Position numbers and translations under genes: made by a program
Part shown: piece by piece, positions 1 through 61,522 of the stretch
Layout of the letters: every line of letters begins with the position of its first letter
Position numbering within the stretch: the stretch's first letter is position 1
NCBI GenBank assembly: GCA_024686195.1
Contig: JAIBDO010000001.1
Span: forward strand, 1-61,522
Length of the DNA stretch: 61,522 bases
DNA from: Gammaproteobacteria bacterium
Lineage (GTDB): Bacteria; Pseudomonadota; Gammaproteobacteria; GCA-001735895
Direction: 5' to 3'
The notes under the pieces: model-generated
Told to the model about the DNA's origin: nothing
Seen by the model: only the letters and a program-made list of their open reading frames with translations
Database searches by the model: none

Positions 1-504
1 ACTGTCTGTGGCGATTCGGGTATGCGCATCCACCAGGCCAGGCCCGCCACCCCAGGCTTCCAGCGTCAAACCGCCCCAGAACTTGAAACGGCCATCCACC
101 TTGAAAGCCTGTCTGCCATAAATCGGCATGAAACGGATGCCCTTGTCGCGCATCCAGTGCAGGGTATCGCGCGAGGACATCACAAGGCGTTCACAGAGAT
201 CGGGATCAGTCCGATACGACGTCACCCGGAACATATCGTCGTAAAACTGATCCGTGGTGTAACTGCCGAAATCGGTAATGGCGATTTGCTCTTCCGGTAA
301 ATCGGGGCAGAGTGCACGTATGTCGTCCACACCCTCGTAGGCAAAACGAATGGCACCGGCGGTGAAGCGGCTATTGCCGCCATTTTCACTTTGTGGAGCG
401 CGCTCCAGCATCAACACGCTGGCAGCTTTTTCCTGGGCCGCGTGTGCAGCGCAAAAAGCCGCGTTACCGGCACCTACAATAATGACATCTGGGTTATCGC
501 TCAT
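1..504 (-). CDS. FAD-dependent oxidoreductase (fumarate reductase/TcuA-like flavoprotein), 5' part only; the gene continues past the left window edge
   Basis: Absent from the ORF track because no stop lies inside the window. My reverse-strand translation from ATG 504-502 reads MSDNPDVIIVGAGNAAFCAAHAAQEKAASVLMLERAPQSENGGNSRFTAG... It has a GxGxxA dinucleotide-binding motif followed by GGNS, as in FAD_binding_2-type flavoproteins. The start is 4 nt after the stop of the upstream ThDP-enzyme gene. Confidence 0.7.
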   Translation of the reverse strand, partial: MSDNPDVIIVGAGNAAFCAAHAAQEKAASVLMLERAPQSENGGNSRFTAGAIRFAYEGVDDIRALCPDLPEEQIAITDFGSYTTDQFYDDMFRVTSYRTDPDLCERLVMSSRDTLHWMRDKGIRFMPIYGRQAFKVDGRFKFWGGLTLEAWGGGPGLVDAHTRIATDS

Positions 505-507
505 AAT

Positions 508-2181
508 CTATTTCTTGAAAAGGTCCTTGCGCAAAGCACTCAAAGCCTCGGTGTCGACCTTGACATGAATGACCGCGGGTTTGCCGGCTGCCAGTGCTGA
601 CTTCAGGGCGGCCGCGGTTTCTCCAGCCCGGCTTACGCGGTACCCGCGCGCGCCACAGAGTTCAGCGAAGTCGGCGTAGTCGGGGCTGATGATATCAGCA
701 CCCAGCAAGCGGCCACCGAAAAACTCTTTCTGGTAGGCTTTTTCAGCACCCCAGGCGCCATTGTCGATAACGACGACAATAACTGGTAGATCATAGGTAA
801 CCGCGGTGGATAGTTCAGCCATGGTAAAACCAAAACCGCCATCGCCCATGACGGCGATAACGGGGCGGTTTCTGGCCGCAGCCTGTGCGCCGATAGCGGC
901 CGCATAAGCAAATCCGACGAGACCGAAATCGAGTGGCGTGATCAGCCCCGGTGCCTGGTAGTGAGCGAGTCTGTCTGCGGCCTGCAAACAGGCATTACCG
1001 GTATCGATGGTGACGATGGCATCTTGCGGCATAGCTTCGCGGATCTCGCCTAATACTCGCTTCGGCAGCAATGGCATTGATTCATCGAGGGCCTCCTGAC
1101 GTCGTTGGCGGGTCAGCTCGGCCTTGTCGAGCTGAAATTGTTCGAGCCATTCCTGCCAGTTCATCGTTGGCGGGGAAAGGATTATGGCGTCGGTTATGGC
1201 CTCGGTGCTGGCTCTTGCATCTGCCTGGATACCCAGTTCTACCGGAAAATAACGGCCGATGGCGCGGGCTTCAACATCGATCTGAACGATGCGGGCGTTC
1301 GCTGAAATGTACTCGTTGCTGTGAAAGGTGGAGTTGAAGGCGAGCCGATTGCCGATGGCCAGTATCAGATCCGCATTTGCGGTCAATCCACTGGCAACCG
1401 AATTGCCTCTTGGCCCTGCCTGCCCTGCAAACAACGGGTGATCATGCGGCATCACATCGGCGTGACCGGTCGAGGCGACGACCGGAATCTGCAGGGCTTG
1501 CGCCAGCGTTTGCAGCGCCTTACTGCCTTTGGACCATTTCAATCCGCCACCGGCAAAGATAAGCGGAGCGCGACTTTGCGCCAGCAGCTGAAGTATCTGC
1601 AGGATCTGTTGTTGCGTTGCTGCGGCGCCTTCGACAGGCGAGGGTGGCGCAATTGCGTCCATCGCAAAACGATCTGCAAACAAATCGCGGGGCACATGCA
1701 GGACGACGGGTCCCTTGCGTCCGGAATTGGCCAGGCGAACGGCATCATTGAACATTTCCGGCAAGCGCTCGACCTGCGGGACCACGATTGACTGTTTGCT
1801 GATCGACTTGAACAGGCTGACCTGATCAAATTCCTGAAAGGTGTCGCGACCCTGATGCTCGCGCGTGGTCATGCCGGCGATTGCGATCAGCGGCGAATAG
1901 GCGAGATGAGCTTCAACCACGCCTGTGGTCAGGTTGGCTACTCCAGGACCGGATTGCGCGCCGAGCACAACACCGGTCGTGCCGGTAACCCGGGCATAAG
2001 CATCGGCCATGTGCGCTGCGGCGCGTTCGTCCCGGGCACCGATGTAATTCACCGCATCATCCTGGTAAATGGCATCGTATAGTTCGAGCATCGAACCACC
2101 CAGCAAACCAAACACGGTATTGATACCATTGGCTTTCAAGCTGTGCAGAATTGCCTCACCACCGTTTATTAGCTGTTTCAT
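508..2181 (-). CDS. Thiamine-diphosphate-dependent enzyme (acetolactate synthase large subunit-like family)
   Basis: 557-aa ORF. The N-terminal pyrimidine-binding domain reads GARDERAAAHMADAYARVTG...GPGVANL. The C-terminal ThDP/Mg motif reads GDGGFGFTMAELSTAV...VIDNGAWG. Substrate cannot be assigned from sequence. Confidence 0.9.
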   Translation of the reverse strand: MKQLINGGEAILHSLKANGINTVFGLLGGSMLELYDAIYQDDAVNYIGARDERAAAHMADAYARVTGTTGVVLGAQSGPGVANLTTGVVEAHLAYSPLIAIAGMTTREHQGRDTFQEFDQVSLFKSISKQSIVVPQVERLPEMFNDAVRLANSGRKGPVVLHVPRDLFADRFAMDAIAPPSPVEGAAATQQQILQILQLLAQSRAPLIFAGGGLKWSKGSKALQTLAQALQIPVVASTGHADVMPHDHPLFAGQAGPRGNSVASGLTANADLILAIGNRLAFNSTFHSNEYISANARIVQIDVEARAIGRYFPVELGIQADARASTEAITDAIILSPPTMNWQEWLEQFQLDKAELTRQRRQEALDESMPLLPKRVLGEIREAMPQDAIVTIDTGNACLQAADRLAHYQAPGLITPLDFGLVGFAYAAAIGAQAAARNRPVIAVMGDGGFGFTMAELSTAVTYDLPVIVVVIDNGAWGAEKAYQKEFFGGRLLGADIISPDYADFAELCGARGYRVSRAGETAAALKSALAAGKPAVIHVKVDTEALSALRKDLFKK

Positions 2182-2196
2182 TTATTACTTGCTGTC

Positions 2197-4146
2197 CTAA
2201 AGATTCATTGCGGTTTGCATGCCTTCGAAAATGGCTTCTTCCGCGGTGCGTGGTACCACGCAATCGCCTATCGCCAGCGGATCTATGCCCGCTGCGCGCA
2301 ATTCGATTTCAAGCTGTCCGTCTGCCTGCTGACCCATGGCGAGTACCAGCGTGTCGATAGTGTCGAATATAATCGCTTCGTCAGTCAGTGTATTCTGAAA
2401 ATATACGCAATCCCCGTCGCTGCCGTAAAGCCGTGCATGGGTAACCACCTCGACCCCCAGTTTGTAAAGTCGCCCAAGATAATAATTGCGCGTGTAGATT
2501 TGCAACGCCTCGCCGGCCAGTGCCGCATTTACCACCAGTTTTACCCGGCAACCGTCGCTGGCCAGGCGTTCGGCGAGACCGATCCCGGTCCAGTCGCCGC
2601 GCCAGTCGGCCACCACCACGTTGGTACCGATTGAGCAACGCTTAAGCAAAACATCTTCGTAGTCGATGGTGCGCTCTGGATCGAAGCTGCCCGCGGCGGG
2701 GAAGTAAGCTTGCGCGCCGGTGGCAAGAACGATGCTATCTGCCTGCAGGGTCTGCAGCATATCGCTATCAACAGCGCAGTTGGTAACCAGCTGTATGTCA
2801 GCTGCTTCGAGCTCATGCATGAGGTTGGTTACGAGTCCACCGAATTCTTCACGACCGGGAAGCAGCTGTGCCAGCAACGCCTGACCACCGGGTTGGGGTG
2901 CCTTATCGTAAAGCGTTACGGCGTGTCCTCTGCTGGCGGCAACGACCGCACATTTCAGGCCGGCGGGGCCGGCACCGACCACCACAATCCTGCGGCTTGA
3001 TGCGGCTGTTTGCAGACCGTTGAACTTCAGCTCGCGGCCCGACTGCGGATTCTGAATGCAGGAAATTGGCAGGCCTTTATGCGCCCGCCCGATGCAGGAC
3101 TGATTACACCCGATACAGGCACGAATATCGTCATAGCGGCCAGCCTGGGCTTTGTTCGGCATCTCAGGGTCACAGATCATGGCGCGGGTCATGCCGCAGA
3201 GATCCGCCTGACCACGTGAAATCATCTGTTCGGCGACCTGTGGCTGGTTGATGCGTCCGGTGACGATGACCGGAATATCAAGTTTCCCTCGTATCTGTTC
3301 CGAAATGGGGCCGAGATAACCAGCGCTGAAGCCCATTGACGGCGAAATATGCACCGATGCACCCAGGGTAGCGGAGGAACCGGCGACCAGGCTGACATAG
3401 TCGAGTTGCGCCTGCAGCGCCAGGCATATGTCGGTTACCAGGGGTTCTTCCACGCCTTCCGGTTCGTAATCGTTTGCCGACAGGCGCAGACCCAGGGTAA
3501 GCCCAGGGGCCTGCTGGTGAATCGCGGTGATGACATCGCGAGTGAATTTCAGCCGTGAGTCAAAGTCGCCGCCGTAGTCATCGTTGCGTTGATTGACCGC
3601 AGGGCTCAGAAACTGCGCGGGCAGATAGCCATGGCTGCCGACAATCTCGACACCATCGAAGCCCGCTTGTTGCAGGTTTTTCGCGCAGTTTGCATAACCG
3701 TCGATGATTGACTCGATCAACGCTATGTCCATCGCTTTCGGCATGATATGAAAGCGTTCGTTGGGCAGTGCTGATGGTGCATAAGCGATTGCCCCAAAAC
3801 CGTCGGCGGTCGACATAACTTCTCGGCCGGGATGGAACAACTGGGCGAAGATGCGGCAGTCGTGACGATGACAGGCCTCCGCCAGCTGACGGTATGCCTG
3901 TATCGACGAATCGTCAAAAAATGACAGCAGCTTGCTGGAAAAGCCGGCGCTCGGGTGCACGGCAATAATTTCGGAGATGATCAGGCCGGCACCGCCGCGG
4001 GCGCGGGATTCGTGATAGGCAATCAGCTCCGGACCCGGTTCGCGGTCCGCCAGGTAGGTGTGATGTCCAGTCGAAACAATGCGGTTCTTCAGCGTTGTAC
4101 TGCCCAGCTTTATTTGAGAAAACAGCTGAGGAAAATGATTGCTCAT
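2197..4146 (-). CDS. FMN/4Fe-4S/FAD(NAD) flavoprotein of the trimethylamine dehydrogenase / 2,4-dienoyl-CoA reductase / N-methylproline demethylase family
   Basis: 649-aa ORF. OYE-type barrel motif HGYLPAQFLSPAVNQRNDDYGG. Cys cluster RYDDIRACIGCNQSCIGRAHKGLPISCIQNP. Second dinucleotide fold VVVGAGPAGLKCA. The ATG overlaps the stop of the MttB-family gene (ATGA). Confidence 0.9.
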   Translation of the reverse strand: MSNHFPQLFSQIKLGSTTLKNRIVSTGHHTYLADREPGPELIAYHESRARGGAGLIISEIIAVHPSAGFSSKLLSFFDDSSIQAYRQLAEACHRHDCRIFAQLFHPGREVMSTADGFGAIAYAPSALPNERFHIMPKAMDIALIESIIDGYANCAKNLQQAGFDGVEIVGSHGYLPAQFLSPAVNQRNDDYGGDFDSRLKFTRDVITAIHQQAPGLTLGLRLSANDYEPEGVEEPLVTDICLALQAQLDYVSLVAGSSATLGASVHISPSMGFSAGYLGPISEQIRGKLDIPVIVTGRINQPQVAEQMISRGQADLCGMTRAMICDPEMPNKAQAGRYDDIRACIGCNQSCIGRAHKGLPISCIQNPQSGRELKFNGLQTAASSRRIVVVGAGPAGLKCAVVAASRGHAVTLYDKAPQPGGQALLAQLLPGREEFGGLVTNLMHELEAADIQLVTNCAVDSDMLQTLQADSIVLATGAQAYFPAAGSFDPERTIDYEDVLLKRCSIGTNVVVADWRGDWTGIGLAERLASDGCRVKLVVNAALAGEALQIYTRNYYLGRLYKLGVEVVTHARLYGSDGDCVYFQNTLTDEAIIFDTIDTLVLAMGQQADGQLEIELRAAGIDPLAIGDCVVPRTAEEAIFEGMQTAMNL

Positions 4147-5693
4147 GCTGGCTGCATCAGCTTTTCATCGAGCAGGATCCGGTAGCGATCGCGGATCCAG
4201 CGATCCTGTTCAGGGGTGATCAACTCGGGATAGTGGGCTTTCAGAACGTCCCTGGCTGTCATTTTGGCGCGCTGGTATATATCAAGTGAGCCAGCCTGTT
4301 TCCAGTCATCGGGTGATTGACGATTGGCGACCTGTGGGTAGAGGTAATCGCTTTTCATGCGCTGCAGGGTTTGTGGCGCGCCGAGGTAGTGTCCTTCACC
4401 GTTAACCACGTCCTCGATCACGTCCAGTGCCAGCGTCTCTTCGCTGACTTCAATTCCGCGCACACCGCGCAATACTGAACCGATCATGTCGTTGTCGATG
4501 ACATAGCTCTCGAACGATGCTCCGAGCAGGCTGGCCTGCAGGCCGCAACCCTGGGTAATGATATTGGCGCCGGCATGGGCCGCCAGCGTCAAGCCGTGGC
4601 ATTTTTCGTATCCGTGCTGGGCATCGGGTGTCTTGGCATCGGTCATCCCTGCCATTGAGCTGGTGACGAAGCCGTAGTAGCGACCCATCTGCGCCGTAGC
4701 CGCCATCAGTACTCCCTGTTCGCCGCTGCCACCCGACATCGACCCGGTGCGCAGATCCGAGACCAGCGCCTTGGGCGCAAAAATCGCCTTCACCTGCGGG
4801 TCGATCAGGTAACAGAACACCATTCCGGCCAGCGATTCTGCAACTGATTGCACGACCGAGCCGGCGAGGGTGGCGGGGCTGGTAGCCCCGGCCTGTCCTG
4901 CGGAGATCAATTGCACCGGGTAGCCCAGACGGACACCGGCCTCTAATACCTTGCAGGATTCTTCGGCAAAGCGCATCGGTGGCACGACATGGCAACACAG
5001 CAGCGTACAAAACGGTTTTTTACGAAACTCGCCCGCGCCACCGGCAAGCAGATCGAAGTACTCGTTTATTTTTTCCACATGTTCGGCTTCAAAGAAGCTC
5101 ATGCCGATGTGTTTACTGGTGCCGGCGGTAGACACATAGGCCGTGTTCAAATCCAGTGACCAGGCATCCGGGCAATCACGAGCGACCAGTGATCGATTGA
5201 AAAAGTGGATGTTATCCAGCGAGTCGACCAGTCGAGCCGCATCGTAGAGATCTTGTAATAAAGCGTCCCGGTATAGTCCTGTTTCCAGATCGACCATATT
5301 GGGTGAGGCACCACCGGTGCCAACATGAACGCGATCCCCGGATACCTGCAGATCCCGGCCCTCGGCGCGACCGTGTAAGGTGAATGACTTGCAGGTGTTT
5401 GCAATGACGTCGTCCACCAGTGCACGCGGGAAAAGAAGCCGCCCCTGCTCAGTCAGGCGTCCACCTTTGGCGCTCACCAGCTCGATCATTGAGGGAATTG
5501 CCTGGCTCAGCCCGACTCTTTCCAGCAGGTCGAGTACGGCAGTGTGAATGCGCTCCTCTTCTATTATGGACAGGGGCTTGTAGTGGCCGCCCTCAACGCC
5601 TGGCCAAACCGGCGGCTGAGCCATCTCGGCCTGATCCAGTGACTCTTCGAGCCGCCGTTGGCGGCGAGGGTTTTTTCGACTTCGCTTTTCCAT
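4143..5693 (-). CDS. Trimethylamine methyltransferase (MttB) superfamily protein, non-pyrrolysine type
   Basis: Uninterrupted ORF of the length and pattern expected for the MttB family (Arg-rich N-terminus, ...YKPLSIIEEERIHTAVLDLLERVGL..., GTGGASPNMVDLETG). The track starts it at TTG 5750; I prefer the first ATG at 5693 (MEKRSRKNPRR...). The start is uncertain. Confidence 0.85.
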   Translation of the reverse strand: MEKRSRKNPRRQRRLEESLDQAEMAQPPVWPGVEGGHYKPLSIIEEERIHTAVLDLLERVGLSQAIPSMIELVSAKGGRLTEQGRLLFPRALVDDVIANTCKSFTLHGRAEGRDLQVSGDRVHVGTGGASPNMVDLETGLYRDALLQDLYDAARLVDSLDNIHFFNRSLVARDCPDAWSLDLNTAYVSTAGTSKHIGMSFFEAEHVEKINEYFDLLAGGAGEFRKKPFCTLLCCHVVPPMRFAEESCKVLEAGVRLGYPVQLISAGQAGATSPATLAGSVVQSVAESLAGMVFCYLIDPQVKAIFAPKALVSDLRTGSMSGGSGEQGVLMAATAQMGRYYGFVTSSMAGMTDAKTPDAQHGYEKCHGLTLAAHAGANIITQGCGLQASLLGASFESYVIDNDMIGSVLRGVRGIEVSEETLALDVIEDVVNGEGHYLGAPQTLQRMKSDYLYPQVANRQSPDDWKQAGSLDIYQRAKMTARDVLKAHYPELITPEQDRWIRDRYRILLDEKLMQPA

Positions 5694-5797
5694 AGCCGCA
5701 ACAAATGAACCTGAAAGCTCAAATATATTCACTTTACAGGCTTGCGACAAACGAGAATAATCAGCCCGATACCTGAATACAATTCATCTATAGGCGA

Positions 5798-6688
5798 ATG
5801 CGACAGATACGTTCAGTACAGGCGTTAAAAACTTTTGAAGCGGCTGCGAGACACCTGAGTTTCAAGTATGCGGCGCAGGAACTGTGCGTTACTGCCACCG
5901 CGATCAGTCACCAGATCAAAACTCTCGAGGCTCAGCTGGGTTTCGTGCTGTTCAAACGCAAGGTGCGACGGATTGAGCTGACGGACCAGGGGTATGAATT
6001 GTTTAATACCCTGCGCAAAGCTTTCGACGACATAGACGACACCATCAACCAGATTGAAACGCGCAGTAAACGTGATGTCGTGACCCTGGGCCTCGGACCA
6101 ATTATCGGAGCACGTTGGTTGGCACCTCGGCTCGGAGACCTCTGGGAAAGCCATCCCGACATTGACTTGCGCCTGCACCACATCACCTTTCCGCTACAGA
6201 AAAGTGCCGATTTGTTCGACCTCGCGATCGCCTGGGGAGATGGTCACTGGCCACAAATGGAAGTCACGCCGTTCATCGATATCAAGTTGACCCCGGTGAT
6301 GTCACCGCAACTGCCACAACCTGGCCAGGCGGCGGATCTGTTGCAGCAGGTGTTAATTCACGAGCGTAACCGTAAGGGATGGCAACAGTGGTTTGCGCAA
6401 GCCGGAGTCGAATACGATGGAACCGCCGGGACCACCATCGATGATGCCAATCTGGTGCTGCAGGCCACGCTCAATGCACAGGGTGTTTCGCTTGGAATTT
6501 TGCCATTTGTTAGCGAAGATCTGCGCAATGGCAAGTTAGTTCGACCGTTTGACCTTGCCGTCGACCCCGAGTTTTCCTACTACCTGATTTATCGCAAGAA
6601 GAGCCTTAACAAGCCCGCAGTTGAGGCGGTGAGGGACTGGTTGCTCTCCAATATTCAGCAATCGGAGCCGCCTGCACGGGCCCGGTGA
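5798..6688 (+). CDS. LysR-family transcriptional regulator (GcvA-like)
   Basis: 296 aa with an N-terminal wHTH (FKYAAQELCVTATAISHQIKTLE) and a LysR substrate-binding domain. Divergent from the MttB-family operon. Confidence 0.9.
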   Translation: MRQIRSVQALKTFEAAARHLSFKYAAQELCVTATAISHQIKTLEAQLGFVLFKRKVRRIELTDQGYELFNTLRKAFDDIDDTINQIETRSKRDVVTLGLGPIIGARWLAPRLGDLWESHPDIDLRLHHITFPLQKSADLFDLAIAWGDGHWPQMEVTPFIDIKLTPVMSPQLPQPGQAADLLQQVLIHERNRKGWQQWFAQAGVEYDGTAGTTIDDANLVLQATLNAQGVSLGILPFVSEDLRNGKLVRPFDLAVDPEFSYYLIYRKKSLNKPAVEAVRDWLLSNIQQSEPPARAR

Positions 6689-7167
6689 TCTTGAAATGAT
6701 GGTAGTCAGGGACTGTGGACCACAGCGCTTATGGAGCGGTGTAAAGATGTTCTGCATGACTTCATGCCAAGCGTGATTGCTCGACATTTTCCAGTCGTCG
6801 TTAGTCCAGAGGGCTGCAGCGGAACTGTCGACAGAATTTGCAAATGGACGCTGAGGACAGGTGTCGAAGAGTACAAAAATGCCGCCAAAGCGGCACAACT
6901 GGTAAGCTCGCGGCCTTGATAAGCTGGCGGTATATGGCTATACATAGTGGTTCAGGAATGATAGGCAGACAACAGTCTGTAGAGTTTGAGCCTTAATCAA
7001 TGGTTTTCGCTAATTGATCGAAATGAGGCAGGGAACATTTATCGAGAATGCGATACACGATTGATCACCCGAAGACTAGTGATGAACCCGGTCATGGGTT
7101 GAATTGCTCGCCAACGGATTGTTGAGTTTCTCACATTTAACATCTTACAGATGAAAGGAAAAGTTTC

Positions 7168-7908
7168 ATGCGGATTTTAAGATCTCTGGTGGCAACCGTG
7201 ACGTTACTGATTGCAGTGGGCGGACCTGCGCAGGCTCGCGATGTCTCGATGTTAACCGTCGAGTGGGCCCCCCATTATGGTTCAACTCTTCCTGAAAACG
7301 GACTAACGACGGCGTTGGTAAAAGCCGCCTTCAGGGCTGGTGGGCATTCTTCCCAGGTCGACTTTATACCCTGGGCGCGTGCGTTGAAGGAAGTCGAAGA
7401 AGGCAAGGCAGATGTTGTCATGGGGGCATACTATAACGAGGACAGGGCGCAGAAGTATTATTATAGTGATCGCATTTATTCGCTTGATCTGGGTTTGATC
7501 GCGCGCCCCGGGCTCGATGTTCTAAAGTATGAATCCCTGCGCGAATTGTCCGCCTACAAGATTGGTGTATCGCGCGGATTTGCTAACAGTGAAGAGTTTG
7601 ACGCCGCTGATTACCTGAATAAGGATGTGGCGACTTTCCCCAATCTGAATATTCGCAAACTGTTTCGTGGACGCATTGATATGGCAGTGATGAATTTCGA
7701 CCTGTTCAGGTACGAAGCCAAAAAGGAAGGCTTTTGTATCTCCAATGTTACCTTTATGGATCCGCCGCTGAGTACCGAGGGTCTCTACATGATGGCATCG
7801 CGTAATATTCGTGATGGTAAAAAGATCATTGAGGATTTTAACCGTGGCCTGTTGGCGATTCGTCAGAATGGTGAGTTTGACCGCATCGTCAATCGTTTCC
7901 GCAAATAG
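7168..7908 (+). CDS. Periplasmic substrate-binding protein, family 3 (orphan, no adjacent permease)
   Basis: 246 aa with a signal peptide (MRILRSLVATVTLLIAVGGPAQA) and an SBP_bac_3-like layout. A GAAAGGAAAA purine-rich stretch precedes the ATG. Confidence 0.8.
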   Translation: MRILRSLVATVTLLIAVGGPAQARDVSMLTVEWAPHYGSTLPENGLTTALVKAAFRAGGHSSQVDFIPWARALKEVEEGKADVVMGAYYNEDRAQKYYYSDRIYSLDLGLIARPGLDVLKYESLRELSAYKIGVSRGFANSEEFDAADYLNKDVATFPNLNIRKLFRGRIDMAVMNFDLFRYEAKKEGFCISNVTFMDPPLSTEGLYMMASRNIRDGKKIIEDFNRGLLAIRQNGEFDRIVNRFRK

Positions 7909-7943
7909 CATTTGAGTAACCATAAACGCTAGAGAGCAGCTTA

Positions 7944-8672
7944 ATGAGTAGTGTAAATATCCGATGGTATAGAACGATCCGCATGAAGGTGGTAACGGCA
8001 GTTATCGTCTCCTGTACGGTGGTTTTTGGCGGGCTTAGTGCCTTCAACACCGTGACCGAGCAGGATCAGCTGTCAGCCGACCTGCTTAAATTGACCCAGG
8101 TGACGTCGAAACGCTTGTCGAAACACTTGATCGGTCCGATGTGGGATCTGGACAGAGATCTGGTCGACTCGGCACTGGAAGCGGAGATGCTGGAAGAGAA
8201 TGTCGCGGCCATCGTAGTCTGGGATGAGGGTGGGAACATCGTTTTTTCTGCACGTGAGCGCAGTGCTGATGGAAGTCTGCTGGTGTCCAATGGCGCCATT
8301 GCGGGCGACCTGATCAAGGCCAGTGACGAAATCAGCAATGGCGAAAAATCGATCGGTGAAGTTTCAGTGTTTGTCTCCAAGCAACAGTTGAACCAGCAGC
8401 TCGCGGCTTCGACGTTCTCTAATCTGACAACACTGACTGCGTTGATCATTGTTATGGCTATTGTCATGACGATCGTTATGAATCAGGTTATCATCGGCCC
8501 CATCACCCGGCTGGCCAAACATGCCGACGATATCAGCCACGGTGACCTGAAACAGAACATCGTGCCAGAGTCGCATGACGAAATCGGACTTCTGGCGGAA
8601 GCCTTCCACCGCATGCAAAACAGCATGAGGGTGGCCTTTAAGCGACTTTATGCGAAGACGAAATCTGCATGA
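7944..8672 (+). CDS. Membrane sensor with a periplasmic Cache/PDC-like domain and a HAMP domain but no output domain
   Basis: 242 aa: TM1 (VVTAVIVSCTVVFGGLSAF), about 130 aa periplasmic, TM2 (LTTLTALIIVMAIVMTIVM), then HAMP (IIGPITRLAKHADDISHGDL...DEIGLLAEAFHRMQ). The protein ends about 20 aa after HAMP. Confidence 0.75.
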   Translation: MSSVNIRWYRTIRMKVVTAVIVSCTVVFGGLSAFNTVTEQDQLSADLLKLTQVTSKRLSKHLIGPMWDLDRDLVDSALEAEMLEENVAAIVVWDEGGNIVFSARERSADGSLLVSNGAIAGDLIKASDEISNGEKSIGEVSVFVSKQQLNQQLAASTFSNLTTLTALIIVMAIVMTIVMNQVIIGPITRLAKHADDISHGDLKQNIVPESHDEIGLLAEAFHRMQNSMRVAFKRLYAKTKSA

Positions 8673-8720
8673 TACGACTGAGAATTCGATCGTGACATTT
8701 ACGGATCACCCGGAGTCGAG

Positions 8721-9293
8721 ATGAGCGATTGGCTTGTTTACGACGATATCGTTGATCTTGTGCGCAGTCGGCATCATGACGGGTACAGCGGTCTGTTGAC
8801 CGGAGTCACCGAGCGCCAGCATTCGTTCCAGGTCGGTTTCGATAACGGCAATATCGTGTTGTTGTCCTATCGCATCAGGAAGGGCCTGGCAGCGTTGCAG
8901 CTGATCTCACAGATCGAACGCGCGAAAATCTCCGAGTATCCGGTTGCGGCTCCGGTAGAGCTATCAGGTGACGTGCCTGATACCAGCACCATTCTGTCGA
9001 GTTTAACCTCGAATACGCGCGACGACACGACCTCGATTACTGAAATCAGTGACGTCCCCAGTCCGCAGAGTATGAGTAACTCCGGGCAATCAAGCACGGT
9101 GGATGCGAAAATGAAAGCGATTATAGAAGCTGCTGCAATCCATCATTTTGGCCCCATCGGTGCAATGGTTTGTGCAGAACATCTGCATGAGTCGCGTGCA
9201 GATGTGCGTCAGCTTATGCTTGAAATCGTGAATGAGATTGGTGCTAGCGAAGCTGATTCCAGAGCATTTTTTGAATCGATATCCAACGCTTGA
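8721..9293 (+). CDS. Hypothetical protein (two small domains joined by a Ser/Thr-rich linker)
   Basis: 190-aa ORF, 48 nt after the HAMP gene, with no competing ORF. I recognise no family. The C-terminal segment IIEAAAIHHFGPIGAMVCAEHL looks like a conserved helical module. Confidence 0.55.
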   Translation: MSDWLVYDDIVDLVRSRHHDGYSGLLTGVTERQHSFQVGFDNGNIVLLSYRIRKGLAALQLISQIERAKISEYPVAAPVELSGDVPDTSTILSSLTSNTRDDTTSITEISDVPSPQSMSNSGQSSTVDAKMKAIIEAAAIHHFGPIGAMVCAEHLHESRADVRQLMLEIVNEIGASEADSRAFFESISNA

Positions 9294-9446
9294 TCGCGGG
9301 TCCTGAGGGTATTTACCAGAAAGCGGAACTTCAGCACGCACGGGAAAATCAGCTCGCCAACAGCAATACTTTATCTGGCCTATGCGTTTGTGATGCCGAT
9401 AGTTAATGCAGCTGCCTGGGGCCGGTAGCGTTATCGGAAAGCGGCC

Positions 9447-9956
9447 CTAGGCCTTGTCTCTGCGCTTTACTTCGAGTTCAACCTTCAGCGGTTTTCGCAG
9501 ATCGTCGAGCACCGGGCAATGGCGATTGACGGTTTGCCGCAGTCGCTCGATGTCGTCATCGCTGGCATTGCTGACGATGTTGATATCCCCGAAGACTTCT
9601 GAAAAACCGGCATCAACCCCATCATCCACATTGAAAAAGCCCCTGGCGTCAGATACCCCGGTCACGCTCACCGCCACGTCCTGAAGATCAATGTCCATCG
9701 CGTCAGCGTAGAGTCGATAGGTCACTTCATGGCAGGCCGCGAGCGCTGCCAGCAGCAATTCACTTGGGCGAGGGCCGCGATCCGAGCTACCCATATTTTC
9801 CGGTTGATCCAGAACCACCTCGAAACCACGGGTTTTAACATGGCTGCGGAAATCTTCCACCAGGTGGCTGTCGGCTTTGGTTTCGACGCGGCATTTATCC
9901 GGTCGATTACGCAGAAGATCCTGCTTGTGTAGAAATATTTCTTTATATTTGCTCAT
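9447..9956 (-). CDS. OsmC/Ohr-family protein
   Basis: 169 aa with a typical OsmC core (GPRPSELLLAALAACHEVTY... NRHCPVLDDL). Confidence 0.8.
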   Translation of the reverse strand: MSKYKEIFLHKQDLLRNRPDKCRVETKADSHLVEDFRSHVKTRGFEVVLDQPENMGSSDRGPRPSELLLAALAACHEVTYRLYADAMDIDLQDVAVSVTGVSDARGFFNVDDGVDAGFSEVFGDINIVSNASDDDIERLRQTVNRHCPVLDDLRKPLKVELEVKRRDKA

Positions 9957-10149
9957 CGTGTTGTGCCATCGATTTTGTGCTGAAGGAGCGCATAATACTG
10001 CCTCATTGGCAGGTGATCTACTCGGCAGTCAAAAGGCGACGAGTCCTGGCAAGATAATCTGGATGTCCCGCCACTGCGGGGATATCGGCAAGGCTGCTGC
10101 GGGTGGTTGACTAATGATGCGTATTGTTTACGCGAGCTGATGGCAGACT

Positions 10150-11037
10150 CTAATCGAAGAGGTCATCGTCCAGGGCCTGCGACAACAGTTCTATTAGCGC
10201 CCTGGCCATGGGTAGTATGGGATTGCCGGATACCCATGCCAGTCCGAGCTGCTGGGTAACGGTCGGATTGACTAATTGTTTGGCGCGTGTGCCCGGCAAT
10301 TCATTGAAGCGTTTTGGAACAATGGTTGCCAGATCTCCAGCCATGACATGAAAGGCCAGTTGGAAAATCGAATTCGATTCGAGTTGTGGTCTTGGTTTGC
10401 ACTCCACGGTGGCAAAGGCCGCGTCTATCATCTGACGTTCGCGCATCGCTGGTGACAGCAGGCAAAGCGGCAGGTTGGCTGCTTCGGCCCAGGTTACCGT
10501 CGGTTGATCGTCCAGCCAGTCGTTATCGGGCAGCAACAGGTGCAAGGGTTCTTCATACAGGGCAAGAGTTTCAAGCCGGGAGTCGGTGAGCTGTTCAAGG
10601 TCGGTGAAACCAACATCCAGCTCGAAGTTTTTCAGCGCAAGTGTCAGCTGATCGATGCCCATAAATTGAATGTCGACCTGCACGACTGGGTATTCCTTCT
10701 GGAACAGACGCGCCACAATCGGCAGCATCGGCGAACTGGTAGGCATTGCGCCGATTCTCAGGCGGCCGTGCAGATTCTTCTTCATGATCGCCAGCTCTTC
10801 GAGCATCGCCGAGCGATCAGATAGCAGTCGCTTCGCCCATTCTACGACACGCAAACCTTCGTTGGTGAATCCCTGGAATTTCTGGTCACGCAGGATGATC
10901 GGAACGCCGAGCTCCTCTTCCAGCTTTTTGATCGCACTGGACAGGCTTGGTTGAGACACGAAGCAACGTTCAGCGGCACGGCTGAAGTGTCCTTCCTGCT
11001 CGAGTGCGATTAAATACTGGAATTGGCGCAGAAACAT
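10150..11037 (-). CDS. LysR-family transcriptional regulator
   Basis: 295 aa with wHTH LRQFQYLIALEQEGHFSRAAERCFVSQPSLSSAIKKLEEELG. Divergent from the TauE/GcvT-like/PanB-like genes. Confidence 0.9.
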   Translation of the reverse strand: MFLRQFQYLIALEQEGHFSRAAERCFVSQPSLSSAIKKLEEELGVPIILRDQKFQGFTNEGLRVVEWAKRLLSDRSAMLEELAIMKKNLHGRLRIGAMPTSSPMLPIVARLFQKEYPVVQVDIQFMGIDQLTLALKNFELDVGFTDLEQLTDSRLETLALYEEPLHLLLPDNDWLDDQPTVTWAEAANLPLCLLSPAMRERQMIDAAFATVECKPRPQLESNSIFQLAFHVMAGDLATIVPKRFNELPGTRAKQLVNPTVTQQLGLAWVSGNPILPMARALIELLSQALDDDLFD

Positions 11038-11143
11038 GATTGCCCTGAGTAATCAGCTAGGTGCCTATGTTACATTAGTTTGTTGCCGGAATGCTGCTGC
11101 TTAGGTGCCGGTTTTTCGAATTTTTTGTCGCGGATGACTGTTG

Positions 11144-11893
11144 ATGTCGATAACCCTGATTTTAATCTGCCTTATTGTCGGTGTGCTGATCGGTGCAGTG
11201 GGTATTGGTGGCGTGCTGCTGGTGCCCTCACTCAACCTGATTGCCGGCATCGATGTGCATGAGGCCGTGCCCGCCTGCACACTCAGTTACCTGGCAACTG
11301 GGGTCATTGGTGTCATCGTCTATGCGCGCCACGGTTCGATACAATGGCCAAAGGTCTTCTGGCTTTGCCTGGGGGCCATACCGGCGGCATTTCTGGGTTC
11401 GATCTCACTGCTCAGTATCCCTTCGATCGTCGTGATGTCCCTGATTGCCTTGCTGATGATCGTTAGCGGTATTGACGCTCTGATCAAAGCTTATCGAAAA
11501 TCCTCTGACGAGCAGCCGAAGCGCCAGTTAAGCCCGTTGCAGTTTATCGTAATCGGTTTTATCACCGGATTCGGCTCGGCCATAACGGGCACGGGTGGCC
11601 CACTAATTCTCGTCCCGCTCATCATCTTTCTCGGCTTGCCTGTTCTCACCGCGATCGGCCTCAGTCAGGCCATTCAGCTGCCGATCGCGGCGTTTGCCAG
11701 TACCGGTAACTGGATGTCCGGAAACCTGAATTTTGAACTGGCCCTGGTGATTGCGGCGGTGTTAGTGGTCGGTTCGTTCGCTGGTGCGCTACTCATACAT
11801 CGGTTGCCGGCCGAACCGATCCGCAAGATGATTGCCTTCCTGCTGGTTTTTGTCGGTGCCGGTATCGGTATCCAGCAGCTATTCCAGCTGTAG
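11144..11893 (+). CDS. TauE/SafE-family (DUF81) membrane exporter, sulfite-exporter type
   Basis: About 249 aa, multi-TM and Gly-rich, with the internal duplication typical of TauE/SafE. The track starts at TTG 11141; ATG is at 11144. Confidence 0.85.
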   Translation: MSITLILICLIVGVLIGAVGIGGVLLVPSLNLIAGIDVHEAVPACTLSYLATGVIGVIVYARHGSIQWPKVFWLCLGAIPAAFLGSISLLSIPSIVVMSLIALLMIVSGIDALIKAYRKSSDEQPKRQLSPLQFIVIGFITGFGSAITGTGGPLILVPLIIFLGLPVLTAIGLSQAIQLPIAAFASTGNWMSGNLNFELALVIAAVLVVGSFAGALLIHRLPAEPIRKMIAFLLVFVGAGIGIQQLFQL

Positions 11894-11904
11894 GTCCTGT
11901 CGCA

Positions 11905-12918
11905 GTGTTATCGCTGGCGGATCTGGTTCGAGACTATGGCGACCCCCATGCAGAGGCAATGTGCTGTCGGCAGGATTGCGCGCTGTTTGATTTTTCCTTC
12001 GTTTACCGGATACGGGTCTCGGGCCGGAATGCGATCGCAAGGATCGAACAGTTCCAGCCACGAACCGTCAGCGATATGTCGATCGGGCAGATACGTTACA
12101 GTGTCAAACGCAACGCACAGGGCAGGGTGCGATCTGATTTGACGCTATGGCGCTACGCTGAGGACGTCTTCGAGATCATGAGCGGCTGTGCCGAAGATGT
12201 AAGCGATCTGCAGGCTCAGGCGGGCGAGGAGTTCATTCTGCAGAACCTGAGTGAGAGTACCGCTATTCTCTCATTGCAGGGGCCGAACACATTGGCACAG
12301 CTAGCCTGCTTCATGGATGTTACCGAGATCAGTACTCTGCCTTATTTTCACTTTGTCAGGGCACAAATTGGCGAACTACCCTGTCTGATCGGGCGCCTGG
12401 GTTACTCTGGTGAAGCAGGATTTGAGATATTGGTAGATCAGTCTGCTAGAGACTGGTTGTGGGATTTGTTGTCCACCAGGTTTCCACCGGCCGGTTTTGC
12501 CGCGATCGATATCCTGCGAATCGAAGCAGGTTTCTTCCTGTTTACCAATGAATGTCGAATTTCTCCGTCGATTGGCGAGCTCGGTTTGTCGGCTCTGCTT
12601 GGGGACAGGAAGGGAAGTCCGGAAATCAAACTGGTTGCCTTCGAAGGGAACTGTCATCACACACCGAATCCGGTCTTGTGGCAACCGACCAGTTCTGAGA
12701 TTCGACGCCCTGATTCCGGGGAGATAATGATCACTTCGGCCTGTTTCAGTCCACTGTTTAATCGCGTGATTGGACTGGGTTTTGTTAAGTTCGGCCAGGC
12801 AAGTGACGCCATTATCGATCCCAAACGCAAATTTTCCGACGTTAAAATTTGCTCGCTTCCACCCTACGACCCGCATAAAACAAGGCCTCGAAAGGCATGG
12901 AAGGCCGACACAAGGTGA
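11905..12918 (+). CDS. GcvT-family (aminomethyltransferase-like) folate-binding protein
   Basis: 337 aa with a GTG start 11 nt after the TauE stop. GcvT-like pattern: ...AEAMCCRQDCALFDFSFVYRIRVSGRNA..., LGYSGEAGFEI, DILRIEAGF. Confidence 0.75.
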   Translation: MLSLADLVRDYGDPHAEAMCCRQDCALFDFSFVYRIRVSGRNAIARIEQFQPRTVSDMSIGQIRYSVKRNAQGRVRSDLTLWRYAEDVFEIMSGCAEDVSDLQAQAGEEFILQNLSESTAILSLQGPNTLAQLACFMDVTEISTLPYFHFVRAQIGELPCLIGRLGYSGEAGFEILVDQSARDWLWDLLSTRFPPAGFAAIDILRIEAGFFLFTNECRISPSIGELGLSALLGDRKGSPEIKLVAFEGNCHHTPNPVLWQPTSSEIRRPDSGEIMITSACFSPLFNRVIGLGFVKFGQASDAIIDPKRKFSDVKICSLPPYDPHKTRPRKAWKADTR

Positions 12919-13033
12919 AAGCTATCACCCGATAAAGAGAAGCTCTTTGACAGTTTTTCACGGCCCGGCTTAGTATCTCCGGGCTGCAAAATTGACTTTT
13001 GCAATAATAAAATCAACCACCCACGAGGGAGTC

Positions 13034-13912
13034 ATGTCAGAAGAAACGCCTAGACGAAAGAAAGTAACGATACGTGAATTGCAGCGCAAGATGCGTGATG
13101 ACGAGCAGATTGTGCAGATGGCGATTTACGATTACAGAAGCGCAGTAATCGCAGATCGGCTGGGTATCGACATTCTATGTGTCTCCGATACGGGCGGAAT
13201 GATTTTATTCGGTCATCAGTCAACCGTCACCGTGAGCTTTGACGAAGTCATGATGATGTCGAAGGCTATTGATCGCGGCAGCAAGTACGGCCTTAGAATG
13301 GTCGATATGCCTTACTGGAGCTTTCATGTCTCGCCCGAGCAAGCGGTAGAAAACGCCGGCAAGTTCGTGCATCAGGCAAATGCTGAAGTGATGAAGTGCG
13401 AAGGCAATCAACACCACGCGAAGAATATTGAAGCCATCGTCAAGGCCGGCATTCCGGTGCAGGGGCATATCGGTATTACGCCCATGCGCATGCCGCAGCT
13501 GGGCGGGTTCATCGCCCAGGGTAAAACCTCAGATCGTGCCAAGGAACTCATTGATGACGCCTGGGCAATGGTAGATGCGGGATGTTTTTCTATCATGTGT
13601 GAAGTTACCACCGAGGAAGTTTGCGAATATCTGGCCGAAACATTGCCGGTGCCGGTGATCAGCCTTGGAGCAGGAAACAAGGCCCACGGTGTGCACATTA
13701 TAACTTCCGATTTATTGCATCTGTATGAAGAACATGTTCCACGGCACTCGAAAATTTATACCGACCTCATTCCAATCATGGAAGACGTTTTTATTCGCTA
13801 CCGCGACGAAGTAAGAGAGCGAGTGTATCCGGGACCCGAACACACGGTCTATATGCCACCTGAAGAGCTAAAGAAATTTGCAGAGGCGATGGACTGGAAG
13901 TCAAAACTGTAA
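13034..13912 (+). CDS. 3-methyl-2-oxobutanoate hydroxymethyltransferase (PanB) family paralog
   Basis: Colinear with my memory of E. coli PanB. Equivalents of the GDSLGM, VKIEGG and LECVP catalytic segments are present (SDTGGM, MKCEGN, MCEVT), with C-terminal VYPGPEH. ATG 13034 follows GAGGGAG; the track gives TTG 12992. Confidence 0.8.
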   Translation: MSEETPRRKKVTIRELQRKMRDDEQIVQMAIYDYRSAVIADRLGIDILCVSDTGGMILFGHQSTVTVSFDEVMMMSKAIDRGSKYGLRMVDMPYWSFHVSPEQAVENAGKFVHQANAEVMKCEGNQHHAKNIEAIVKAGIPVQGHIGITPMRMPQLGGFIAQGKTSDRAKELIDDAWAMVDAGCFSIMCEVTTEEVCEYLAETLPVPVISLGAGNKAHGVHIITSDLLHLYEEHVPRHSKIYTDLIPIMEDVFIRYRDEVRERVYPGPEHTVYMPPEELKKFAEAMDWKSKL

Positions 13913-13947
13913 GACCTGCAAACTGGATATTCCAGTCTTACCGGCAG

Positions 13948-13990
13948 TAGACCCGGCCATCACACTAGTAAGGCGGGTCTATTGTTTTTA
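13948..13990 (+). terminator. Rho-independent terminator candidate after the PanB paralog
   Basis: TAGACCCGGCC-(13 nt)-GGCGGGTCTA forms a 10-bp stem with one bulged G, followed by TTGTTTTT. Confidence 0.55.
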
Positions 13991-14040
13991 TATTAACGAG
14001 TTGTTTGCAGTTAGAAACGTACGCAGGAGTTTAAATTAAG

Positions 14041-15336
14041 ATGCCAGCCAGAAATCATAAGCAGTGGAGTGCCAAACCCGATCTAGAACTCGGGGAGTGG
14101 GTCGATAGTCGGATTTATTCTGACGAAGAGATATTCGAGGAAGAGCTGGACAAACTCTGGAAAAAATCCTGGATAGCACTTTGCCATGAATCGGAACTCC
14201 CGGAACCCTATGATTTCCGCACCGGGATTATCGCACGTGAGCCGGTTATCATGGTTCGCGGACCGGATAATAAAGTGCGCGCTTTTCTGAACGTTTGTCC
14301 ACACCGTGGAATGACGATTGAGCGCCGGCCCTCTGGCAGCTTCGCGCCGGCTCAGCCGTCAGGTAACCCGAAACACATGACCTGTTTATTCCATGCCTGG
14401 CAGTTTGACATGAAAGGCAACTGTGTTGACATACCGCGCCAGAAAGAGGGCTACCAGGATCGCCTCGACAAATCTTCCCAGGGTCTTCGGGCTTTGCGTT
14501 GTGAAGTCAAATACGGTGGTTTTGTCTGGGTCTGCCTTGATGATCACACGGAGTTTAACGTCGAAACCTGGGCCGCTGGTGCGATGGATTGCATCAAGGA
14601 TTCACTCGATGCCGAGCCGCTCGAACTGATTCACTACCACAAGGCGATCATCGATTGTAATTACAAACTGTGGCACGACACCAATAGTGAGTTCTATCAC
14701 GATTACATGCACTATCACAATCGCATCACCGGCTTCAACGACGACTATTTTCAGCGTGAGTGCTCGGCTTATGACAATGGCCACGTCAATGTTGGCACCT
14801 TCACCGTGAACTATGAAGAGTATGATGTTGCGGAAGATCGCGGCACCCTGTCATTCCCTAATCTACCCCCCGATAACTGGTACATGGTCGACATGTTTCC
14901 GGGATTGAACTTCAACCTGCGTGGTTCCGTGGTGCGCATGGACTTGATGACGCCGCTGAGCGCCAACCAGGTGATGATCGAATTCCGTGGTTTCGGGCTG
15001 AAAAGTGATTCGCCTGAAGATCGTGCGCATCGTATCCAGCATCACAATTCAATCTGGGGCCCACTGGGCCGTAACCTGCATGAAGACCTCATTGGTGTGG
15101 CCGGCCAGGGTACGACAATGACACCTAAATCAGAGCCGCGTCGTATTTTGCACGGTCGTCACGAGGGTGCTTACATACACGACGAAATCGGTATGCGTCA
15201 CTTTTACGAATCATGGGGTAAGAAGATGGACCGGTTGCCCAGTGATCCCGAGCAGAAATACAAAGCCGGCAAGGTAATGGGACCGGAAATGCCGCCCGCG
15301 AAGGGCTTGTCTACTTTCGCTGGCAAAGGTGCTTAA
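14041..15336 (+). CDS. msmA: Rieske non-heme-iron oxygenase alpha subunit, methanesulfonate monooxygenase hydroxylase large subunit-like
   Basis: 431 aa. Rieske ligands are C86-P-H88 and C115-L-F-H118, separated by 26 residues (nt 14296-14394). There is a mononuclear-iron His/Asp region (EFYHDYMHYH). AGGAG lies upstream of the ATG. The symbol rests on the X26 spacer and the operon context. Confidence 0.75.
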   Translation: MPARNHKQWSAKPDLELGEWVDSRIYSDEEIFEEELDKLWKKSWIALCHESELPEPYDFRTGIIAREPVIMVRGPDNKVRAFLNVCPHRGMTIERRPSGSFAPAQPSGNPKHMTCLFHAWQFDMKGNCVDIPRQKEGYQDRLDKSSQGLRALRCEVKYGGFVWVCLDDHTEFNVETWAAGAMDCIKDSLDAEPLELIHYHKAIIDCNYKLWHDTNSEFYHDYMHYHNRITGFNDDYFQRECSAYDNGHVNVGTFTVNYEEYDVAEDRGTLSFPNLPPDNWYMVDMFPGLNFNLRGSVVRMDLMTPLSANQVMIEFRGFGLKSDSPEDRAHRIQHHNSIWGPLGRNLHEDLIGVAGQGTTMTPKSEPRRILHGRHEGAYIHDEIGMRHFYESWGKKMDRLPSDPEQKYKAGKVMGPEMPPAKGLSTFAGKGA

Positions 15337-15485
15337 AGGCGGGTTTGCAGCGGAGAAACTGAACACGGACAACGGGGCAAGAGCTGATGGAGCAACGCCC
15401 TCGTCCAGTGTGATGCCTGCAGCATCGTAAGTTTGATTTAGCAACGCGCCTGCATGGCGTGAGAATATTATTGGAGAAGCTAGGA

Positions 15486-15983
15486 ATGAATGTAGAGGAA
15501 CAGCATATCAAATCGCTGGTCAGGGAAACGATATATGCGGCTGCCATGTTTCTGGACGATCAGAAATGGAATGACTGGATCGATCAGTGCGATGAAAGCT
15601 TCCACTATTCGGTGGTTACCTACAGCCATGAAGTGCGTAAGGATCTGACCTATCTGCTGATGAGCCACAAGGAAATGCATCCCTACTTTGATTTGCTACC
15701 AAAACACAATACGGATCATTCGCCGTTGCGGCGTCATGCCAGCATTTATACGGTAGATGTATCTGAAGACGGTAAAACGGCCGAGGCAGTGACGTCTTTC
15801 ATCATGACCCAGGAAATGATTGATGGCATCAGTGCGCCACTTTATTCAGGCGAAAATCGGTTATACCTGACCGGAAAATATTATGATAAGTTCAAAATTG
15901 ATGGTGAATCAGTGAAATTTACCGAACGGGTTGCACGGGTATACACCCGGCGGTTCGACAAAGGCACTCATTGGGTTTTCTGA
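15486..15983 (+). CDS. msmB: Oxygenase beta (small, NTF2-like) subunit
   Basis: About 165 aa directly after the alpha subunit, with the size and pattern of ring-hydroxylating-dioxygenase beta subunits. ATG 15486 follows GGAG; the track gives GTG 15459. Confidence 0.7.
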   Translation: MNVEEQHIKSLVRETIYAAAMFLDDQKWNDWIDQCDESFHYSVVTYSHEVRKDLTYLLMSHKEMHPYFDLLPKHNTDHSPLRRHASIYTVDVSEDGKTAEAVTSFIMTQEMIDGISAPLYSGENRLYLTGKYYDKFKIDGESVKFTERVARVYTRRFDKGTHWVF

Positions 15984-16093
15984 TTGGCATCTAACCGAAC
16001 TTTAGCCGTCATTGCAGGTTAGGTAAGCTCGAATGGTTGTCGGATGTTTCTCGGCTGCTAGACGAGTCAATAATAAATAACAGGAGTAGAGAG

Positions 16094-16474
16094 TTGAGTT
16101 GGGAAAAAATCTGCGGAGTTTCCGATGTTCCGGAAAACGCTCTGGAAAAGTTTGAAGTAAATGGCATTGAGCTAGTCGTCGCCAATTATGGCGGTGGTTT
16201 CCGTGCCTTTCCCCCGCGCTGTCCACACATGGAAGAAGCGCTTTGCGACTCTGCCGTGTTGTTCGACGGAATGCTGACCTGTACCAAGCACCTTTGGCAG
16301 TGGGATATGGGGTCAGGGGAAAAAACCGGAATAGCCGAAAAGGAGTTGCTGTTTTATGACGTTAAACAGGAAGGTGGCGATCTTTATGCGCAGGTCGACG
16401 AGGCGCTCGTCTATGAAGACGATGACGATGAAGACGAAGACGAAGACGACGAGGATTTTTTCAATGCCGACTAA
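16094..16474 (+). CDS. msmC: Rieske-type [2Fe-2S] ferredoxin with a poly-acidic C-terminal tail
   Basis: CPHMEEALC...(17 aa)...CTKHLWQWD, with the tail YEDDDDEDEDEDDEDFFNAD. I prefer TTG 16094, preceded by AGGAG at 7 nt spacing; the track gives TTG 16037. The start is uncertain. Confidence 0.7.
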   Translation: MSWEKICGVSDVPENALEKFEVNGIELVVANYGGGFRAFPPRCPHMEEALCDSAVLFDGMLTCTKHLWQWDMGSGEKTGIAEKELLFYDVKQEGGDLYAQVDEALVYEDDDDEDEDEDDEDFFNAD

Positions 16475-16628
16475 TGCCCGTGACGCTATCGAAAACGGAA
16501 GTCGGATAAGCATAGCGTCAGAGATGGCGGGTCAATAGAGCATATTATGCGAGTGACACTGGATTTTTTTAGCGGACGTCAAGGCGGGCTTCGGTGGGTC
16601 GCAAATCGACCCTGTGACCTGGATAATC

Positions 16629-17687
16629 ATGATGACCGGTAAAACGTTGAATATCCAGGTTAATGCCAGAAACCGCGCCTATACGCTTGATGGCACCAGT
16701 GATGATAAAATCCTCAACCTTGGCTTGAGTAACGCCATCGACCTCCCCTATGAGTGTGGTAGCGGTACCTGTGGTACCTGTAAAGCACGATTAATATCGG
16801 GAGAGATCTGTGATCGGTGGCCCGAAGCACCCGGGCGCAAGTTCTTGAAGCCTAAGAAAGGTGAGTTCCTGATGTGCCAGTGCGCTGCAAAAACGGATAG
16901 CGTGATCGAAGTAGAAAGTTTTGTGCACACCATGGAGGCCGGTGCCTGTGTACCCGGGTTAATTACTGGCCGAGTCAATAGTTCAAAACTTTTGACCCCG
17001 GATGTGATGTCACTGCAGATAACGATGGATCAGACATTCGATTTCGATGCGGGCCAGTTTATGCTGGTGCAGTTCCCCGAAGTAGTGGGTTTTCGTGGTT
17101 GGTCGATGGTGAATTATGAGCGTCATGCAAAAACCCTGGATTTTGTCATAAAGAAAAAACCTGACGGAGTACTGTCCGAATGGCTGTTTGGTAACAATTG
17201 TGAAGGTGTGGAAGTTGAACTCTACGGGCCATTGGGAAATGCCACCTTTTATTCGAGACTGGCCAAAAACATTCTTTGCATCGCCGGTGGTAGCGGCATT
17301 GCAGGCATCATGTCCATTCTTTCGAGGGCGGCACAGGACGGCTATTTCTCGCAGTATAGCGGGGATGTGTTTTTCGGTGTGCGCACCATGAAAGACGCAT
17401 TCTTTCTCGATGAACTAGCGGCTTTCCGCGCCGAGTGTGGTGAAAAACTGAATATCGTGATCGCTCTATCAGATGAAGACGTCCCCGCCTCTGCGCAGAT
17501 CGATTATCCGCAACTGGCGTTTGACAATGGGTTTGTTCACGAGGTGGCCGGTCGCCATATGGAAGATCGCTATCAGAATGTGAGAGCCTATCTTGCCGGC
17601 CCCCCACCTTTGGTGAATGGCTCGATAGGTATGCTACTGCGGGCGCGAGTGACTACCGATAATATCCGCTATGACAAGTTCAGTTAA
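16629..17687 (+). CDS. msmD: Oxygenase reductase: plant-type [2Fe-2S] ferredoxin domain fused to an FAD/NAD(P)H ferredoxin-reductase domain
   Basis: N-terminal CGSGTCGTCK...C cluster, followed by an FNR-like fold (RGWSMVNY, GGSGIAGIMS). ATG 16629; the track gives GTG 16614. Confidence 0.8.
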   Translation: MMTGKTLNIQVNARNRAYTLDGTSDDKILNLGLSNAIDLPYECGSGTCGTCKARLISGEICDRWPEAPGRKFLKPKKGEFLMCQCAAKTDSVIEVESFVHTMEAGACVPGLITGRVNSSKLLTPDVMSLQITMDQTFDFDAGQFMLVQFPEVVGFRGWSMVNYERHAKTLDFVIKKKPDGVLSEWLFGNNCEGVEVELYGPLGNATFYSRLAKNILCIAGGSGIAGIMSILSRAAQDGYFSQYSGDVFFGVRTMKDAFFLDELAAFRAECGEKLNIVIALSDEDVPASAQIDYPQLAFDNGFVHEVAGRHMEDRYQNVRAYLAGPPPLVNGSIGMLLRARVTTDNIRYDKFS

Positions 17688-17697
17688 GAGTGTCGTC

Positions 17698-18429
17698 ATG
17701 AGCAAGAATATACACATATGTAAGCTGAGTGATATTCCCGCCAACGGAATCAAGGATTTCGTGCTTGAGGGCGGCGAAAAAGTGCTTATCGCTAACTTCA
17801 GCGAGAATTATTATGCCTATAACGGAAATTGCCCTCATCAGGGTACATGCCTTGCCGAAGGTTTTTTCGACGGTGCGGTACTGACCTGTAACAAACATTT
17901 ATGGCAGTGGGATATCACCACCGGAAAGCCCATCGGCCTTGCCGAAGCCCCACTGGAAAGCTATCAGCTCGAGATTGAAGACGGCGAGATATATGTTCGC
18001 AAGGCCAATGCGTTGAAGATGGCCGAGTTATTCAGGGATATTTCAACTAGCACGCAGGACTTGCTGGTGAAACTCACCCGGCGAGAAGAATATGAAGTTG
18101 GTAGCGTTCTATACGATCTGGGTGATCTGACAGACGATCTCTACATTCTCGAATCGGGTCGGGTCGAGTTCGAACTTGGTCGAGACGAACGTACCAGTGC
18201 GGCCGGGTTTATCTTGCGTAAAGGCGAGGTTTTCGGATGGGCCGCACTACTTGAGCATCAACCGATACGTATCGCCCAGGCTGTTTGTGTGGAAAAATCG
18301 GTTCTGTTGCGTCTCAATGGCGAGGAAGTTGTTAAGGTATTAGCAACCGATCCGGCTTCTGGCTACCTGGTCATGCGCCAGTTAGCTACTTTGATCACCA
18401 GGCACTTCACCTCGTCGAGCGAGCAATGA
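17698..18429 (+). CDS. Rieske [2Fe-2S] ferredoxin (MsmC paralog) fused to a C-terminal cyclic-nucleotide-binding-like domain
   Basis: The N-terminal about 105 aa align with the preceding ferredoxin (CPHQGTCL...LTCNKHLWQWD). The C-terminal about 130 aa have the Crp/cNMP beta-roll pattern (VLYDLGDLTDDLYILESGRVEF...RKGEVFGWAALLEHQPIRIAQAVCVEKSVLLRL). ATG 17698 lies just after the reductase stop. Confidence 0.8.
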   Translation: MSKNIHICKLSDIPANGIKDFVLEGGEKVLIANFSENYYAYNGNCPHQGTCLAEGFFDGAVLTCNKHLWQWDITTGKPIGLAEAPLESYQLEIEDGEIYVRKANALKMAELFRDISTSTQDLLVKLTRREEYEVGSVLYDLGDLTDDLYILESGRVEFELGRDERTSAAGFILRKGEVFGWAALLEHQPIRIAQAVCVEKSVLLRLNGEEVVKVLATDPASGYLVMRQLATLITRHFTSSSEQ

Positions 18430-18600
18430 TGAGAGGAGAGCGGCGATTAATAACCGAGTATGAATAACTGAGGATGATTGCAACTCAATGTAAGGAGGTC
18501 ATGATTAAAAAGTAAGGCACCAATCTTTAACCATAAAAAGTTGTTTAGCGCGTTTAGACAATTGACAATTTTAATAATCGAAAATAGTGAGGAGTTATAA

Positions 18601-19755
18601 ATGTTATCTAAATTAAAAAGTATCCAACATCGGGTCACTACCGGTTTCGCTGCGTTGATTGTAGCGTTAGGCCTTACGGCGCCCGGATTAGTGTCCACCG
18701 CATCTGCCGCTGAAATTGATTTTGGCAAGGTCGGAGATCCGATCAATCTTGTTGTAGGTTATCAGCCATATTACACAGAAGCCTGGTCCGGTGTGGTCAT
18801 GAAGAGCCTGAAGCTGTACGAAAAGTACTTGCCGAAAGGGTCGACTGTTGAATTTCAGATTGGCCTGCAAGGCGGTATTATCGTTAACGCCATGCTCGCA
18901 GGAAAGCAACACATCGGCTACATGGGTGACATGCCGGCCATCGTCGCCACCACCAAGGATCGCGTAGCTGACATTCGTATCGTTGCGACCGCAGGTCTTG
19001 GTTTTGATCAGTGCAATAACATGCTGGTCAGAAATGATGCACCGCAGTTTGCCAATGCCGGCGAAGCCATCCAGTGGATGGATGGGAAGGTCGTAGCAGT
19101 ACCGAAAGGCGCCTGTACTGACCGCTTTGCACTGGCTGTTTTCGAGAAAGAAAACATCAAGCCGGCCAGCTACCTGAACCAGAACATCGAAGTAATCACC
19201 AGTGGCTTCCGCGCTGGCAAGCTCGATGCGGCTGCGATCTGGGAACCAACGGCATCACGTCTGGTTGAGGAAGGACTGGCACGTAAAGTTGCTTCTGGCG
19301 CCTCGGTTGATGAGAATGATGGTGGTTTTATCGACATGCGTGGTGACCTGATTGACCAACGTCCCGACGTTGTCAAAGCCTGGCTGAATGCCGAACTCGA
19401 CGCGCAATTGTTCATGGCTGATCCCAAAAACACCATGGCAATCGTGAAGATGGCTGAAGAGCAAACCACTGGCTTCGAATCCAAGGTGCTTTGGAAAGCT
19501 ATGGTTGGTACCACACCGGTACTCCAGGGCGGCACACCGGTTCGAAATGAACTGGCTTTTGCTATTACCCCGAAGGCCCAGGCGCTGATCGACAAAGCAA
19601 CTGTCTTTCTGCACTCCATCAAGACGATCAAAGTGGATACCCTGCGTGACAACGCGATCGAGCGTAGCTTCACCGAAGAAATCCTGAAGGAGCGTGGTCT
19701 GTCAGCACCCGTTGGCAAGATGTGGGCTCAGCCAGATTCTGCTTACGGTATGTAG
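18601..19755 (+). CDS. ABC transporter periplasmic substrate-binding protein, NitT/TauT (NMT1/SsuA-like) family; msmE-like
   Basis: 384 aa with a signal peptide ending ...STASA-AE. GAGGAG precedes the ATG. Sits beside cognate permease and ATPase genes. Confidence 0.85.
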   Translation: MLSKLKSIQHRVTTGFAALIVALGLTAPGLVSTASAAEIDFGKVGDPINLVVGYQPYYTEAWSGVVMKSLKLYEKYLPKGSTVEFQIGLQGGIIVNAMLAGKQHIGYMGDMPAIVATTKDRVADIRIVATAGLGFDQCNNMLVRNDAPQFANAGEAIQWMDGKVVAVPKGACTDRFALAVFEKENIKPASYLNQNIEVITSGFRAGKLDAAAIWEPTASRLVEEGLARKVASGASVDENDGGFIDMRGDLIDQRPDVVKAWLNAELDAQLFMADPKNTMAIVKMAEEQTTGFESKVLWKAMVGTTPVLQGGTPVRNELAFAITPKAQALIDKATVFLHSIKTIKVDTLRDNAIERSFTEEILKERGLSAPVGKMWAQPDSAYGM

Positions 19756-19788
19756 TGCCTGACATAACTTTGTTAGTTCTGTAGAGGA

Positions 19789-19820
19789 CCCCCCGACAGG
19801 AAAATGTCCCGGTCGGGGGG
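19789..19820 (+). promoter_or_regulatory. Strong intra-operon RNA hairpin after the binding-protein gene
   Basis: CCCCCCGAC-(14 nt)-GTCGGGGGG, a 9-bp G/C stem with no downstream T-tract. Confidence 0.5.
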
Positions 19821-19933
19821 CCATCTCTACGCATAGAGCAACAGTTAGTAAATAAATGTAGTTATACCTGGGTGTGCATTCGGCATGGTTGTGCGTGTGC
19901 AGGATACCCGGAACATAAATAGAGGAAGCAGGT

Positions 19934-21286
19934 ATGCCTGACCCGGCAAACAATTCGGAAATTCTAAGCGCCTTGAAAAGCGCGATGCCCTTTCAGATGG
20001 TACCCGGTAATCTGATGCAGGAGATTGCTGCAATCTGTACGCAGGAATCATATGAAGCAGGTGAGAAAATATATGACCTGGGCGCGGTAGCAGACGATGT
20101 TTTCATCGTCGCTTACGGAAGCGTGCGACATACCCTGTCGGCGGATACAGACGCGAGCAAGCATGAGAAAACCATGCGCAGCGGTGATGTTTTCGGCTGG
20201 GCCGCTGTTCTTGAAGGTCAGAGTGTACGTATGGCGGCGACTGCCAGCATCGAGCGTACCCTGGTGCTACGCATCAACGGCAAAAAACTGATCAAATTGT
20301 TTGAGAGCGATCCCGCGGTCGGTGACGTTGTCATGACGCGATTCGCGACCTTGATTAATAAAGAATTCTACGTGCCCAGATCGATTGCCGATCAGGTGCC
20401 GGGCTTCAAGCAAGCCCTCAATGCAAGCAATCTTCAGGGCTCTGAAGTGACCACCATGGCGTTAACCGTCTATCGGATTTCGACCTGGCTGAAAAGCCCG
20501 CGACCGTACCTGATGTTGATCGGTTTTGCACTGTTCCTCAGCTTCTGGATGCTGTCGGTCGAGATTTGGAAATTACCGCGCTTTGTCGATATGCCTGGGC
20601 CGACCGAGGTGTTTACCGAGTGGTTCAGCGAAGATCCCTATTACGGTCTGTCGATCTACACCCCCGAGTATTACAAGCACATTGGCATAAGCCTGCAACG
20701 TATTGCCTTCGCCTTCTTTCTGGCGACTGGGCTGGGTGTGCCACTGGGGCTGTTCCTCGGTTGGTCGAAGAAATTCCGTGAATATATTTTCCCCCTGTTC
20801 GAGGTGTTTCGGCCAATTCCGGTTCTCGCCTGGGTACCACTGGCGATTATCATGTTCAGTGGCTCTGAAACTCCGGTTATTTTCCTGACTTTCCTGGCCT
20901 CATTCTTCGCTACAACGCTGAACACCATGCTGGGCGTAGAATCGATCGACGAGTCCTACAGTCGGGCTGCTCGATGTCTGGGTGCCAGTCGCTGGCAGAC
21001 ATTCGTTCATGTGGTGATCCCCGGCGCTATGCCCTACATTTTTACCGGCCTGCAAATATCCATCGGTGTCGCCTGGTTCTCGCTGGTGGCGGGAGAGATG
21101 GTGTCCGGTCAGTACGGCCTGGGATATGTCATTAACACCGCCTACATGATGATCGAATATCCGAAAATTATCATCGGCATGATCACCCTTGGCGTAGTCG
21201 GCTACATCACCAGCGCCATGGTGCGCATGATGGGTGATTACCTCATGCAGTGGCGGGTGCGTGAACTGGCCCTCGGAGATAACTAA
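19934..21286 (+). CDS. ABC transporter permease (NitT/TauT family) with an N-terminal cyclic-nucleotide-binding-like domain
   Basis: 450 aa. Residues about 12-145 have the cNMP/Crp-like beta-roll (EKIYDLGAVADDVFIVAYGSVRH...SGDVFGWAAVLEGQSVRMAATASIERTLVLRI). The remainder is a 6-TM BPD_transp_1-type permease. Confidence 0.85.
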   Translation: MPDPANNSEILSALKSAMPFQMVPGNLMQEIAAICTQESYEAGEKIYDLGAVADDVFIVAYGSVRHTLSADTDASKHEKTMRSGDVFGWAAVLEGQSVRMAATASIERTLVLRINGKKLIKLFESDPAVGDVVMTRFATLINKEFYVPRSIADQVPGFKQALNASNLQGSEVTTMALTVYRISTWLKSPRPYLMLIGFALFLSFWMLSVEIWKLPRFVDMPGPTEVFTEWFSEDPYYGLSIYTPEYYKHIGISLQRIAFAFFLATGLGVPLGLFLGWSKKFREYIFPLFEVFRPIPVLAWVPLAIIMFSGSETPVIFLTFLASFFATTLNTMLGVESIDESYSRAARCLGASRWQTFVHVVIPGAMPYIFTGLQISIGVAWFSLVAGEMVSGQYGLGYVINTAYMMIEYPKIIIGMITLGVVGYITSAMVRMMGDYLMQWRVRELALGDN

Positions 21287-22149
21287 TGAGTGCAGTAATA
21301 GATGAAAATTTAGGTTCGCTGGCGGACGTCACCGACGGCGCAATCAGCATTAAGGATGTGGTCAAAATATACGACCCGGATGGGGCCGCGGTGATGGCGG
21401 TCGACCATTGTTCGATCGAAATTCCAGCTGGGGAAATCTGTATGATCGTCGGCCCGTCGGGTTGCGGCAAGACAACCCTGCTGAATGCCATTGCCGGTTT
21501 CCACGGCATCACTTCCGGCAGTATCCACCTCGATGGCGAACTGTTGTGCGGCCCTGAAAAGCCACAGGCAGAGCCCGGTTCTGATCGCATTGTAGTGTTC
21601 CAGAACGGCGCACTATTCCCCTGGAAGACCAATCTCGACAACGTTGCTTTCGGGCCGATGATGGCTGGTAAGCTGAGCAAGGAGGAAATCTACGATAAGG
21701 CGCGCAGCATGATGGCAGACGCGGGCCTGAGCGGCAACGAGAACAACTATCCGGGCGAAATATCCTCGGGCTTGCGGCGTCGGGTCGAAATAGTCCGCGC
21801 ACTCATGAACGATCCCAAAGTATTGCTATTCGATGAGCCTTATCGCGCGCTTGATTCTCTCACCAAGTCGGTTATGCATGAAGCCTTGCTGGAAATCTAC
21901 TATCGCAACAAGGTCACGATTTTCTTTATAACTCACGATCTCGAAGAGGCGATCTTCCTTGGCCACCGGTTGATCATCATGTCTTCCCGACCCTGTAAGC
22001 CAAAGAAAATTGTAGAAGTGGATATACCCCATCCACGCGATTACAGCGTGCTGACTTCTCCCCGTTTTCGGGAGCTTATGAACGAAGCCAAAGACGTCGT
22101 GCATGAGGAGGCTACCAAAGCCTTCGAAGCCGGCGAAAAAGAAGGATAG
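21286..22149 (+). CDS. ABC transporter ATP-binding protein (NitT/TauT family)
   Basis: Walker A GPSGCGKTT, signature ISSGLRRR, Walker B LLFDEP. Its start shares 1 nt with the permease stop. Confidence 0.9.
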   Translation: MSAVIDENLGSLADVTDGAISIKDVVKIYDPDGAAVMAVDHCSIEIPAGEICMIVGPSGCGKTTLLNAIAGFHGITSGSIHLDGELLCGPEKPQAEPGSDRIVVFQNGALFPWKTNLDNVAFGPMMAGKLSKEEIYDKARSMMADAGLSGNENNYPGEISSGLRRRVEIVRALMNDPKVLLFDEPYRALDSLTKSVMHEALLEIYYRNKVTIFFITHDLEEAIFLGHRLIIMSSRPCKPKKIVEVDIPHPRDYSVLTSPRFRELMNEAKDVVHEEATKAFEAGEKEG

Positions 22150-22156
22150 AACAGAG

Positions 22157-22981
22157 ATGAGTGTAAGCAATTTTTCAGACAAGCTGTTCAGTAAGGCAGC
22201 GATGCGTGGCATCTTCGCGATCGTCGTTTTCGTGCTGATATGGGAAGTCGGTGCTCGTTCCGAGCAATGGTTTGGTTATCGTTTCCCGTTTATTGGATTG
22301 GTACCCCCGCCCACCGATGTATTCGTCAGCTGGGGAGGATTGATTGCGGATCCCAGTTACTGGCAAAGCTGGTACATGAGTTTCCTGCGTGTTTTCGGAG
22401 GATTCGCGGCGGCCATGGTCATCGGAATCCCGATGGGTTTGCTAATGGCGGTCAATAAAGCCAGTTACGGCATCATTTTTCCGTCTTTTGAAGTGCTGCG
22501 TCCTATTCCACCGCTAGCCTGGGTGCCGGCGTCGATCATCTTCTGGCCTACCCAGGAATTGTCGATTGCCTTCGTCACTTTCCTCGGCGCGTTTTACACC
22601 ATTGTTATCAATGTGCTGGGTGGCGCTAAATCGATCAACAAGCAGTTTTTGCAGGCCGCGCAATCTATGGGAGCGTCACAGTGGGACATCTTCCGTCGCA
22701 TCGTTCTCCCTGCAACATTGCCATCGATTGTGGTTGGTTCTGCAGTTGGTATGGGAATTACCTGGGAGGTTGTGGTCGCCGCAGAAATGATCTCGGGTGG
22801 TGGCAGCTCCGGTGGTGGTGCCGGTGGCGGGCTCGGATTTTTTATCTGGAGCTCTTATGTGGGTGGATCCTACGAACAGATCATTGTCGGCATGATCAGT
22901 ATCGGCATCGCCGGTTATATAAGCAGCGAGCTATTGCGGCAACTCGGTGGTTTGCTAACTCCCTGGCTGAAAACACGGTAA
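22157..22981 (+). CDS. ABC transporter permease (NitT/TauT family), second membrane subunit
   Basis: Permease fold with a Gly-rich insertion EMISGGGSSGGGAGGGLGFF. I use ATG 22157 (MSVSNFSDK...). The track start at 22103 would overlap the ATPase gene by 47 nt. Confidence 0.85.
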   Translation: MSVSNFSDKLFSKAAMRGIFAIVVFVLIWEVGARSEQWFGYRFPFIGLVPPPTDVFVSWGGLIADPSYWQSWYMSFLRVFGGFAAAMVIGIPMGLLMAVNKASYGIIFPSFEVLRPIPPLAWVPASIIFWPTQELSIAFVTFLGAFYTIVINVLGGAKSINKQFLQAAQSMGASQWDIFRRIVLPATLPSIVVGSAVGMGITWEVVVAAEMISGGGSSGGGAGGGLGFFIWSSYVGGSYEQIIVGMISIGIAGYISSELLRQLGGLLTPWLKTR

Positions 22982-22986
22982 CCCAG

Positions 22987-23874
22987 ATGAATACAACTAC
23001 TCAAGATTCGGTTAAGCCAAAAACGGCTTCCTTCGCACAAGCCAGCAGCGAAATTGTGGCGACGAATATTTCCAAGTCCTATGGCGCAGGTCCTTTTGCC
23101 AAGCAGGTTGTCGATAACTGTTCGTTTACCATCGAAAGCAATAAATTGACCGTGATGATCGGGCCATCGGGTTGCGGCAAAAGTACTCTCATCCAGCTGA
23201 TTGCGGGTTTTGAGAGTCCTGATAGCGGTACGATTACGATGAACGGCAATCCGATCACGGGTCCGGGAAAGGATCGTCTGGTACTGTTCCAGGAGTCTGC
23301 ACTTTTCCCGTGGATGACTACCTATGACAACATCATGTATGGTCCTCGAGCGCGCGGTGAAGATAACGCCGAATCGGTAGAGTTGGCCGAGTTTCTGCTG
23401 GCCAAGGTCGGTCTCGAGGCTTTCAGGGACAAGTACCCGCAACAGCTCTCGGGCGGCATGCAGCGTCGAGCAGAACTGGCACGGGCAATGATCAACAAGC
23501 CCGAAGTGATGATCCTTGATGAGCCGTTTCGCGGTCTGGATAACATGTCCAAGGAGTTGATGTGGGAATACTATGCAGCACTCTACGAAGAAGACAAAAA
23601 TACCAACTTTTTCGTGACCACGGACATTGACGAAGCCATCTTTCTCGCCGATCGCCTGTTGATTATGACTAATCTCCCAACCAACTGCCGTTCCGTTATC
23701 GAGATCGATATACCCCGCCCGCGTCGGATCGACGATATCGGTAACAACGCTCGTGCGAATGATATCAAGAAAGAGGTGATGACCTTGCTACACGAGGAAG
23801 CGATGAAATCCTTCTCGGGTGGCAGTAAGGCCGCGGCAGATTTCCTCGATGCTTATTCCAAGCGCGCCGGTTGA
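22987..23874 (+). CDS. ABC transporter ATP-binding protein (NitT/TauT family), second ATPase
   Basis: Walker A GPSGCGKST, signature LSGGMQRR, Walker B MILDEP. The true start is ATG 22987 (MNTTTQDS...). The track's extension back to 22681 is an out-of-frame read through the permease gene. Confidence 0.9.
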   Translation: MNTTTQDSVKPKTASFAQASSEIVATNISKSYGAGPFAKQVVDNCSFTIESNKLTVMIGPSGCGKSTLIQLIAGFESPDSGTITMNGNPITGPGKDRLVLFQESALFPWMTTYDNIMYGPRARGEDNAESVELAEFLLAKVGLEAFRDKYPQQLSGGMQRRAELARAMINKPEVMILDEPFRGLDNMSKELMWEYYAALYEEDKNTNFFVTTDIDEAIFLADRLLIMTNLPTNCRSVIEIDIPRPRRIDDIGNNARANDIKKEVMTLLHEEAMKSFSGGSKAAADFLDAYSKRAG

Positions 23875-23912
23875 GTCAACCTGCCACTGTTAAACAATTG
23901 GTTTAAATCGAA

Positions 23913-24116
23913 ATGCCTGATTGGTTACTCTATCGTCCCACCATTATTGGTCTAGCCGTAGTGGGGGGAATCCTGTCAATAGTGGCATCTTCCTGTCAAT
24001 CGCGGGAATTGCTTCCTGAGCCCGCGATCGGATGGTTGAACAAGGCCTCCTACGCATTCATGATGGTCAGCGTCACCTTGTTTATCTCTGCCGGATTGCT
24101 GGGTGTCGATCCATAA
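23913..24116 (+). CDS. Possible small two-TM membrane protein
   Basis: 67-aa ORF with two hydrophobic helices, 38 nt after the ATPase gene. No clear Shine-Dalgarno sequence. Confidence 0.3.
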   Translation: MPDWLLYRPTIIGLAVVGGILSIVASSCQSRELLPEPAIGWLNKASYAFMMVSVTLFISAGLLGVDP

Positions 24117-24525
24117 TTTGAAGTACGGCACTGTCATTATGTCTATTACCTGCCGCAGGCTACTTAATTAGTATCACGCACCAATGTTGCGCTTGAGCCG
24201 ACGCTGACGATCAAACCGTAAGGCAGCAGAACCCTGCCAGTGATTTACGCGCAGGGATTGTCGCAGGTTTAACAAATCCAACCAGTTCAGCTTATGTTTC
24301 AGACTGGACCTTGCACAAAACAAGGGACTGCTGGTCGATGGCGCAATCCCTGTCCAGTGCTCCGTAGCAATCTGGTCTGGCCAATGCAGGCATTACGCCG
24401 GGAGTCGGGCAGCTCTCTCTGTGTTGTAGTTTCGATAGCGCACACTATTGAGGTTAACGGGACGTTGTCCCTCAGCATCACTCGTCGGTGTCGGGTGAAT
24501 TGGTTTACAATCTCCGTTTCATAAC

Positions 24526-25626
24526 ATGGCTACCGTGGGCTCTGATATTCAAATTGCGCTGATTCAAGGGGATGGTATCGGTGTCGATGTCAGTGATGCG
24601 GCGCGGGCACTGCTGGATGCGGCCTTGCAAAAGACCGGGCAGGCGCCTGCCAGTTATCGTGAGATAGCCGCCGGTGCTGGCTATTTCCGCGAGACCGGAC
24701 GGGATATCGAACCTGGCGGTGAGCAAGCGGCCGGTAAAGCCGATGCCATTTTCCTCGGTGCAATTGGCTTGCCATCGATCCGCCATGCGGACGGCACCGA
24801 GATTTCTCCGCATTTGCGCCTACGCGATATTTATCAACTTTACGCCGGTGTGCGCCCGGTACGCGCCTATCCCAACGCCCCGCAACCTCTGGCCGATCCG
24901 CGCGCTGCGGATATTGATCTGGTGATATTGCGAGAATCGACTGAAGGGTTATTTTATTCGGCTGCAGTGCACGGACGCAGCGAGGTGATAGATAACCGCG
25001 AAGTGCGTGACGTTTTGCGCATCACGCGTGCAACGACAGAAAAACTGCATCGCTTTGGTTTTGAACTGGCACGCAAGCGTAAACAACGCGGCAGCCCGGG
25101 TAAGCTAACCTGTGTGGATAAAGCAAATGTGTTTACCTCGATGGCTTTTTTCCGTCAGATCTACGATGAGATTGCACCCGCCTATGATGATATTGCCACC
25201 GACTATAATTATGTCGATGCACAGGCACTGGATTTAATTCGCCGGCCCTGGGAGTTTGACGTGCTGGTCACCGAAAATATGTTCGGCGATATTCTTTCCG
25301 ATCTGGCCGGTGGTCTGGTTGGTGGCATGGGCATGGCTGCCTGTGCTGAAATCGGTGATGAAACGGGACTCTTCCAGCCAGCCCATGGCAGCGCTCCCGA
25401 TATCATGGGTGAGGACAAGGCAAACCCACTGGCTGCCATATTAAGTGGGGCACTGATGTTGGAGTACCTGGCACAGAAAACAGATTGCCCTGCCTTGCTG
25501 GATGCGGCGGAGCTTATCGACGGGGCGGTTTATAGAGGCTTCGAACAAAAAAGAATCCGCCCAATCGAGTTCGGGGGTGACATGGGCACAGTGGCAGTCA
25601 CTAGAGAGTTGCTGAGCCTGTTGTGA
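24526..25626 (+). CDS. Isocitrate/isopropylmalate dehydrogenase family protein (tartrate dehydrogenase-like)
   Basis: 366 aa with IALIQGDGIGVDV at the N-terminus and NMFGDILSDLAGGLVGGMG. Confidence 0.9.
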   Translation: MATVGSDIQIALIQGDGIGVDVSDAARALLDAALQKTGQAPASYREIAAGAGYFRETGRDIEPGGEQAAGKADAIFLGAIGLPSIRHADGTEISPHLRLRDIYQLYAGVRPVRAYPNAPQPLADPRAADIDLVILRESTEGLFYSAAVHGRSEVIDNREVRDVLRITRATTEKLHRFGFELARKRKQRGSPGKLTCVDKANVFTSMAFFRQIYDEIAPAYDDIATDYNYVDAQALDLIRRPWEFDVLVTENMFGDILSDLAGGLVGGMGMAACAEIGDETGLFQPAHGSAPDIMGEDKANPLAAILSGALMLEYLAQKTDCPALLDAAELIDGAVYRGFEQKRIRPIEFGGDMGTVAVTRELLSLL

Positions 25627-25725
25627 GTTGATTCCTATACGATGGTGAGCAATCCGTGGTTGCAGCTACCCTGGTGCTGGCGGGTAATAAAACTGTTGTT
25701 TTGACTGCGTCAGGCGAGGATTAAG

Positions 25726-26010
25726 ATGTATGTTGTGGTAGTAGAATTTGCGATCAAACCTGAGTTTTGCGCGCGTTTTCGTGAGCGGGTGCAGCAGCAG
25801 GCGAGGGATTCACTTGAGCTGGAGTCTGAATGTCATGTCTTTGATGTGTGCATCGATCCGGAACGCGAGAATTTCGTGTTGCTTTACGAGGTCTACAGCG
25901 ACCGTGCTGCTTTCGATACCCACCTGGCATCAGCGCATTTCATTGATTTTGACAAGATGGTTCGCGATTGGGTTAAGGGCAAGCAGGTAGGCTGTTACAC
26001 GCGAATTTGA
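25726..26010 (+). CDS. Antibiotic-biosynthesis-monooxygenase (ABM) domain protein
   Basis: 94 aa with a ferredoxin-like ABM pattern (VVVEFAIKPE...LYEVYSDRAAFDTHLASAHF). Confidence 0.75.
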   Translation: MYVVVVEFAIKPEFCARFRERVQQQARDSLELESECHVFDVCIDPERENFVLLYEVYSDRAAFDTHLASAHFIDFDKMVRDWVKGKQVGCYTRI

Positions 26011-26130
26011 TGATCGCAATTTGATTCTGCTGTCAAGGCGTGATTCGCGCTGATAACGCGATTGAGACCTGGGTCATAGTCCGTCATTTAGGGGCGGTAA
26101 GCCAAAATTTCTCTGCTAAGCTTTCTTCCC

Positions 26131-27033
26131 ATGTTAGCCAATGCAGAACGTGATTTTTTTGAGCCGGTGACGCTAGATCAACTGGTAGGTGAAGGGCAGC
26201 AACCGCCTAGCTTACCGGGGATCTTTACACGCGTTTGCCAACAGCTCGACGACCCCAATTGCAGTCTTCAACAGATTGCCATAACCATTCAGAACGATCC
26301 CGCGATTACCACGCGCATCCTGAAACTGGTGAACAGTAGTTATTACGGTTTGCCCGGGCAGGTGACAGCGGTGGACCATGCGGTGCGCCTGCTGGGCCGC
26401 GAACGCTGCAAACATACTTTGATTGGTTCCGTGGTCGGAAGCGTGTTCGACACTCACGAGAATCCTGCATTCTCGATACATGCTTTCTGGCAACACAGCA
26501 TCAAGACTGCGCTTATCGCACGCCAGCTGGCCGACTTCACCGATGGCATCGAAGAACCCGAAGCCATGTTTACCGCGGGTTTGTTGCATGATATCGGCAA
26601 GCTGATGTTGATCGAACGTTTCCCTTGCGAAATGTTGGCGGCTGAAGAAACCATGATCCGCCGCCGGGTCGATGAACTCAGCGCGGAGATCTCCCAGGTC
26701 GGCCTGACGCACACCGCGGTCGGTGAGGCGCTGATGAAACATTGGGGTTTGCCCGAAATTTTGATTGATTGTACCCGTTGTCATCATGAAACCGTGCACG
26801 ATGGCCCTAACCGTCGTGCGACACACCTGGTATACCTGGCCAATCGCCTCAGCGAATATGTGCCTCCGCTCGATGAAACTGAAACGCTGGCCATTCTGGA
26901 CGATATTGAAAACTGGGATATGGGTCAGGTGACGGTCGATCAGATTGCAGGTGCCTGTCAAAATGCTGACGACCTGGTTTTCGAGGTCATGGAGTCGCTC
27001 GCCATGATCCCTGCCGAAGTCGACGACGAGTAA
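26131..27033 (+). CDS. HDOD domain signalling protein
   Basis: 300 aa with an HDOD pattern (LPGIFTRVCQQLDDPNCSLQQIAITIQNDPAITTRILKLVNSSYYG...LLHDIGKL). Confidence 0.85.
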   Translation: MLANAERDFFEPVTLDQLVGEGQQPPSLPGIFTRVCQQLDDPNCSLQQIAITIQNDPAITTRILKLVNSSYYGLPGQVTAVDHAVRLLGRERCKHTLIGSVVGSVFDTHENPAFSIHAFWQHSIKTALIARQLADFTDGIEEPEAMFTAGLLHDIGKLMLIERFPCEMLAAEETMIRRRVDELSAEISQVGLTHTAVGEALMKHWGLPEILIDCTRCHHETVHDGPNRRATHLVYLANRLSEYVPPLDETETLAILDDIENWDMGQVTVDQIAGACQNADDLVFEVMESLAMIPAEVDDE

Positions 27034-27284
27034 AACAGCCGCGCCTCATTGCGGGGTCTTGATAAGGACCTGCTGACGCTGCGGATATTTACTCCTGGCT
27101 TTCATCCTTGCCCATTTACCTGCAGTTCCCCGCCGATTGCTGTGGTTTTTGCAGTGATTTGATTCTGTTATGCTGATTTCGGCCATGCTGGTTTCGTTGC
27201 ATACATGATATTTCTTGAAGCCTGTTTGCCAACAACAGAGCCATAACCTGCATTCAACCAAATCCCGTCGAGAGGAGACTATTG

Positions 27285-27764
27285 ATGATCGGTGAACAAA
27301 CACCTGAAGTCGAGGCATTCTGGCAACGCGTCTGCGACCAGCATGCGATTGTTGCCAGTAATTACCATACGCGTACCTTTGGAGATCCACGCTATGCCGA
27401 ATATGGTGATCATGTGACGCAACTGGCCATCGATCAGGTGAAACGCGCCACGGCCCATCTGGCAATGGACTTTGAACTCAACCAGGTGCCGCGACGCGAA
27501 ACCGGGGATTACTGGGTGATTTTGTGGGAAAGTTTCAAACCTGCCTGTGTGCTTGAAATTGTGAATGTCGAGCTGCGCCCCTTTCGCGATGTCGATGATG
27601 CCTTTGCAGCGCGCGAAGGTGAGGGTGATGGCAGTCTGGCATTCTGGAAGCAATGCCATGAGGATTATTTCAAATTGCAGTTGGCTGATTGGGGTAAGCC
27701 CTGGTCAGAGGACTTGCCGGTAGTATTGGAGTCCTTTGAACTGGTCGCGGTAAACGACGCTTAA
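27285..27764 (+). CDS. ASCH domain protein
   Basis: About 159 aa with an ASCH-like pattern (KRATAHLAMDFE...REGEGDGSLAFWKQCHEDYF). ATG 27285 lies 6 nt after GAGAGGAG. Confidence 0.7.
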   Translation: MIGEQTPEVEAFWQRVCDQHAIVASNYHTRTFGDPRYAEYGDHVTQLAIDQVKRATAHLAMDFELNQVPRRETGDYWVILWESFKPACVLEIVNVELRPFRDVDDAFAAREGEGDGSLAFWKQCHEDYFKLQLADWGKPWSEDLPVVLESFELVAVNDA

Positions 27765-27786
27765 TAGAGCGTAATGCCGCGAGGGA

Positions 27787-28185
27787 CTAAATGTCCCGAT
27801 ATCGTTTAGGTTGTTGCATCATTTCAAGGACCAGCTCCTCGGCACCAAAACCGCCACGATTCGGTGTCAAAGCTTCCTGTCCGCTATAGCCCAATGCTTT
27901 TTTGACGCTGCTATCCATCAGGTAAGCGGCGCAAATCAGGGTCATCAGCAGATTGAAATCGGTTTCAGACAAGTGCGCTAAAAAATCTTCCGCGTCACTG
28001 TCAAAGCGATCCAGGATGGTGCAGAAATTGCCGGCAAGTTCGGGCCGGGATTTCAGCGCTCGATCGATTCCGGCATACTCCAGATCAATTTCTGCTGCTG
28101 ACGGTTGGCCATGTGCACCTGGTAGAATGCAACGCGCGAGCAGCGCGATTTTGTTTCTCTGATCTTCTGACAGTTGCAAAATCAT
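27787..28185 (-). CDS. Gluconate 2-dehydrogenase subunit 3-like small protein (partner of the GMC oxidoreductase)
   Basis: 132 aa with the N-terminal pattern LSEDQRNKIALLARCILPGAHGQPSAAEI typical of that family. The ATGA overlap with the upstream GMC gene implies coupling. No Tat or signal sequence is seen. Confidence 0.6.
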   Translation of the reverse strand: MILQLSEDQRNKIALLARCILPGAHGQPSAAEIDLEYAGIDRALKSRPELAGNFCTILDRFDSDAEDFLAHLSETDFNLLMTLICAAYLMDSSVKKALGYSGQEALTPNRGGFGAEELVLEMMQQPKRYRDI

Positions 28186-29795
28186 TGACTGGCCACCCCT
28201 GTGTCATAGCGGGTTTTTATCAGTTGATTCGCGCAGCGCCGCGCCAGAGCCGCGATGGTGGCAGCCGGGTTCACTGATGACGAGGTAACGAAGACGCTAC
28301 CGTCGATAATGTAAAGGTTTTCCACGTCATGACTGCGCATCCATGGATCTACTACCGAGGTCTGTGGATCGCTACCCATACGACAGGTACCAAGGGCATG
28401 CCAACCATTGTCGGTAACCAACCGGCGTGCGCTGGTGTCGTAGGCGCCGGCTTCCTGGAAGGATTCGATGGCACGTGATGTCATAAAATCAAGCATACGC
28501 CGACTGTTTTCCGACACCTGATAGTGAATTCGAATCGTTGGGTCTCCATCAGCATCTACATGATCCCTGTCCACAACCAGGCGGTTGTGCGGGTCGGGTA
28601 GATCTTCCGCGGTTATTCCCCACACGGCTGATCGCCCCAACCACCTGTTGACTCGATGATGCAGGGCATTACCCCAGCTGCGTGCTTCGTCCATTGGATA
28701 TAATGCGGCACCCAATGGTCCACCGGATGGTCCCAGGTTCCACTTGGCGCCGCGTACGAAATCATGTTCCGCCCGGGTCTCGGAAAACTCCATCGAGTAA
28801 ATACTCTGGCCCCAGTGGCCTTGCCAGCTCATCATTGGCTCGTCAAAGAAGCCGACGATTCGACTCAGTGGATGCATCATCAGGTTGCGACCCACCTGGC
28901 CGGAACGGTTAGCGAGACCATCCGGGAACTGCGAATTCGCCGAATTGAGCAATAGCCGCGCACTGCCGATGGCATGGCAGGCCAATAGCACGAGGTTGGC
29001 ATCAACTCGCTGAGTGTTGCCCTCGGCGTCTCGATAAAGTGCTGCCGAGGCCTGACCTTTGTCGTTTAACAGGATGCGGAAAACGCGCGCACCGGTGACC
29101 AGCTTTACCCCATTGGCCAGGGCCTCGGGCCAGTGGCTACGGTCAACCGATGCCTTGGCACCTTCGTTACAGCCCGCTCGACAAGTCGAGCGCTGCACAC
29201 AGGGGCGTCGGTTTCGATAGGGTTGCGAGGCGATGGCATTGCTGCCCGGCCACCAGTGCCAGCCAAGTCGATGATGCGCCTTCGCGACCTTCTCGCCCCA
29301 GGTCTGAATCGGCAGGGGTGGTAATGGATACTCCGGGTGGTCGGGGTAGGCAGGGTCCCCGGCAATCCCCGATACGCCGAACTCCTGGTCGTTGAGGTCA
29401 TAATAAGGTGCCAGATCGCGGTAGCTGATCGGCCAGTCATCTGCGACTCCATCGAGGCTCCTGACGCAAAAATCACCCGGTTGAAACCTCATCCAGTGAG
29501 CACTGTAAAGGATCGTGCTGCCGCCTACAGCGTTGTACAGCATCGGCTTTATCTCGCTACTGTCGTCGAGAATCGGATAGTCAGCCGGTGCCTGGCGGAT
29601 GTTGGGATTGGCGTGCCATGGGCCCATGGCCTGCAATTCAAAATCTGTTTTGTCGCCGGGATAAGCGCCGGGATCGGGCCATTCACCCTGTTCCAGGCAG
29701 GTGATGGCGATGCCGGCGCGGGACAGTTCAAGCGCCGCTACCGCGCCCGATAACCCGGCACCGATAATCAGTACTTCTGTGGTAGTGGTAGACAT
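28182..29795 (-). CDS. GMC-family FAD oxidoreductase
   Basis: 537 aa with N-terminal VLIIGAGLSGAVAALEL and C-terminal GWHALGTCRMG...NLYIIDGSVF. Confidence 0.9.
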   Translation of the reverse strand: MSTTTTEVLIIGAGLSGAVAALELSRAGIAITCLEQGEWPDPGAYPGDKTDFELQAMGPWHANPNIRQAPADYPILDDSSEIKPMLYNAVGGSTILYSAHWMRFQPGDFCVRSLDGVADDWPISYRDLAPYYDLNDQEFGVSGIAGDPAYPDHPEYPLPPLPIQTWGEKVAKAHHRLGWHWWPGSNAIASQPYRNRRPCVQRSTCRAGCNEGAKASVDRSHWPEALANGVKLVTGARVFRILLNDKGQASAALYRDAEGNTQRVDANLVLLACHAIGSARLLLNSANSQFPDGLANRSGQVGRNLMMHPLSRIVGFFDEPMMSWQGHWGQSIYSMEFSETRAEHDFVRGAKWNLGPSGGPLGAALYPMDEARSWGNALHHRVNRWLGRSAVWGITAEDLPDPHNRLVVDRDHVDADGDPTIRIHYQVSENSRRMLDFMTSRAIESFQEAGAYDTSARRLVTDNGWHALGTCRMGSDPQTSVVDPWMRSHDVENLYIIDGSVFVTSSSVNPAATIAALARRCANQLIKTRYDTGVASQ

Positions 29796-29907
29796 CTGCA
29801 GGTAAACTTAGTGGATCGTGGCGTCAGGAACAAGTGCAACATTCTTCGCAATTACACTTTAGTGCTGACGCTGTAAACAATCTCGATGAAGCATCCGGAA
29901 CAAGATA

Positions 29908-30903
29908 ATGGCGCGGAAACGCTGGACAATCGGCATTACCCATTTGATTAAACCGCCGTTTGAGGCTGAACTGGAAGCCTTCAATCAGCAAGCTGATATC
30001 GTGTATTTCAGCGGGCACGATGCTCACGATTACGATGCTGCAGAAATGCAGCGGCTTGACGCAATGCTGGTATGGACCCCGGCTATAGATGAAACGATCG
30101 CCGCGAAACTGGCAAAATGCAAGATACTGGTGCGTTACGGTGTCGGTTACGACAAGATCGATGTTGCTGCTCTTGCACGACATGGCATTGCCTTCTCCAA
30201 TAATCCTGAATACGGCCCCGAAGACGTTGCAGATACTGCAATGGCCATGTTGCTCGCACTGCAAAGGCGCATTGTGGAACACGACTGCAAAGCCCGTGCA
30301 TACCGTGAGGGATGGCAGGAAAATCATCTAAGCCCGATGCGCCACTCGCGCCATTGCCGGGTAGGCATCGTCGGTTTGGGTCGAATCGGTAGCAGTTTGA
30401 GCCTGCGCCTCAAACCTTTCGGTTATAAGGTGATGGCTTATGATCCCTATGTGAGTAACGGCATGTACCGTGCGCTCGACGTGGAACGAGCTGCATCTCT
30501 CGCAGAACTTGTGTCGCAGGTCGATGTACTTTCGATGCATTGCCCACTGACCGCAGAGACGCGCGGCATGATCAATGCTCAGCTGCTCGCCGCGGCCAAA
30601 CCCGGACTGATTTTTGTTAATACCGCGCGCGGACCGCTGATCGATAATCTCGATATCATCGAAACAGGTTTGCGCAGCGGCCAGCTGGCAGCGGCTGGGC
30701 TCGATGTTCTGCCCGCAGAGCCCCCTTTGGATCATCCGCTAATTACGGCCTGGCGGGAAAATGCGGACTGGTTACAGGGACGCTTGTTGATTACACCGCA
30801 TAACGCGTTTCATTCTGATTATGCCTTTGCCGAGTGCCGCTCCAATGCCGCACAAACCGCGCGCCTGTTTCTAGAAGATAATGTGCATCGTAATGCCGTT
30901 TAA
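29908..30903 (+). CDS. D-isomer-specific 2-hydroxyacid dehydrogenase family protein
   Basis: 331 aa with NAD fold VGIVGLGRIGSSL and catalytic-region motifs (NTARG, ITPHNAFHS). Confidence 0.9.
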   Translation: MARKRWTIGITHLIKPPFEAELEAFNQQADIVYFSGHDAHDYDAAEMQRLDAMLVWTPAIDETIAAKLAKCKILVRYGVGYDKIDVAALARHGIAFSNNPEYGPEDVADTAMAMLLALQRRIVEHDCKARAYREGWQENHLSPMRHSRHCRVGIVGLGRIGSSLSLRLKPFGYKVMAYDPYVSNGMYRALDVERAASLAELVSQVDVLSMHCPLTAETRGMINAQLLAAAKPGLIFVNTARGPLIDNLDIIETGLRSGQLAAAGLDVLPAEPPLDHPLITAWRENADWLQGRLLITPHNAFHSDYAFAECRSNAAQTARLFLEDNVHRNAV

Positions 30904-30986
30904 CTTTCAGCGAGGTGTAATCCGGTGTTTGCCCATTGGTGGCAGCGTTAATTTAGCAGTCGTCAGATTCGCACAAGGACGGTGAC

Positions 30987-31301
30987 ATGAGCATAGCGAA
31001 GATCGGGCCTCACGACCTCGGCGGTGATGATGCCGGTAAGGTTTCACCTCTAAGTCGGGATCTGCAATGGTGGGAAAAACGCATCGATGCGCTGTATCGT
31101 TTGCTGGCGGATGATCGACGTATGATTCTGCAAGTGGACGAGTTGCGCGCGGCAATCGAAGCCCTCGGTGACGATGTTTATGCGCGCCATGACTACTATG
31201 AGCGCTGGACCCTGGCGCTGCGTAACCTGCTGATCGCCAAGCAGGTGCTTGATGAAGCGGAAATCGAAACGCGCATATCCCAATTGAAACAAAACCGCTA
31301 A
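30987..31301 (+). CDS. Nitrile hydratase family, N-terminal half of the beta subunit as a separate polypeptide
   Basis: 104 aa: ...GPHDLGG...WWEKRIDALYRLL...YYERWTLALRNLLIAKQVL, which matches the NHase beta N-domain pattern. It ends TAATG, sharing 1 nt with the next start. Confidence 0.85.
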   Translation: MSIAKIGPHDLGGDDAGKVSPLSRDLQWWEKRIDALYRLLADDRRMILQVDELRAAIEALGDDVYARHDYYERWTLALRNLLIAKQVLDEAEIETRISQLKQNR

Positions 31302-31606
31302 TGACGCTGGCGCCGAAATTCAAGCAAGGTGACCCGGTGCAGGTATGCGCACGCGATGTCGCGCATCACCGTCGCACGCCATCCTATGTGCAGGGACGAC
31401 GTGGATACATCGAACGTTTTTGCGGTGCTTTCGCAAATCCCGAACTACTCGCACAGGGCCGGGACGGGTTGCCGCTGATCAATCTGTATCGTGTTCGCTT
31501 CGAGCAGGCTGAGCTGTGGACAACAGCAGAGGTAGATGCCGGCGATGATAGCGTCGATGTTGAAATTTATGAACACTGGTTGAGGCAATGCGATGAACCA
31601 TTCTGA
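31301..31606 (+). CDS. Nitrile hydratase family, C-terminal (SH3-like) half of the beta subunit as a separate polypeptide
   Basis: 101 aa: FKQGDPVQV...HHRRTPSYVQGRRGYIERF...NLYRVRFEQAELW...VDVEIYEHWL, which matches the NHase beta C-domain pattern. Confidence 0.85.
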   Translation: MTLAPKFKQGDPVQVCARDVAHHRRTPSYVQGRRGYIERFCGAFANPELLAQGRDGLPLINLYRVRFEQAELWTTAEVDAGDDSVDVEIYEHWLRQCDEPF

Positions 31607-32261
31607 TCACCCGCCACACGATCACTCATCACATGATCATCAACCCCCACCCGATGAAGGCCGACAGCTCAGTGATGTTCAATACCTGGAAATCGCACTG
31701 CGCGAGTTATTGATTGAAAAGGGCGTTATCAATGCCGATGAAATTCGCGCGGGTGTTGAAGCACTGGATGCGGTAACTCCCGCACAGGGAGCCCGGGTTG
31801 TTGCCAGGGCCTGGTGCGATGATCAGTTTCGTCAACGTCTGTTGGCTGACGGCAGCAAGGCCTGTATTGAGCTTGGGATCGATATCCGCCCGACCCGGTT
31901 GGTGGTCGTCGAAAATACGGATAACTGGCACAACGTGATCGTCTGTACCCTGTGTTCCTGTTATCCGCGCCTGTTACTGGGTTTGCCCCCGGACTGGTAC
32001 AAGTCGCGCGAATACCGCTCCAGAGTGGTGAGGGAACCGCGCAAGGTGCTTGCTGAATTTGGCACTCAATTGCCTGCGGGTGTCAGTTTGCGCGTGCATG
32101 ACAGCACGGCCGACATGCGCTACCTGGTGTTACCGCGGCGGCCGGCGAATAGCGAACACCTTGATGAGGAACAACTGGCAGCGCTGGTGACGCGCGATAG
32201 CATGATCGGGGTAACCCTGGTGCAGACCTCTTTAGTTCGAACCCAGGCAATCCCAGATTGA
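31593..32261 (+). CDS. Nitrile hydratase alpha subunit, cobalt-type active-site motif, with a His-rich N-terminal extension
   Basis: 222 aa. Metal site VCTLCSCYP at nt 31944-31961, followed by LGLPPDWYKSREYRSRVVREPRKVL. The N-terminus reads MNHSDHPPHDHSSHDHQ. Overlaps the previous gene by 14 nt. Confidence 0.9.
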   Translation: MNHSDHPPHDHSSHDHQPPPDEGRQLSDVQYLEIALRELLIEKGVINADEIRAGVEALDAVTPAQGARVVARAWCDDQFRQRLLADGSKACIELGIDIRPTRLVVVENTDNWHNVIVCTLCSCYPRLLLGLPPDWYKSREYRSRVVREPRKVLAEFGTQLPAGVSLRVHDSTADMRYLVLPRRPANSEHLDEEQLAALVTRDSMIGVTLVQTSLVRTQAIPD

Positions 32262-32271
32262 GTCGAACTGG

Positions 32272-33678
32272 TTAGTCGGAACCTGGATAACGCAGTGCGG
32301 GGCACAAGGATTCGAAATGTGCAGCAGTCGATAGTAGAAGTGATTCTTCGAAGGGGCGAGCCACCAGTTGAATGGCGGTTGGCAGACCGTTGCTGTCACA
32401 GCCGCTCGGAATCGAAATTGCCGGCAGGCCGAGATAATTGGCAAATCGGGTCATGGTTGCTACCTGCGAAAAGGCATGGTCAACTTCTCTGGCCTGCAGT
32501 GCATCGGTCGAAAGGAAAGCGGGTGCGACAGGCAGCGATACCGGCATTATCAGTAAATCTGCTTCTCCCATTACCTCTTCAATGAATGATTGCAGCAGCT
32601 GTGGCCGCAATGACAAAGCTTCGATGTAACGCACTGCCGGGATTTCGAGCCCTCCCTCGATAACGCTGCGCACCGCATGAGACATGCACGGGTCGTTATT
32701 GCGCAGGGCCTGTTCATGCATCGCCGCACCTTCGCTCTTAACCAATACCTGTTGCAAGCTGGTATAGAGGTCGAGATCCGGAATCCGGGCAGGTTCAAGC
32801 CCATAACCAGCCCCGCCAAGCAGGTCGAGCGCCTGGCCAAAGTTAGGGTCAGTCTGGCGATGGAGCCGGGTAGCCGCGTCGTCGACAAGACCGATACTGG
32901 GTAGATCAGCCGGTTGGCTGGTCGGCAGATTACAGCTCACAGCAGCGCTGGCCACCGAACTGGCGTCTAGCGGATCCTGCCCGAGTATGGCATTGAACAC
33001 GATGCTGGCGTCGCGGCAACTGCGAGTCAGTGGACCGATACAATCCATCGACCAGGTGCGAGCCATTGCACCATGTCGGCTTACTCTCCCATAGCTGGGC
33101 TTGAGCCCGACAACGCCGCAAAATGCAGCCGGAAGGCGAATCGAACCTCCGGCATCTGAACCCAGTGCCGCATAGGCAAGACCTGCGGCGACAGCGGCGG
33201 CGCTGCCACCCGATGAACCACCGGTATTATGTGCCGTGTTCCAGGGGTTCCGACAGCGACCGAAATGTGCATTGTCACCCGTACCGCCGGCGGCCAGTTC
33301 ATCGAGATTAAGCGTGCCGAGAATAACGGCACCGGCGTCCTCAAGTTTCTGTAGAACGGTGGCATGCTGATTGCTGGTGCTGCGTGTCAGGCTGCTACCC
33401 CCACTTGCGCAATAACCCGGGAAGTCGAAGATATCTTTGATCGCAAGCGGTACCCCGTGCAGCGGCCCACGCCAGTTGCCTGCCTCCAGTTCACGGTCGA
33501 GTTGTTGTGCTCGTAGCAGGGCAGAGTCGTCAAAAATTTTAATGAAACAATTTAGCTTGGGATTTTGTTGGTGGATTCGCTCCAGCATCAATGAAGTCAA
33601 CGCTTTACTGCTGACGTCGCGAGCCTGCAGCATGGCGCTGACCTCACCGAGCGAGCGATAAGCCAGGGCCCTGGTCAT
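32272..33678 (-). CDS. Amidase (amidase-signature family)
   Basis: 468 aa with KDIFD...GGSSGGSAAAVAAGL (Ser-cisSer-Lys signature region). Convergent with the nitrile hydratase genes. Confidence 0.9.
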   Translation of the reverse strand: MTRALAYRSLGEVSAMLQARDVSSKALTSLMLERIHQQNPKLNCFIKIFDDSALLRAQQLDRELEAGNWRGPLHGVPLAIKDIFDFPGYCASGGSSLTRSTSNQHATVLQKLEDAGAVILGTLNLDELAAGGTGDNAHFGRCRNPWNTAHNTGGSSGGSAAAVAAGLAYAALGSDAGGSIRLPAAFCGVVGLKPSYGRVSRHGAMARTWSMDCIGPLTRSCRDASIVFNAILGQDPLDASSVASAAVSCNLPTSQPADLPSIGLVDDAATRLHRQTDPNFGQALDLLGGAGYGLEPARIPDLDLYTSLQQVLVKSEGAAMHEQALRNNDPCMSHAVRSVIEGGLEIPAVRYIEALSLRPQLLQSFIEEVMGEADLLIMPVSLPVAPAFLSTDALQAREVDHAFSQVATMTRFANYLGLPAISIPSGCDSNGLPTAIQLVARPFEESLLLSTAAHFESLCPALRYPGSD

Positions 33679-33890
33679 TTCAATCTGCCGAAGTCGGCGA
33701 GTTGTGCAAGGTACACGGTAAATTGAAACGGATCAGGAAGAGGGGCCGGTTTCGCCGTCGGTAACTGGATATCGAGATATGTAGCAAGACTCACTGGCGT
33801 TGATTTTTCGTCCTGTGGGGCGAATGCCTGAGTTGGATCCGCTTTGTCGCTTTGTGCTGTAAGCGGCGAAGTTTGGTGTTCGTCTCTCAT
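33675..33890 (-). CDS. Small hypothetical protein translationally coupled to the amidase
   Basis: 71-aa ORF whose TGA overlaps the amidase ATG (ATGA). The amidase has no obvious SD of its own, and neither does this ORF. Confidence 0.4.
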   Translation of the reverse strand: MRDEHQTSPLTAQSDKADPTQAFAPQDEKSTPVSLATYLDIQLPTAKPAPLPDPFQFTVYLAQLADFGRLK

Positions 33891-33950
33891 TGAGGTAAAT
33901 TATCCTGCGATTATCGACAATAACGTTATAGGCATCTCCGATCCATCATC

Positions 33951-36005
33951 ATGACCAGTGAAACTAACTCCGTCGATCGGCAAACGGCAACCCAATTGCG
34001 TTCCGATCGCGATGAATTGTACCAGTTGCGGCGAACCCGTGAACAGCTGGTGCAGATCATGGATTCCCTGCCGGGCCTGGTGGGCTACGTCGATCTGGAT
34101 CTTAAAATAGTCTATGCCAACCAACTGATCGAGACCTGGTATCAAATGTCGCGCACTGAACTGGTTGGCATGGAGTTGAAAACTCTTTTTACCGAAGAGC
34201 ATTACAAAACCGTCGAAGCTCTGCTGCAACGGGTCTTGTCCGGCGAGGAGATCAACGACGAACGTGATATCAGCTATCCCGATGGTGTAACCCGGCGGGT
34301 GCATTTGAACTACATTCCTGATCGCGATGAGGCAGGGATAAATGGCTACTTTTTCCTGGTGCGTGATGTGTCGGAGCGTTATGCCGCAGAGCTCGCGCTA
34401 AAGCAGGCCAATGAATTTCTCGACGGTAAAGTGCGTGCAGCTACCTTTGAGCTTGAACAACGCAACGCCGATCTGCAGCGCGAAAATGCGGCGCGGCGAC
34501 AAAGTGAAGAGCGCTATCGGATCGTTTCCGAATTGATGTCTGATCTCATTTACGTTTACCAGATCGATGCCGATGGAGCGATGAAGACGGTGTGGCAGAC
34601 CGGGCGTCTCAGCGAAGAGTTTTCGCCGCGGCATACAGATGATGGACATCACCGGTTATGGCGCCCGATTGTCCATCCGGATGACGAAACGATTCTGGAT
34701 CAGCGTATTAAACGGCTGTTGCAAAATAACAGTTCCATCGATGAGTTTCGGGTTATTGACAGGCAGGGAGTGACGCGTTGGTTGCGTGCCTTTGGCCGGC
34801 CGATCTGGGATGACGATGAGCAGAGAGTCACCCAGATCATGGTGGCCACACAGGACATCACCGAGACCAAGGTCGCCGAACAATTGCTGGAACGTAACCG
34901 GCAGATGCTCAGTGCCGCGCTCGATTCCATGTCTGAAGGGTTCATGCTCTTCGACGAAGATGGCAAGCTGCTCGAGTTCAATGAAAAATTGAAGGAGTTG
35001 TTCCCAAAGACGGCTCACAGTTTTGCCAGGGGTGTCAGTTTTGAGGAATTGCTGCGTATCAGCGCGACTTCGGGTGAAGTCAAAGCCGCGCAGCAGGACC
35101 CGCTGAAATGGGTGGCCGAACGCCTGGAAAAATACCCCAGCGACAGCGGATCGGTCGAGGTGGAACTGAGCGATGGTCGCTGGATGTTGTCGACCGATCG
35201 GCGTACGCGTTTTAACGGTGTCGTTGGCATCCGTACCGACATTACCGAGCGCAAGCGTGCCGAGGAATTACGGCGCCAGCAGGAGGCGGAGCTGGCACAG
35301 GTATTGCGGCGCGCATCGATGGGTGAAATGGCGTCGGCACTGGCGCACGAACTGAGCCAGCCGCTGGCGGTTGTGGTGAATTATGCTAATGGGCTGCTGC
35401 GCCGACTGGATGAATCTCCGGTAAACGTCGATAGCGCCAGTGAAGCGCTCGGCAATATCAGCGAGGCGGGGCAGCGTGCCAAGGACATCATCAATCATGT
35501 AGGTGATTTCGTGCGCCTGGGAACACCGGAGGTCGCTGACGAAAGTTTTCCCAGCCTGGTGAACGATGTGCACGAAATGTTGCGTGATCGGTTACAGCGT
35601 AATCATGTGGAACTAACCAGTAACCTGGACGCTCGCGACATTCGGGTTGAAGTCAATAAGATCGAGATCCGCCAGGTTTTATTTAACCTGATCAACAACA
35701 GCATCGAGGCTCTACAACAGGTGGAGTCTGCAAGACGGGAGATTGATATCGAGTGTTCTATCGCGAACGGCGAGTTTTTGCTGGTTGCGGTCAGTGACAA
35801 TGGTCCCGGGATCGAGTCGCAGGTTGCCGAATCCCTGTTCGAACCTTATGTCACAACCAAGAGCAAGGGGCTGGGTATGGGATTATCGATCAGTCGCACC
35901 ATTCTCGAAGCCCATGGCAGTCGGCTGTGGTATGACCGCGAAGCGGGAAGCGGGGCCTGTCTGCGCTTTCGCCTGCCGTTGGTGGAGGCTGGCGATGACA
36001 GCTGA
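33951..36005 (+). CDS. Cytoplasmic multi-PAS sensor histidine kinase
   Basis: 684 aa with no TM segments and repeated PAS-like segments. H-box MASALAHELSQPL, N-box LFNLINNSIEA, G-boxes DNGPGI and GLGMGLSI. Confidence 0.9.
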   Translation: MTSETNSVDRQTATQLRSDRDELYQLRRTREQLVQIMDSLPGLVGYVDLDLKIVYANQLIETWYQMSRTELVGMELKTLFTEEHYKTVEALLQRVLSGEEINDERDISYPDGVTRRVHLNYIPDRDEAGINGYFFLVRDVSERYAAELALKQANEFLDGKVRAATFELEQRNADLQRENAARRQSEERYRIVSELMSDLIYVYQIDADGAMKTVWQTGRLSEEFSPRHTDDGHHRLWRPIVHPDDETILDQRIKRLLQNNSSIDEFRVIDRQGVTRWLRAFGRPIWDDDEQRVTQIMVATQDITETKVAEQLLERNRQMLSAALDSMSEGFMLFDEDGKLLEFNEKLKELFPKTAHSFARGVSFEELLRISATSGEVKAAQQDPLKWVAERLEKYPSDSGSVEVELSDGRWMLSTDRRTRFNGVVGIRTDITERKRAEELRRQQEAELAQVLRRASMGEMASALAHELSQPLAVVVNYANGLLRRLDESPVNVDSASEALGNISEAGQRAKDIINHVGDFVRLGTPEVADESFPSLVNDVHEMLRDRLQRNHVELTSNLDARDIRVEVNKIEIRQVLFNLINNSIEALQQVESARREIDIECSIANGEFLLVAVSDNGPGIESQVAESLFEPYVTTKSKGLGMGLSISRTILEAHGSRLWYDREAGSGACLRFRLPLVEAGDDS

Positions 36006-36609
36006 TACTGCTGGAACGGTCCATATCGTCGATGACGATCAGACGGTGAGCCAGTCGATGAAATTCCTGGTCGAATCGATTGGCCTGCAGGCGCTGTGTT
36101 ATACCTCGGCTTCCGAGTTCTTTGATCGTTATCGAGACTATGGTGCGGGTTGCCTGATCCTCGATCTGCGCATGCCTGGAATCAGCGGACTGGAAGCGCT
36201 GGAGCTCATTCTTGAAAAACAGATTAATGAGCCGGTGATCGTGGTTACCGGACACGGTGATGTACCTGCTGCCGTGCGTGCCCTGAAGCTCGGTGCAATC
36301 GATTTTGTCGAAAAACCCTGCAACGATAACCTGTTGATCCAGAAAATAAATCATGCCATCGATCTAGACCAGCGAAATCGTGTCAACCGCGCGCGCCGTG
36401 AATCGATAAACCAGGCCTATCTCTCGCTCACCGTTCGTGAACGTGATGTTTTACAGTTACTGGTTAGCGGCAATTCCAACAAGGCCGTTGCGCGGGACCT
36501 GATCTTGAGCCCAAAAACGGTGGAACGGCATCGGGCCAATATTATGCGTAAACTCGATGTCGGTTCTTTTGCCGAACTGGTGCGTGACTTTTCCGAGCCA
36601 GAAAGTTAG
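35995..36609 (+). CDS. FixJ/NarL-type response regulator (REC + LuxR HTH)
   Basis: The true start is ATG 35995 (MTADTAGTVHIVDDDQTV...), overlapping the kinase stop. Receiver Asp in LILDLRMPG. LuxR HTH: ERDVLQLLVSGNSNKAVARDLILSPKTVERHRANIMRKL. The track's longer ORF (35743) reads through the kinase gene. Confidence 0.9.
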   Translation: MTADTAGTVHIVDDDQTVSQSMKFLVESIGLQALCYTSASEFFDRYRDYGAGCLILDLRMPGISGLEALELILEKQINEPVIVVTGHGDVPAAVRALKLGAIDFVEKPCNDNLLIQKINHAIDLDQRNRVNRARRESINQAYLSLTVRERDVLQLLVSGNSNKAVARDLILSPKTVERHRANIMRKLDVGSFAELVRDFSEPES

Positions 36610-36715
36610 ACGATATACGCCCGAAATTACTCAACCCTGCCTGCCGGACTGACGGGATCACTATTTAACCTGTAACAGGAGTTTTACCCTGAATCGCTAT
36701 TTCTCCATCGCTCTG

Positions 36716-37594
36716 ATGTTGTTACTACTGTTGGGTACATTGCGCGGTGGTGCCACCAGTATTTCCAAATACGTATCGATCCATGAAATTCCTCCGCTTG
36801 CCTATTCGATGTGGCAATCATTAATTGTTGCCTTGCTGATGCTACCTATTGCGTTTGCCAGGAGCCGGCAGCTACCCCCACTGGTGCGCCACCCTCGTTA
36901 CTTCATCTTTTGTGCGCTGGTCGGTATCGCAATTCCCAATGTAACCTTTTTTTATGTCGTGCAAACCGTGCCGGCAGGTGCCATGGCGGTGTTGTTGACA
37001 CTGGCACCGATTGTGACTTACACATTGGTGATCATGCTCGGCATGGAGCGCATCAGTCCGCTGCGGATGCTGGGCATTACGCTCGGCTTCGGCGGTGCAC
37101 TGATAATTGCCATGCCATCGGTATCAACGGACATCGCCATAAACTGGTGGATTGTAGTTGGTATGATCTGTCCCTTCGGCTACGCGAGTATGAGCGTTTT
37201 CATATCGCGTTATCCTCTCAAGGGCTACCATCTGTTTCTGCTGGTCGGTGGCTCGCACCTGGTTGCCTTTCTGTTTTTGTTGCCGATCACCCTGGCCAGT
37301 GGTCAGCTGATACTGTTGTGGGACGATCCCGGGCTGGTCGAGGCACTTATCGTCTGCCACGGTTTTATTGCGGCCGTGGCTTATTCGCTATTCTTTAAAA
37401 TCGTGGAGTTGGCCGGCCCGGTGTTCTATAGCTTCAGCACCTACATCATCGCGATAAACGGCATTCTCTGGGGATGGGTAATCTTCGATGAATCACATCC
37501 ATCACATTTCTGGGTCGCGGTAGCTGCGATTTTCCTCGGGCTCGCACTTATCAACTATCGGCGCGCGGCTAAACCCGTTGCCGAAAAAGTATGA
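36716..37594 (+). CDS. EamA/DMT-family transporter
   Basis: 292 aa, about 10 TM, with a duplicated EamA layout. The N-terminus may extend upstream via a non-ATG start. Confidence 0.8.
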   Translation: MLLLLLGTLRGGATSISKYVSIHEIPPLAYSMWQSLIVALLMLPIAFARSRQLPPLVRHPRYFIFCALVGIAIPNVTFFYVVQTVPAGAMAVLLTLAPIVTYTLVIMLGMERISPLRMLGITLGFGGALIIAMPSVSTDIAINWWIVVGMICPFGYASMSVFISRYPLKGYHLFLLVGGSHLVAFLFLLPITLASGQLILLWDDPGLVEALIVCHGFIAAVAYSLFFKIVELAGPVFYSFSTYIIAINGILWGWVIFDESHPSHFWVAVAAIFLGLALINYRRAAKPVAEKV

Positions 37595-37631
37595 GTGGAT
37601 TCAGGTCGGTTTTTTTTGATAAAAAAAGTCT

Positions 37632-38363
37632 CTAAAACAGGGCCGAACTGGCCAGGCTGGAGCCGCCGTCGACAAACAGTGTTTGCCCGGTTATATAACT
37701 GGCGTCATTGCTCAAAAAGAATGCCACCGATTTGGCGATATCGTTCGCATCGGCAAAGCGCCCCAGCGGGATTCTCTGCAGCTTGCGCGTTCGTTCGGAA
37801 CTGCCTTCTGGATTGTTTGAGCGAAAGAACTCTGTATCGACGGGGCCTGGTGCGATGGCGTTTGCGGTGATGGCCGATGGCGCCAGTTCCAGTGCCCAGG
37901 TGCGCGTCATGCTGATCAGTGCAGCCTTGGATCCGCCATAGGCGGTACGAGTTGGCAATCCCAATGCCAGTTCACTGGAAATGTTGACGATACTTCCACC
38001 CCGACGTTGTTTCATCGGCACTATGCAGCGTTTGACGCACTGGATAGCGGCGCCAAGGTTGATCTGGAACACGGCATCAACCGTATCGAGATCGATGTCC
38101 TCGATCAATTCCGGGCCGACAATGCCTGCATTATTCACCAGTCCACTGAATGCGTATTCAGCGCAGAGGGTGTTCAGTAAATCATCAAGTGCCTTACGGT
38201 CACCGAGATCGACGCAGTAGAAATCCCCGGGAAAGCTGTCTGGCTGTTGGCGCGCCAGCCCGACTACCTTATGTCCACGTTCCGTGAGAAGCTCTGCGCA
38301 GGCGCGTCCTATGCCTTTACTGGCACCCGTGATCAAGGTTACCGGTTGTTGAATATCAGTCAC
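37632..38363 (-). CDS. Short-chain dehydrogenase/reductase (SDR)
   Basis: TGASKGIG cofactor motif and YGGSKAA catalytic motif. I prefer GTG 38363, preceded by GGGAGA and forming a GTGA overlap with the upstream stop. The track gives ATG 38405. Confidence 0.9.
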   Translation of the reverse strand: MTDIQQPVTLITGASKGIGRACAELLTERGHKVVGLARQQPDSFPGDFYCVDLGDRKALDDLLNTLCAEYAFSGLVNNAGIVGPELIEDIDLDTVDAVFQINLGAAIQCVKRCIVPMKQRRGGSIVNISSELALGLPTRTAYGGSKAALISMTRTWALELAPSAITANAIAPGPVDTEFFRSNNPEGSSERTRKLQRIPLGRFADANDIAKSVAFFLSNDASYITGQTLFVDGGSSLASSALF

Positions 38364-40450
38364 GGTGAGTCTCCCGTTGAAGTTGGTTCGATGGCATCGA
38401 TGCACACCCGATTGGATTGAAAGCTGCTTTGTCCGGCCACATCGGCGAGTCTGTCCGATGTCGTCCAGTTAATCGTATCCGGTGCATCGGCGCCTGCCCA
38501 GTAACCGTTTATGGCTACCGCAACCCCGCAGCGTATCGCATCACTGATTCTGGCAATGCGATAGCAATGGCCCCGTGCATTGTGCAAGCGCACGCGCTGT
38601 TTGTCCTGAATGCCGCGTGTTGCGGCGTCTGTGGGGTGGAGCAGCACATGCGGTGCTTTCTCGCGATGTTGCAGGCTGGCAAGATTGGCCATGCTCGAAT
38701 TGACGAAATGGTGCGCGGCCGGCGATACCAGTCGCAACATCGAATCGCTGCTGTTTTCGCTGTCGCAGGCATCAGCGCGCCACTCGGGAACAGGCGACAG
38801 ACCGAGTTCCTGGTAGATTTTGCTGTGCAGTTCGACCTTGCCACTAGCCGTGGCATAGTGGCCGTCATTAAAGGGCACTTCGTCCTTATCGGCAAACTCG
38901 AGCCAGGCGTTTGAGCGTAGCTTGTCCAGCGAGATTGCCGACAATCTGTCATTGTCTTTGCGGGTTTCGGTCAGCACACCATCGATCACTTCGTCGGCGG
39001 TTTCAAACAGCCATGGTTCGTTAAAGCCCATAGCCCGCGACAGCAACTGCATCACTTCCCAGTTGCTCTTTGACTCGCCCAGGGGTGCAATCGCGGCATG
39101 ATTGTACCCCAGCAGCGTGTGACCATAGCCCCGGTGCAGGTCGACCTGTTCAAGCTGCGATGTAGCTGGCAGGACGATATCGGCCTGTTTTGCGGTGTCC
39201 GTGAGGAACAGGTCATGCACCACGGTAAACAGGTCTTCACGCTGCAGGCCCTGCAGCACCCGGGAAGTGTTCGGTGCCGACACCATCGGGTTCGCACAGA
39301 AAACAAACAGGGATTGAATCGGCGGACCGTCCAGTTCACCACATAGCGCTGCACCGATACGGTTCATATTGATGCTGCGACCGGGGGCAGGGCAATCCTG
39401 CCAGTGATTGATGGCTTCATCGTTCCACTGGAAATAATCTCCGGTTGAGCAACTCATACCTCCGCCTCGAATACCGTACTGACCGGTGAGGGCGGGCAGT
39501 GAAGCGATGGCGCGAACCGTCTGACCACCCTGGCAATTGCGATTCACAGCGTCCCCCAATCTGATCATGGCCGGCTTGAGTTTGCCGTACAGATGGGCAA
39601 ATTCACGTATTTGCTCGGCGTCTACACCAGTAATAGCGGCCACGCGCTCGAGATCATACCGCATTGCCTGTTGGCGAAACTCCGCAAACCCGTGTGCATG
39701 CTGTTGCAGCCAGGCATCGTCGCACAGGCCCTTATCGATGAGTTCACGAGCAACCCCAAGTGCGAGTGCCGCATCGGTGCCGGGCAGTGGCTGCAGGTGC
39801 AGGTCAGCGCCACGTGTCGAACGCGACTGCAGGGGATCGATAACTACCAGCTTGCAGCCGCGCTGTTGGGCGCGTTTCACAAACGGCATCAGGTGCGGTG
39901 CGGTGCTGACCGGATTGTGACCCCAGAATATCAGCAACTTCGAATCCAGCACGTGATGATAAGGCGGACTTTTGCGCGCACCGAGGGTCGCACGCACGGC
40001 GTGCCGGGTGGCCGCCATGCAGATTGATCGTTCCAGCTGGCTGGCACCAAGGCGGTTCCATAAACGAGCACTGGCAACCGTCATTTGCACCAGTCCCAGG
40101 GTGCCGCTGTAACTGTAAGGCAGGATCGATTCTGCACCCTGTTGCCTTATTATGGTGCGCCAGCGCGCTGCGATTTCATCGATAGCCTCATTCCAGCTCA
40201 ATGCTTGCCACTGATTTGAGCCTTTTGCACCGATTCTTTTCAGTGGTGTCTGCAGGCGTTGCGGGTGATAGACCCGTTCCAGGTAGGGTGCCACCTTTGC
40301 ACATAGCCAGCCAGCAGTCAGTGGGTGCTCAGCCTGTCCGCTGATTCCAACCGCACGGCCAGCGCGTACGCGGGTTTGCATGCCGCAGGCATCGGGGCAG
40401 TCATGCGGGCAAGTGCCATTGATGACGAACTCCGTCTCATTCTTTTTCAT
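38360..40450 (-). CDS. Molybdopterin-dependent oxidoreductase (DMSO reductase superfamily) with an N-terminal 4Fe-4S motif
   Basis: 696 aa with the N-terminal motif CPHDCPDACGM...C. Length and pattern fit the bis-MGD catalytic subunits. No signal or Tat motif, so presumably cytoplasmic. Confidence 0.9.
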   Translation of the reverse strand: MKKNETEFVINGTCPHDCPDACGMQTRVRAGRAVGISGQAEHPLTAGWLCAKVAPYLERVYHPQRLQTPLKRIGAKGSNQWQALSWNEAIDEIAARWRTIIRQQGAESILPYSYSGTLGLVQMTVASARLWNRLGASQLERSICMAATRHAVRATLGARKSPPYHHVLDSKLLIFWGHNPVSTAPHLMPFVKRAQQRGCKLVVIDPLQSRSTRGADLHLQPLPGTDAALALGVARELIDKGLCDDAWLQQHAHGFAEFRQQAMRYDLERVAAITGVDAEQIREFAHLYGKLKPAMIRLGDAVNRNCQGGQTVRAIASLPALTGQYGIRGGGMSCSTGDYFQWNDEAINHWQDCPAPGRSINMNRIGAALCGELDGPPIQSLFVFCANPMVSAPNTSRVLQGLQREDLFTVVHDLFLTDTAKQADIVLPATSQLEQVDLHRGYGHTLLGYNHAAIAPLGESKSNWEVMQLLSRAMGFNEPWLFETADEVIDGVLTETRKDNDRLSAISLDKLRSNAWLEFADKDEVPFNDGHYATASGKVELHSKIYQELGLSPVPEWRADACDSENSSDSMLRLVSPAAHHFVNSSMANLASLQHREKAPHVLLHPTDAATRGIQDKQRVRLHNARGHCYRIARISDAIRCGVAVAINGYWAGADAPDTINWTTSDRLADVAGQSSFQSNRVCIDAIEPTSTGDSP

Positions 40451-40649
40451 GGGTGGCGCATACTGCTTTGAGGGTTGATGTCAGGCACGCGGCTATTATT
40501 GCAGAGCCTCGCGAGGCAAGGTAATGAGGGAAAGTACCCATGGAGCAGGGGGAAACCCCGTGGTTGCCTGAAGGTATTGCCCAGTAGGCAAGTGCGATGG
40601 GGAAGATTATCCTTACGCCTCGATAAGTATCTGTTGTTGGAGATAGTCC

Positions 40650-42032
40650 ATGTCGAGTGACACGACATTCAAGGCATACGCTGAACTGGCCAAACAGCGC
40701 AGAGGGTTACAGCAGGGTTCGTTTCGCGGCTATGAACGTGCGCAGCGGCCGCCCGAAGACACAGAGCTGACACATGTGGGCCCCGGCACTCCCTGTGGCG
40801 AGTATTTTAGACGCTTCTGGATCCCGGTGGTGATGACCCAGGAACTGACCGACGTGCCGAAGCGAATTCGCATTCTCGGCGAAGACCTGGTGGCCTACCG
40901 CGACAAGACAGGACATTTCGGTTTGCTGCATTTGCACTGCAGTCATCGCAACGCCTCACTCGAGTTCGGCGTTATCGAAGATCGCGGTTTGCGTTGTTGT
41001 TATCACGGCTGGTTGTATGACCACGACGGTACCATCCTGGAGATGCCTGCCCAGTCGATGGAGGGCAAATCCGATCTTTGTCACGGTGCTTATCCGGTGC
41101 AGGAGTATCATGGATTACTGTTCGCCTACATGGGGCCGCACGAAGAACAGCCGGATTTTCCGCGTTACGATACCACCCAGTTACCCGACGTCGAACTGGT
41201 GCCTTACTCAATCGATTACCCCTGTAACTGGTTACAGATCTGTGAAAATACCATGGACCCATGGCATACCGTGTTTCTGCATGCACGGGTTACCGACATT
41301 CACTTCGGCGATACCTGGGGCATCGCTCCGGTGACCAAATTTCACGAAATGGACCACAAGGTTTACGCGACTTTAACCTATCGTGTCGAAAACATGATCT
41401 GGGTGCGCTCGCAGGAAACACTGTCACCTTCCTTCAGTCAGGTGGGCGCCTGGTGGGAGACCGGTCGCGAGGAAAAGTATTTCAAACGCGCCAGTATCAC
41501 CAAGTGGACCATTCCACACGATGATGACCATTGCATGATTATCTCCTGGCGCAGTTTTGGTGATGGTATCGATCCTGAAGGGCATGGTAAACGCGAAGAA
41601 TGCCACAAGAACAGTGTCGATTTTCCCGGACAGACCGGCGTCGAGCCATATGAGTATCGACAGCGTCATCCCAATGACTACGAGGCTCAGGTATCGCAGG
41701 GGCACATCAATGCGCATGCTGCCGAAAACCTGGGTTCCACCGACAGGGGCGTGGCCATGCTCCGCCATAAGTTACGCCGGGGCATACGTCTGGTACAGGA
41801 AGGGAAACCGCTACCGCGTTCCGAAAGGGTTGGCGATGAGTGGTTGACGCATTGCCAGGACACCGTATTACCGATTCCCCCACATCCCGAGGATGACGAA
41901 AAGCTACTCGAAGAAGTGACCGACGCGGTGATGAAAATCGTTTTTTCGGGGGATCAGTATGCTGGCGACGAACGCGCTAGTTACATCGAATCAGAATTGA
42001 AAAAAATAAATCAGGATCCGCGTTTCAAGTGA
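40650..42032 (+). CDS. Rieske non-heme-iron oxygenase, alpha-only type (paralog 1)
   Basis: 460 aa. Rieske CSHRNASLEFG...CCYHGWLYD. Iron site NTMDPWHTVFLH. GGAG precedes the ATG. Confidence 0.9.
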   Translation: MSSDTTFKAYAELAKQRRGLQQGSFRGYERAQRPPEDTELTHVGPGTPCGEYFRRFWIPVVMTQELTDVPKRIRILGEDLVAYRDKTGHFGLLHLHCSHRNASLEFGVIEDRGLRCCYHGWLYDHDGTILEMPAQSMEGKSDLCHGAYPVQEYHGLLFAYMGPHEEQPDFPRYDTTQLPDVELVPYSIDYPCNWLQICENTMDPWHTVFLHARVTDIHFGDTWGIAPVTKFHEMDHKVYATLTYRVENMIWVRSQETLSPSFSQVGAWWETGREEKYFKRASITKWTIPHDDDHCMIISWRSFGDGIDPEGHGKREECHKNSVDFPGQTGVEPYEYRQRHPNDYEAQVSQGHINAHAAENLGSTDRGVAMLRHKLRRGIRLVQEGKPLPRSERVGDEWLTHCQDTVLPIPPHPEDDEKLLEEVTDAVMKIVFSGDQYAGDERASYIESELKKINQDPRFK

Positions 42033-42089
42033 GACGGGTGAGAGCCGGGGTTGTATTGATATTATGTATATTGAACATCAGGTGAAGCG

Positions 42090-42944
42090 ATGAATACGCG
42101 TTGGGATCTGATATTGCTGCCAAGCTTCGTCATTATCGGCATATTGATCGTGGCTTCGCAATTCATTTTTCTGGAAGGCAGTTTTTACAAGGACCTGGGT
42201 CTCGGGCGCACGGGCACGGACTTACAACTGACCAATTACATTCGATTCTTTACCGATTCGTTCTACCTCAACACCTTGTGGATTACCGTCAAGACGTCGG
42301 GACTTGCGACGATATTTACCCTGTTGCTGGGCTTCCCTGTGGCCTACCTGATCGCGCGCATGCGTTCGCGTTGGTCGATGCTTTTGCTGGCTGGCATCGT
42401 CGTGGCGACCTTCGTTACCATTGTTATCAAGGTGTTCGGCCTGATCATCATCTTTTCCGCTGATGGTTTGATTAACAAGGTTTTGATGGGTATCGGTATT
42501 GTCGAGACACCCTATACCATCATCGGTAACCAGACTGGTGTGGTCGTCGGTCTGATGCACTTCACGCTGGGTTTCGGCGTGCTGTTACTGTACAGCGTCA
42601 TTCAAACCATTCCACGTTCCTATGAAGAAGCCGCGCAAATACATGGTGCAAGCCGCTGGCGCATGCATTACCGCGTGCTGCTGCCACTCAGTTTGCCGGG
42701 GCTTACCGTCGGTGCGCTGATGATTTTCAACATGAGCATGGGCGCCTTTACCTCGGCCGCACTGCTTGGTGGGGGTAGAGTATTTACCCTGCCGGTCCTG
42801 ATCCAGCGCACGGTAATGATGGAGGTTAAATATTCGATGGCAGGCACCCTGTCAGCGGTGCTGCTGGTAACGGTTCTATTGATCAATCTTTTCTCGATTA
42901 TCCTGATACGGCGGTTACGTTCCGCAAGGCTGGTGATCGCATGA
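42090..42944 (+). CDS. ABC transporter permease (PotB/spermidine-putrescine type)
   Basis: 284 aa with a 6-TM BPD_transp_1 pattern (EEAAQIHGASRWRMHYRVLLPL). Confidence 0.9.
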   Translation: MNTRWDLILLPSFVIIGILIVASQFIFLEGSFYKDLGLGRTGTDLQLTNYIRFFTDSFYLNTLWITVKTSGLATIFTLLLGFPVAYLIARMRSRWSMLLLAGIVVATFVTIVIKVFGLIIIFSADGLINKVLMGIGIVETPYTIIGNQTGVVVGLMHFTLGFGVLLLYSVIQTIPRSYEEAAQIHGASRWRMHYRVLLPLSLPGLTVGALMIFNMSMGAFTSAALLGGGRVFTLPVLIQRTVMMEVKYSMAGTLSAVLLVTVLLINLFSIILIRRLRSARLVIA

Positions 42945-43852
42945 CTACGCCCGTGGATAAAGCAGCAGCGCGCCATGCCAACGAGGCAGCCATCATCGCG
43001 CTTCGACCGAAGGGGCCACCGCCAAGACGAGGACTGCCATGGGGCAGATTCCTTCATTTATTCTATTGCAGCCTGTCCTATATTTTCCTGCTGTCACCGA
43101 TGATTGTAGTGATCGGCGCGTCATTGCATGGCGGCGAATACTATACCGCAATCAAGTTTCCTCCAGACGAGCCGTCGTTCCAGTGGTACTGGAAGATACC
43201 GGGCGATCAGTTGCGAGCCCTGGGTCTAAGCTTCCTGTTGGCGGGTGCGACCGCGCTCGGTGCCTGTGTACTCGGTATCCCCGCGGCGCTTGGAATTGTG
43301 CGCGGTAAAATACCCGGGAAAACGTTTATATCGACGGTTTTTCGTGCACCTTTGCAGATTCCCGCGATCGTCACCGGCATTGCTTTCCTGCAAATGTTTT
43401 ACCTGGTTGGCGATGCCACCGGTTTTTATCTGCAGGGGACATTCTGGGGCTTGTACATGGGACATGTATTTGTCGCCACGCCCTACGTCGTCGGCACTGT
43501 AACCGCGATCCTGCAACGGTTCGATATGCGTCTCGAAGAGGCAGCCTTCAGCCTTGGTGCCAACCGTTGGAGTACCTTTCGTCGCGTTACCTTGCCGGTG
43601 ATCAAGCCTGGCGTCTATGCCGGCGCATTGTATGCGTTTATGGTGTCATTTGGTGATGTGCCCATTTCAATTTTCCTGACTGCACCCGGGTATGTTACTT
43701 ACCCAATCGAGTTGTTTTACGGTCTGGAAAACGATTTCGACCCGAGTATTCTGGCGTCGGCGTCACTGGTTATATTCTTTTGCTTGATCGCCTTGCTGGC
43801 GATGCAAAAACTTGTCGGACTTGATACGTTATTGCGATCCGGCAGCCGCTAG
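42941..43852 (+). CDS. ABC transporter permease (PotC type)
   Basis: 303 aa with an ATGA overlap with the previous permease gene and the motif EEAAFSLGANRWSTFRRVTLPV. Confidence 0.9.
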   Translation: MTTPVDKAAARHANEAAIIALRPKGPPPRRGLPWGRFLHLFYCSLSYIFLLSPMIVVIGASLHGGEYYTAIKFPPDEPSFQWYWKIPGDQLRALGLSFLLAGATALGACVLGIPAALGIVRGKIPGKTFISTVFRAPLQIPAIVTGIAFLQMFYLVGDATGFYLQGTFWGLYMGHVFVATPYVVGTVTAILQRFDMRLEEAAFSLGANRWSTFRRVTLPVIKPGVYAGALYAFMVSFGDVPISIFLTAPGYVTYPIELFYGLENDFDPSILASASLVIFFCLIALLAMQKLVGLDTLLRSGSR

Positions 43853-43884
43853 TTAATTCAATAATTCATAACGAGGAGAAGACA

Positions 43885-44961
43885 ATGAAACATCGATTAA
43901 AACTTAATCGCGGACTGCTGGGCGCAGCCGTGTTAACACTGGGTGTTGCCTTCGCGACATCATCCACCGCTGGCGAGTTTGACGGCGTCACCCTGAAGGT
44001 CGCTACCTGGGGAGGTTCCTGGAAGAAAAATATCGAGACGAAGATCGTCCCCAAGTTCGAAGCTATGGGTGGCCAGATAGAGTTCGTTACCGGCAGCCCA
44101 CAGTCCAACCTGGCCAAGCTTATCGCCGCACGTGGCAAGGCTCCTTTTGACGTCATGGAAGTGCTGGATGCTCAGCAAAAAGACTTTTTCGTGACCAACG
44201 ATTTTATTCAGAAAATCGATACCGCCAGTATGCCCAACAAGCAGTACCTGGAAGACTGGCAATACAACGACTGGCGTATCGCGTCCTGGCACACACAGGA
44301 ATCGATTTGCTACAACCGCGACAAGTTCAAGGAGCTTGGCTTGCCGGACCCGATAACCTACAACGATCTGTCGCATCCGAAGCTCGCGGGTCGCCTGTCG
44401 ATTCCTGATATAACTTCGGGTGGGGGACTGGCGAATGTTGGTGCGATGGCGCATGCGGCCGGTGGTAATGAAGCCAATATTGGTCCGGGGCTTGAAATGA
44501 TCAAAAGGCTCAATGCGCTCAAGTTCTGGTCGCGTGGTGGTGAAGTCGTCACCCAACTCCAGTCTGGTGACGTCTATGCCGCAGTTGTACATTCCGGCTG
44601 GTGCGTGCGAGCGCGTAATGCCGGCGCAAACGTGATGACCGCGCATCCAAAGATCGGCAGCAAGGTCGGTGTGCACAAGCATGGTTGGCTGGTGATCATG
44701 AAGAGCAGCGAAAATGTGAAGGCAGCCAACTGGTTTCTGAACGAATACAACGATGCGGATTTCCAGCTTGAATATGCTCGTAACAGTGGCGTCGTGCCGG
44801 TTAACTCGAAAGCGATTTCGATGCTGAAGAGCGATCCGGTGCTGGCCGAAATGCTGCAACTGGATCCGGAGTTGATTGCCAATGAGTTACGCGTCGACTA
44901 CTCGAAGGCGGATATCTCGGATTGGAACGATAAGTGGAATCGTTCGGTTTCCGGGCAGTAA
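43885..44961 (+). CDS. ABC transporter periplasmic substrate-binding protein (PotD/PotF-like, family 1)
   Basis: 358 aa with a signal peptide (...LTLGVAFATSSTA). AGGAGAAG precedes the ATG. Confidence 0.9.
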   Translation: MKHRLKLNRGLLGAAVLTLGVAFATSSTAGEFDGVTLKVATWGGSWKKNIETKIVPKFEAMGGQIEFVTGSPQSNLAKLIAARGKAPFDVMEVLDAQQKDFFVTNDFIQKIDTASMPNKQYLEDWQYNDWRIASWHTQESICYNRDKFKELGLPDPITYNDLSHPKLAGRLSIPDITSGGGLANVGAMAHAAGGNEANIGPGLEMIKRLNALKFWSRGGEVVTQLQSGDVYAAVVHSGWCVRARNAGANVMTAHPKIGSKVGVHKHGWLVIMKSSENVKAANWFLNEYNDADFQLEYARNSGVVPVNSKAISMLKSDPVLAEMLQLDPELIANELRVDYSKADISDWNDKWNRSVSGQ

Positions 44962-44991
44962 TCGTTCGCCTCTAATGCGATAACCTTTAAA

Positions 44992-45031
44992 GGACCACTC
45001 CACTCACCGAGGCTGGTGGGCGGAGTGGTCC
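44992..45031 (+). promoter_or_regulatory. Strong intra-operon RNA hairpin after the binding-protein gene
   Basis: GGACCACTCC...GGAGTGGTCC is a perfect 10-bp outer stem. It extends inward (CACTCACC/GGTGGGCG with 2 mismatches) to a 6-nt loop, followed by GACTTTAAAAATTT. Confidence 0.5.
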
Positions 45032-45062
45032 GACTTTAAAAATTTAATAACCCGGGATTAGC

Positions 45063-46130
45063 ATGTCTGGTGTCAAAATAAACAACGTGGTTAAGCGTTT
45101 CGGTGATTTCACCGCGCTGCACGAACTCAATCTGGAAATCCAGGAAGGTGAGTTTTTAAGCTTGTTGGGTCCTTCGGGATGCGGTAAGACGACTACCTTG
45201 CGTCTGATTGCGGGCTTCATTCAACCCACCCAGGGCAGCATTATTCTGGGTGATCAGGACGTTACCCAGGTGGCACCGCAGCATCGCGAAATCGGTATGG
45301 TGTTCCAGGATTACGCCCTGTTTCCGCACATGACGATTGCCGATAATATTGGTTTTGGGTTGCGCGAGCGTGGCTATCCTAAAGAGCAGATCAGAGCTCG
45401 TGTTGGCGATTTGCTGGATTTGATTCGCCTGGCGGAAGTTGGCGAGCGCTATCCCGCCGAAGTCAGCGGTGGCCAGCAACAGCGTATCGCAGTGGCGCGC
45501 GCGGTTGCCTATCCACCAAAGGTCCTGCTGATGGACGAACCACTGGGTGCGCTCGATCTCAAGTTGCGCGAGACCATGCAGGTCGAGCTGCGTCGAATCC
45601 AGCAAGAACTGAAAATTACTACTGTCTACGTTACTCACGATCAGACCGAGGCAATGAATATGTCCGATCGTATCGTGGTGATGAATACCGGTCGGATAGA
45701 ACAAATCGGCAGCGCTGAGGGTATCTATGATGACCCGCGCACGCGCTTTGTTGCTGATTTCGTGGGCCAGATCAATTTGCTCGATGCGGAAGTTACGGGC
45801 GCCGATGGAGACTTCCTGATCGCTGAGACCCTGGGTAGCCAGGTACGAGTGCCAAAAGGCGAGGGTGAATGCAGCGGAAAAGTATCGATTGCGGTACGAC
45901 CCGAACACCTGCAATTAGTAGACACGAGCTCGAGTGATAACGCTTTAAACGTTATCAGTGGCAAGCTGTCGGGGCGAACGTTTGCTGGTAATCTGACGCG
46001 CTTGTTTGTTGATGTCGGTGCGGAATCGCCAATAGTTGTCGAAGCCCGGCCACAGGATGCTCCCAGTGAAATCGGTGTGAGCATCAACATCGGCTGGAAG
46101 GTGGAGAATTCGCGAGTTTTGACCGAGTGA
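45063..46130 (+). CDS. ABC transporter ATP-binding protein (PotA type, with C-terminal TOBE-like domain)
   Basis: Walker A GPSGCGKTT, signature VSGGQQQR, Walker B LLMDEP. Confidence 0.9.
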   Translation: MSGVKINNVVKRFGDFTALHELNLEIQEGEFLSLLGPSGCGKTTTLRLIAGFIQPTQGSIILGDQDVTQVAPQHREIGMVFQDYALFPHMTIADNIGFGLRERGYPKEQIRARVGDLLDLIRLAEVGERYPAEVSGGQQQRIAVARAVAYPPKVLLMDEPLGALDLKLRETMQVELRRIQQELKITTVYVTHDQTEAMNMSDRIVVMNTGRIEQIGSAEGIYDDPRTRFVADFVGQINLLDAEVTGADGDFLIAETLGSQVRVPKGEGECSGKVSIAVRPEHLQLVDTSSSDNALNVISGKLSGRTFAGNLTRLFVDVGAESPIVVEARPQDAPSEIGVSINIGWKVENSRVLTE

Positions 46131-46422
46131 CCGACTGTTGTCAGCGCATTTCGCCTGTTTCGAGATACGTAGGATCGGGATAGTTTTTAGCAACGGCAAG
46201 CTGCTTTTCCAGAGGTAGTAAAACGGGCTTGATTCGATTACCCTATCACATTAATCGAGGTATTTTTCAAGCCGATTGCATTTATATTATGTATGATCTT
46301 ATCCTTTCACTGGCCATTGCTGGCAGCCGTTCGCTATTCGACGCTCTAACTGGAAAGATCCTTTTTACCTCAGACATAGCTGCTTCGTTGATGAGTACCA
46401 GGACTGAAAACCGGGAATCCTG

Positions 46423-47904
46423 TTGAAAAAATATGATCACTTCATCGACGGCGACTGGTGTGTTCCCGATTCAGGGGATTACCTGGAGTCGATTGATCCC
46501 GCCCATGCAACGCCATGGGCAAGTTTCGCACGCGGCAATGCCAGTGATGCGCAAGCTGCTGTCAATGCCGCTGATCGCGCCTTTAACGAAGGACCCTGGT
46601 CTCGCTACTCGATGCCGCAACGCTGCGAATGCCTGATCGAAATTGCTGATCTGCTCGAACAACGCTGGCCCGACCTGGTTGAAGCGGAAATACGGGACAA
46701 TGGCAAGCGTATCAGCGAAGTGAATGGTCAGTTTGCCGGTCTGCACAGTTGGTATCGGTATTTCGCGAAACTGGGTTTGGAGATCGAATCACAGCGTCTG
46801 GATAACCAGGTGCCCGGTGTGATCAATCACGCGCATTACCAGCCTTATGGTGTGGTGGTGGCGATTACACCGTGGAATTCACCCTTGATGATCGCGGCAT
46901 GGAAACTGGGGCCGGCGCTGGCAGCTGGCAACACGGTGGTGATCAAGCCTTCTGAATTTGCCTCCGCTTCTACGCTGGAGTTCGCCCGCTTGTTATCAGA
47001 AACATCCCTGCCGGCAGGTGTAGTCAATGTTGTGACAGGTCTTGGACAGGAAGTTGGTGAGCCACTGGTCACGCACCCACAGACGCGCAAGATCACCTTT
47101 ACCGGATCGGATTTCGGTGGTACCAAAGTGGCCGAGGCCGCCGCCAGAGGCATCAAGCCGGTGACGCTCGAGTTGGGCGGAAAGTCACCCCAGTTACTGT
47201 TTGCCGACGCTGATCTCGACAATGCGTTGAATGGCATTATCTCCGGAATTTTTCTCTCCAATGGCCAGACCTGTGTGGCCGGATCTCGGTTAATTGTTGA
47301 AAGTAGTATTCACGATGAAGTGGTGGCGCGCATTGTTGAGCGGGCCAGTCGTTTGCATGCTGGCGACCCGCTTAGCCTTCGGACCGAAATTGCTCCTCTT
47401 GCCAATAAGGCGCATCTAGACAAGGTGCTGTCGATGATCGCCGAGGCCAGATCGCAAGGAGCGCTTTGCGTGCACGGTGGTGAACGGCAGTATCCGGCCG
47501 AGTGCCCCGAGGGTTTTTATGTTCAACCGACAATTTTTACCGAGGTGACGGCGCAGATGACCATCTGGCATGAAGAGGTTTTCGGTCCGGTGCTGGCAGT
47601 GATTCGTGCCGCAGACGAAGATCATGCGATCGCCCTGGCCAATGATTCCAAATATGGGCTCGCTGCCGGCATCTGGACTACGGACAGCGAACGAGCCGAG
47701 CGTCTGGCGGCGAAGCTTGTGGCCGGTACCGTCTACATCAATCACTATCGCAGTGTTGATCCGGGCTCGCCCATCGGCGGTTTCAAGTCTTCAGGTTACG
47801 GTCGTGAACTCGGGCCGGATGCGGTGCGGGATTTTATGCAGATCAAATCGGTTTGGGTTGGCAGCGCACCCTGTGCGGACCCGTTTCCGGCGCAGTCAGC
47901 TTAG
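46423..47904 (+). CDS. NAD(P)-dependent aldehyde dehydrogenase
   Basis: 493 aa with VTLELGGKSP, catalytic Cys in NGQTCVAGSR, and EEVFGPVL. TTG start as given by the track. Confidence 0.9.
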   Translation: MKKYDHFIDGDWCVPDSGDYLESIDPAHATPWASFARGNASDAQAAVNAADRAFNEGPWSRYSMPQRCECLIEIADLLEQRWPDLVEAEIRDNGKRISEVNGQFAGLHSWYRYFAKLGLEIESQRLDNQVPGVINHAHYQPYGVVVAITPWNSPLMIAAWKLGPALAAGNTVVIKPSEFASASTLEFARLLSETSLPAGVVNVVTGLGQEVGEPLVTHPQTRKITFTGSDFGGTKVAEAAARGIKPVTLELGGKSPQLLFADADLDNALNGIISGIFLSNGQTCVAGSRLIVESSIHDEVVARIVERASRLHAGDPLSLRTEIAPLANKAHLDKVLSMIAEARSQGALCVHGGERQYPAECPEGFYVQPTIFTEVTAQMTIWHEEVFGPVLAVIRAADEDHAIALANDSKYGLAAGIWTTDSERAERLAAKLVAGTVYINHYRSVDPGSPIGGFKSSGYGRELGPDAVRDFMQIKSVWVGSAPCADPFPAQSA

Positions 47905-47952
47905 TGTGAATCAGTTTATTGTTTATACTTTATAACTTATGGGAAAGCGGCC

Positions 47953-49311
47953 ATGACAGCAGATATTAATGTTCCACGGGGCAATTTTCAGGGCCATGAG
48001 CGGCAGTTTATCTGGAATGCCGAGCCCGATACAGAACTGACTGAGGTTGGTCCGGGCACGGCCTGTGGCGAATACCTGCGGCGCCACTGGTTGCCGGTGG
48101 CGATGACCGATCAGGTAGGGGATTTGCCCTATCGTATTCGTATCATGGGTGAAGACCTGGTGCTGTTTCGTGAGACCGGCGGTCAACTTGGACTGGTACA
48201 CCTGCATTGTGCGCATCGCAACATGTCGCTCGAATTCGGTATCATCGAAGCCGGTGGCATTCGCTGCAGCTATCACGGCTGGAAATACGGTATCGATGGT
48301 CAGATACTTGAGCGACCCTGTGAACCCGAGGGCAGCCGTCTCAAGGAAGGCACCTGTGTCGGTGCTTACCCGGTCGTCGAATATAAGGGATTGGCATTTG
48401 CCTACATGGGGCCGGCAGAACATAAACCGCCGTTTCCGGTGTTCGATACGATGGCGGAGGAGGGTGACGAAATGATTCCATTTCTGATCGAGTCCCCCTG
48501 TAACTGGCTGCAGATCATGGAAAACGCCTGGGATCCCTTCCACACGGTATATCTGCACACCAAGGCGGTGCGCTCGCAATTTACTGATGCCTTTGCCGAG
48601 ATGCCGAAGATCGAATACTTCGAACGCGACTACGGCGACTTTTATACCAATACGCGCCGTGTTGACGATATTATCTGGCTAAGAATCCACGATCAGATGC
48701 TTCCCAGTTTCACGCAGAATGGCGGGCACTTTCCATTGCCGGAAAAATCACTTTATTTCGGTCGCTGCGGCCTGTCGCGCTGGATAACGCCGATCGACGA
48801 CACTCACGCCATGGTCGTCGCCTGGCGTCACTTTCGTGATGCCGATGAAGACCCTCGCGGGCTTACCGACCGCAATGAAGTCGGTTTCGGCAAAACCGAT
48901 TTCTACGGCCAGACAGCCGACCGACCTTATGAACAGCGCCAGCGTGACCCCGGTGATTACGATGCCTGGGTATCGCAGGGGCCCACAAACGTCCATAAAC
49001 GCGAGCACACCGGATTTTCTGATCGCGGTGTATCGCTTGTGCGACGCCGGTTGCGTAAGTTGATCCGCAAGGTAATGGATGGTGGGGCGGTGACCCACTC
49101 GACCGATGGCTTTAAAGGCCTGATTCCAACCTATGGCGGTGATACCATGCTGCGTATTCCACCGCAGCCAGGTCGTGATGATGACGATTTGATCAAGGAA
49201 GTGGCGCATAAGGTGGCCGCGATTTACATGGCACACGATGACCTGCAGGGCCAGCAACGAGTCGACAGCCTGCGCCAGGCACTACGCGAATACGAGGCCA
49301 GTTGGGCATGA
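47953..49311 (+). CDS. Rieske non-heme-iron oxygenase, alpha-only type (paralog 2)
   Basis: 452 aa. Rieske CAHRNMSLEFG...CSYHGWKYG. Iron site NAWDPFHTVYLH. Colinear with the 40650-42032 product. Confidence 0.9.
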   Translation: MTADINVPRGNFQGHERQFIWNAEPDTELTEVGPGTACGEYLRRHWLPVAMTDQVGDLPYRIRIMGEDLVLFRETGGQLGLVHLHCAHRNMSLEFGIIEAGGIRCSYHGWKYGIDGQILERPCEPEGSRLKEGTCVGAYPVVEYKGLAFAYMGPAEHKPPFPVFDTMAEEGDEMIPFLIESPCNWLQIMENAWDPFHTVYLHTKAVRSQFTDAFAEMPKIEYFERDYGDFYTNTRRVDDIIWLRIHDQMLPSFTQNGGHFPLPEKSLYFGRCGLSRWITPIDDTHAMVVAWRHFRDADEDPRGLTDRNEVGFGKTDFYGQTADRPYEQRQRDPGDYDAWVSQGPTNVHKREHTGFSDRGVSLVRRRLRKLIRKVMDGGAVTHSTDGFKGLIPTYGGDTMLRIPPQPGRDDDDLIKEVAHKVAAIYMAHDDLQGQQRVDSLRQALREYEASWA

Positions 49312-49940
49312 CACGACAATCGATTAACCCCGGCCGGGTAGACTGGACCGGTGAAAATCCAGGGATTTATCTGAAGCACAGCGCAGACGATGAATCCTAT
49401 TGCCTGCTGTCGCTGTTCTTCCGTGTGGCCCTGTCACCTTATGGCAAGGGGCATGCCGCCATCGTTCTGGGCGCTCCGGATGAAGCTAAAGGCTGGCCGC
49501 AGGCAAGCAACTTTATCATGACCGATAATCAGCGCATGATGCGCTGGATCATCGATGGCTGGGTGACCCGTATGCCGACCTTTGTCGGGCGCGCGGGTTT
49601 GCAGCATATGAGCTGGCTGAATCTTGATTCAGTTCAACGCCAGCCCGGCGATCTGAAAACTGATTACCGGGAAATACTGCGTGGCTCAGGAGTAACGCTG
49701 GAAATGCTCTGGTCGAATATGGGCGATCCCATACCGGTCGAGGTCACGGTCGAGAACTCGGCCACCAAAGCCCATGAAATGTACTCGGTGTTCCTCGAGG
49801 CAAAATCGGCCGCGGTCAGCGTCAATGGCACACAGTTGCCAGGCAGCGTGCAGTCGCGCCAGTTCTTCGGGCGCACCATGAGCACCGCTTTCCTCGCCTT
49901 TTCCGAAACCTGGGTTACCCCCGTCAATCTGCAGGGTTAG
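49308..49940 (+). CDS. Hypothetical protein, tandem paralog A
   Basis: About 210 aa. ATG 49308 overlaps the oxygenase stop (ATGA). Shares VDWTGENPGI.LK, LFFRVA.SP and FSETW..P with the next gene. No recognisable family or cofactor motif. Confidence 0.65.
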   Translation: MTRQSINPGRVDWTGENPGIYLKHSADDESYCLLSLFFRVALSPYGKGHAAIVLGAPDEAKGWPQASNFIMTDNQRMMRWIIDGWVTRMPTFVGRAGLQHMSWLNLDSVQRQPGDLKTDYREILRGSGVTLEMLWSNMGDPIPVEVTVENSATKAHEMYSVFLEAKSAAVSVNGTQLPGSVQSRQFFGRTMSTAFLAFSETWVTPVNLQG

Positions 49941-49944
49941 AACT

Positions 49945-50571
49945 ATGCCACTATCCGAACCCATCACTCCCGGTGTTGTCGACTGGACTGGCGAAAACCC
50001 CGGAATCCTGCTGAAAAATGACGACGACAGTTTCGCGGCGATGGCTCTGTTTTTCCGCGTAGCCTGGTCGCCGGTAGGCCAGGGCCAGGTGCTGCTGCTG
50101 TATGCATCGCCCAATGAAGAGAATGGCAGTGCCGAAGCACCCAATATTATATTGAGTGATAACGAAGAATTGAGTCACTACCTGCTGGAAAATTTTATTG
50201 GCCGTTTAGCTGCTTTTCGCGATGCCCCGGCGTTTAAGAACCTGACCCATCTGGTCGCCCAATCGGTGCACAGCGACGGTGACCCGATGAGCCATCGATA
50301 CAGTGAAACGATTGCCGGTGAAGGCTATACGGTCGAGCTGGTCTGGGAACAATTGGAGGCCCCGCGCGCGCTCGAGCTGATGCCGAACCAGGTCGGCTCC
50401 GGCATACACACCATGTATACGGTGCTGGTGCCGGCGCAACAGGCACAGATCATCGTCAATGGAAAGTCTCTGCCGGGCAAACTCGGTACGCGCGTGCAGG
50501 CGGGTTTCGAGACCACCACGGCCTTTCTGTATTTTTCGGAGACCTGGATCATACCGCCCGGAGACGATTGA
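49945..50571 (+). CDS. Hypothetical protein, tandem paralog B
   Basis: 208 aa, starting 4 nt after paralog A and colinear with it. Confidence 0.65.
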   Translation: MPLSEPITPGVVDWTGENPGILLKNDDDSFAAMALFFRVAWSPVGQGQVLLLYASPNEENGSAEAPNIILSDNEELSHYLLENFIGRLAAFRDAPAFKNLTHLVAQSVHSDGDPMSHRYSETIAGEGYTVELVWEQLEAPRALELMPNQVGSGIHTMYTVLVPAQQAQIIVNGKSLPGKLGTRVQAGFETTTAFLYFSETWIIPPGDD

Positions 50572-50572
50572 T

Positions 50573-51787
50573 ATGAGCGACTCGAGTATGCATCACGCCG
50601 ACAAAGCAGCTTTTGCTGCGGCACTCGAAGCGCAACCGGTATGGGACCGGATTGAAACCGGCGTGGATGCTTTCGGCCTTCCTGAAAATATGTTACTGCA
50701 CGCAGGCCCGGCGTTCGCCTCGGTGAACATGATTGCAAAGCCAATTCTGAACTCGGCCTGCGTGGCGGCCGTATACGAGGGTGTTGCCACCGATTTCGAA
50801 CAGGCTGAAGCGATGATTCGTGCAGGTGAAATCAAACTTGAGCCGGCACAGGATCACGCCACCGTCACGCCGCTGGCGGCTGTGGTGAGTGCATCTATGC
50901 CACTGCATCGTGTGGTCGATGCGAATAATTCCCAGAACGTCATCTATTCACCGATTAATGGCGGCGGACGCCCGGCGATGCGCCTCGGGTTGCGCTCGCA
51001 GGCAGTGCTTGATCACATTCGCTGGCTCAATAGTGATTTCCGTGACTTATTGGAATCGGCTTTGACGACGCCAGTAGATCTGTTGTCGATAGCCTGCGAG
51101 AGTTTGCGGCATGGCGATGATTGTCATGGGCGTACCCCGCATGCAACACGCGTGCTGATGGCTGCGTTGGAGCAGGGGATAAACGGTGGTATCCGCGATA
51201 CCAATATGCGCGACTTTATTGAATCGTCTCCAAGCCTGTTCCTCAACCTGTGGATGGCGGCCAGCAAGTGCATCATGATGAGCGCCTCTGCTATACCCGG
51301 GTCCAGTTTTGTCACGGCCGCCGGCGGCAATGGTGTAGAGACCGGCATTCAAATCTCGGCCCTGCCGGGACGCTGGTTCAGCGCCGCAGCAAGGCCCCCT
51401 GATGGGCGTATCGACGTCGATCTGCCACCAGAGCGGGCATTGCCTGCAATCGGTGACAGTGCCGTGGTCGAAGGCCTGGGCCTCGGAGCGATGGCGATCA
51501 ATCTGGCGCCTGAGCAGTTAAAAGGCCTGGGTGAGTTCCTACCTGCTGATTATGCCGAGCGCAGTGCGCGTTTGCTGGCGGGGTCGCATCCGCAACTGGC
51601 TGGTCTCGATTGTCGTGTTGGACTGCTCGCGCGCGCGGCACGCGAACATCAGCAGGGGCCGATTATTGGCCTTGGCATGCTCGACATCGAAGGCGACAAG
51701 GGCAGACTGGGTGGAGGTATCTATGATATGCCGGCAACCGTGTTCAACGACGCCATGACCGCTCTTGAGGCAGCCGGGGAAAACTAG
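50573..51787 (+). CDS. DUF1116 (YlbE/AllG-like) protein
   Basis: The true start is ATG 50573 (MSDSSMHHADK...), 1 nt after the previous stop. Segments NMLLHAGPAF, LFLNLWMAASKC and IGDSAVVEGLGLGAMAI match my recollection of E. coli YlbE (LLHAGPP, FFLNLAMA, MGDSAITETFGIGGAAM). This assignment is from memory only. Confidence 0.7.
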   Translation: MSDSSMHHADKAAFAAALEAQPVWDRIETGVDAFGLPENMLLHAGPAFASVNMIAKPILNSACVAAVYEGVATDFEQAEAMIRAGEIKLEPAQDHATVTPLAAVVSASMPLHRVVDANNSQNVIYSPINGGGRPAMRLGLRSQAVLDHIRWLNSDFRDLLESALTTPVDLLSIACESLRHGDDCHGRTPHATRVLMAALEQGINGGIRDTNMRDFIESSPSLFLNLWMAASKCIMMSASAIPGSSFVTAAGGNGVETGIQISALPGRWFSAAARPPDGRIDVDLPPERALPAIGDSAVVEGLGLGAMAINLAPEQLKGLGEFLPADYAERSARLLAGSHPQLAGLDCRVGLLARAAREHQQGPIIGLGMLDIEGDKGRLGGGIYDMPATVFNDAMTALEAAGEN

Positions 51788-51811
51788 CGACATGCCTGCG
51801 ACATTCTGTCT

Positions 51812-53113
51812 GTGACTGTTAAACCCAATCAACTGGGTATGGCCGAACTGGCGCACCGAATTCGCGCTGGGCAGTTGACAGCCGAAGAGGCCATGCACAG
51901 CTGCCTGCAAAGGATTGCCCTGCGCGAAAATGAAGTGGGTGCCTTTGTCAGCATAGATGAAGCGGCCGCGTTGCAGGCGGCACGCACAGCAGATAGCGCA
52001 GGGTTGGGCGGTCCCCTTCATGGTGTGCCGATCGGGGTTAAGGACATCATCGACACCCGGCAGTTCGCCACCGCATGGGGCACCAGTTTCTACCAGGGTC
52101 ATCAGCCGGGGCGTAACGCGAGCTGCGTCGAACTCTTTCTGCAGGCAGGTGCCATTATTGTCGGTAAGACGGTCACCACCGAGTTTGCCTATTTCAAGCC
52201 CGGTAAAACCGCAAATCCACATAATCTTGCGCATACTCCCGGTGGGTCATCGAGTGGATCGGCAGCAGCGGTCGCCGATTGCATGTTGCCATTTGCTTTT
52301 GGTTCACAAACGGCCGCCTCGTTGATTCGTCCGGCAGCTTACTGCGGCATTCCGGGTTACAAGGCCAGCCACGGCAGTTTTGACCTGCAAGGTGTCATGG
52401 GCCTTGCACCCAGTATGGATACGCTTGGATTCCTGGCGCGTGACATTGAAGATTTCGAACTGGCACGTACAGTACTTTGCGGCAGTAAGCCCGCTATTGC
52501 CGACTTTGACGATACTCCTTTACGGGTCTCGTTGTTGCGCGGAGCGCACTGGTCCGAGGGCTCTCTGGAAATGCGCGATGTCTGTCAGCGAGCCCTGGCG
52601 GCACTGGCTGAGGCCGGTGCACAAACCGGTGAGCTCGCCTGTCCGGAGGTATTCAAGGTGCTGACCGAATGCCAGAAAACGGTTATGGCCTACGAGGTTG
52701 CGCGTGCGCGGATATTTGAATACAGCCACTATCGCGAGCAGATTAGTTCCGCTTTTGTCGATCTCGTGGAAAGCGGTTTGCAGATCACGCGCGCGGCTTA
52801 CGAAGACGCCTGCAGTACCCGTGACCGGGCCATGCGTGTGTTGCAGAGCCTGTTTGTCGATACCGATATCATTTTGGCGCCCGCGGCTTCCGGGGAGGCG
52901 CCCGCGGGACTGGATGCGACAGGTGACCCTTTGTACAGCCGCAGCTGGAACCTGCTGCAGGTGCCCTGTATATCCATACCCTTCGGCCATGGCCCGCAGG
53001 GTTTACCACTATCGGTGCAGATGGTGGGGCCGATGAATGCTGATGACTCGTTGCTGGCAGCGGCTAAATGGGTCCACAGTCAGTTCAAACGCCAGCTGGA
53101 GGCTGGCGCTTGA
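51812..53113 (+). CDS. Amidase (amidase-signature family), second copy
   Basis: 433 aa with VKDIID...GGSSSGSAAAVA. GTG start from the track; an alternative ATG is at 51839. Confidence 0.9.
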   Translation: MTVKPNQLGMAELAHRIRAGQLTAEEAMHSCLQRIALRENEVGAFVSIDEAAALQAARTADSAGLGGPLHGVPIGVKDIIDTRQFATAWGTSFYQGHQPGRNASCVELFLQAGAIIVGKTVTTEFAYFKPGKTANPHNLAHTPGGSSSGSAAAVADCMLPFAFGSQTAASLIRPAAYCGIPGYKASHGSFDLQGVMGLAPSMDTLGFLARDIEDFELARTVLCGSKPAIADFDDTPLRVSLLRGAHWSEGSLEMRDVCQRALAALAEAGAQTGELACPEVFKVLTECQKTVMAYEVARARIFEYSHYREQISSAFVDLVESGLQITRAAYEDACSTRDRAMRVLQSLFVDTDIILAPAASGEAPAGLDATGDPLYSRSWNLLQVPCISIPFGHGPQGLPLSVQMVGPMNADDSLLAAAKWVHSQFKRQLEAGA

Positions 53114-53144
53114 ATCGCTGCAGTCATCAGCAATCTCGCTGCGT

Positions 53145-54497
53145 CTAAAAGAACTTCAGGTAGCGGTCGCGCTCCCAGTCGGACACGTGGTTGAGATAAC
53201 TAAGCCATTCCGCGCGCTTGAATTCAACCCAGGCATCGAACATCACATCACCGAAGACTTCCCGGCTGAGCGGATCTTCTGCAAATGCCGTTACCGCTTC
53301 TTCCAGCGTGCGCGGTAACCAGTTAACGCCTGCCGCGAGCCTTTCTTCGTCCGACTTGTAGTAGAGATTCTCACGATGCGGTTCACCCGGATCGAGCTTG
53401 TCCCGAATCCCTTCAAGTCCGGCCGCGATCATCATTGCCATGCCGAGGTAGGGGTTGCAGGCACTGTCTGCCGAGCGCAATTCAACGCGCCCGCCACCGC
53501 CCGGAATGCGAACCGTGTTGGTGCGATTGTTGTTACCATAAGACACGAAGCAGGGCGCCCAGGTGTAGCCAGAGGTACTGCCCTTGACGATAAGGCGTTT
53601 GTAACTGTTGACGGTCGGAGCCGATACCGCCTGTATTGCCGGTAAATGCTTTAGCACGCCGGCGATAAACTGATAGCCGATCTCGGACAGTCCACAGCCG
53701 CGCGGATCCTCCTTGTCAGCCACGAACAGATTGCTGCCGTCGACACCAGCCAAAGACATGTTGTAATGGGCGCCGTTACCGGCCTTGTCACCGTAGGGTT
53801 TGGGCATGAAGCTGGCGTAGGCGCCGTGCTTACGCGCCATTTCATGGGTTAACACGCGCAGGAACACGAAGCGGTCAGCCATGGTCAGGGCTTCAGCATA
53901 GTCGAAGTCAATTTCGAACTGACCGATACCATCCTCGTGATCGAATGAATAAACATCCCAGCCAAGTTCATTCATTGCGTCGACGGTTTCACTGAGCCAG
54001 ACGTCGAGATTATCCATCAACCGCACCGAGTCGTAGGCGGGTTTCTCGAGATGCGGTAAGTCGCTTAACGGATCAACCTTGTTTTCATTGTCGTCGAAGA
54101 CGTAAAATTCGGCTTCGATGCCACAGTTGACCCGGTAACCCATGTCGGCAGCCTGTGCCAGCACCTTCTTCAGAATGCCGCGATTGCAGGGTTCGAAGGG
54201 TTTACCCTCGGTCCACAGGTCGCTGGAAAACCAAGCACAATCGTCGCGCCAGGGCACGACCATGCAGGAGTCCGGGTCTGGATGTGCCGCTACTTCTTCA
54301 TCTGATACGTCTTGCGGAACGCCATCCAGCGCAGCACCGGTGAACAGTTCGGAACCCCCCATCATTCTTTCCATATGGGCAATCGGCACCATTTTGGTTT
54401 TCGGGACTCCATGCATGTCGACATAGGTCGGCAGCAGGTACTTGATGTTGCGCGCCAGCAGCGACTGCTTCAGTTGGTCGAGATCGGTTGTGCTCAT
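53145..54497 (-). CDS. Glutamine synthetase family protein (GlnT/GmaS/PuuA-like gamma-glutamyl-amine ligase)
   Basis: 450 aa with the GS catalytic-domain pattern (CGIEAEFYVF, SFDHEDGIGQFEI, GNGAHYNMSL, PTVNSYKRL, RVELRSADSACNPYL). Confidence 0.9.
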   Translation of the reverse strand: MSTTDLDQLKQSLLARNIKYLLPTYVDMHGVPKTKMVPIAHMERMMGGSELFTGAALDGVPQDVSDEEVAAHPDPDSCMVVPWRDDCAWFSSDLWTEGKPFEPCNRGILKKVLAQAADMGYRVNCGIEAEFYVFDDNENKVDPLSDLPHLEKPAYDSVRLMDNLDVWLSETVDAMNELGWDVYSFDHEDGIGQFEIDFDYAEALTMADRFVFLRVLTHEMARKHGAYASFMPKPYGDKAGNGAHYNMSLAGVDGSNLFVADKEDPRGCGLSEIGYQFIAGVLKHLPAIQAVSAPTVNSYKRLIVKGSTSGYTWAPCFVSYGNNNRTNTVRIPGGGGRVELRSADSACNPYLGMAMMIAAGLEGIRDKLDPGEPHRENLYYKSDEERLAAGVNWLPRTLEEAVTAFAEDPLSREVFGDVMFDAWVEFKRAEWLSYLNHVSDWERDRYLKFF

Positions 54498-54514
54498 GTG
54501 CTTCCTCCTGGGAA

Positions 54515-55545
54515 TTAACGGTACTCGGATTTAAGGTGTTCAAGGGCCGGCAGTAACAGTTGCCGGTCTGGTGGTATTTGATAATCGGCGCAGTGTTGCA
54601 ACTGATGTTCGAGAGTATCCCATTGAATAGCGTCTAATTGTTGCTGATTGAACGCATTAAACACTTGAGGGTCACCCATTTGTGCGACCGGGTTACAGGT
54701 GCCGTCGGCAAAGGCGATGGCGATAGCAGTTTGCGGTTGCAGCATGAAACGTAAAAACGCCCCGGCATCAGAATGTGGCTGTCGAGGTTTGAGCAGCGAG
54801 GTTATTTCGCTGAATGCTATTCCACCCTTGCCGTTAATCGGACCGCTGGACGGAGTGACCGCAAGCAGGTTGCTGTGCCCTGCAAGTCGTGCCGGCGACA
54901 CCGTATAGATACCGCCGCTGATGTAAAAGTCGATATCACCTGCGAGCAGGGCGCGGTTCAGCCGACGATGATCGGCGTCGAGCATCTGTGCATTCTGTAA
55001 CCAGGCAGAAGCTTTGCGTTTGAAGTTTTCAATATCATCGACGGATAACGGTTCAAAGGGATTGATACCGGCACCGATACAAACATGGAACAGGTTGAAG
55101 TCGGGGTAGTCCAGGATGGCATAGCGATTCCGCAAAGCTGGATCATCCGCCAGCCCAAAACCCTGATCCTCGGCGCTCTCACGACTTATGGCGTCAGTGT
55201 TGATCACCAGGTTGAAAGGCCCGTAGCGCTGGCCGATGCCGATCAGTTCACCATCGGCATTGTAGCTCCAGGGCAGGAAGCGCTGATAAAGCGAATGAAT
55301 CCCGCCGCGATAAAGTTCGTTCAACTCACCATCGAGCGCGCGCACCAGACCAGCAGGTTCGAGACAGTCACGGATGTAGGCATTGTTGATGTTCAGAATG
55401 TCACAGTCTGGATGACGTCCGGCGAGTAGTTCGTCGGCGATGGTGGCATCGGACAGCAAAGTCTCAGCTTGCAATTGCAGACCAGAATCACGCTTGAACT
55501 GGCGGGTGATGGGATCGGCCTCGTAACCTTCCCAGCAAAGCATGT
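54515..55545 (-). CDS. PotD/family-1 binding-protein-like protein without a signal peptide
   Basis: I start it at ATG 55545 (MLCWEGYEADPI...). The track's 76-aa extension overlaps the ATPase gene out of frame. The SBP-like sequence has no hydrophobic leader. Confidence 0.65.
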
Positions 55546-55613
55546 TGATTGGTGTTGCGGCGGAACGGTTCAAGGTTGCATTTATCTTGATCAGTGATCG
55601 AAGCGGGTTGCTA

Positions 55614-56381
55614 TCAATGCCCCAGCAGCTGACTGAGAAACAGTTTCGCGCGCTCGGTCCGGGGTGAATTAAAGAAAGTTTCGGGCTCTGCGACCTCGAC
55701 GATTTCACCAAAGTCCATGAATACGATGCGATCGGCCACACGTCTGGCAAAGCCCATCTCATGGGTGACACAAATCATCGTCATACCGCCCTCGGCAAGC
55801 TCGATCATCACGTCGAGCACACCGGCAATCATTTCAGGATCGAGTGCTGAAGTGGGTTCATCGAAGAGCATGATCTTGGGTTGCAGGCATAAGGATCTTG
55901 CGATCGCCACACGCTGTTGCTGACCGCCGGAAAGTTGAGGCGGATACTTGTCGGCCTGTTCCGCGATGTGCACGCGTTCGAGGTAGTGCATGGCGCGTTC
56001 AGTAGCTTCGGTTTTCGAGACGAGTTTGTTACGGATCGGACCGATGGTTAGATTCTCAACCACGGTCAGATGCGGGAACAGGTTAAAGCTCTGAAACACC
56101 ATGCCCACATCGCGGCGCACTTCCTCGATCTGCTTCATGCCGGGCATAACTTCACGACCATCGACCTTGATGGTGCCAGCCTGGTGTTCTTCGAGTTGAT
56201 TGATGCAACGGATCATGGTCGATTTGCCGGACCCGGATGGACCGCAGACGACGACGCGCTCGCCTGAGTTGACCTGCAGATTGATGTCGTAAAGCGCGCT
56301 GAACTCGCCGAACCATTTGCACAGTCCCGAGATTTCGACCAGTGGCGGCGTATGGCTGGATTCATTCATTGCTGGATTCAT
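55614..56381 (-). CDS. Polar amino-acid ABC transporter ATP-binding protein
   Basis: Walker A GPSGSGKST, signature LSGGQQQRVAIAR, Walker B MLFDEPTSALD. Confidence 0.9.
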   Translation of the reverse strand: MNPAMNESSHTPPLVEISGLCKWFGEFSALYDINLQVNSGERVVVCGPSGSGKSTMIRCINQLEEHQAGTIKVDGREVMPGMKQIEEVRRDVGMVFQSFNLFPHLTVVENLTIGPIRNKLVSKTEATERAMHYLERVHIAEQADKYPPQLSGGQQQRVAIARSLCLQPKIMLFDEPTSALDPEMIAGVLDVMIELAEGGMTMICVTHEMGFARRVADRIVFMDFGEIVEVAEPETFFNSPRTERAKLFLSQLLGH

Positions 56382-56421
56382 TTTGGGGTGGGCTCATCAA
56401 TTAACTCATTATTTTTGGGGG

Positions 56422-57327
56422 TTAACGCTGGCTGCGCTTTGCGCGTCGTTCCAGGTGGGCGAACAGCAGCGCGAAGCTGTAACAGAGCACGAAATACATC
56501 GCACCTACCAGGATCCATGTTTCGAAAACCCGGGTCGTGGTAGCGGCCACTTCGTTGGCGACAAAGGTTAATTCCTGAATCGAAATTAACGAAATGATGG
56601 CCGAATCCTTGATCAGGGTGATGAACTGTCCCGCCAGCGGTGGCAATATCTTGCGCACGGCCTGGGGGAGGATGATATCGCGCAGTACATTGAAGGGAGA
56701 GAGTCCGATCGAGCGTGCGGCTTCCCACTGACCTTTTGGTGTCGATTGAATACCTGCGCGCACAATTTCGGTGATGTAGGCGCCTTCAAATAGCGACAGG
56801 CAGATCATGCCGGCAAGGAAATTATCGAGCAATGCCGGGTCACCGAACAGGAAGGCAAACACCTCGTTCGCGACCCAGGGATTATCCCGGTCAATATTAT
56901 AAATGCCGATGGCCGGGAACAACTGGCTGGAGACGAAGAAATAGAAAATAAAGATAAAAACGATCGGCGGAATATTGCGGATCAGTTCGACATAGCAGCG
57001 ACTGATGATGCGTAACGCCAAATTCTGGCAGGTCCGCCAGTAGCCCATAACAACCCCGACCAGGGTAGCGAAAACGGTTGCCCATATAGCCAGTCGCAGC
57101 GTGGTTGCCAAACCCTGCAATAACAAATTGGCAACCCAGGATTCTGACTCCTGGTCATACTTCACCAGAAATCCCAGCACTCTCGACCAGTTCCAGTGAT
57201 ATACCAGCACGTCATTGACGCGATAGCCTGCATAAAGAATCAGGGCCGCCAGGGCGCTGAACAACAGCAAATCAACGAGCGTAAATCGCTTCTTTCTTTG
57301 TTCGGGAGGAGGGCTGTTTCTATCCAT
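56422..57327 (-). CDS. Polar amino-acid ABC transporter permease
   Basis: 301 aa with the His/Glu/Gln/Arg/opine permease pattern (EAARSIGLSPFNVLRDIILPQA). Confidence 0.9.
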   Translation of the reverse strand: MDRNSPPPEQRKKRFTLVDLLLFSALAALILYAGYRVNDVLVYHWNWSRVLGFLVKYDQESESWVANLLLQGLATTLRLAIWATVFATLVGVVMGYWRTCQNLALRIISRCYVELIRNIPPIVFIFIFYFFVSSQLFPAIGIYNIDRDNPWVANEVFAFLFGDPALLDNFLAGMICLSLFEGAYITEIVRAGIQSTPKGQWEAARSIGLSPFNVLRDIILPQAVRKILPPLAGQFITLIKDSAIISLISIQELTFVANEVAATTTRVFETWILVGAMYFVLCYSFALLFAHLERRAKRSQR

Positions 57328-57384
57328 CAGGATGGGAGCGTAGCCGGGTTCCGAGAGGTTCGAACCCGGCTACTGATTGATGGT

Positions 57385-58212
57385 TTACTGAGGAGCAACC
57401 ATGTCTTTCCAGGCAGATTGATCCTGGAACCAGTAGTCATGGCGTTCCTGCAGCCAGCCGTTACTGGTTTTAACCACGATCCAGTTGCTGAAAAAGTTAA
57501 GCGCATCGGGATCACCCTTGCGTAATGCAAAAGCCTCGTCACCCTTGGTCAGGTTTTCGTCGCCGAACGGCAGGAAAACCTTGGTGGGGTGTGCATCTGA
57601 CCAGAAGCGCGGCTTGGGTGCGCTTGAGATCATTCCGTGTGCGTTACCGTTAACGACTTCCTGGAAAGCCTGGGCATCATCGTCGAAGCGACGTACCGTT
57701 GCTTTAGGGAAGAGTTTCTGTGCGGCTTTACAAGGAGTTGCACCGCGACGACAGGCAATGGTGACATCGGATGAATTAAAGTCTTCACGCTTTGTGAAGT
57801 CGCCCGCCAGTTGCATATTGGCCGCCATTTGCTGCCCTGAATGCGCGTAAGGCGTGGTGAAGTTAACCGTCAGATTGCGCTGCGGTGTAATCGACATACC
57901 ACCGATGATAATGTCGAACTTCTTGGCGATGAGGGCAGGAATAATTCCGCTCCAGGCCGTTGGAACGAACTCAACCTTGACGCCCATATCCTCGGCGACC
58001 TGGGTGGCCACGTCGATTTCAAAGCCGATCAGGTTGCCGTCTTTGTCGCGCATCGCCCAGGGCACGAAGGTCGCCATGCCGACGCGCAGTGTTCCGCGCT
58101 TCTGCACGTCTTCGAGCATTCCCGCTGTGGCAGTCGAGATGGTAAAGATATTACCCGCTACTACCAGCAATGCGGCCAGTAACAGGGGCTTGAGTTGTTT
58201 ACTAAAAGTCAT
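57385..58212 (-). CDS. Polar amino-acid ABC transporter substrate-binding protein (family 3)
   Basis: 275 aa with a signal peptide (...GNIFTISTATA) and an SBP_bac_3 pattern. Confidence 0.9.
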   Translation of the reverse strand: MTFSKQLKPLLLAALLVVAGNIFTISTATAGMLEDVQKRGTLRVGMATFVPWAMRDKDGNLIGFEIDVATQVAEDMGVKVEFVPTAWSGIIPALIAKKFDIIIGGMSITPQRNLTVNFTTPYAHSGQQMAANMQLAGDFTKREDFNSSDVTIACRRGATPCKAAQKLFPKATVRRFDDDAQAFQEVVNGNAHGMISSAPKPRFWSDAHPTKVFLPFGDENLTKGDEAFALRKGDPDALNFFSNWIVVKTSNGWLQERHDYWFQDQSAWKDMVAPQ

Positions 58213-58226
58213 GAGTAGTGATCTCC

Positions 58227-59093
58227 TTAGGTGTTATTACTTTTACGTGCAACGTTCATTTTCTTTTCCAACTGTCCCACTGCCATCGATAGTGAGATAG
58301 TCAGAACAAGATAGATTCCGGCTATGATAAACCAGATTTCAAACGCCATGAAGGTGTCTGAGATCAGGTTCAAGCCGGTGGTGGTCAGCTCGGATACGGC
58401 GATGACGCTGACGATGGCCGAGTGTTTGATCAATGAAATCAACAGTCCGGTTAGTGGTGGCAGGATAAGCGGCATGGCCTGCGGTACGATGATGTAGCGG
58501 TATTTGTTTTTAACCGTCAATCCGACAGAATCACTCGCTTCAAATTGCCCGCGATCGACACCCTGAATACCACCTCGGATAATTTCGGCTGCGAAAGAAC
58601 CTTCAAAAAAGGCCAGGCAAAGCACCCCGGACCAGAATCGATCTATGCCAAAAATGGGTGCCAGCACAAAATAGAACAGGAACAACTGCACCAGCAGCGG
58701 CGTATTGCGAATGGCTTCCAGATACCAGGTGGCGATAAGACCACCTCCCCGCGAATTCGACATGCGTGCAAATGCGGTGATGAAGCCGATCAGGATCGCC
58801 AGTATGCCACTTACAATGGCAAGCTTCAGGGTTTCCAGCAGACCCCAGTAGAGCGGTCCCCAGATGAACTCACCATCAACAATTCGATAGAAGAATGGGT
58901 GTACGCGATACCACTGCCAGTTGTACTCCATTGCCGCCGCACCGCGCCAGATGAGCCAGCCTATAACCATAAAGGTCAGCACAGCCGAACCAACCTGGCG
59001 GGCATTGCGCATGAAGTCTCCCCAATGGAAACCTTCGAGCGGACGCTGGCGTCGTTCAACCGGGTTGTTATCGCTTGTGGTATCGATAGACAA
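58227..59093 (-). CDS. Polar amino-acid ABC transporter permease
   Basis: 288 aa with the permease motif (EASDSVGLTVKNKYRYIIVPQA). Confidence 0.9.
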   Translation of the reverse strand: MSIDTTSDNNPVERRQRPLEGFHWGDFMRNARQVGSAVLTFMVIGWLIWRGAAAMEYNWQWYRVHPFFYRIVDGEFIWGPLYWGLLETLKLAIVSGILAILIGFITAFARMSNSRGGGLIATWYLEAIRNTPLLVQLFLFYFVLAPIFGIDRFWSGVLCLAFFEGSFAAEIIRGGIQGVDRGQFEASDSVGLTVKNKYRYIIVPQAMPLILPPLTGLLISLIKHSAIVSVIAVSELTTTGLNLISDTFMAFEIWFIIAGIYLVLTISLSMAVGQLEKKMNVARKSNNT

Positions 59094-59335
59094 GTGTGCT
59101 TCCTTAGTTTTTCTAGTAAGCGGAGGTGGTTAACCGCCGTGGACACTACACTAAATAATCGATTCAGTTTGCGCAACACATATAGCTTTGTCAACATTAT
59201 CGTCAGTGCAGGTTTATAAAATATTATATATAATTCCGGAGTTAGACTAAGGTTATTTGCCTGTTCCAGGTGGCTGGTAATCAAGTAGCAGCGGTTTGAA
59301 ATCGAGCCGCGCAAATTCACTTCAAAGAGGTATCA

Positions 59336-60400
59336 ATGGCCGGTTATTCGCGACAAAGCATCAACCAGGAATCGGAATTTCTCGAGAACGCGTGGTACGT
59401 GGCTGCCCAGAGTCATGAGCTATCTGGTCAGCTCGCCAGTTATCGCATTCTTGGTGACGACATCCTGTTGTATCGCGACAGTAACGATTTACCGGTCGCA
59501 CTCGAGGATGCCTGCCCGCATCGCAAGCTGCCTTTATCGATGGGGACCTTGATCGATGATGTCGTGCATTGCGGCTACCACGGTCTGCAATTCGACGGCA
59601 GTGGTAAATGCGTCGGCGCACCGACACAGTGCAAGATTCCGTCAAACGCCTGGGTACGCAGTTATCCGGTGGTTGAGCGCTATCGACTGATCTGGATCTG
59701 GATGGGCGATCCCGAACTCGCCGACGCGGCCGATATATTGCCGGTTGCCGATTATGACGATCCCGACTGGGGACTGACCGATGGCGGTGTGCTCGAGTGT
59801 TCCTGTCACTATCTGTATCTGCTGGATAATCTGCTGGATCCGTCGCACGTCGCCTGGGTTCATCAAAGCTCGTTTGCCTCTGCAGGAACCGTTGATGTGC
59901 CGCTTGAGTTACAGGAAACCGCTCAGGGCGTTCTGGTTTCACGCTGGATCAAGGATATCGATCCACCGCCTTATTATGCCGACATGTTGCCATTTTCGGG
60001 GAAGGTGGATCGTCTGCAATACTACGAAGCAGTCGCCCCGTCGATTGCCGTTAACATGAGTACTTATACCCGCGCTGGACTCGGCGGTAACGATGTCGAG
60101 TTGCCGGCGGATACCTATCGCATGCGCTCTTATCATTTAATTACCCCGGTCGATGAAAACACGACCCGCTATCACTGGTTCCAGCATTACAACTGCAATA
60201 CGGATGACGAAGTTATCCGCGAGCAACTCAATGAGGGTGCACGCGGTGCCTTTGAAGAAGACCGTCTGGTGCTCGAAGCGGTGCATCGGGGCATGGGTGA
60301 CAAGCGCAGCCCGAATCTCGACCTGCAGCTGGATATCGGGTCGCGTCTGTTTCGCCGCAAGCTGAGCGCTATGATCAAGGCTGAAAAGGCGCTCCCATGA
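59336..60400 (+). CDS. Rieske oxygenase, VanA/phthalate-family (class IA-type) monooxygenase/demethylase component
   Basis: 354 aa. Rieske CPHRKLPLSMG...CGYHGLQFD. Iron site DNLLDPSHVAWVH. AAGAGG precedes the ATG. Confidence 0.9.
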   Translation: MAGYSRQSINQESEFLENAWYVAAQSHELSGQLASYRILGDDILLYRDSNDLPVALEDACPHRKLPLSMGTLIDDVVHCGYHGLQFDGSGKCVGAPTQCKIPSNAWVRSYPVVERYRLIWIWMGDPELADAADILPVADYDDPDWGLTDGGVLECSCHYLYLLDNLLDPSHVAWVHQSSFASAGTVDVPLELQETAQGVLVSRWIKDIDPPPYYADMLPFSGKVDRLQYYEAVAPSIAVNMSTYTRAGLGGNDVELPADTYRMRSYHLITPVDENTTRYHWFQHYNCNTDDEVIREQLNEGARGAFEEDRLVLEAVHRGMGDKRSPNLDLQLDIGSRLFRRKLSAMIKAEKALP

Positions 60401-60473
60401 TGATTCCTGTAATCAGGGGCCTGCCATTTTATCAGTGTTACACTGCTGCGGCTTTTGACCACGAGGGTGCATT

Positions 60474-61358
60474 TTGAAAATTACCTTTCGCCAGATTGAT
60501 GCGTTCAAGACCGTCGTGCAGACCGGCACGGTTACCGAATCAGCGCGCATGCTCGGCATATCACAACCGGCGGTGAGTCGACTGATTTCTGACCTGGAGA
60601 GCGAAGTCGGATTTCAGCTGTTCGCGCGTTCGGGGCGCAATTTGAAAGCCACGCCGGAAGCCATGCTGTTGGTCGAGGAAGTGCGGCGCGCGCTCAGCGG
60701 TCTCGAACAGATCAAGCATACCGCCACCGCGATAAAGCACTTTCGCCATGCCCAGTTGCGCTTGATATCGACCCCGGCATTTTCCACCCTGATTGCGCCC
60801 GCACTGATCAGGAAGTTTGCCGAGCGTCAGCCCGAGGCGATGGTGTCGCTGGAGGTTCAGTCAACCGATGTCGCGGTCGAGTGGATGGTGTCGCAGAATA
60901 TTGATTTCGGTATTGCGCCCGCCACACTGGTCAACCCGACGATCAGCAGTCATCCGTTAACCGAGACTCACTCACGTTGTGTTTTTCCACGTGGTCACCG
61001 CCTGGAAGGGAAGGCCATGGTGACACCGCAGGATTTACAGGATGAGAGTTTTGTGTCCTATTTGCCCGATTCCCAGTTTCGCTTCGAGGTCGATCAGATT
61101 TTCAAGAAGGCAAAGATTGACCGCAAAATGCAATACGAGGCGCGCACCACTGATGCCATCAGTCGATTGGTGGAGCAGGGTCTGGGTGTGTCGATTATCG
61201 TTTCCATAGAAGGCATGCCGGGCGAGGCCAGGGATTACTCCAGCGCTCCGTTCAAGCCCGAAATCCCGTTTAACGGCGCGTTGATCTGGTCGCAGCAACG
61301 AACCATGTCGGCGGTCGCACGGGATTTTCTGAAGATGGTTGAAACCGAATTCAGCTAG
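60474..61358 (+). CDS. LysR-family transcriptional regulator
   Basis: 294 aa with a TTG start after GAGGG and wHTH FRQIDAFKTVVQTGTVTESARMLGISQPAVSRLISDLE. Confidence 0.9.
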   Translation: MKITFRQIDAFKTVVQTGTVTESARMLGISQPAVSRLISDLESEVGFQLFARSGRNLKATPEAMLLVEEVRRALSGLEQIKHTATAIKHFRHAQLRLISTPAFSTLIAPALIRKFAERQPEAMVSLEVQSTDVAVEWMVSQNIDFGIAPATLVNPTISSHPLTETHSRCVFPRGHRLEGKAMVTPQDLQDESFVSYLPDSQFRFEVDQIFKKAKIDRKMQYEARTTDAISRLVEQGLGVSIIVSIEGMPGEARDYSSAPFKPEIPFNGALIWSQQRTMSAVARDFLKMVETEFS

Positions 61359-61379
61359 AGATTCAGCTGGCACCTGGAT

Positions 61380-61522
61380 TCAGTCGGCAGCGAGTGCCCG
61401 CCTGAAGCTTTTGCGCGCCGCGGCGCTGTGAATATAAGCGTAATCGCGCGGATAGGCTTCACCCGCTTCGATGTGCATGACCGCCAGAGCCGGACCGGGC
61501 CGGGCGAGGAAATCGGCGACAC
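61380..61522 (-). CDS. 3' end of an unidentified gene entering from the right window edge
   Basis: My reverse-strand reading is open from the window edge to TGA at 61382-61380: ...VADFLARPGPALAVMHIEAGEAYPRDYAYIHSAAARKSFRRALAAD*. No family recognised. Confidence 0.3.
   Translation of the reverse strand, partial: VADFLARPGPALAVMHIEAGEAYPRDYAYIHSAAARKSFRRALAAD

What the first reader, a model, noticed from the sequence alone, without database searches (positions are those of the whole stretch)
1..5750. Non-Pyl MttB-family methyltransferase operon with no corrinoid protein, coupled to a TMADH-type flavoprotein, a ThDP enzyme and an FAD oxidoreductase
Characterised non-pyrrolysine MttB homologs demethylate quaternary amines onto a cognate corrinoid protein. 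No B12-binding protein, MtbA-like second methyltransferase or reductive activase is encoded in this window.

Instead the gene overlaps (ATGA) a 649-aa FMN/4Fe-4S/FAD enzyme of the family containing trimethylamine dehydrogenase and N-methylproline demethylase. That is followed tightly by an acetolactate-synthase-like ThDP enzyme and an FAD oxidoreductase that starts 4 nt after its stop. A GcvA-like LysR gene is divergent.

This combination suggests sequential demethylation of a methylated amine followed by C-C bond chemistry on the carbon skeleton. It does not match a named pathway that I know.
Basis: partly seen in the sequence, partly recalled or inferred. Interest (0 to 1): 0.6.

Follow-up and report, generated by a model that had tools for sequence, protein, structure and literature searches.

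The report
Uncharacterised quaternary-amine breakdown operon
This is a real, conserved operon for breaking down a still-unidentified trimethylated nitrogen compound; its "missing" vitamin-B12 carrier protein is encoded elsewhere in the same genome, as is normal in aerobic marine bacteria, so only the later steps of the pathway are new.

Summary
On the minus strand lie a non-pyrrolysine MttB-family gene, a 649-aa FMN/4Fe-4S flavoprotein, a 557-aa ThDP enzyme and a TcuA-like flavoprotein cut off by the contig end. A GcvA-like LysR gene is divergent, and the gene junctions are as described.

The "no corrinoid protein" puzzle has an ordinary explanation:
- The genome carries one complete core elsewhere (contigs C209 and C205): MtgC corrinoid protein, DUF1638, MetF2, the MtgD pterin methyltransferase and a RamA-type activase.
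- It also has eight MttB paralogs.
- This matches the shared-core model that Mausz et al. (PNAS 2025) showed for Ruegeria pomeroyi.

What remains uncharacterised is the conserved pairing of this MttB clade with a ThDP enzyme related to sulfoacetaldehyde acetyltransferase (Xsc) and a TcuA-family dehydrogenase. It occurs in two forms:
- with the FMN/4Fe-4S flavoprotein, as here;
- with two dimethylglycine-dehydrogenase-like enzymes plus an aminotransferase in its place, as on the R. pomeroyi DSS-3 megaplasmid.

The swap suggests that the flavoprotein removes the remaining nitrogen and that the ThDP and TcuA-like enzymes then degrade the carbon skeleton. The substrate is unknown; it is probably not glycine betaine, because all four betaine-binding residues of MtgB are replaced.

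The scan had already noted the same operon on other DNA. I rate it a new variant of a known kind, of moderate interest.

The parts
1..504 (-). N-terminal 168 aa of a TcuA-family FAD dehydrogenase, the last gene of the operon, truncated by the contig end
   Evidence: - FAD_binding_2 and PRK08274 (TcuA), 157.8 bits for the fragment.
- 84% identical to the full-length L022 orthologue; no other piece is in the assembly.
- Full-length orthologues (491-526 aa) score 564-585 against PRK08274 (cut-off 369) but 233-266 against TIGR02485 (cut-off 372.55).
- About 35% identical to Salmonella TcuA.
508..2181 (-). ThDP-dependent enzyme (557 aa), a distinct subfamily related to sulfoacetaldehyde acetyltransferase (Xsc)
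   Evidence: - TPP_enzyme_N, M and C.
- The best NCBIfam matches are the Xsc models, at 410 and 392 bits, both below their cut-offs of 620 and 676.
- In the tree the operon clade has 89/97 support. Its sister is an LLM-monooxygenase-context clade, and Xsc comes next at 85/90.
- It shares the motifs 'NxxWGAEK' and 'GHxD' with Xsc only; the cofactor-activating Glu is kept as RDE.
- A true Xsc lies elsewhere in the genome, on contig C220, at 1064 bits.
2197..4146 (-). FMN / 4Fe-4S / ADP(FAD)-domain flavoprotein dehydrogenase (649 aa) of the FadH / TMADH / N-methylproline-demethylase superfamily
   Evidence: - Oxidored_FMN plus Pyr_redox_2.
- PDB matches: FadH 294 bits, NCR 203, TMADH 190.
- The CxxCxxxC...C cluster motif, SHGYLPAQFL and the first GxGxxG are conserved.
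- The second nucleotide loop is replaced by the conserved sequence ADWRxDWxGxG, which parallels TMADH's loss of NAD(P)H binding.
4143..5696 (-). Non-pyrrolysine MttB-superfamily methyltransferase (517 aa from the ATG at 5696; the ORF is open up to the TTG at 5750)
   Evidence: - PF06253, 376.7 bits.
- 29% identical to D. hafniense MtgB. The MtgB ligands Y97, R312, H348 and F356 are replaced by G, S, Q and L (PMC13080624).
- It belongs to a superclade (99/99) separate from the MtgB superclade.
- 55% identical to the R. pomeroyi megaplasmid homologue.
5697..5797 (.). Divergent intergenic (promoter) region between the operon and its LysR regulator
   Evidence: Read directly. The LysR gene is divergent in nearly all orthologous loci. 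No operator was defined.
5798..6688 (+). GcvA-like LysR-family transcriptional regulator, divergent
   Evidence: HTH_1 plus LysR_substrate. GcvA subfamily scores 286.4 bits (cut-off 288) and the choline-sulfate regulator model 199. Orthologues are 45-85% identical and sit in the same position in related loci.

Best explanation
This is a LysR-controlled catabolic operon for an unidentified trimethylammonium compound. The substrate is a betaine-type osmolyte and is probably not glycine betaine.

**Step 1 (inferred by homology).** The MttB-family enzyme moves one N-methyl group onto the Co(I) form of a corrinoid protein. That protein is not in the operon. It is the single MtgC encoded elsewhere in the genome, and the genome's eight MttB paralogs share it. 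MtgD passes the methyl group to tetrahydrofolate, MetF2 oxidises it, and RamA with DUF1638 keeps the cobalt reduced.

**Step 2 (inferred from a module swap).** The FMN/4Fe-4S flavoprotein has no NAD(P)H loop, so it should pass electrons to ETF or a similar acceptor. It removes the remaining dimethylamino group in one of two ways:
- TMADH-like oxidative C-N cleavage, giving a carbonyl compound plus dimethylamine; or
- StcD/DgcA-like N-demethylation.

**Step 3 (inferred).** The nitrogen-free carbonyl skeleton is degraded by the Xsc-related ThDP enzyme, either by decarboxylation of a 2-oxo acid or by Xsc-type cleavage of a beta-substituted carbonyl. A TcuA-family dehydrogenase then desaturates a carboxylate. 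In many relatives a betaine-aldehyde-dehydrogenase-like Aldh also takes part.
For: **Trans-acting core in the same genome**
- Contig C209 carries MtgC (B12-binding_2 plus B12-binding, with a DxHxxG motif), DUF1638, PF13769, MTHFR_C, MTHFR and Pterin_bind.
- The RACo/RamA gene lies on C205, which abuts C209: the two contigs share 33 aa with one mismatch.
- There are eight PF06253 matches on eight contigs.
- MtgC is the only MtgC-type corrinoid protein in the assembly.

**Published precedent**
- In R. pomeroyi one MtgC/MtgD core serves several unlinked pfam06253 modules. Up to seven such ORFs per genome were proposed to handle other methylated compounds (PMC12478193).

**No corrinoid gene is hidden beyond the contig end**
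- In the closest relative contig (94% identical ThDP enzyme) the operon ends after a 491-aa TcuA-like gene, with no corrinoid gene in the next 8 kb, up to that contig's end.
- tblastn with the genome's own MtgC found none in the 16 orthologous loci it covered. Pfam tables list none in three further loci.

**Operon conservation**
-.

**Module swap**
- On the R. pomeroyi DSS-3 megaplasmid and in G075 the order is MttB - class-III aminotransferase - two DMGDH-like enzymes - ThDP - TcuA-like.
- Their MttB and ThDP proteins nest inside the clades of the flavoprotein-type operons.

**Flavoprotein features**
-.

**ThDP enzyme relation to Xsc**
-.

**Not a glycine betaine enzyme**
- All four MtgB ligands are replaced.
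Against: - Nothing here is biochemical. The substrate is unknown, and no transporter is conserved next to the operon.
- The contextual clues disagree on the substrate class:
  - The ThDP enzyme's nearness to Xsc points to a beta-substituted aldehyde.
  - The variant aminotransferase is closest to D-phenylglycine aminotransferase, and the DMGDH-like partners act on N-methyl alpha-amino acids. Both point to an alpha-amino-acid betaine that yields a 2-oxo acid.
- No pta or ackA gene accompanies the ThDP gene, as would be expected if acetyl phosphate were formed.
- Monophyly of the operon-linked MttBs is poorly resolved (47/97).
- The flavoprotein's best solved match is a C=C reductase (FadH), so an enoate-reductase role is not excluded.
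- In R. pomeroyi DSS-3 the TcuA-like gene is frameshifted. That copy of the pathway may be impaired, or the TcuA-like enzyme may be dispensable.
Confidence: 0.65

Rival explanations
1. Chain-shortening scheme for an amino acid that carries a distal trimethylammonium group, for example N-epsilon-trimethyllysine.
- The alpha-amino end is deaminated first.
- The ThDP enzyme decarboxylates the resulting 2-oxo acid, as AruI does in the arginine transaminase pathway.
- The betaine-aldehyde-dehydrogenase-like Aldh makes a shorter omega-betaine.
- Only then do MttB and the flavoprotein remove the methylated nitrogen.
For: - A BADH / aminobutyraldehyde-DH-like Aldh is present in 5 of 13 flavoprotein-type loci.
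- The 5-guanidino-2-oxopentanoate decarboxylase model matches the ThDP enzyme at 281 bits.
- The variant aminotransferase is closest to an alpha-amino-acid transaminase, D-PhgAT, at 255 bits.
Against: - The ThDP enzyme groups with Xsc, not with decarboxylases of the AruI type.
- The TcuA-like protein keeps the TcuA-family active-site pattern and resembles L-aspartate oxidase only weakly, so it is a poor candidate for the alpha-deaminase.
- The Aldh gene is absent from the window's nearest relative and from both aminotransferase-type operons.
Confidence: 0.12
2. The MttB homologue works without any corrinoid protein. It would either transfer methyl groups directly to tetrahydrofolate or another acceptor, or it would not be a methyltransferase at all. 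This is the novelty implied by the first reader.
For: - No corrinoid gene lies in the operon, in the 61.5-kb window or in any of the orthologous loci examined.
- The four substrate-binding residues known from MtgB are not conserved.
Against: - The same genome holds a complete MtgC/MtgD/RamA/DUF1638 set and eight MttB paralogs, none of them on the contig that carries mtgC.
- Unlinked MttB modules served by a single MtgC are the published norm (PMC12478193).
- Every MttB-superfamily member characterised so far uses a corrinoid protein (PMC8604678, PMC12155760, PMC13080624).
Confidence: 0.07
3. The flavoprotein and the TcuA-like protein act as a redox pair on a C=C bond. This would be an enoate reductase plus desaturase, for instance on a crotonobetaine-type intermediate. 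The flavoprotein would then play no part in removing nitrogen.
For: - The best solved match of the flavoprotein is 2,4-dienoyl-CoA reductase.
- The His-Gly-Tyr motif typical of OYE ene-reductases is kept.
- The TcuA family makes or reduces C=C bonds next to carboxylates.
Against: - The flavoprotein lacks the NAD(P)H-binding loop that reductases of this family use.
- In the alternative architecture it is replaced by two N-demethylases plus an aminotransferase while the TcuA-like gene stays. That argues for a role in nitrogen removal.
- Homologues about 50% identical sit beside proline and hydroxyproline catabolic genes, as expected for N-methyl-amino-acid demethylases.
Confidence: 0.1

Closest known systems
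[quoted passage not shown] 2025, PMC12478193)
   Same: - A non-Pyl pfam06253 methyltransferase whose corrinoid protein (MtgC), methyl-THF methyltransferase (MtgD), MetF2, DUF1638 and RamA are encoded at another locus and shared by several paralogs.
- All of these parts are present in this genome.
   Different: - This MttB belongs to a different superclade from the MtgB-type enzymes and has none of the four MtgB glycine-betaine ligands.
- Its partners (FMN/4Fe-4S flavoprotein, Xsc-related ThDP enzyme, TcuA-like dehydrogenase) have no part in glycine betaine catabolism.
Uncharacterised operon on the R. pomeroyi DSS-3 megaplasmid (SPO_RS21405-RS21380, roughly SPOA0308-SPOA0313)
   Same: - Orthologous MttB (55% identity), ThDP enzyme (59%), TcuA-like gene (78%) and a divergent LysR gene.
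   Different: - A D-PhgAT/GSAM-like aminotransferase and two DMGDH-like flavoproteins of about 800 aa stand where the window has the FMN/4Fe-4S flavoprotein.
- The TcuA-like gene is frameshifted in DSS-3.
- No functional study was found. One gene, SPOA0310, is listed as more highly expressed late in a diatom co-culture (PMC9723723).
Sulfoacetaldehyde acetyltransferase Xsc (taurine / sulfonate catabolism)
   Same: - It is the nearest characterised ThDP family by HMM score and by tree.
- The active-site-proximal motifs NxxWGAEK and GHxD are shared.
   Different: - The scores are far below the Xsc cut-offs: 392 against 676.
- RHE is changed to RDE.
- The genome has its own true Xsc with a class-III aminotransferase and a MocR/GntR-type regulator beside it.
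- No pta gene is linked.
N-methyl-amine dehydrogenases and demethylases of the FMN/4Fe-4S family: TMADH; HpbA of Paracoccus (PMC3950512); StcD and DgcA (placed in this fold family from memory)
   Same: - The three-domain architecture and the 4Fe-4S motif are shared.
- The NAD(P)H loop is lost, as in TMADH.
- The position directly after a quaternary-amine demethylase is the same.
   Different: - The TMADH Cys30 and aromatic bowl are absent.
- The best solved match is FadH.
- That HpbA and StcD belong to this fold family rests on my memory and was not tested here.
Tricarballylate dehydrogenase TcuA (Salmonella)
   Same: - It belongs to the same family and shows the same replacements of the fumarate-reductase catalytic residues (Tyr for Arg402, Thr/Phe for the His pair, Tyr for Arg545).
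- Orthologues pass NCBIfam PRK08274.
   Different: - Identity is only about 35%.
- Orthologues fail TIGR02485.
- No TcuB or TcuC partner lies in any of the loci.

Membership tests
MttB superfamily (PF06253) | Full-length match to the family profile | tested here: met
   376.7 bits against a cut-off of 25; residues 28-520 cover profile positions 4-489 of 500.
Pyrrolysine-containing trimethylamine methyltransferase MttB | In-frame UAG (pyrrolysine) at the catalytic position, and the equivalog score | tested here: not met
   The frame is open with no internal stop. Met aligns with the Pyl residue of M. barkeri MttB. TIGR02369 scores 330.5 against a cut-off of 525.
MtgB (glycine betaine:corrinoid methyltransferase) | Glycine-betaine ligands Y97, F356 (pi-cation) and R312, H348 (carboxylate), as defined in PMC13080624 | tested here: not met
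   Aligned residues are G129, L390, S346 and Q382, from a pairwise phmmer alignment at 29% identity. The protein falls in a different superclade from D. hafniense MtgB.
MtcB / MtpB / MtyB / MthB (Eubacterium limosum quaternary-amine methyltransferases) | Phylogenetic grouping with a characterised member | not testable with these tools
Aerobic MtgBCD-type system with a shared trans-encoded core (PMC12478193) | Genome encodes MtgC (B12-binding_2 plus B12-binding), MtgD (Pterin_bind), MetF2, DUF1638, RamA/RACo and several pfam06253 paralogs | tested here: met
   All are found on contigs C209 and C205, which abut. There are eight PF06253 matches.
Aerobic MtgBCD-type system with a shared trans-encoded core (PMC12478193) | This MttB actually methylates MtgC | not testable with these tools
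   This needs an enzyme assay or genetics.
Trimethylamine dehydrogenase (TMADH) family in the narrow sense | 6-S-cysteinyl-FMN cysteine (Cys30) and the aromatic bowl (Tyr60, Trp264, Trp355) | tested here: not met
   The aligned positions hold His, Ile, a non-Trp residue, and Ala or His. The residue numbers are quoted from memory of the TMADH literature.
FMN/4Fe-4S/ADP-domain flavoprotein superfamily (FadH, TMADH, histamine dehydrogenase) | OYE-type FMN domain, the CxxCxxxC...C cluster motif, and a GxGxxG dinucleotide domain | tested here: met
   The second (NAD(P)H) loop is degenerate, as in TMADH.
Sulfoacetaldehyde acetyltransferase (Xsc) | Score above the curated equivalog or subfamily cut-off | tested here: not met
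   TIGR03457 scores 391.6 against 676.4, and PRK07525 scores 410.2 against 620. A true Xsc at 1063.7 bits is on contig C220.
Sulfoacetaldehyde acetyltransferase (Xsc) | Phosphate-dependent release of sulfite and acetyl phosphate | not testable with these tools
   Only relatedness is shown: a sister relation at 85/90 support and shared motifs. No pta gene is linked.
Tricarballylate dehydrogenase TcuA | Equivalog scores, and a TcuB Fe-S partner with a TcuC transporter | tested here: inconclusive
   Orthologues pass PRK08274 (564-585 against 369) but fail TIGR02485 (233-266 against 372.55). Identity to Salmonella TcuA, whose gene sits with tcuB, is about 35%. No tcuB-like gene appears in any operon locus.

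The most novel reading that the evidence does not exclude
The conserved trio (this MttB clade, the Xsc-related ThDP enzyme and the TcuA-family dehydrogenase) may define a new catabolic pathway for a common but unassigned marine zwitterion. Candidates are a sulfonated or amino-acid-type betaine, such as N-methylated taurine or cysteate derivatives, homoserine betaine or beta-alanine betaine. In this reading the ThDP enzyme catalyses a reaction not yet described: an Xsc-like beta-elimination started by decarboxylation of a 3-substituted pyruvate, or the cleavage of a new beta-substituted aldehyde.
Probability: 0.3. Interest if true: 0.65.

Novelty: new variant of a known kind. Interest (0 to 1): 0.45.

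Why it matters
Methylated nitrogen osmolytes are a major currency between phytoplankton and bacteria. Mausz et al. (2025) pointed out that the several MttB paralogs of marine bacteria probably handle other, unknown methylated compounds.

This operon is a concrete case. The methyltransferase is tied to a conserved and unusual set of downstream enzymes, so it can be used to identify one of those compounds and possibly a new ThDP reaction.

An orthologous operon lies on the megaplasmid of Ruegeria pomeroyi DSS-3, which is genetically tractable. The flavoprotein-type operon is present in a record named Pelagibius sp. Alg239-R121. The question is therefore directly testable.

Tried and rejected
1. 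**Corrinoid gene just beyond the left edge.** The window starts at the contig end. No other contig overlaps it or holds the rest of the TcuA-like gene. The closest relative contig shows no corrinoid gene downstream.
2. **Orthologues within the genus.** The 45%-identical ThDP genes in 7 of 24 same-genus genomes are a different clade, found in an LLM-monooxygenase context. Only 1 of 400 sampled genomes of the phylum has a true orthologue.
3. **TcuA-like protein as a cation-binding or amine-oxidising enzyme.** I rejected this. Its Tyr, Thr/Phe and Tyr replacements of the fumarate-reductase residues are shared with genuine Salmonella TcuA.
4. **A sulfonate link.** There are only hints:
   - the relation to Xsc;
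   - a TauD-like gene in L037;
   - sulfopyruvate-decarboxylase-like genes beside L024;
   - SsuA/NMT1-type binding proteins near L038 and L066;
   - a Bradyrhizobium TcuA-like cluster with an SsuA-type importer.
   These are too inconsistent to rely on.
5. **Literature.** I found no paper on this gene combination, on SPOA0308-0312 function, or on bacterial trimethyltaurine catabolism. The supplements of PMC12478193 held as text do not list these genes. 'BbmA', the best PDB match of the ThDP enzyme, could not be traced in the library.
7. **Phylogeny with MtcB, MtpB, MtyB and MthB.** I could not obtain these sequences with the tools on hand.

Full report
**1. The observation**

The window is contig C169 of a 2.84-Mb, 268-contig assembly that is 91% complete, and position 1 is the contig end.

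| Coordinates | Strand | Product | Key evidence |
|---|---|---|---|
| 4143-5750 | - | MttB family | PF06253, 376.7 bits |
| 2197-4146 | - | 649-aa flavoprotein | Oxidored_FMN + Pyr_redox_2 |
| 508-2181 | - | 557-aa ThDP enzyme | TPP_enzyme_N, M and C |
| 1-504 | - | FAD_binding_2 protein, truncated | best model TcuA PRK08274 |
| 5798-6688 | + | LysR regulator | GcvA subfamily 286 bits, cut-off 288 |

- The junctions are exact: an ATGA overlap, a 15-nt gap and a 3-nt gap.
- Homologs of MttB are about 517 aa, so the start is probably the ATG at 5696.
- The gene is non-Pyl. The frame is open, Met aligns with pyrrolysine, and the Pyl-MttB equivalog scores 330 against a cut-off of 525.
- No B12-binding, Pterin_bind or RACo match lies on this contig.

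**2. The missing corrinoid protein**

The genome has eight PF06253 matches on eight contigs. It also has a complete core set:

- Contig C209 encodes, in order, a 240-aa corrinoid protein (B12-binding_2 + B12-binding, with a GDIHDIGKN motif), DUF1638, a PF13769 protein, MTHFR_C, MTHFR (MetF2), a Pterin_bind methyltransferase (MtgD) and the Fer2 start of an ORF that runs off the contig.
- Contig C205 begins with the RACo linker, middle and C-terminal domains, that is a RamA-type activase. It then carries AraC-type regulators and the best-scoring MttB of the genome.
- The two ORF ends share 33 residues with one mismatch, so C209 and C205 are neighbours.
- The other B12-binding matches are a radical-SAM protein, a 599-aa protein with a C-terminal B12 domain, and a weak match (20 bits, below the cut-off) that falls in an IMP dehydrogenase gene. 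None is an MtgC-type protein.

This is the arrangement shown experimentally in Ruegeria pomeroyi. There one MtgC/MtgD core, with RamA and DUF1638, serves unlinked pfam06253 modules. Up to seven such ORFs per genome were suggested to act on other methylated compounds (PMC12478193).

I addressed it with relatives:

- In a contig whose ThDP enzyme is 94% identical, the operon ends after a 491-aa TcuA-like gene, and nothing corrinoid-related follows within 8 kb, up to that contig's end.
- tblastn with the genome's own MtgC found none in 16 orthologous loci. Pfam tables list none in three further loci.

The corrinoid protein therefore acts in trans. This is ordinary for this kind of bacterium.

**3. 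The operon is conserved, in two forms**

*Form B*: LysR <> MttB - FMN/4Fe-4S flavoprotein - ThDP - TcuA-like, often with an Aldh.
- It occurs in the window and in L022, L039, L040, L061, L062, L065, L066 and L067.
- L024, L037 and L038 lack the TcuA-like gene.
- An Aldh that scores best against betaine-aldehyde or aminobutyraldehyde dehydrogenase models is present in L022, L037, L062, L065 and L067.

*Form A*: LysR <> MttB - class-III aminotransferase - two ~800-aa DMGDH-like flavoproteins (DAO + GcvT domains) - ThDP - TcuA-like.
- It lies on the R. pomeroyi DSS-3 megaplasmid and in genome G075.
- In DSS-3 the TcuA-like gene is frameshifted.

L026 is a mixed form.

The form-A MttB and ThDP proteins nest inside a form-B subclade in both trees. 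Support for that subclade is 97/99 for ThDP and 80/100 for MttB. The two forms are therefore one pathway with exchangeable middle modules.

The operon is rare among species representatives. I found it in 1 of 400 sampled genomes of the phylum and in none of 24 from the same genus. It is common in metagenomes.

**4. The individual proteins**

*MttB*
- It is 29% identical to D. hafniense MtgB.
- The four residues shown to bind glycine betaine (Y97, F356, R312, H348; PMC13080624) align with G, L, S and Q.
- In a tree of 23 sequences it falls in a well-supported superclade (99/99) that excludes D. hafniense MtgB and the genome's C205 paralog.
- I could not add MtcB, MtpB, MtyB or MthB.

*Flavoprotein*
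- The best solved matches are FadH (294 bits), naphthoyl-CoA reductase (203) and TMADH (190).
- The 4Fe-4S motif and the first GxGxxG are conserved.
- The TMADH cysteinyl-FMN cysteine and aromatic bowl are absent.
- The second dinucleotide loop is replaced in all orthologues by ADWRxDWxGxG. This parallels TMADH, which uses ETF and not NAD(P)H.
- Homologues about 50% identical lie on plasmids of Paracoccus aminophilus and Shinella, next to cupin genes. In Paracoccus aminophilus they also lie near proline and hydroxyproline catabolic genes. In that setting Paracoccus uses the flavin-dependent N-methylproline demethylase HpbA (PMC3950512). I recall that HpbA and StcD have this fold, but I did not test it.

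*ThDP enzyme*
- The Xsc models are the best NCBIfam matches but fall well below their cut-offs.
- The operon clade is monophyletic (89/97). Its sister is an LLM-monooxygenase-context clade, and the two together are sister to Xsc (85/90), apart from ALS, Gcl, PoxB and Oxc.
- It shares 'NxxWGAEK' (after the GDG...N ThDP motif) and 'GHxD' with Xsc only. RHE is changed to RDE.
- The genome has a true Xsc beside a class-III aminotransferase and a MocR/GntR-type regulator.

*TcuA-like protein*
- Orthologues pass PRK08274 but fail TIGR02485.
- They are about 35% identical to Salmonella TcuA.
- They share TcuA's replacements of the fumarate-reductase catalytic residues.
- No tcuB gene is linked.

*Form-A aminotransferase*
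- It is closest to D-phenylglycine aminotransferase (255 bits), then to GSA aminomutases.

**5. Mechanism**

*Shown*
- The parts, their conservation and the trans core.

*Inferred*
1. MttB demethylates a trimethylammonium compound onto Co(I)-MtgC. MtgD, MetF2 and RamA complete the cycle.
2. The flavoprotein occupies the place taken in form A by two N-demethylases plus a transaminase. It therefore most likely removes the dimethylamino group. It could do so in one TMADH-like step that gives a carbonyl compound and dimethylamine, or by N-demethylation. Electrons would go to ETF or a similar acceptor.
3. The carbonyl product is handled by the ThDP enzyme and the TcuA-family dehydrogenase, with an Aldh in many loci.

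*Unresolved*
- The clues on substrate class conflict. The relation to Xsc favours a beta-substituted aldehyde or a 3-substituted pyruvate. The D-PhgAT-like transaminase and the partners that act on N-methyl alpha-amino acids favour an amino-acid betaine that gives a 2-oxo acid.
- No pta or ackA gene and no transporter are conserved.
- I therefore leave the substrate open and give the candidates as tests.

**6. Comparison and novelty**

- The methyl-transfer part belongs to the MtgBCD-type system. Every genomic feature I could test is met.
- It is not MtgB, not Pyl-MttB, not Xsc and not an orthologue of TcuA.
- The downstream combination matches no described pathway in NCBIfam or in the searched literature.
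- Earlier notes of this scan recorded the same operon on other DNA (e1-1213201, not followed up) and the form-A cluster (e1-2310138). The finding is therefore not unique to this window.

**7. Limits**

- The tools return no model coordinates, so I could not analyse the binding pocket.
- All functional statements rest on homology and gene context.

**Verdict**

The finding is real and conserved. The headline anomaly is explained, and what remains is an uncharacterised variant pathway. Interest 0.45.

Noticed in passing
L041 13671-15141 (R. pomeroyi DSS-3 megaplasmid NC_006569, about 338504-339974): The TcuA-like gene directly after the ThDP gene is split by a frameshift near residue 267/268, and it is absent from the plasmid gene table. 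It is intact in the related genome G075 (L060 13328-14794).
   Followed up: partly
Own genome, contigs C209 (end) and C205 (start); loci L002, L029, L030 and L006: The two contigs abut: the last ORF of C209 (Fer2 domain) and the first ORF of C205 (RACo domains) share 33 aa with one mismatch. Joined, they give one cluster: mtgC - DUF1638 - PF13769 - MTHFR_C - metF2 - mtgD - ramA, followed by AraC-type regulators and an MtgB-superclade MttB.
   Followed up: yes
Same-genus genomes, loci L048-L050 (also L015-L021): A sister clade of the ThDP enzyme (about 45% identity) occurs in 7 of 24 same-genus genomes. In the loci examined it lies beside a luciferase-like monooxygenase, with a flavin reductase, an alpha/beta hydrolase, an Aldh or an SDR in one locus or another. 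This appears to be another uncharacterised cluster, also noted earlier in the scan (e1-4983635).
   Followed up: partly
L069 (Bradyrhizobium guangdongense plasmid NZ_CP030058, 101625-119061): A 61%-identical TcuA-like gene sits next to EtfAB, an SsuA/NrtA-type ABC importer, a CoA transferase, a CoA ester lyase and a YeiH-type exporter. This suggests that ETF is the electron acceptor of this TcuA subfamily and that its substrate is an imported acid.
   Followed up: no
L063 and L064 (Shinella sp. HZN7 and Paracoccus aminophilus plasmids): Homologues of the FMN/4Fe-4S flavoprotein (about 50% identity) are each paired with a cupin-domain gene. In Paracoccus they lie beside proline racemase, hydroxyproline epimerase and aconitase-family genes. 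A cupin gene also follows the ThDP gene in L038.
   Followed up: no
window 7168-9293: Three consecutive plus-strand ORFs may be pieces of one sensor gene or a small sensory operon: SBP_bac_3 (246 aa), a HAMP-containing protein (242 aa) and an unassigned 190-aa ORF.
   Followed up: no
Own genome, contig C220 (L051 3472-8352): A canonical taurine module is present: a class-III aminotransferase, a MocR/GntR-type regulator and a true Xsc (1064 bits). A MetE-like (Meth_synt_2) gene lies next to it.
   Followed up: partly

What the first reader, a model, noticed from the sequence alone, without database searches (positions are those of the whole stretch)
11144..24116. Candidate ligand-gated methanesulfonate uptake, oxidation and product-disposal island
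Every gene from 11144 to 24116 is on the + strand. The order is:
- TauE/SafE exporter, GcvT-like folate protein and PanB paralog, then a terminator
- oxygenase alpha, beta, Rieske ferredoxin and reductase
- an extra ferredoxin fused to a sensor domain
- binding protein, sensor-fused permease, ATPase, permease, ATPase and a small membrane ORF

A LysR gene is divergent at 10150-11037. If the oxygenase is methanesulfonate monooxygenase (see the next finding), its established products are formaldehyde and sulfite, and each has a plausible handler encoded here.

The unexplained part is that two paralogous cNMP-binding-like domains are attached to the importer permease and to a duplicated electron-transfer protein. 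That would allow one small molecule to gate both substrate entry and electron delivery post-translationally. I am not aware of this architecture being described for msm clusters or for Rieske oxygenase systems in general.
Basis: partly seen in the sequence, partly recalled or inferred. Interest (0 to 1): 0.8.

Follow-up and report, generated by a model that had tools for sequence, protein, structure and literature searches.

The report
Methanesulfonate gene cluster with sensor-like fusions
This is a recognisable bacterial gene cluster for importing and oxidising methanesulfonate, and its unusual feature is real: two related cyclic-nucleotide-receptor-like domains, altered so that cAMP/cGMP binding is unlikely, are fused to the importer and to an electron-carrier protein, an arrangement common in genomes that I found in no paper.

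Summary
All 14 + strand genes and the divergent LysR gene are present with the stated domains.

The gene content is already known. LysR / TauE / GcvT-like / PanB-like next to msmABCD and an msmEFGH-type ABC importer was published for Filomicrobium in 2015. The alpha subunit carries the MsmA hallmark, a Rieske CXH-X26-CXXH motif.

The two fusions are the new part:
- **Both are real.** Rieske ferredoxin + CNB domain and CNB domain + permease both pass Pfam's cut-offs. The fold of the ferredoxin fusion is confirmed.
- **They are paralogous.** The two domains are 37% identical.
- **They are widespread.** More than 1,000 relatives of each fusion were found.
- **They co-occur.** Counts across loci were 31 both, 11 neither, 7 + 2 single.
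- **The "extra" ferredoxin is not extra elsewhere.** In the large MsmA-like clade with a 17-residue spacer it is the only ferredoxin. The window is a mosaic that also keeps MsmC.

The domains form a distinct "FGW" subfamily that also occurs as standalone ~150-aa proteins in these clusters. Compared with CRP, Glu72 is always Trp, Ser83 is hydrophobic and Arg82 is kept. cAMP/cGMP is therefore an unlikely ligand.

The mechanism is not shown. My best guess is a shared anionic ligand, either substrate or sulfite. The main rival is pairing of the two domains. I rate this a new variant of a known kind, interest about 0.6.

The parts
10150..11037 (-). LysR-family regulator, divergent from the cluster
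   Evidence: Pfam HTH_1 + LysR_substrate. The same divergent position is seen in L005, L007, L013, L016-L023 and in Filomicrobium (PMC4433239).
11141..11893 (+). TauE/SafE-family membrane protein, putative sulfite exporter
   Evidence: Pfam TauE, 135.9 bits. Conserved next to msm clusters.
11905..12918 (+). GcvT-like folate-binding protein. Inferred role: capture of the C1 unit on tetrahydrofolate.
   Evidence: Pfam GCV_T, 150.9 bits. NCBIfam GcvT below cut-off, and it also matches the C-terminal part of TMAO demethylase.
12992..13912 (+). PanB-like ketopantoate hydroxymethyltransferase paralogue
   Evidence: Pfam Pantoate_transf, 265 bits. 84-95% identical across canonical msm loci.
13943..13986 (+). 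Hairpin followed by a T-run. Candidate intrinsic terminator or attenuator between panB-like and msmA.
   Evidence: RNA fold -21.9 kcal/mol, z -4.46, 0 of 200 shuffles as good. Sequence.
14041..15336 (+). MsmA-type oxygenase alpha subunit with Rieske motif CPH-X26-CLFH
   Evidence: Translation. Pfam Rieske + Ring_hydroxyl_A. Spacer count and clade placement.
15459..15983 (+). MsmB-type oxygenase beta subunit
   Evidence: Weak Ring_hydroxyl_B match. Positional orthologue in all loci.
16037..16474 (+). MsmC-type standalone Rieske ferredoxin with an acidic C-terminal tail. Start codon uncertain.
   Evidence: Pfam Rieske, 44.9 bits. Translation.
16614..17687 (+). MsmD-type reductase (plant-type 2Fe-2S, FAD, NAD)
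   Evidence: Pfam Fer2 + FAD_binding_6 + NAD_binding_1. 72-74% identical to reductases of X17 clusters, but only 36-39% to those of unfused canonical clusters.
17698..18429 (+). Rieske ferredoxin fused to an FGW-type CNB domain. Rieske part about 17698-18030, CNB part about 18034-18429. The ORF could also start at 17671.
   Evidence: Pfam. 1251 homologues. AF2 model pLDDT 83. Foldseek matches CarAc ferredoxin and CRP/GlxR.
18601..19755 (+). MsmE-type periplasmic binding protein (SsuA/NMT1 family)
   Evidence: Pfam NMT1_2. NCBIfam SsuA_fam, 93 bits, below cut-off.
19934..21286 (+). FGW-type CNB domain (about 19934-20380) fused to the N-terminus of an MsmF-type NitT/TauT permease
   Evidence: Pfam cNMP_binding 39 bits + BPD_transp_1 99 bits. 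119 of the top 120 homologues carry both domains. The CNB part of the AF2 model has pLDDT 77-88.
21286..22149 (+). ABC ATPase (MsmG-type)
   Evidence: Pfam ABC_tran.
22103..22981 (+). Second permease (MsmH-type). True start probably near 22157.
   Evidence: Pfam BPD_transp_1. Homologues are 272-277 aa.
22987..23874 (+). Second ABC ATPase
   Evidence: Pfam ABC_tran. In-frame ATG at 22987. Homologues are 280-305 aa.
23913..24116 (+). Conserved 67-aa protein with two hydrophobic segments
   Evidence: Translation. Homologous ORFs in the same position in many loci.

Best explanation
The region is a methanesulfonate (MSA) catabolic cluster of the known msm type. It contains an MsmABCD-type three-component Rieske monooxygenase and an MsmEFGH-type ABC importer with a second ATPase. 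It also contains TauE, GcvT-like and PanB-like genes for the sulfite and formaldehyde products.

The cluster is a mosaic. msmABC and the importer core are of the canonical X26 type. The reductase and the ferredoxin-CNB gene that follows it resemble those of the X17 MsmA-like clusters of Burkholderiales and sulfur oxidisers.

Two cytoplasmic domains of a distinct "FGW" branch of the cyclic-nucleotide-binding (CNB) fold are attached. One is on a Rieske ferredoxin and one is on the importer permease.

I think they most likely act as a shared input module. Both would sense the same small, probably anionic, non-cyclic-nucleotide ligand, either the sulfonate substrate or the sulfite product. Each would pass the signal on through its own class-specific C-helix. 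Import and electron delivery to the oxygenase would then rise and fall together, which would limit uncoupled NADH oxidation and build-up of the toxic products.

What is shown: gene identities, domain folds, paralogy, motif changes, co-occurrence and mosaic ancestry. What is inferred: ligand binding, ligand identity and the direction of regulation.
For: **MSA cluster:**
- The X26 Rieske spacer is present.
- The gene order matches the Filomicrobium segment.
- MsmA is 65-96% identical to canonical-clade loci, including Hyphomicrobium and Methyloligella.
- C1-tetrahydrofolate and sulfite genes accompany related clusters.

**Fusions:**
- Both pass Pfam gathering scores.
- The fold of the ferredoxin fusion is confirmed: CRP/GlxR at about 2 A over 136 residues, CarAc ferredoxin at 1.6 A.
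- Both families are large. 120 of the top 120 ferredoxin-fusion homologues and 119 of the top 120 permease-fusion homologues carry both domains.
- In 7 of 7 contexts seeded from the fusion, it lies directly after the reductase of an MsmA-like cluster. In 5 of the 6 contexts where the whole cluster is visible it is the only ferredoxin; L087 also keeps MsmC.

**Shared input:**
- The most conserved block across ferredoxin-fused, permease-fused and standalone members is the phosphate-binding cassette, G-[ED]-V-F-G-W-A-A-L...R-[IL]-A.
- The C-helix is conserved class by class.
- The two fusions co-occur: 31 both, 11 neither, 7 and 2 single.
- Four helices precede the EAA loop, which places the permease's CNB domain in the cytoplasm.

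**Mosaic ancestry:** identity table and tree.
Against: - No ligand is known for any FGW-type domain, and no structure of one is solved.
- A conserved cassette could be structural rather than ligand-binding.
- Seven loci have the ferredoxin fusion with an unfused permease, so the two are not strictly interdependent.
- The co-occurrence counts are not corrected for shared ancestry.
- Canonical clusters work without either domain (Filomicrobium and Methylosulfonomonas, PMC4433239), so the domains are accessory.
- The window also keeps MsmC, so the fusion may not carry the main electron flux here.
- Identity to an experimentally characterised MsmA was not measured.
Confidence: 0.4

Rival explanations
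1. Docking module. The CNB domain on the ferredoxin pairs through its C-helix with the single CNB domain on the heterodimeric importer, or with a standalone CNB protein. This tethers the electron carrier, and so the oxygenase, to the site of substrate entry. No small ligand is needed, as in the CNB-homology domains of KCNH channels (that comparison is from my own knowledge).
For: - CRP-type CNB domains dimerise through the C-helix, and the model has a long C-terminal helix at residues 219-238.
- The importer has two different permeases, so it carries only one CNB domain, which leaves that domain unpaired.
- The two fusions co-occur strongly.
- Some permeases carry two tandem CNB domains, which suggests the working unit is a pair.
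- Standalone paralogues exist in the same clusters.
Against: - Loci with tandem-CNB permeases still have the ferredoxin fusion, so there is no clean domain swap.
- Seven loci have the ferredoxin fusion with an unfused permease and mostly no visible standalone partner.
- The block conserved across all classes is the ligand cassette, not the C-helix.
- No complex was modelled.
Confidence: 0.25
2. Genuine second-messenger control. The domains bind cAMP or cGMP, or another nucleotide, and place MSA use under catabolite-type control at the protein level.
For: - Both domains pass the Pfam cNMP_binding threshold.
- The closest structural matches are cAMP-binding CRP/GlxR proteins.
- The phosphate-binding arginine is kept in 97-100% of members.
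Against: - The CRP Glu72 equivalent, which contacts the ribose 2'-OH, is Trp in 100% of 96 domains.
- The Ser83 equivalent, which contacts the phosphate, is Ile, Leu or Met.
- Canonical FGE...PR[ST]A proteins form a separate, lower-scoring set in the library search.
Confidence: 0.1
3. The fusion in this window is a redundant passenger. The reductase and ferredoxin-CNB pair arrived by recombination from an X17-type cluster. MsmC does the work, and the CNB domains have little or no regulatory function in this organism.
For: - MsmC is retained.
- The reductase ancestry is mosaic.
- Canonical clusters lack both domains.
Against: - The same arrangement is kept at 82-96% protein identity in several independent assemblies (L005, L015, L087).
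- The Rieske ligands and CNB motifs are intact.
- The fusion is 62-98% identical across its top 120 homologues, which indicates purifying selection.
Confidence: 0.12
4. The oxygenase acts on a different small sulfonate or C1 compound, not methanesulfonate.
For: - No NCBIfam model names this protein.
- No solved or characterised homologue was compared directly.
- The X26 spacer also occurs in a second clade at about 52% identity, so it is not unique to the canonical clade.
Against: - The window's alpha subunit falls in the canonical clade.
- Synteny with a proven MSA degrader is complete.
- The neighbouring genes fit a C1 unit plus sulfite as products.
Confidence: 0.1

Closest known systems
msmABCD / msmEFGH methanesulfonate monooxygenase and importer clusters (Methylosulfonomonas methylovora M2; Filomicrobium strains Y and W; PMC4433239)
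   Same: - Alpha subunit with the CXH-X26-CXXH Rieske motif.
- Beta subunit, Rieske ferredoxin and Fer2/FAD/NAD reductase.
- SsuA-like binding protein, two permeases and ATPase(s).
- In Filomicrobium, also LysR, TauE, GcvT-like and PanB-like genes and the extra ATPase.
   Different: - All genes here are co-directional, whereas the published operons are divergent.
- There is a fifth gene, a Rieske ferredoxin fused to a CNB domain.
- MsmF carries about 150 extra N-terminal residues forming a CNB domain. The Filomicrobium MsmF gene is 888 bp.
- The reductase is of the X17-cluster type.
X17 "MsmA-like" clusters of Burkholderiales, Sulfuriferula, Thiobacillus and Methylibium (function not shown experimentally)
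   Same: - Same module: reductase, Rieske-CNB ferredoxin, binding protein, CNB-permease, ATPase, permease, ATPase, small membrane protein.
- Identity to the window: 64-74% for the reductase, 64-72% for the fusion.
   Different: - Alpha subunit only about 50% identical, with a 17-residue Rieske spacer.
- No standalone MsmC.
- Different accessory genes (Amidohydro_2, GNAT, FDH, SorAB-like).
CRP/FNR-type and PKA/PKG-type cyclic-nucleotide-binding domains (Pfam PF00027)
   Same: - Beta-roll plus C-helix fold.
- Cassette length and the arginine are kept.
- Pfam gathering score passed.
   Different: - No DNA-binding or kinase-regulating partner domain.
- The cassette reads FGW..R[ILM]A in place of FGE..R[ST]A.
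- Fused to a ferredoxin or an ABC permease.
ABC importers with cytoplasmic regulatory domains that cause trans-inhibition (MetNI C2 domain, ModBC, OpuA CBS domains; from my own knowledge)
   Same: A cytoplasmic small-molecule-sensing domain attached to an importer would throttle uptake according to the internal state of the cell.
   Different: - In those systems the domain is at the C-terminus of the ATPase.
- Here it is at the N-terminus of one permease, belongs to the CNB fold, and has a paralogue on a redox protein.

Membership tests
Methanesulfonate monooxygenase (MsmABCD) | Alpha subunit Rieske motif CXH-X26-CXXH (PMC4433239) | tested here: met
   CPH-(26 residues)-CLFH in the translation. 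Spacer counted by script.
Methanesulfonate monooxygenase (MsmABCD) | Alpha subunit groups with the canonical MsmA clade | tested here: met
   The NJ tree places it with the X26 loci of Hyphomicrobium, Methyloligella, Njordibacter and others, at 65-96% identity against about 50% for the X17 clade. Identity to the characterised strain M2 protein was not measured.
Methanesulfonate monooxygenase (MsmABCD) | Beta subunit, Rieske-type ferredoxin and Fer2/FAD/NAD reductase encoded alongside | tested here: met
   Pfam. The beta subunit match is just below the cut-off, but its position is conserved.
Methanesulfonate monooxygenase (MsmABCD) | Converts methanesulfonate to formaldehyde and sulfite | not testable with these tools
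   Needs an enzyme assay.
MsmEFGH / NitT-TauT family ABC importer | SsuA/NMT1-type binding protein, BPD_transp_1 permeases and ABC_tran ATPase | tested here: met
   Pfam. NCBIfam SsuA_fam, TauC and SsuC matches, all below their cut-offs.
CNB fold (Pfam cNMP_binding, PF00027) | Profile match above the gathering score, and beta-roll plus C-helix fold | tested here: met
   52.9 and 39 bits against a 27.5-bit cut-off. Foldseek to CRP/GlxR, rmsd about 2 A over 136 residues, for the ferredoxin fusion. The fold of the permease copy rests on sequence and a partial model only.
Functional cAMP/cGMP receptor | Cassette residues that contact the ribose and phosphate (CRP Glu72, Arg82, Ser/Thr83) | tested here: not met
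   Glu72 is replaced by Trp in 100% of 96 domains. Ser83 is replaced by Ile, Leu or Met. Only Arg82 is kept (the CRP sequence was entered from memory).
CRP/FNR transcription factor | C-terminal helix-turn-helix DNA-binding domain | tested here: not met
   The fusion ends after the C-helix. There is no HTH Pfam match.
Rieske ferredoxin of three-component oxygenases | About 100-residue Rieske domain with CXH...CXXH ligands, and fold like CarAc or BphF | tested here: met
   C45, H47, C64 and H67 are invariant in 47 sequences. Foldseek to the carbazole dioxygenase ferredoxin, rmsd 1.5-1.7 A.

The most novel reading that the evidence does not exclude
FGW-type CNB domains are a dedicated post-translational control circuit. 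One paralogue sits on the ABC importer and one on the Rieske ferredoxin, and sometimes a third stands alone. Together they couple substrate entry to electron supply in a catabolic oxygenase system, either by sensing one metabolite such as a sulfonate or sulfite, or by physically docking the electron carrier to the transporter. This would be the first ligand- or partner-gated Rieske ferredoxin. It would also be a new way of regulating an ABC importer, through the permease rather than the ATPase.
Probability: 0.4. Interest if true: 0.8.

Novelty: new variant of a known kind. Interest (0 to 1): 0.6.

Why it matters
**Ecological context.** Methanesulfonate is a major atmospheric and marine sulfur-cycle intermediate. 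Its monooxygenase releases two toxic products, formaldehyde and sulfite.

**Regulation of Rieske oxygenases.** These enzymes are usually described as regulated at transcription. A sensor-like domain built into the electron carrier, matched by a paralogue on the importer, would point to fast protein-level coordination of uptake, reductant use and product load.

**Scale and testability.** The module occurs in hundreds of genomes, including sulfur oxidisers and methylotrophs, so one ligand-binding or interaction experiment would annotate a large and currently misnamed protein family. One source labels many members "toluene monooxygenase system ferredoxin subunit".

**The X17 clade.** The gene contexts argue that the poorly understood X17 MsmA-like clade also releases a C1 unit plus sulfite. 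This bears on using msmA as an environmental marker.

Tried and rejected
- **Consensus terminator scan.** It gave no more sites than shuffled sequence and missed the PanB-msmA hairpin because of its loop limit. Direct folding was needed.
- **Rfam scan of 9000-26500.** No riboswitch or other RNA family was found.
- **NCBIfam.** It has no MsmA model, so it gave no naming help.
- **PDB sequence searches.** There is no solved MsmA and no solved FGW-type CNB domain.
- **Full-length AF2 model of the permease fusion.** Confidence was too low (pLDDT 54, membrane part below 50) to use for a fold search or for domain packing. Only secondary structure and the CNB part were used.
- **Rosetta-stone test of the docking idea.** I asked whether permeases with two CNB domains had taken over the ferredoxin's domain. 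They had not. Both tandem domains are of the permease class, and the ferredoxin fusion is still present.
- **Four literature searches.** None found a paper on the fusions. Absence from this library is not proof of absence.
- **Genomic island in the horizontal-transfer sense.** G+C is only slightly lower (0.50-0.53 against 0.52-0.58), and no mobility genes were seen, so this was not pursued.
- **Genome scan limit.** It kept 80 of 190 relatives, so the co-occurrence counts are a sample and are not corrected for phylogeny.

Full report
**1. What is in the sequence**

| Coordinates | Gene product |
|---|---|
| 11141-11893 | TauE/SafE |
| 11905-12918 | GcvT-like protein |
| 12992-13912 | PanB-like protein |
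| 14041-15336 | Rieske oxygenase alpha subunit |
| 15459-15983 | beta subunit |
| 16037-16474 | Rieske ferredoxin |
| 16614-17687 | Fer2/FAD/NAD reductase |
| 17698-18429 | Rieske + cNMP_binding protein |
| 18601-19755 | SsuA/NMT1-type binding protein |
| 19934-21286 | cNMP_binding + BPD_transp_1 permease |
| 21286-22149 | ATPase |
| 22103-22981 | second permease |
| 22987-23874 | second ATPase (corrected start) |
| 23913-24116 | 67-aa ORF with two hydrophobic segments |

- A LysR gene lies divergently at 10150-11037.
- The terminator claimed after PanB is plausible. A hairpin at 13943-13986 folds at -21.9 kcal/mol (z -4.5) and is followed by a T-run. The consensus scan missed it.
- Rfam finds nothing in the region.

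**2. The cluster is a known kind**

- The alpha subunit has CPH-X26-CLFH. This 26-residue Rieske spacer is described as the hallmark of MsmA in every organism shown to grow on methanesulfonate (PMC4433239).
- The same paper's Table 1 for Filomicrobium strain Y lists LysR, TauE, GcvT and PanB next to msmHGFE, an extra ATPase and msmABCD.
- The "uptake, oxidation and product-disposal" content is therefore already published.
- In that segment the msmF gene is 888 bp and there is no fifth ferredoxin gene.
- No structure of an MsmA is solved, and NCBIfam has no model for it.

**3. The fusions are real, conserved and not confined to this window**

*Ferredoxin fusion*
- It has 1251 homologues. The top 120 all carry Rieske + cNMP_binding, at 62-98% identity and 241-243 aa.
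- An AlphaFold2 model built on 47 sequences has pLDDT 83.
- Its N-terminal domain matches the carbazole dioxygenase ferredoxin at about 1.6 A. Its C-terminal domain matches CRP/GlxR at about 2 A over 136 residues, including the long C-helix.

*Permease fusion*
- It also has a large family. 119 of its top 120 homologues carry both domains.
- Its full-length model is poor (pLDDT 54). The CNB part scores 77-88, and four helices precede the EAA loop, which places the CNB domain in the cytoplasm.

*Relationship between the two*
- The two window domains are 37% identical.

**4. Comparative genomics changes the reading of the "extra" ferredoxin**

- Seven contexts seeded from the fusion protein all place it directly after the reductase of an MsmA-like alpha/beta/reductase cluster, followed by a binding protein and an ABC importer.
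- In L001, L003, L085, L088 and L089 there is no other ferredoxin gene. L087 also keeps MsmC. L086 is cut off before the alpha subunit.
- A genome scan seeded with MsmA gave 80 loci. A tree of their alpha subunits shows three clades:
  - the canonical X26 clade, which contains the window;
  - a second X26 clade at about 52% identity (Roseovarius, Rhodoferax, Variovorax WS11, Achromobacter);
  - a large X17 clade.
- The fusions are the default in the X17 clade.
- In the canonical clade they occur only in the window's own sub-clade: L005 at 96%, L015 at 94%, and partly L007 at 85%. L006 has a standalone domain instead.
- L087 is an independent 576-kb contig whose fusion protein is 82% identical to the window's. 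It has the same gene order, including MsmC.
- The window's reductase is 72-74% identical to X17-cluster reductases, but only 36-39% to those of unfused canonical clusters. Its permease core is closest to the unfused canonical ones, at 84-87%.
- The window is therefore a mosaic. msmABC and the importer core are canonical. The reductase and ferredoxin-CNB pair are of the X17 type.

**5. Co-occurrence**

- Where both genes are visible, 31 loci have both fusions and 11 have neither.
- Seven loci have only the ferredoxin fusion. Two have only the permease fusion, and both of those look like misclassifications.
- These counts are not corrected for shared ancestry. The pattern nevertheless holds in at least two separate parts of the tree.

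**6. A distinct CNB subfamily**

- A third class exists: standalone ~150-aa proteins with the same motif, encoded in many of these clusters and often beside TauE.
- I aligned 46 ferredoxin-fused, 35 permease-fused and 15 standalone domains with E. coli CRP, whose sequence I entered from memory. The block conserved in all three classes is the phosphate-binding cassette, G-[ED]-V-F-G-W-A-A-L...R-[IL]-A.

| CRP residue | Role in CRP | In FGW domains |
|---|---|---|
| Glu72 | contacts ribose 2'-OH | Trp in 100% |
| Ser83 | contacts phosphate | Ile, Leu or Met |
| Arg82 | contacts phosphate | kept in 97-100% |

- The C-helix is conserved class by class.
- A search of 1.84 billion representative proteins with a profile of the two window domains separates FGW-type proteins (standalone, ferredoxin-fused and permease-fused) from canonical FGE...PR[ST]A proteins, which score lower.
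- No FGW-type domain has a solved structure.
- Some permeases carry two tandem domains of the permease class, and their loci still encode the ferredoxin fusion.

**7. Mechanism**

- *Shown:* fold, paralogy, motif replacement, cytoplasmic location, tight linkage to the reductase (a 10-nt gap or an overlap), and co-occurrence.
- *Inferred:* function.
- A cassette conserved across all classes, combined with class-specific helices, fits "same input, different outputs".
- I therefore favour a shared, probably anionic, non-nucleotide ligand that coordinates import and electron delivery (about 0.4). The candidates are the sulfonate substrate or sulfite.
- The main rival is CNB-CNB pairing that docks the ferredoxin to the importer (about 0.25). 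It is supported by the lone CNB domain on a heterodimeric importer and by the tandem variants.
- True cAMP/cGMP control is unlikely (about 0.1), given the replaced contact residues.
- A redundant-passenger reading (about 0.12) is weakened by conservation of the whole arrangement across independent assemblies.

**8. Novelty**

- Four full-text searches found no description of either fusion.
- Databases carry only automatic names, such as "toluene monooxygenase system ferredoxin subunit" and "cyclic nucleotide-binding domain-containing protein".
- The cluster is a known kind. The CNB modules are an undescribed, widespread variant.
Its interpretation is partly supported:
  - the island content is not new;
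  - the ferredoxin is not simply a duplicate;
  - gating by a ligand is plausible but untested;
  - the ligand is unlikely to be a cyclic nucleotide.

Noticed in passing
window 12992-13912; L016-L023, L011, L005: The PanB-like protein is 84-95% identical across canonical msm loci, while MsmA in the same loci is only 66-80% identical. This is unusually strong constraint for an accessory gene. It hints at a specific role in handling formaldehyde or methylene-tetrahydrofolate.
   Followed up: partly
L035:3670-4131, L056:6610-7068, L078:1785-2246, L083:3679-4137, L006:13563-14018 and others: Standalone ~150-aa FGW-type CNB proteins occur in many MsmA-like clusters, often beside TauE. Most end in a conserved LTAFAGG-like tail. 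In L006 one sits directly after the reductase, where the fusion would be.
   Followed up: partly
L085:10001-11851, L086:3939-5807 (P0164, P0171, P0154, P0162): Permease variants of 616-625 aa carry two tandem CNB domains, both of the permease class. Their clusters still encode the Rieske-CNB ferredoxin.
   Followed up: yes
L025, L028, L029, L031, L038, L039, L040, L080: A second clade of alpha subunits, about 52% identical to the window's, also has the 26-residue Rieske spacer. Some of these loci (Roseovarius, Rhodoferax) hold two alpha/beta pairs. The spacer alone therefore does not define the canonical MsmA clade.
   Followed up: partly
window 16400-16474: The standalone MsmC-type ferredoxin ends in a run of acidic residues (EDDDDEDEDEDDEDFFNAD). 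The MsmC ORFs in the other loci are shorter, at 113-136 aa.
   Followed up: no
window 508-5750 (- strand) and 5798-6688: Upstream lie a TPP-dependent enzyme, an Oxidored_FMN + Pyr_redox_2 flavoprotein, an MTTB-family methyltransferase and a second LysR gene. They look like a separate methylated-amine or betaine catabolic unit.
   Followed up: no
window 9447-9956 (-); L087:17331-17849: An OsmC-like peroxiredoxin gene sits next to the cluster in the window, and again next to the related cluster in L087. It may relate to peroxide formed by uncoupled oxygenase turnover.
   Followed up: no
L001, L003, L089 downstream of the importer: Betaproteobacterial X17 clusters are followed by an Amidohydro_2 gene. 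In L001 and L003 a GNAT acetyltransferase gene comes next. Their role is unknown.
   Followed up: no
window 24526-25626 and 26131-27033: An isocitrate/isopropylmalate-dehydrogenase-family gene and an HDOD-domain gene follow the cluster. Neither is found next to the related clusters examined.
   Followed up: no
L015, L082: The CNB-permease gene appears split into a CNB-only ORF and a short permease ORF. These are probably frameshifts in the metagenome assemblies, not real unfused genes.
   Followed up: no

What the first reader, a model, noticed from the sequence alone, without database searches (positions are those of the whole stretch)
14041..17687. Rieske oxygenase alpha subunit with a CXH-X26-CXXH spacer, the MsmA hallmark
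In the 431-aa alpha subunit the ligand pairs are C86-P-H88 and C115-L-F-H118. Exactly 26 residues lie between H88 and C115 (RGMTIERRPSGSFAPAQPSGNPKHMT, nt 14296-14394). The usual spacing is about 15-17 residues, and the two ferredoxins in this same cluster have 17.

As I recall the literature on Methylosulfonomonas methylovora, an X26 spacer was reported as the unusual feature of the MsmA hydroxylase. Its operon msmABCD has the same order as here: large subunit, small subunit, Rieske-type ferredoxin, then a ferredoxin/FNR-type reductase. A NitT/TauT-type msmEFGH importer is associated with it. Characterised examples that I know of are alphaproteobacterial methylotrophs. This cluster sits among genes whose character I cannot place taxonomically.
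Basis: partly seen in the sequence, partly recalled or inferred. Interest (0 to 1): 0.6.

Follow-up and report, generated by a model that had tools for sequence, protein, structure and literature searches.

The report
Methanesulfonate monooxygenase operon, known hallmark
This is an ordinary, intact copy of the four-gene methanesulfonate monooxygenase operon (msmABCD) in an uncultured marine-type gammaproteobacterium, and the unusual 26-residue gap in its iron-sulfur motif is the already published signature of that enzyme.

Summary
Observation confirmed. The 431-aa protein (14041-15336) reads C86-P-H88, 26 residues, C115-L-F-H118. The spacer itself is nt 14305-14382. One slip: the second ferredoxin has a 16-residue spacer, not 17.

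Interpretation supported.
- The X26 spacer is the published MsmA signature (PMC4433239).
- It is present in 119 of the 120 closest database homologues and in all 80 MsmA copies from 79 named genomes.
- It is unique among about 18 Rieske proteins in this genome.
- Among more distant relatives (37% identity or less) the spacer falls to 17-18 residues.
- In a tree built without the insertion columns, the protein sits in a fully supported clade with Filomicrobium, Methylobacterium and Hyphomicrobium MsmA. It is far from the aromatic dioxygenases.

The whole neighbourhood recurs in alpha- and gammaproteobacteria and matches the published Filomicrobium Y segment: LysR, TauE sulfite exporter, GcvT-like, PanB-like, msmABCD, msmEFGH and a second ATPase.

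The host is an uncultured gammaproteobacterial MAG. Gammaproteobacterial msm clusters are already reported (PMC8371827).

Verdict: new member of a known kind, low interest. What the spacer does is still unknown. The PDB copy searched holds no MsmA structure, and AlphaFold2 models the loop with low confidence. Enzyme activity was not tested.

The parts
10150..11037 (-). LysR-family regulator, divergent from the cluster
   Evidence: Pfam HTH_1 plus LysR_substrate. A homologue (45-93% id) lies next to msm genes in many of the 79 related loci. It is listed in the Filomicrobium Y segment.
11141..11893 (+). TauE/SafE-type sulfite exporter
   Evidence: Pfam TauE, 2.3e-39. Syntenic in many loci and in the Filomicrobium Y table.
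11905..12918 (+). GcvT-like folate-binding aminomethyltransferase (inferred capture of formaldehyde onto tetrahydrofolate)
   Evidence: Pfam GCV_T, 4.9e-44. Syntenic in many loci. Listed in the Filomicrobium Y table. The function is inferred.
12992..13912 (+). PanB-like hydroxymethyltransferase paralogue
   Evidence: TIGR00222 scores 206 bits, just under its 207.55 cut-off. The housekeeping panB lies elsewhere, on contig C61, at 337.7 bits. Homologues in alpha- and gammaproteobacterial loci are 75-95% identical.
14041..15336 (+). msmA, hydroxylase alpha subunit (431 aa, 49.7 kDa)
   Evidence: Rieske plus Ring_hydroxyl_A domains. 97% identical to a protein that JGI names methanesulfonate monooxygenase large subunit. 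Inside the MsmA clade.
14296..14394 (+). Rieske ligand motif C86-P-H88-X26-C115-L-F-H118 (spacer alone is 14305-14382)
   Evidence: The extra 9 residues relative to cumene and biphenyl dioxygenases show in the HMMER alignments. Family consensus: CPHRGMxiERRPsGSFlegqPSGNPKrmTCMFH.
15459..15983 (+). msmB, hydroxylase beta subunit (174 aa from GTG; an ATG at 15486 with a better ribosome-binding site would give 165 aa)
   Evidence: Weak Ring_hydroxyl_B match. 43-87% identical homologues directly follow msmA in 78 of 79 loci; the exception, L034, ends about 350 nt after msmA. 20.6 kDa.
16037..16474 (+). msmC, Rieske-type ferredoxin with an acidic C-terminal tail
   Evidence: Pfam Rieske. C62-P-H64-X17-C82-T-K-H85. 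16.4 kDa, pI 4.05.
16614..17687 (+). msmD, reductase (plant-type 2Fe-2S, then FAD, then NAD domains)
   Evidence: Pfam Fer2, FAD_binding_6 and NAD_binding_1. BenC- and MmoC-like by NCBIfam. C-x4-C-x2-C...C, RGWS and GGSGIAG motifs; 39.3 kDa.
17671..18429 (+). Second Rieske ferredoxin fused to a cNMP-binding-like domain (accessory; not in the classical operon)
   Evidence: Pfam Rieske plus cNMP_binding. Spacer of 16. Full-length matches only in the four nearest gammaproteobacterial loci.
18601..19755 (+). msmE-like periplasmic sulfonate-binding protein
   Evidence: NMT1_2 and the SsuA family. 55% identical to the Filomicrobium insigne MsmE.
19934..21286 (+). msmF-like permease with an extra N-terminal cNMP-binding-like domain
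   Evidence: BPD_transp_1 plus cNMP_binding. The N-terminal domain aligns in only 3 of 48 loci that hold an MsmF homologue.
21286..22149 (+). msmG-like ABC ATPase
   Evidence: ABC_tran; taurine/SaoA-like. Syntenic.
22103..22981 (+). msmH-like second permease
   Evidence: BPD_transp_1; TauC/SaoP-like. Syntenic.
22987..23874 (+). Second ABC ATPase of the importer
   Evidence: ABC_tran, 5.8e-36. Follows msmH in most loci and in the Filomicrobium Y table. The ATG at 22987 was worked out from the translation, not checked directly.

Best explanation
Bases 14041-17687 encode a complete three-component Rieske non-haem-iron methanesulfonate monooxygenase (MsmABCD).

Inferred electron path, from the domain content and from the enzyme purified from Methylosulfonomonas methylovora M2:
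- NADH reduces the FAD of MsmD.
- Electrons pass through MsmD's plant-type [2Fe-2S] cluster to the Rieske ferredoxin MsmC.
- They then pass to the Rieske cluster of MsmA (C86, H88, C115, H118).
- Finally they reach a mononuclear iron in the MsmA catalytic domain. H220 is one ligand; H224 or H226 and D349 are the probable others.

There O2 hydroxylates the methyl carbon of methanesulfonate. The product breaks down to formaldehyde and sulfite.

MsmEFGH plus a second ATPase import the substrate. TauE exports sulfite. The GcvT-like and PanB-like proteins probably pass the C1 unit to tetrahydrofolate.

The 26-residue spacer is a 9-residue insertion in the hairpin between the two Rieske ligand pairs. 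It is fixed in length across the family. Its role is not known; it could lie at the ferredoxin-docking surface or at the subunit interface.

Shown here: sequence features, family membership and synteny. Inferred: substrate, products, electron path and physiological role.
For: - Motif and spacer.
- Domain content of all four components.
- Component masses are 49.7, 20.6, 16.4 and 39.3 kDa. The purified M2 enzyme has 48, 20, 16 and 38 kDa (PMC4433239).
- X26 is the published MsmA signature.
- 119 of the 120 closest homologues (63-97% id) carry X26, and JGI names many of them msmA.
- 80 of 80 copies in 79 named genomes carry X26.
- Tree with the insertion columns dropped: the window protein lies in a 24-member X26 clade (SH-aLRT 100) with Filomicrobium insigne, Methylobacterium, Hyphomicrobium and Hansschlegelia. 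X17 'MsmA-like' proteins and aromatic dioxygenases lie outside.
- The F. insigne locus has several checked gene lengths and spacings identical to the published MSA-degrading Filomicrobium strain Y. Window proteins are 71/52/51/44% identical to its MsmA/B/C/D and 55/57/70/60% to its MsmE/F/G/H.
- The same accessory genes (LysR, TauE, GcvT, PanB) flank msm in many loci and in strain Y.
- H220 aligns with the first iron-ligand histidine of cumene and biphenyl dioxygenases, and E217 with their bridging aspartate.
- H224, H226, E348 and D349 are invariant or nearly so.
- HEDL aligns with HDDL of the IadD-type dioxygenase.
Against: - No biochemical or growth data exist for this organism, which is an uncultured MAG.
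- The M. methylovora M2 MsmA sequence itself could not be fetched. The anchor to a characterised enzyme is therefore indirect, through Filomicrobium and the literature.
- NCBIfam has no MsmA model. The best curated matches are aromatic dioxygenase alpha subunits, far below their cut-offs, and NCBI records name close relatives 'aromatic ring-hydroxylating dioxygenase'.
- The second histidine ligand is at +4 or +6 from H220, not the usual +5, so the iron ligands are only partly assigned.
- AlphaFold2 gives pLDDT below 50 for residues 89-108, so the model says nothing about what the spacer does.
- No dedicated formaldehyde-oxidation genes (Fae, glutathione-dependent dehydrogenase) were found in the 91%-complete assembly. 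The fate of the C1 unit is inferred.
Confidence: 0.9

Rival explanations
1. It is a true member of the MsmA clade, but its physiological substrate is another small sulfonate (ethanesulfonate, isethionate, sulfoacetate or similar) rather than methanesulfonate.
For: The window belongs to a distinct sub-clade of 7 sequences (SH-aLRT 100) that is only 65-72% identical to the alphaproteobacterial type. Some alphaproteobacterial MAGs carry both types (L007/L027, L008/L015, L009/L017), which leaves room for diverged specificity. The binding protein matches only generic SsuA/TauA families.
Against: The sub-clade keeps the spacer sequence, the catalytic-domain invariants and the whole accessory gene set. 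That set includes the C1-handling GcvT-like and PanB-like genes, which make sense only for a one-carbon product. The TauE exporter fits any sulfonate.
Confidence: 0.07
2. It is an aromatic ring-hydroxylating dioxygenase, as NCBI's automatic names for close relatives suggest.
For: The best PDB sequence matches are cumene and biphenyl dioxygenase alpha subunits (6e-30). The best NCBIfam matches are HcaE and anthranilate dioxygenase.
Against: Those matches cover only the Rieske domain and the first iron-ligand region (residues about 14-221) and score 110 bits against cut-offs of 670-830. The catalytic domain alone finds nothing in the PDB better than E = 0.05. The tree separates the protein from the aromatic dioxygenase group. 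The neighbours are a sulfonate importer and a sulfite exporter, not ring-cleavage genes.
Confidence: 0.02
3. The enzyme is a methanesulfonate monooxygenase, but the cell uses it only to obtain sulfur, not carbon or energy.
For: The 2.84-Mb assembly shows no RuBisCO, Fae or glutathione-dependent formaldehyde dehydrogenase. Serine-cycle genes were not searched for.
Against: A dedicated sulfite exporter and two folate/C1-transfer genes in the same cluster point to sulfite being in excess and the C1 unit being harvested. Sulfur scavenging from methanesulfonate is normally done by the flavin-dependent MsuD/SsuD system (PMC8234197, listed). The window is full of demethylating enzymes that feed tetrahydrofolate.
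Confidence: 0.25

Closest known systems
MsmABCD methanesulfonate monooxygenase of Methylosulfonomonas methylovora M2 (also Marinosulfonomonas methylotropha TR3)
   Same: Four components in the order alpha, beta, Rieske ferredoxin, reductase. Component masses match within 2 kDa. The CXH-X26-CXXH motif is present in the alpha subunit. An msmEFGH ABC importer is linked.
   Different: Here the importer lies downstream on the same strand, whereas it is divergent in M2. A second Rieske ferredoxin with a sensor-like domain follows msmD. The host is a gammaproteobacterium. Sequence identity to M2 was not measured because the sequence could not be fetched.
msm region of the MSA-degrading Filomicrobium strains Y and W (KM879220; proxy here is the F. 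insigne locus L022)
   Same: The same set of genes is present: LysR, TauE, GcvT, PanB-like, msmEFGH plus an extra ATPase, and msmABCD. MsmA is 71% identical and carries X26.
   Different: In Filomicrobium the msmEFGH genes are divergent, MsmF is short (295 aa, no sensor domain), there is no Rieske-cNMP gene, and SoxCD sulfite dehydrogenase genes are present in the segment. No SoxCD gene lies among the ORFs of 10150-23874 here.
msm cluster of North Sea Nitrincolaceae MAGs (PMC8371827)
   Same: A gammaproteobacterial msm operon with ABC transporter genes downstream. The proteins were detected by metaproteomics.
   Different: A different gammaproteobacterial family. Relatives named Candidatus Njordibacter are 65-67% identical.
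'MsmA-like' proteins with a 17-residue spacer (Methylibium petroleiphilum PM1, Methyloversatilis universalis FAM5) and Rieske-less MsmA-like proteins of SAR116 and phage HMO-2011
   Same: They are the nearest outgroups in sequence: 34-37% identity for the full-length X17 and Rieske-less representatives, and one representative with a 52% partial match.
   Different: They lack the 9-residue insertion or all four cluster ligands. No evidence links them to methanesulfonate oxidation.
MsuD/SsuD FMNH2-dependent alkanesulfonate monooxygenases
   Same: They also convert methanesulfonate to sulfite and formaldehyde (PMC8234197).
   Different: An unrelated fold and cofactor, expressed for sulfur scavenging under sulfate starvation. 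Nothing of that kind is in this cluster.
Terephthalate dioxygenase TPADO, salicylate 5-hydroxylase NagGH and carnitine monooxygenase CntA (nearest solved structures)
   Same: Same overall alpha-subunit fold, TM-score 0.64-0.77.
   Different: Only about 20% identity. They have a 16-18-residue Rieske spacer and different substrates. The PDB copy searched holds no MsmA structure.

Membership tests
MsmA (methanesulfonate monooxygenase alpha subunit) | Rieske motif CXH-X26-CXXH | tested here: met
   C86-P-H88, 26 residues, C115-L-F-H118. The spacer sequence matches the family consensus.
MsmA (methanesulfonate monooxygenase alpha subunit) | Groups with MsmA of genera that hold proven MSA degraders, apart from X17 MsmA-like proteins and aromatic dioxygenases | tested here: met
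   A 24-row X26 clade with SH-aLRT 100 includes Filomicrobium, Methylobacterium and Hyphomicrobium. The insertion columns were excluded from the tree.
MsmA (methanesulfonate monooxygenase alpha subunit) | Direct sequence comparison with the biochemically characterised M. methylovora M2 MsmA | not tested
The Filomicrobium locus served as a proxy.
MsmA (methanesulfonate monooxygenase alpha subunit) | Mononuclear iron site (2-His-1-carboxylate) | tested here: inconclusive
   H220 aligns with the first His ligand and E217 with the bridging Asp. H224/H226 and D349 are conserved candidates, but the His spacing is +4 or +6, not +5.
MsmABCD operon | Gene order alpha, beta, Rieske ferredoxin, Fer2-FAD-NAD reductase, with masses about 48/20/16/38 kDa | tested here: met
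   compared.
MsmABCD operon | Linked msmEFGH NitT/TauT-type ABC importer | tested here: met
   Genes at 18601-23874. Syntenic in most related loci.
MsmABCD operon | NADH-dependent oxidation of methanesulfonate to formaldehyde and sulfite; growth of the host on MSA | not testable with these tools
   Needs expression and assay, or cultivation.
Aromatic ring-hydroxylating dioxygenase alpha subunits (HcaE, BphA, AntA, BenA equivalogs) | Score above the curated NCBIfam equivalog cut-off over the full length | tested here: not met
   The best score is 109.9 bits against a cut-off of 830, and only residues 21-223 align. The catalytic domain alone has no PDB match better than E = 0.05.

The most novel reading that the evidence does not exclude
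The 9-residue insertion is held at exactly one length in about 200 sequences examined here, with invariant G99, S107 and G108. It may be an ordered working part of the enzyme that forms only in the alpha3beta3 assembly or on ferredoxin binding. For example, it could be the docking surface for the acidic MsmC, or a cap over the path from the Rieske cluster to the iron. It would then be what adapts a ring-hydroxylating scaffold to a one-carbon anionic substrate. No structure or mutagenesis addresses this in the PDB copy or the literature searched.
Probability: 0.3. Interest if true: 0.4.

Novelty: new member of a known kind. Interest (0 to 1): 0.2.

Why it matters
Methanesulfonate is a major atmospheric oxidation product of dimethyl sulfide. 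Knowing which marine bacteria can mineralise it matters for sulfur-cycle budgets.

This window adds one more uncultured gammaproteobacterial lineage to the known carriers of msmABCD/EFGH.

It also shows that NCBI's automatic annotation still mislabels the protein as an aromatic dioxygenase, because no curated MsmA model exists. The X26 rule, checked here on some 200 sequences, would make a simple and reliable annotation criterion.

The finding does not reveal a new mechanism.

Tried and rejected
- **Original papers.** Fetching de Marco 1999 (PMC93639) and Baxter 2002 (PMC126542) failed because they are not held. The M2 sequence and its published ligand assignments could not be used directly.
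- **Structure model.** An AlphaFold2 model from a 61-sequence alignment was good overall (pLDDT 82, pTM 0.83). Residues 89-108, which hold the insertion, scored below 50, so nothing can be said about the loop.
- **Fold and sequence searches of the PDB.** These found only distant Rieske oxygenases and no MsmA.
- **Catalytic domain alone.** A PDB search gave two marginal hits, useful only to support D349.
- **Promoter and terminator scan of 10900-24600.** It gave no more sites than shuffled sequence, so operon boundaries rest on synteny.
- **The divergent X26-bearing representative P0122 (47% id).** A search of 400 Pseudomonadota genomes found no close relative, so its genomic context remains unknown.
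- **Taxonomy.** rpoB and recA are missing from the MAG. ParE gave only 'Gammaproteobacteria bacterium' names.
- **Thiotroph idea.** The nearest named relatives of MsmA are Candidatus Thiodiazotropha. I considered that the host might be a sulfur-oxidising autotroph that uses the released sulfite as an electron donor. I rejected this because no RuBisCO or AprA was found.


Full report
**Observation.** ORF 14041-15336 (+) translates to 431 residues. It contains a single C-x-H (C86-P-H88) and a single C-x-x-H (C115-L-F-H118), separated by exactly 26 residues, RGMTIERRPSGSFAPAQPSGNPKHMT. The gene order is as described:
- alpha subunit, 14041-15336
- small beta subunit, 15459-15983
- Rieske ferredoxin, 16037-16474
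- Fer2-FAD-NAD reductase, 16614-17687

One detail is wrong. The second Rieske ferredoxin (17671-18429) has a 16-residue spacer, not 17.

**Is the spacer unusual?** Yes.
- I scanned the organism's own assembly (2.84 Mb, 268 contigs, 91% complete) for all Rieske-type motifs. About 18 genuine Rieske proteins have spacers of 16-17 and the bc1-type protein has 20. Only this protein has 26.
- HMMER alignments to cumene and biphenyl dioxygenase alpha subunits show the difference as one clean 9-residue insertion between ...ERR and SGN....

**What family is it?**
- The 120 closest proteins in a 5.8-billion-sequence collection are 63-97% identical. 119 of them carry exactly 26 residues with a strongly conserved sequence, and JGI names many of them 'methanesulfonate monooxygenase large subunit'.
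All 80 copies in the 79 best loci have X26.
- A search of 1.84 billion cluster representatives gives the outer boundary. Of the 70 near-full-length representatives (340 aa or longer), only the three that are at least 47% identical have X26.
- The next families (37% identity or less, plus one representative with a 52% partial match) have 17-18 residues or lack the Rieske ligands altogether. This matches the published remarks on X17 'MsmA-like' proteins and on Rieske-less copies in SAR116 and phage HMO-2011.

**Tree.** I built a maximum-likelihood tree of 97 sequences. The insertion columns were dropped automatically because fewer than half of the rows fill them. The window protein falls in a 24-member X26 clade with SH-aLRT 100. 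That clade also holds Filomicrobium insigne, Methylobacterium oxalidis, Hyphomicrobium, Hansschlegelia, Ancylobacter and several gammaproteobacterial MAGs. X17 and Rieske-less proteins sit just outside. The aromatic dioxygenase-like representatives and the genome's own Rieske paralogues are distant.

[quoted passage not shown] They report it in every organism shown to grow on methanesulfonate and propose it as the MSAMO signature. They also say that its function is unexplained. PMC5068391 repeats this.

The purified M2 enzyme has components of 48, 20, 16 and 38 kDa. The four ORFs here give 49.7, 20.6, 16.4 and 39.3 kDa. I could not obtain the M2 sequence or the original papers.

As an anchor I used the F. 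insigne locus L022. Five of its gene lengths (the ABC transporter gene, the extra ATPase, MsmH, MsmE and MsmC) and two checked spacings are identical to the base with the published table for the MSA-degrading Filomicrobium strain Y. Window proteins are 71, 52, 51 and 44% identical to its MsmA-D and 55, 57, 70 and 60% identical to its MsmE-H.

**Neighbourhood.** Mapping 15 window proteins onto the 79 loci shows a recurrent gene set:
- a LysR regulator
- the TauE/SafE sulfite exporter
- a GcvT-like protein
- a PanB-like protein
- msmABCD
- msmEFGH plus a second ATPase

The same accessory genes are listed for Filomicrobium Y. In most alphaproteobacteria the importer is divergent from msmABCD. In the window and its closest relatives it lies downstream on the same strand. 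The cluster here runs from 10150 to 23874. The flanking genes (OsmC-like upstream, an isopropylmalate/isocitrate dehydrogenase family gene downstream) are not consistently linked.

**Mechanism.** The following is inferred from the domains and from the characterised enzyme.
- MsmD carries a C-x4-C-x2-C...C plant-type ferredoxin motif, an RGWS flavin motif and a GGSGIAG nucleotide motif.
- MsmC is a small, very acidic Rieske ferredoxin (pI 4.05).
- In MsmA, H220 aligns with the first iron-ligand histidine of the dioxygenases and E217 with their bridging aspartate.
- H224, H226, E348 and D349 are invariant or nearly so.
- HEDL aligns with HDDL of an IadD-type dioxygenase.

Electrons from NADH would therefore reach a mononuclear iron. 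There O2 hydroxylates methanesulfonate, giving formaldehyde and sulfite.

The sulfite exporter and the two folate/C1 genes fit disposal of both products. The PanB-like gene is a paralogue: the housekeeping panB lies on another contig. No RuBisCO, AprA, Fae or glutathione-dependent formaldehyde dehydrogenase was found in the 91%-complete assembly. The host therefore looks like a heterotroph that channels C1 units through tetrahydrofolate. This agrees with the many demethylating Rieske oxygenases and the MttB-family gene in the same window.

**The spacer itself.** An AlphaFold2 model built on 61 homologues is good overall (pLDDT 82, pTM 0.83), but residues 89-108 score below 50. The nearest solved structures are terephthalate dioxygenase, salicylate 5-hydroxylase and carnitine monooxygenase, at about 20% identity. 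No MsmA structure exists in the PDB copy searched. No open paper since 2016 in the held library addresses it. The strict length conservation and the invariant G99, S107 and G108 argue that the loop is functional, but its role remains open.

**Host and distribution.**
- The MsmA-nearest named genomes are a 'Gammaproteobacteria bacterium' MAG (96%), Candidatus Thiodiazotropha (85-87%), Arenicellales (85%) and Cocleimonas (80%).
- A ParE marker from the same assembly matches only uncultured Gammaproteobacteria MAGs at 91% or more.
- Within the host's genus, 9 of 36 other species genomes carry msmA, in two sequence types (92-96% and 65-68% identical). None of 24 other families sampled in the class has it.
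- In an even sample of 401 Pseudomonadota genomes (G000 included), 3 carry an MsmA-type match (46-49% identical to the P0122 query), counting the window's own genome.
- The cluster is thus a patchy accessory trait.
- Gammaproteobacterial msm clusters are already published. Beta and gamma sequences appear in the 2015 tree, and Nitrincolaceae MAGs have metaproteomic detection.

**Verdict.** The feature is the known hallmark of a known enzyme family in a new host lineage: a new member of a known kind, of low interest. The scan had already noted the surrounding island and the two sensor-domain fusions on this same window. I did not rely on those notes for the MsmA assignment.

Noticed in passing
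window 17671-18429 and 19934-20400: A second Rieske ferredoxin fused to a cNMP-binding-like domain follows msmD, and the MsmF-like permease carries a similar N-terminal domain. Full-length matches occur only in the nearest gammaproteobacterial loci: 4 loci for the ferredoxin fusion, and 3 of 48 loci for the permease domain. The Filomicrobium MsmF is only 295 aa. Earlier scan notes already cover these fusions.
   Followed up: partly
window 12992-13912: The PanB-like gene in the cluster is a paralogue (206 bits, just under the TIGR00222 cut-off). The true panB lies on contig C61 (338 bits). It is 75-95% identical across the alpha- and gammaproteobacterial loci, while MsmA is 65-96%, which suggests a specific role in handling the formaldehyde produced.
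   Followed up: partly
L007/L027, L008/L015, L009/L017, L016: Several alphaproteobacterial MAGs carry two msmA loci of different sequence type (77-78% and 70-72% identical to the window). In those MAGs the window-like copy has msmB (and in L007 msmC) next to it but no reductase or importer. L016 has msmAB twice on one contig, which recalls the duplicated msm operons reported for Marinosulfonomonas TR3.
   Followed up: no
proteins P0122, P0126, P0143, P0125, P0133, P0138: Just outside the core MsmA clade lie rare divergent proteins. Some still have X26 (47-54% id). One has X17 with a 52% partial match, and two have lost all Rieske ligands. Whether X26 arose once before the core clade and was later lost is unresolved, because the forks are poorly supported.
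   Followed up: partly
window 40650-42032, 47953-49311, 59336-60400; also 4143-5750: The window holds three more Rieske oxygenase alpha subunits (all with a 16-residue spacer) and an MttB-family methyltransferase. The assembly holds at least nine Rieske oxygenase paralogues. The organism looks specialised in demethylating small methylated compounds.
   Followed up: no
host genus: msmA is present in 9 of 36 other species genomes of the genus, in two sequence types (92-96% and 65-68% identical). This points to more than one acquisition.
   Followed up: partly
window 15459-15486 and 16614-16629: The first-in-frame GTG starts of msmB and msmD are probably too early. An ATG at 15486 is preceded by a GGAG-type ribosome-binding site. 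An ATG at 16629 would remove the odd MTWII N-terminus of the reductase.
   Followed up: no
whole assembly G000: The MAG lacks detectable rpoB and recA despite an estimated 91% completeness. Absence calls for pathway genes in this genome should therefore be read with care.
   Followed up: no
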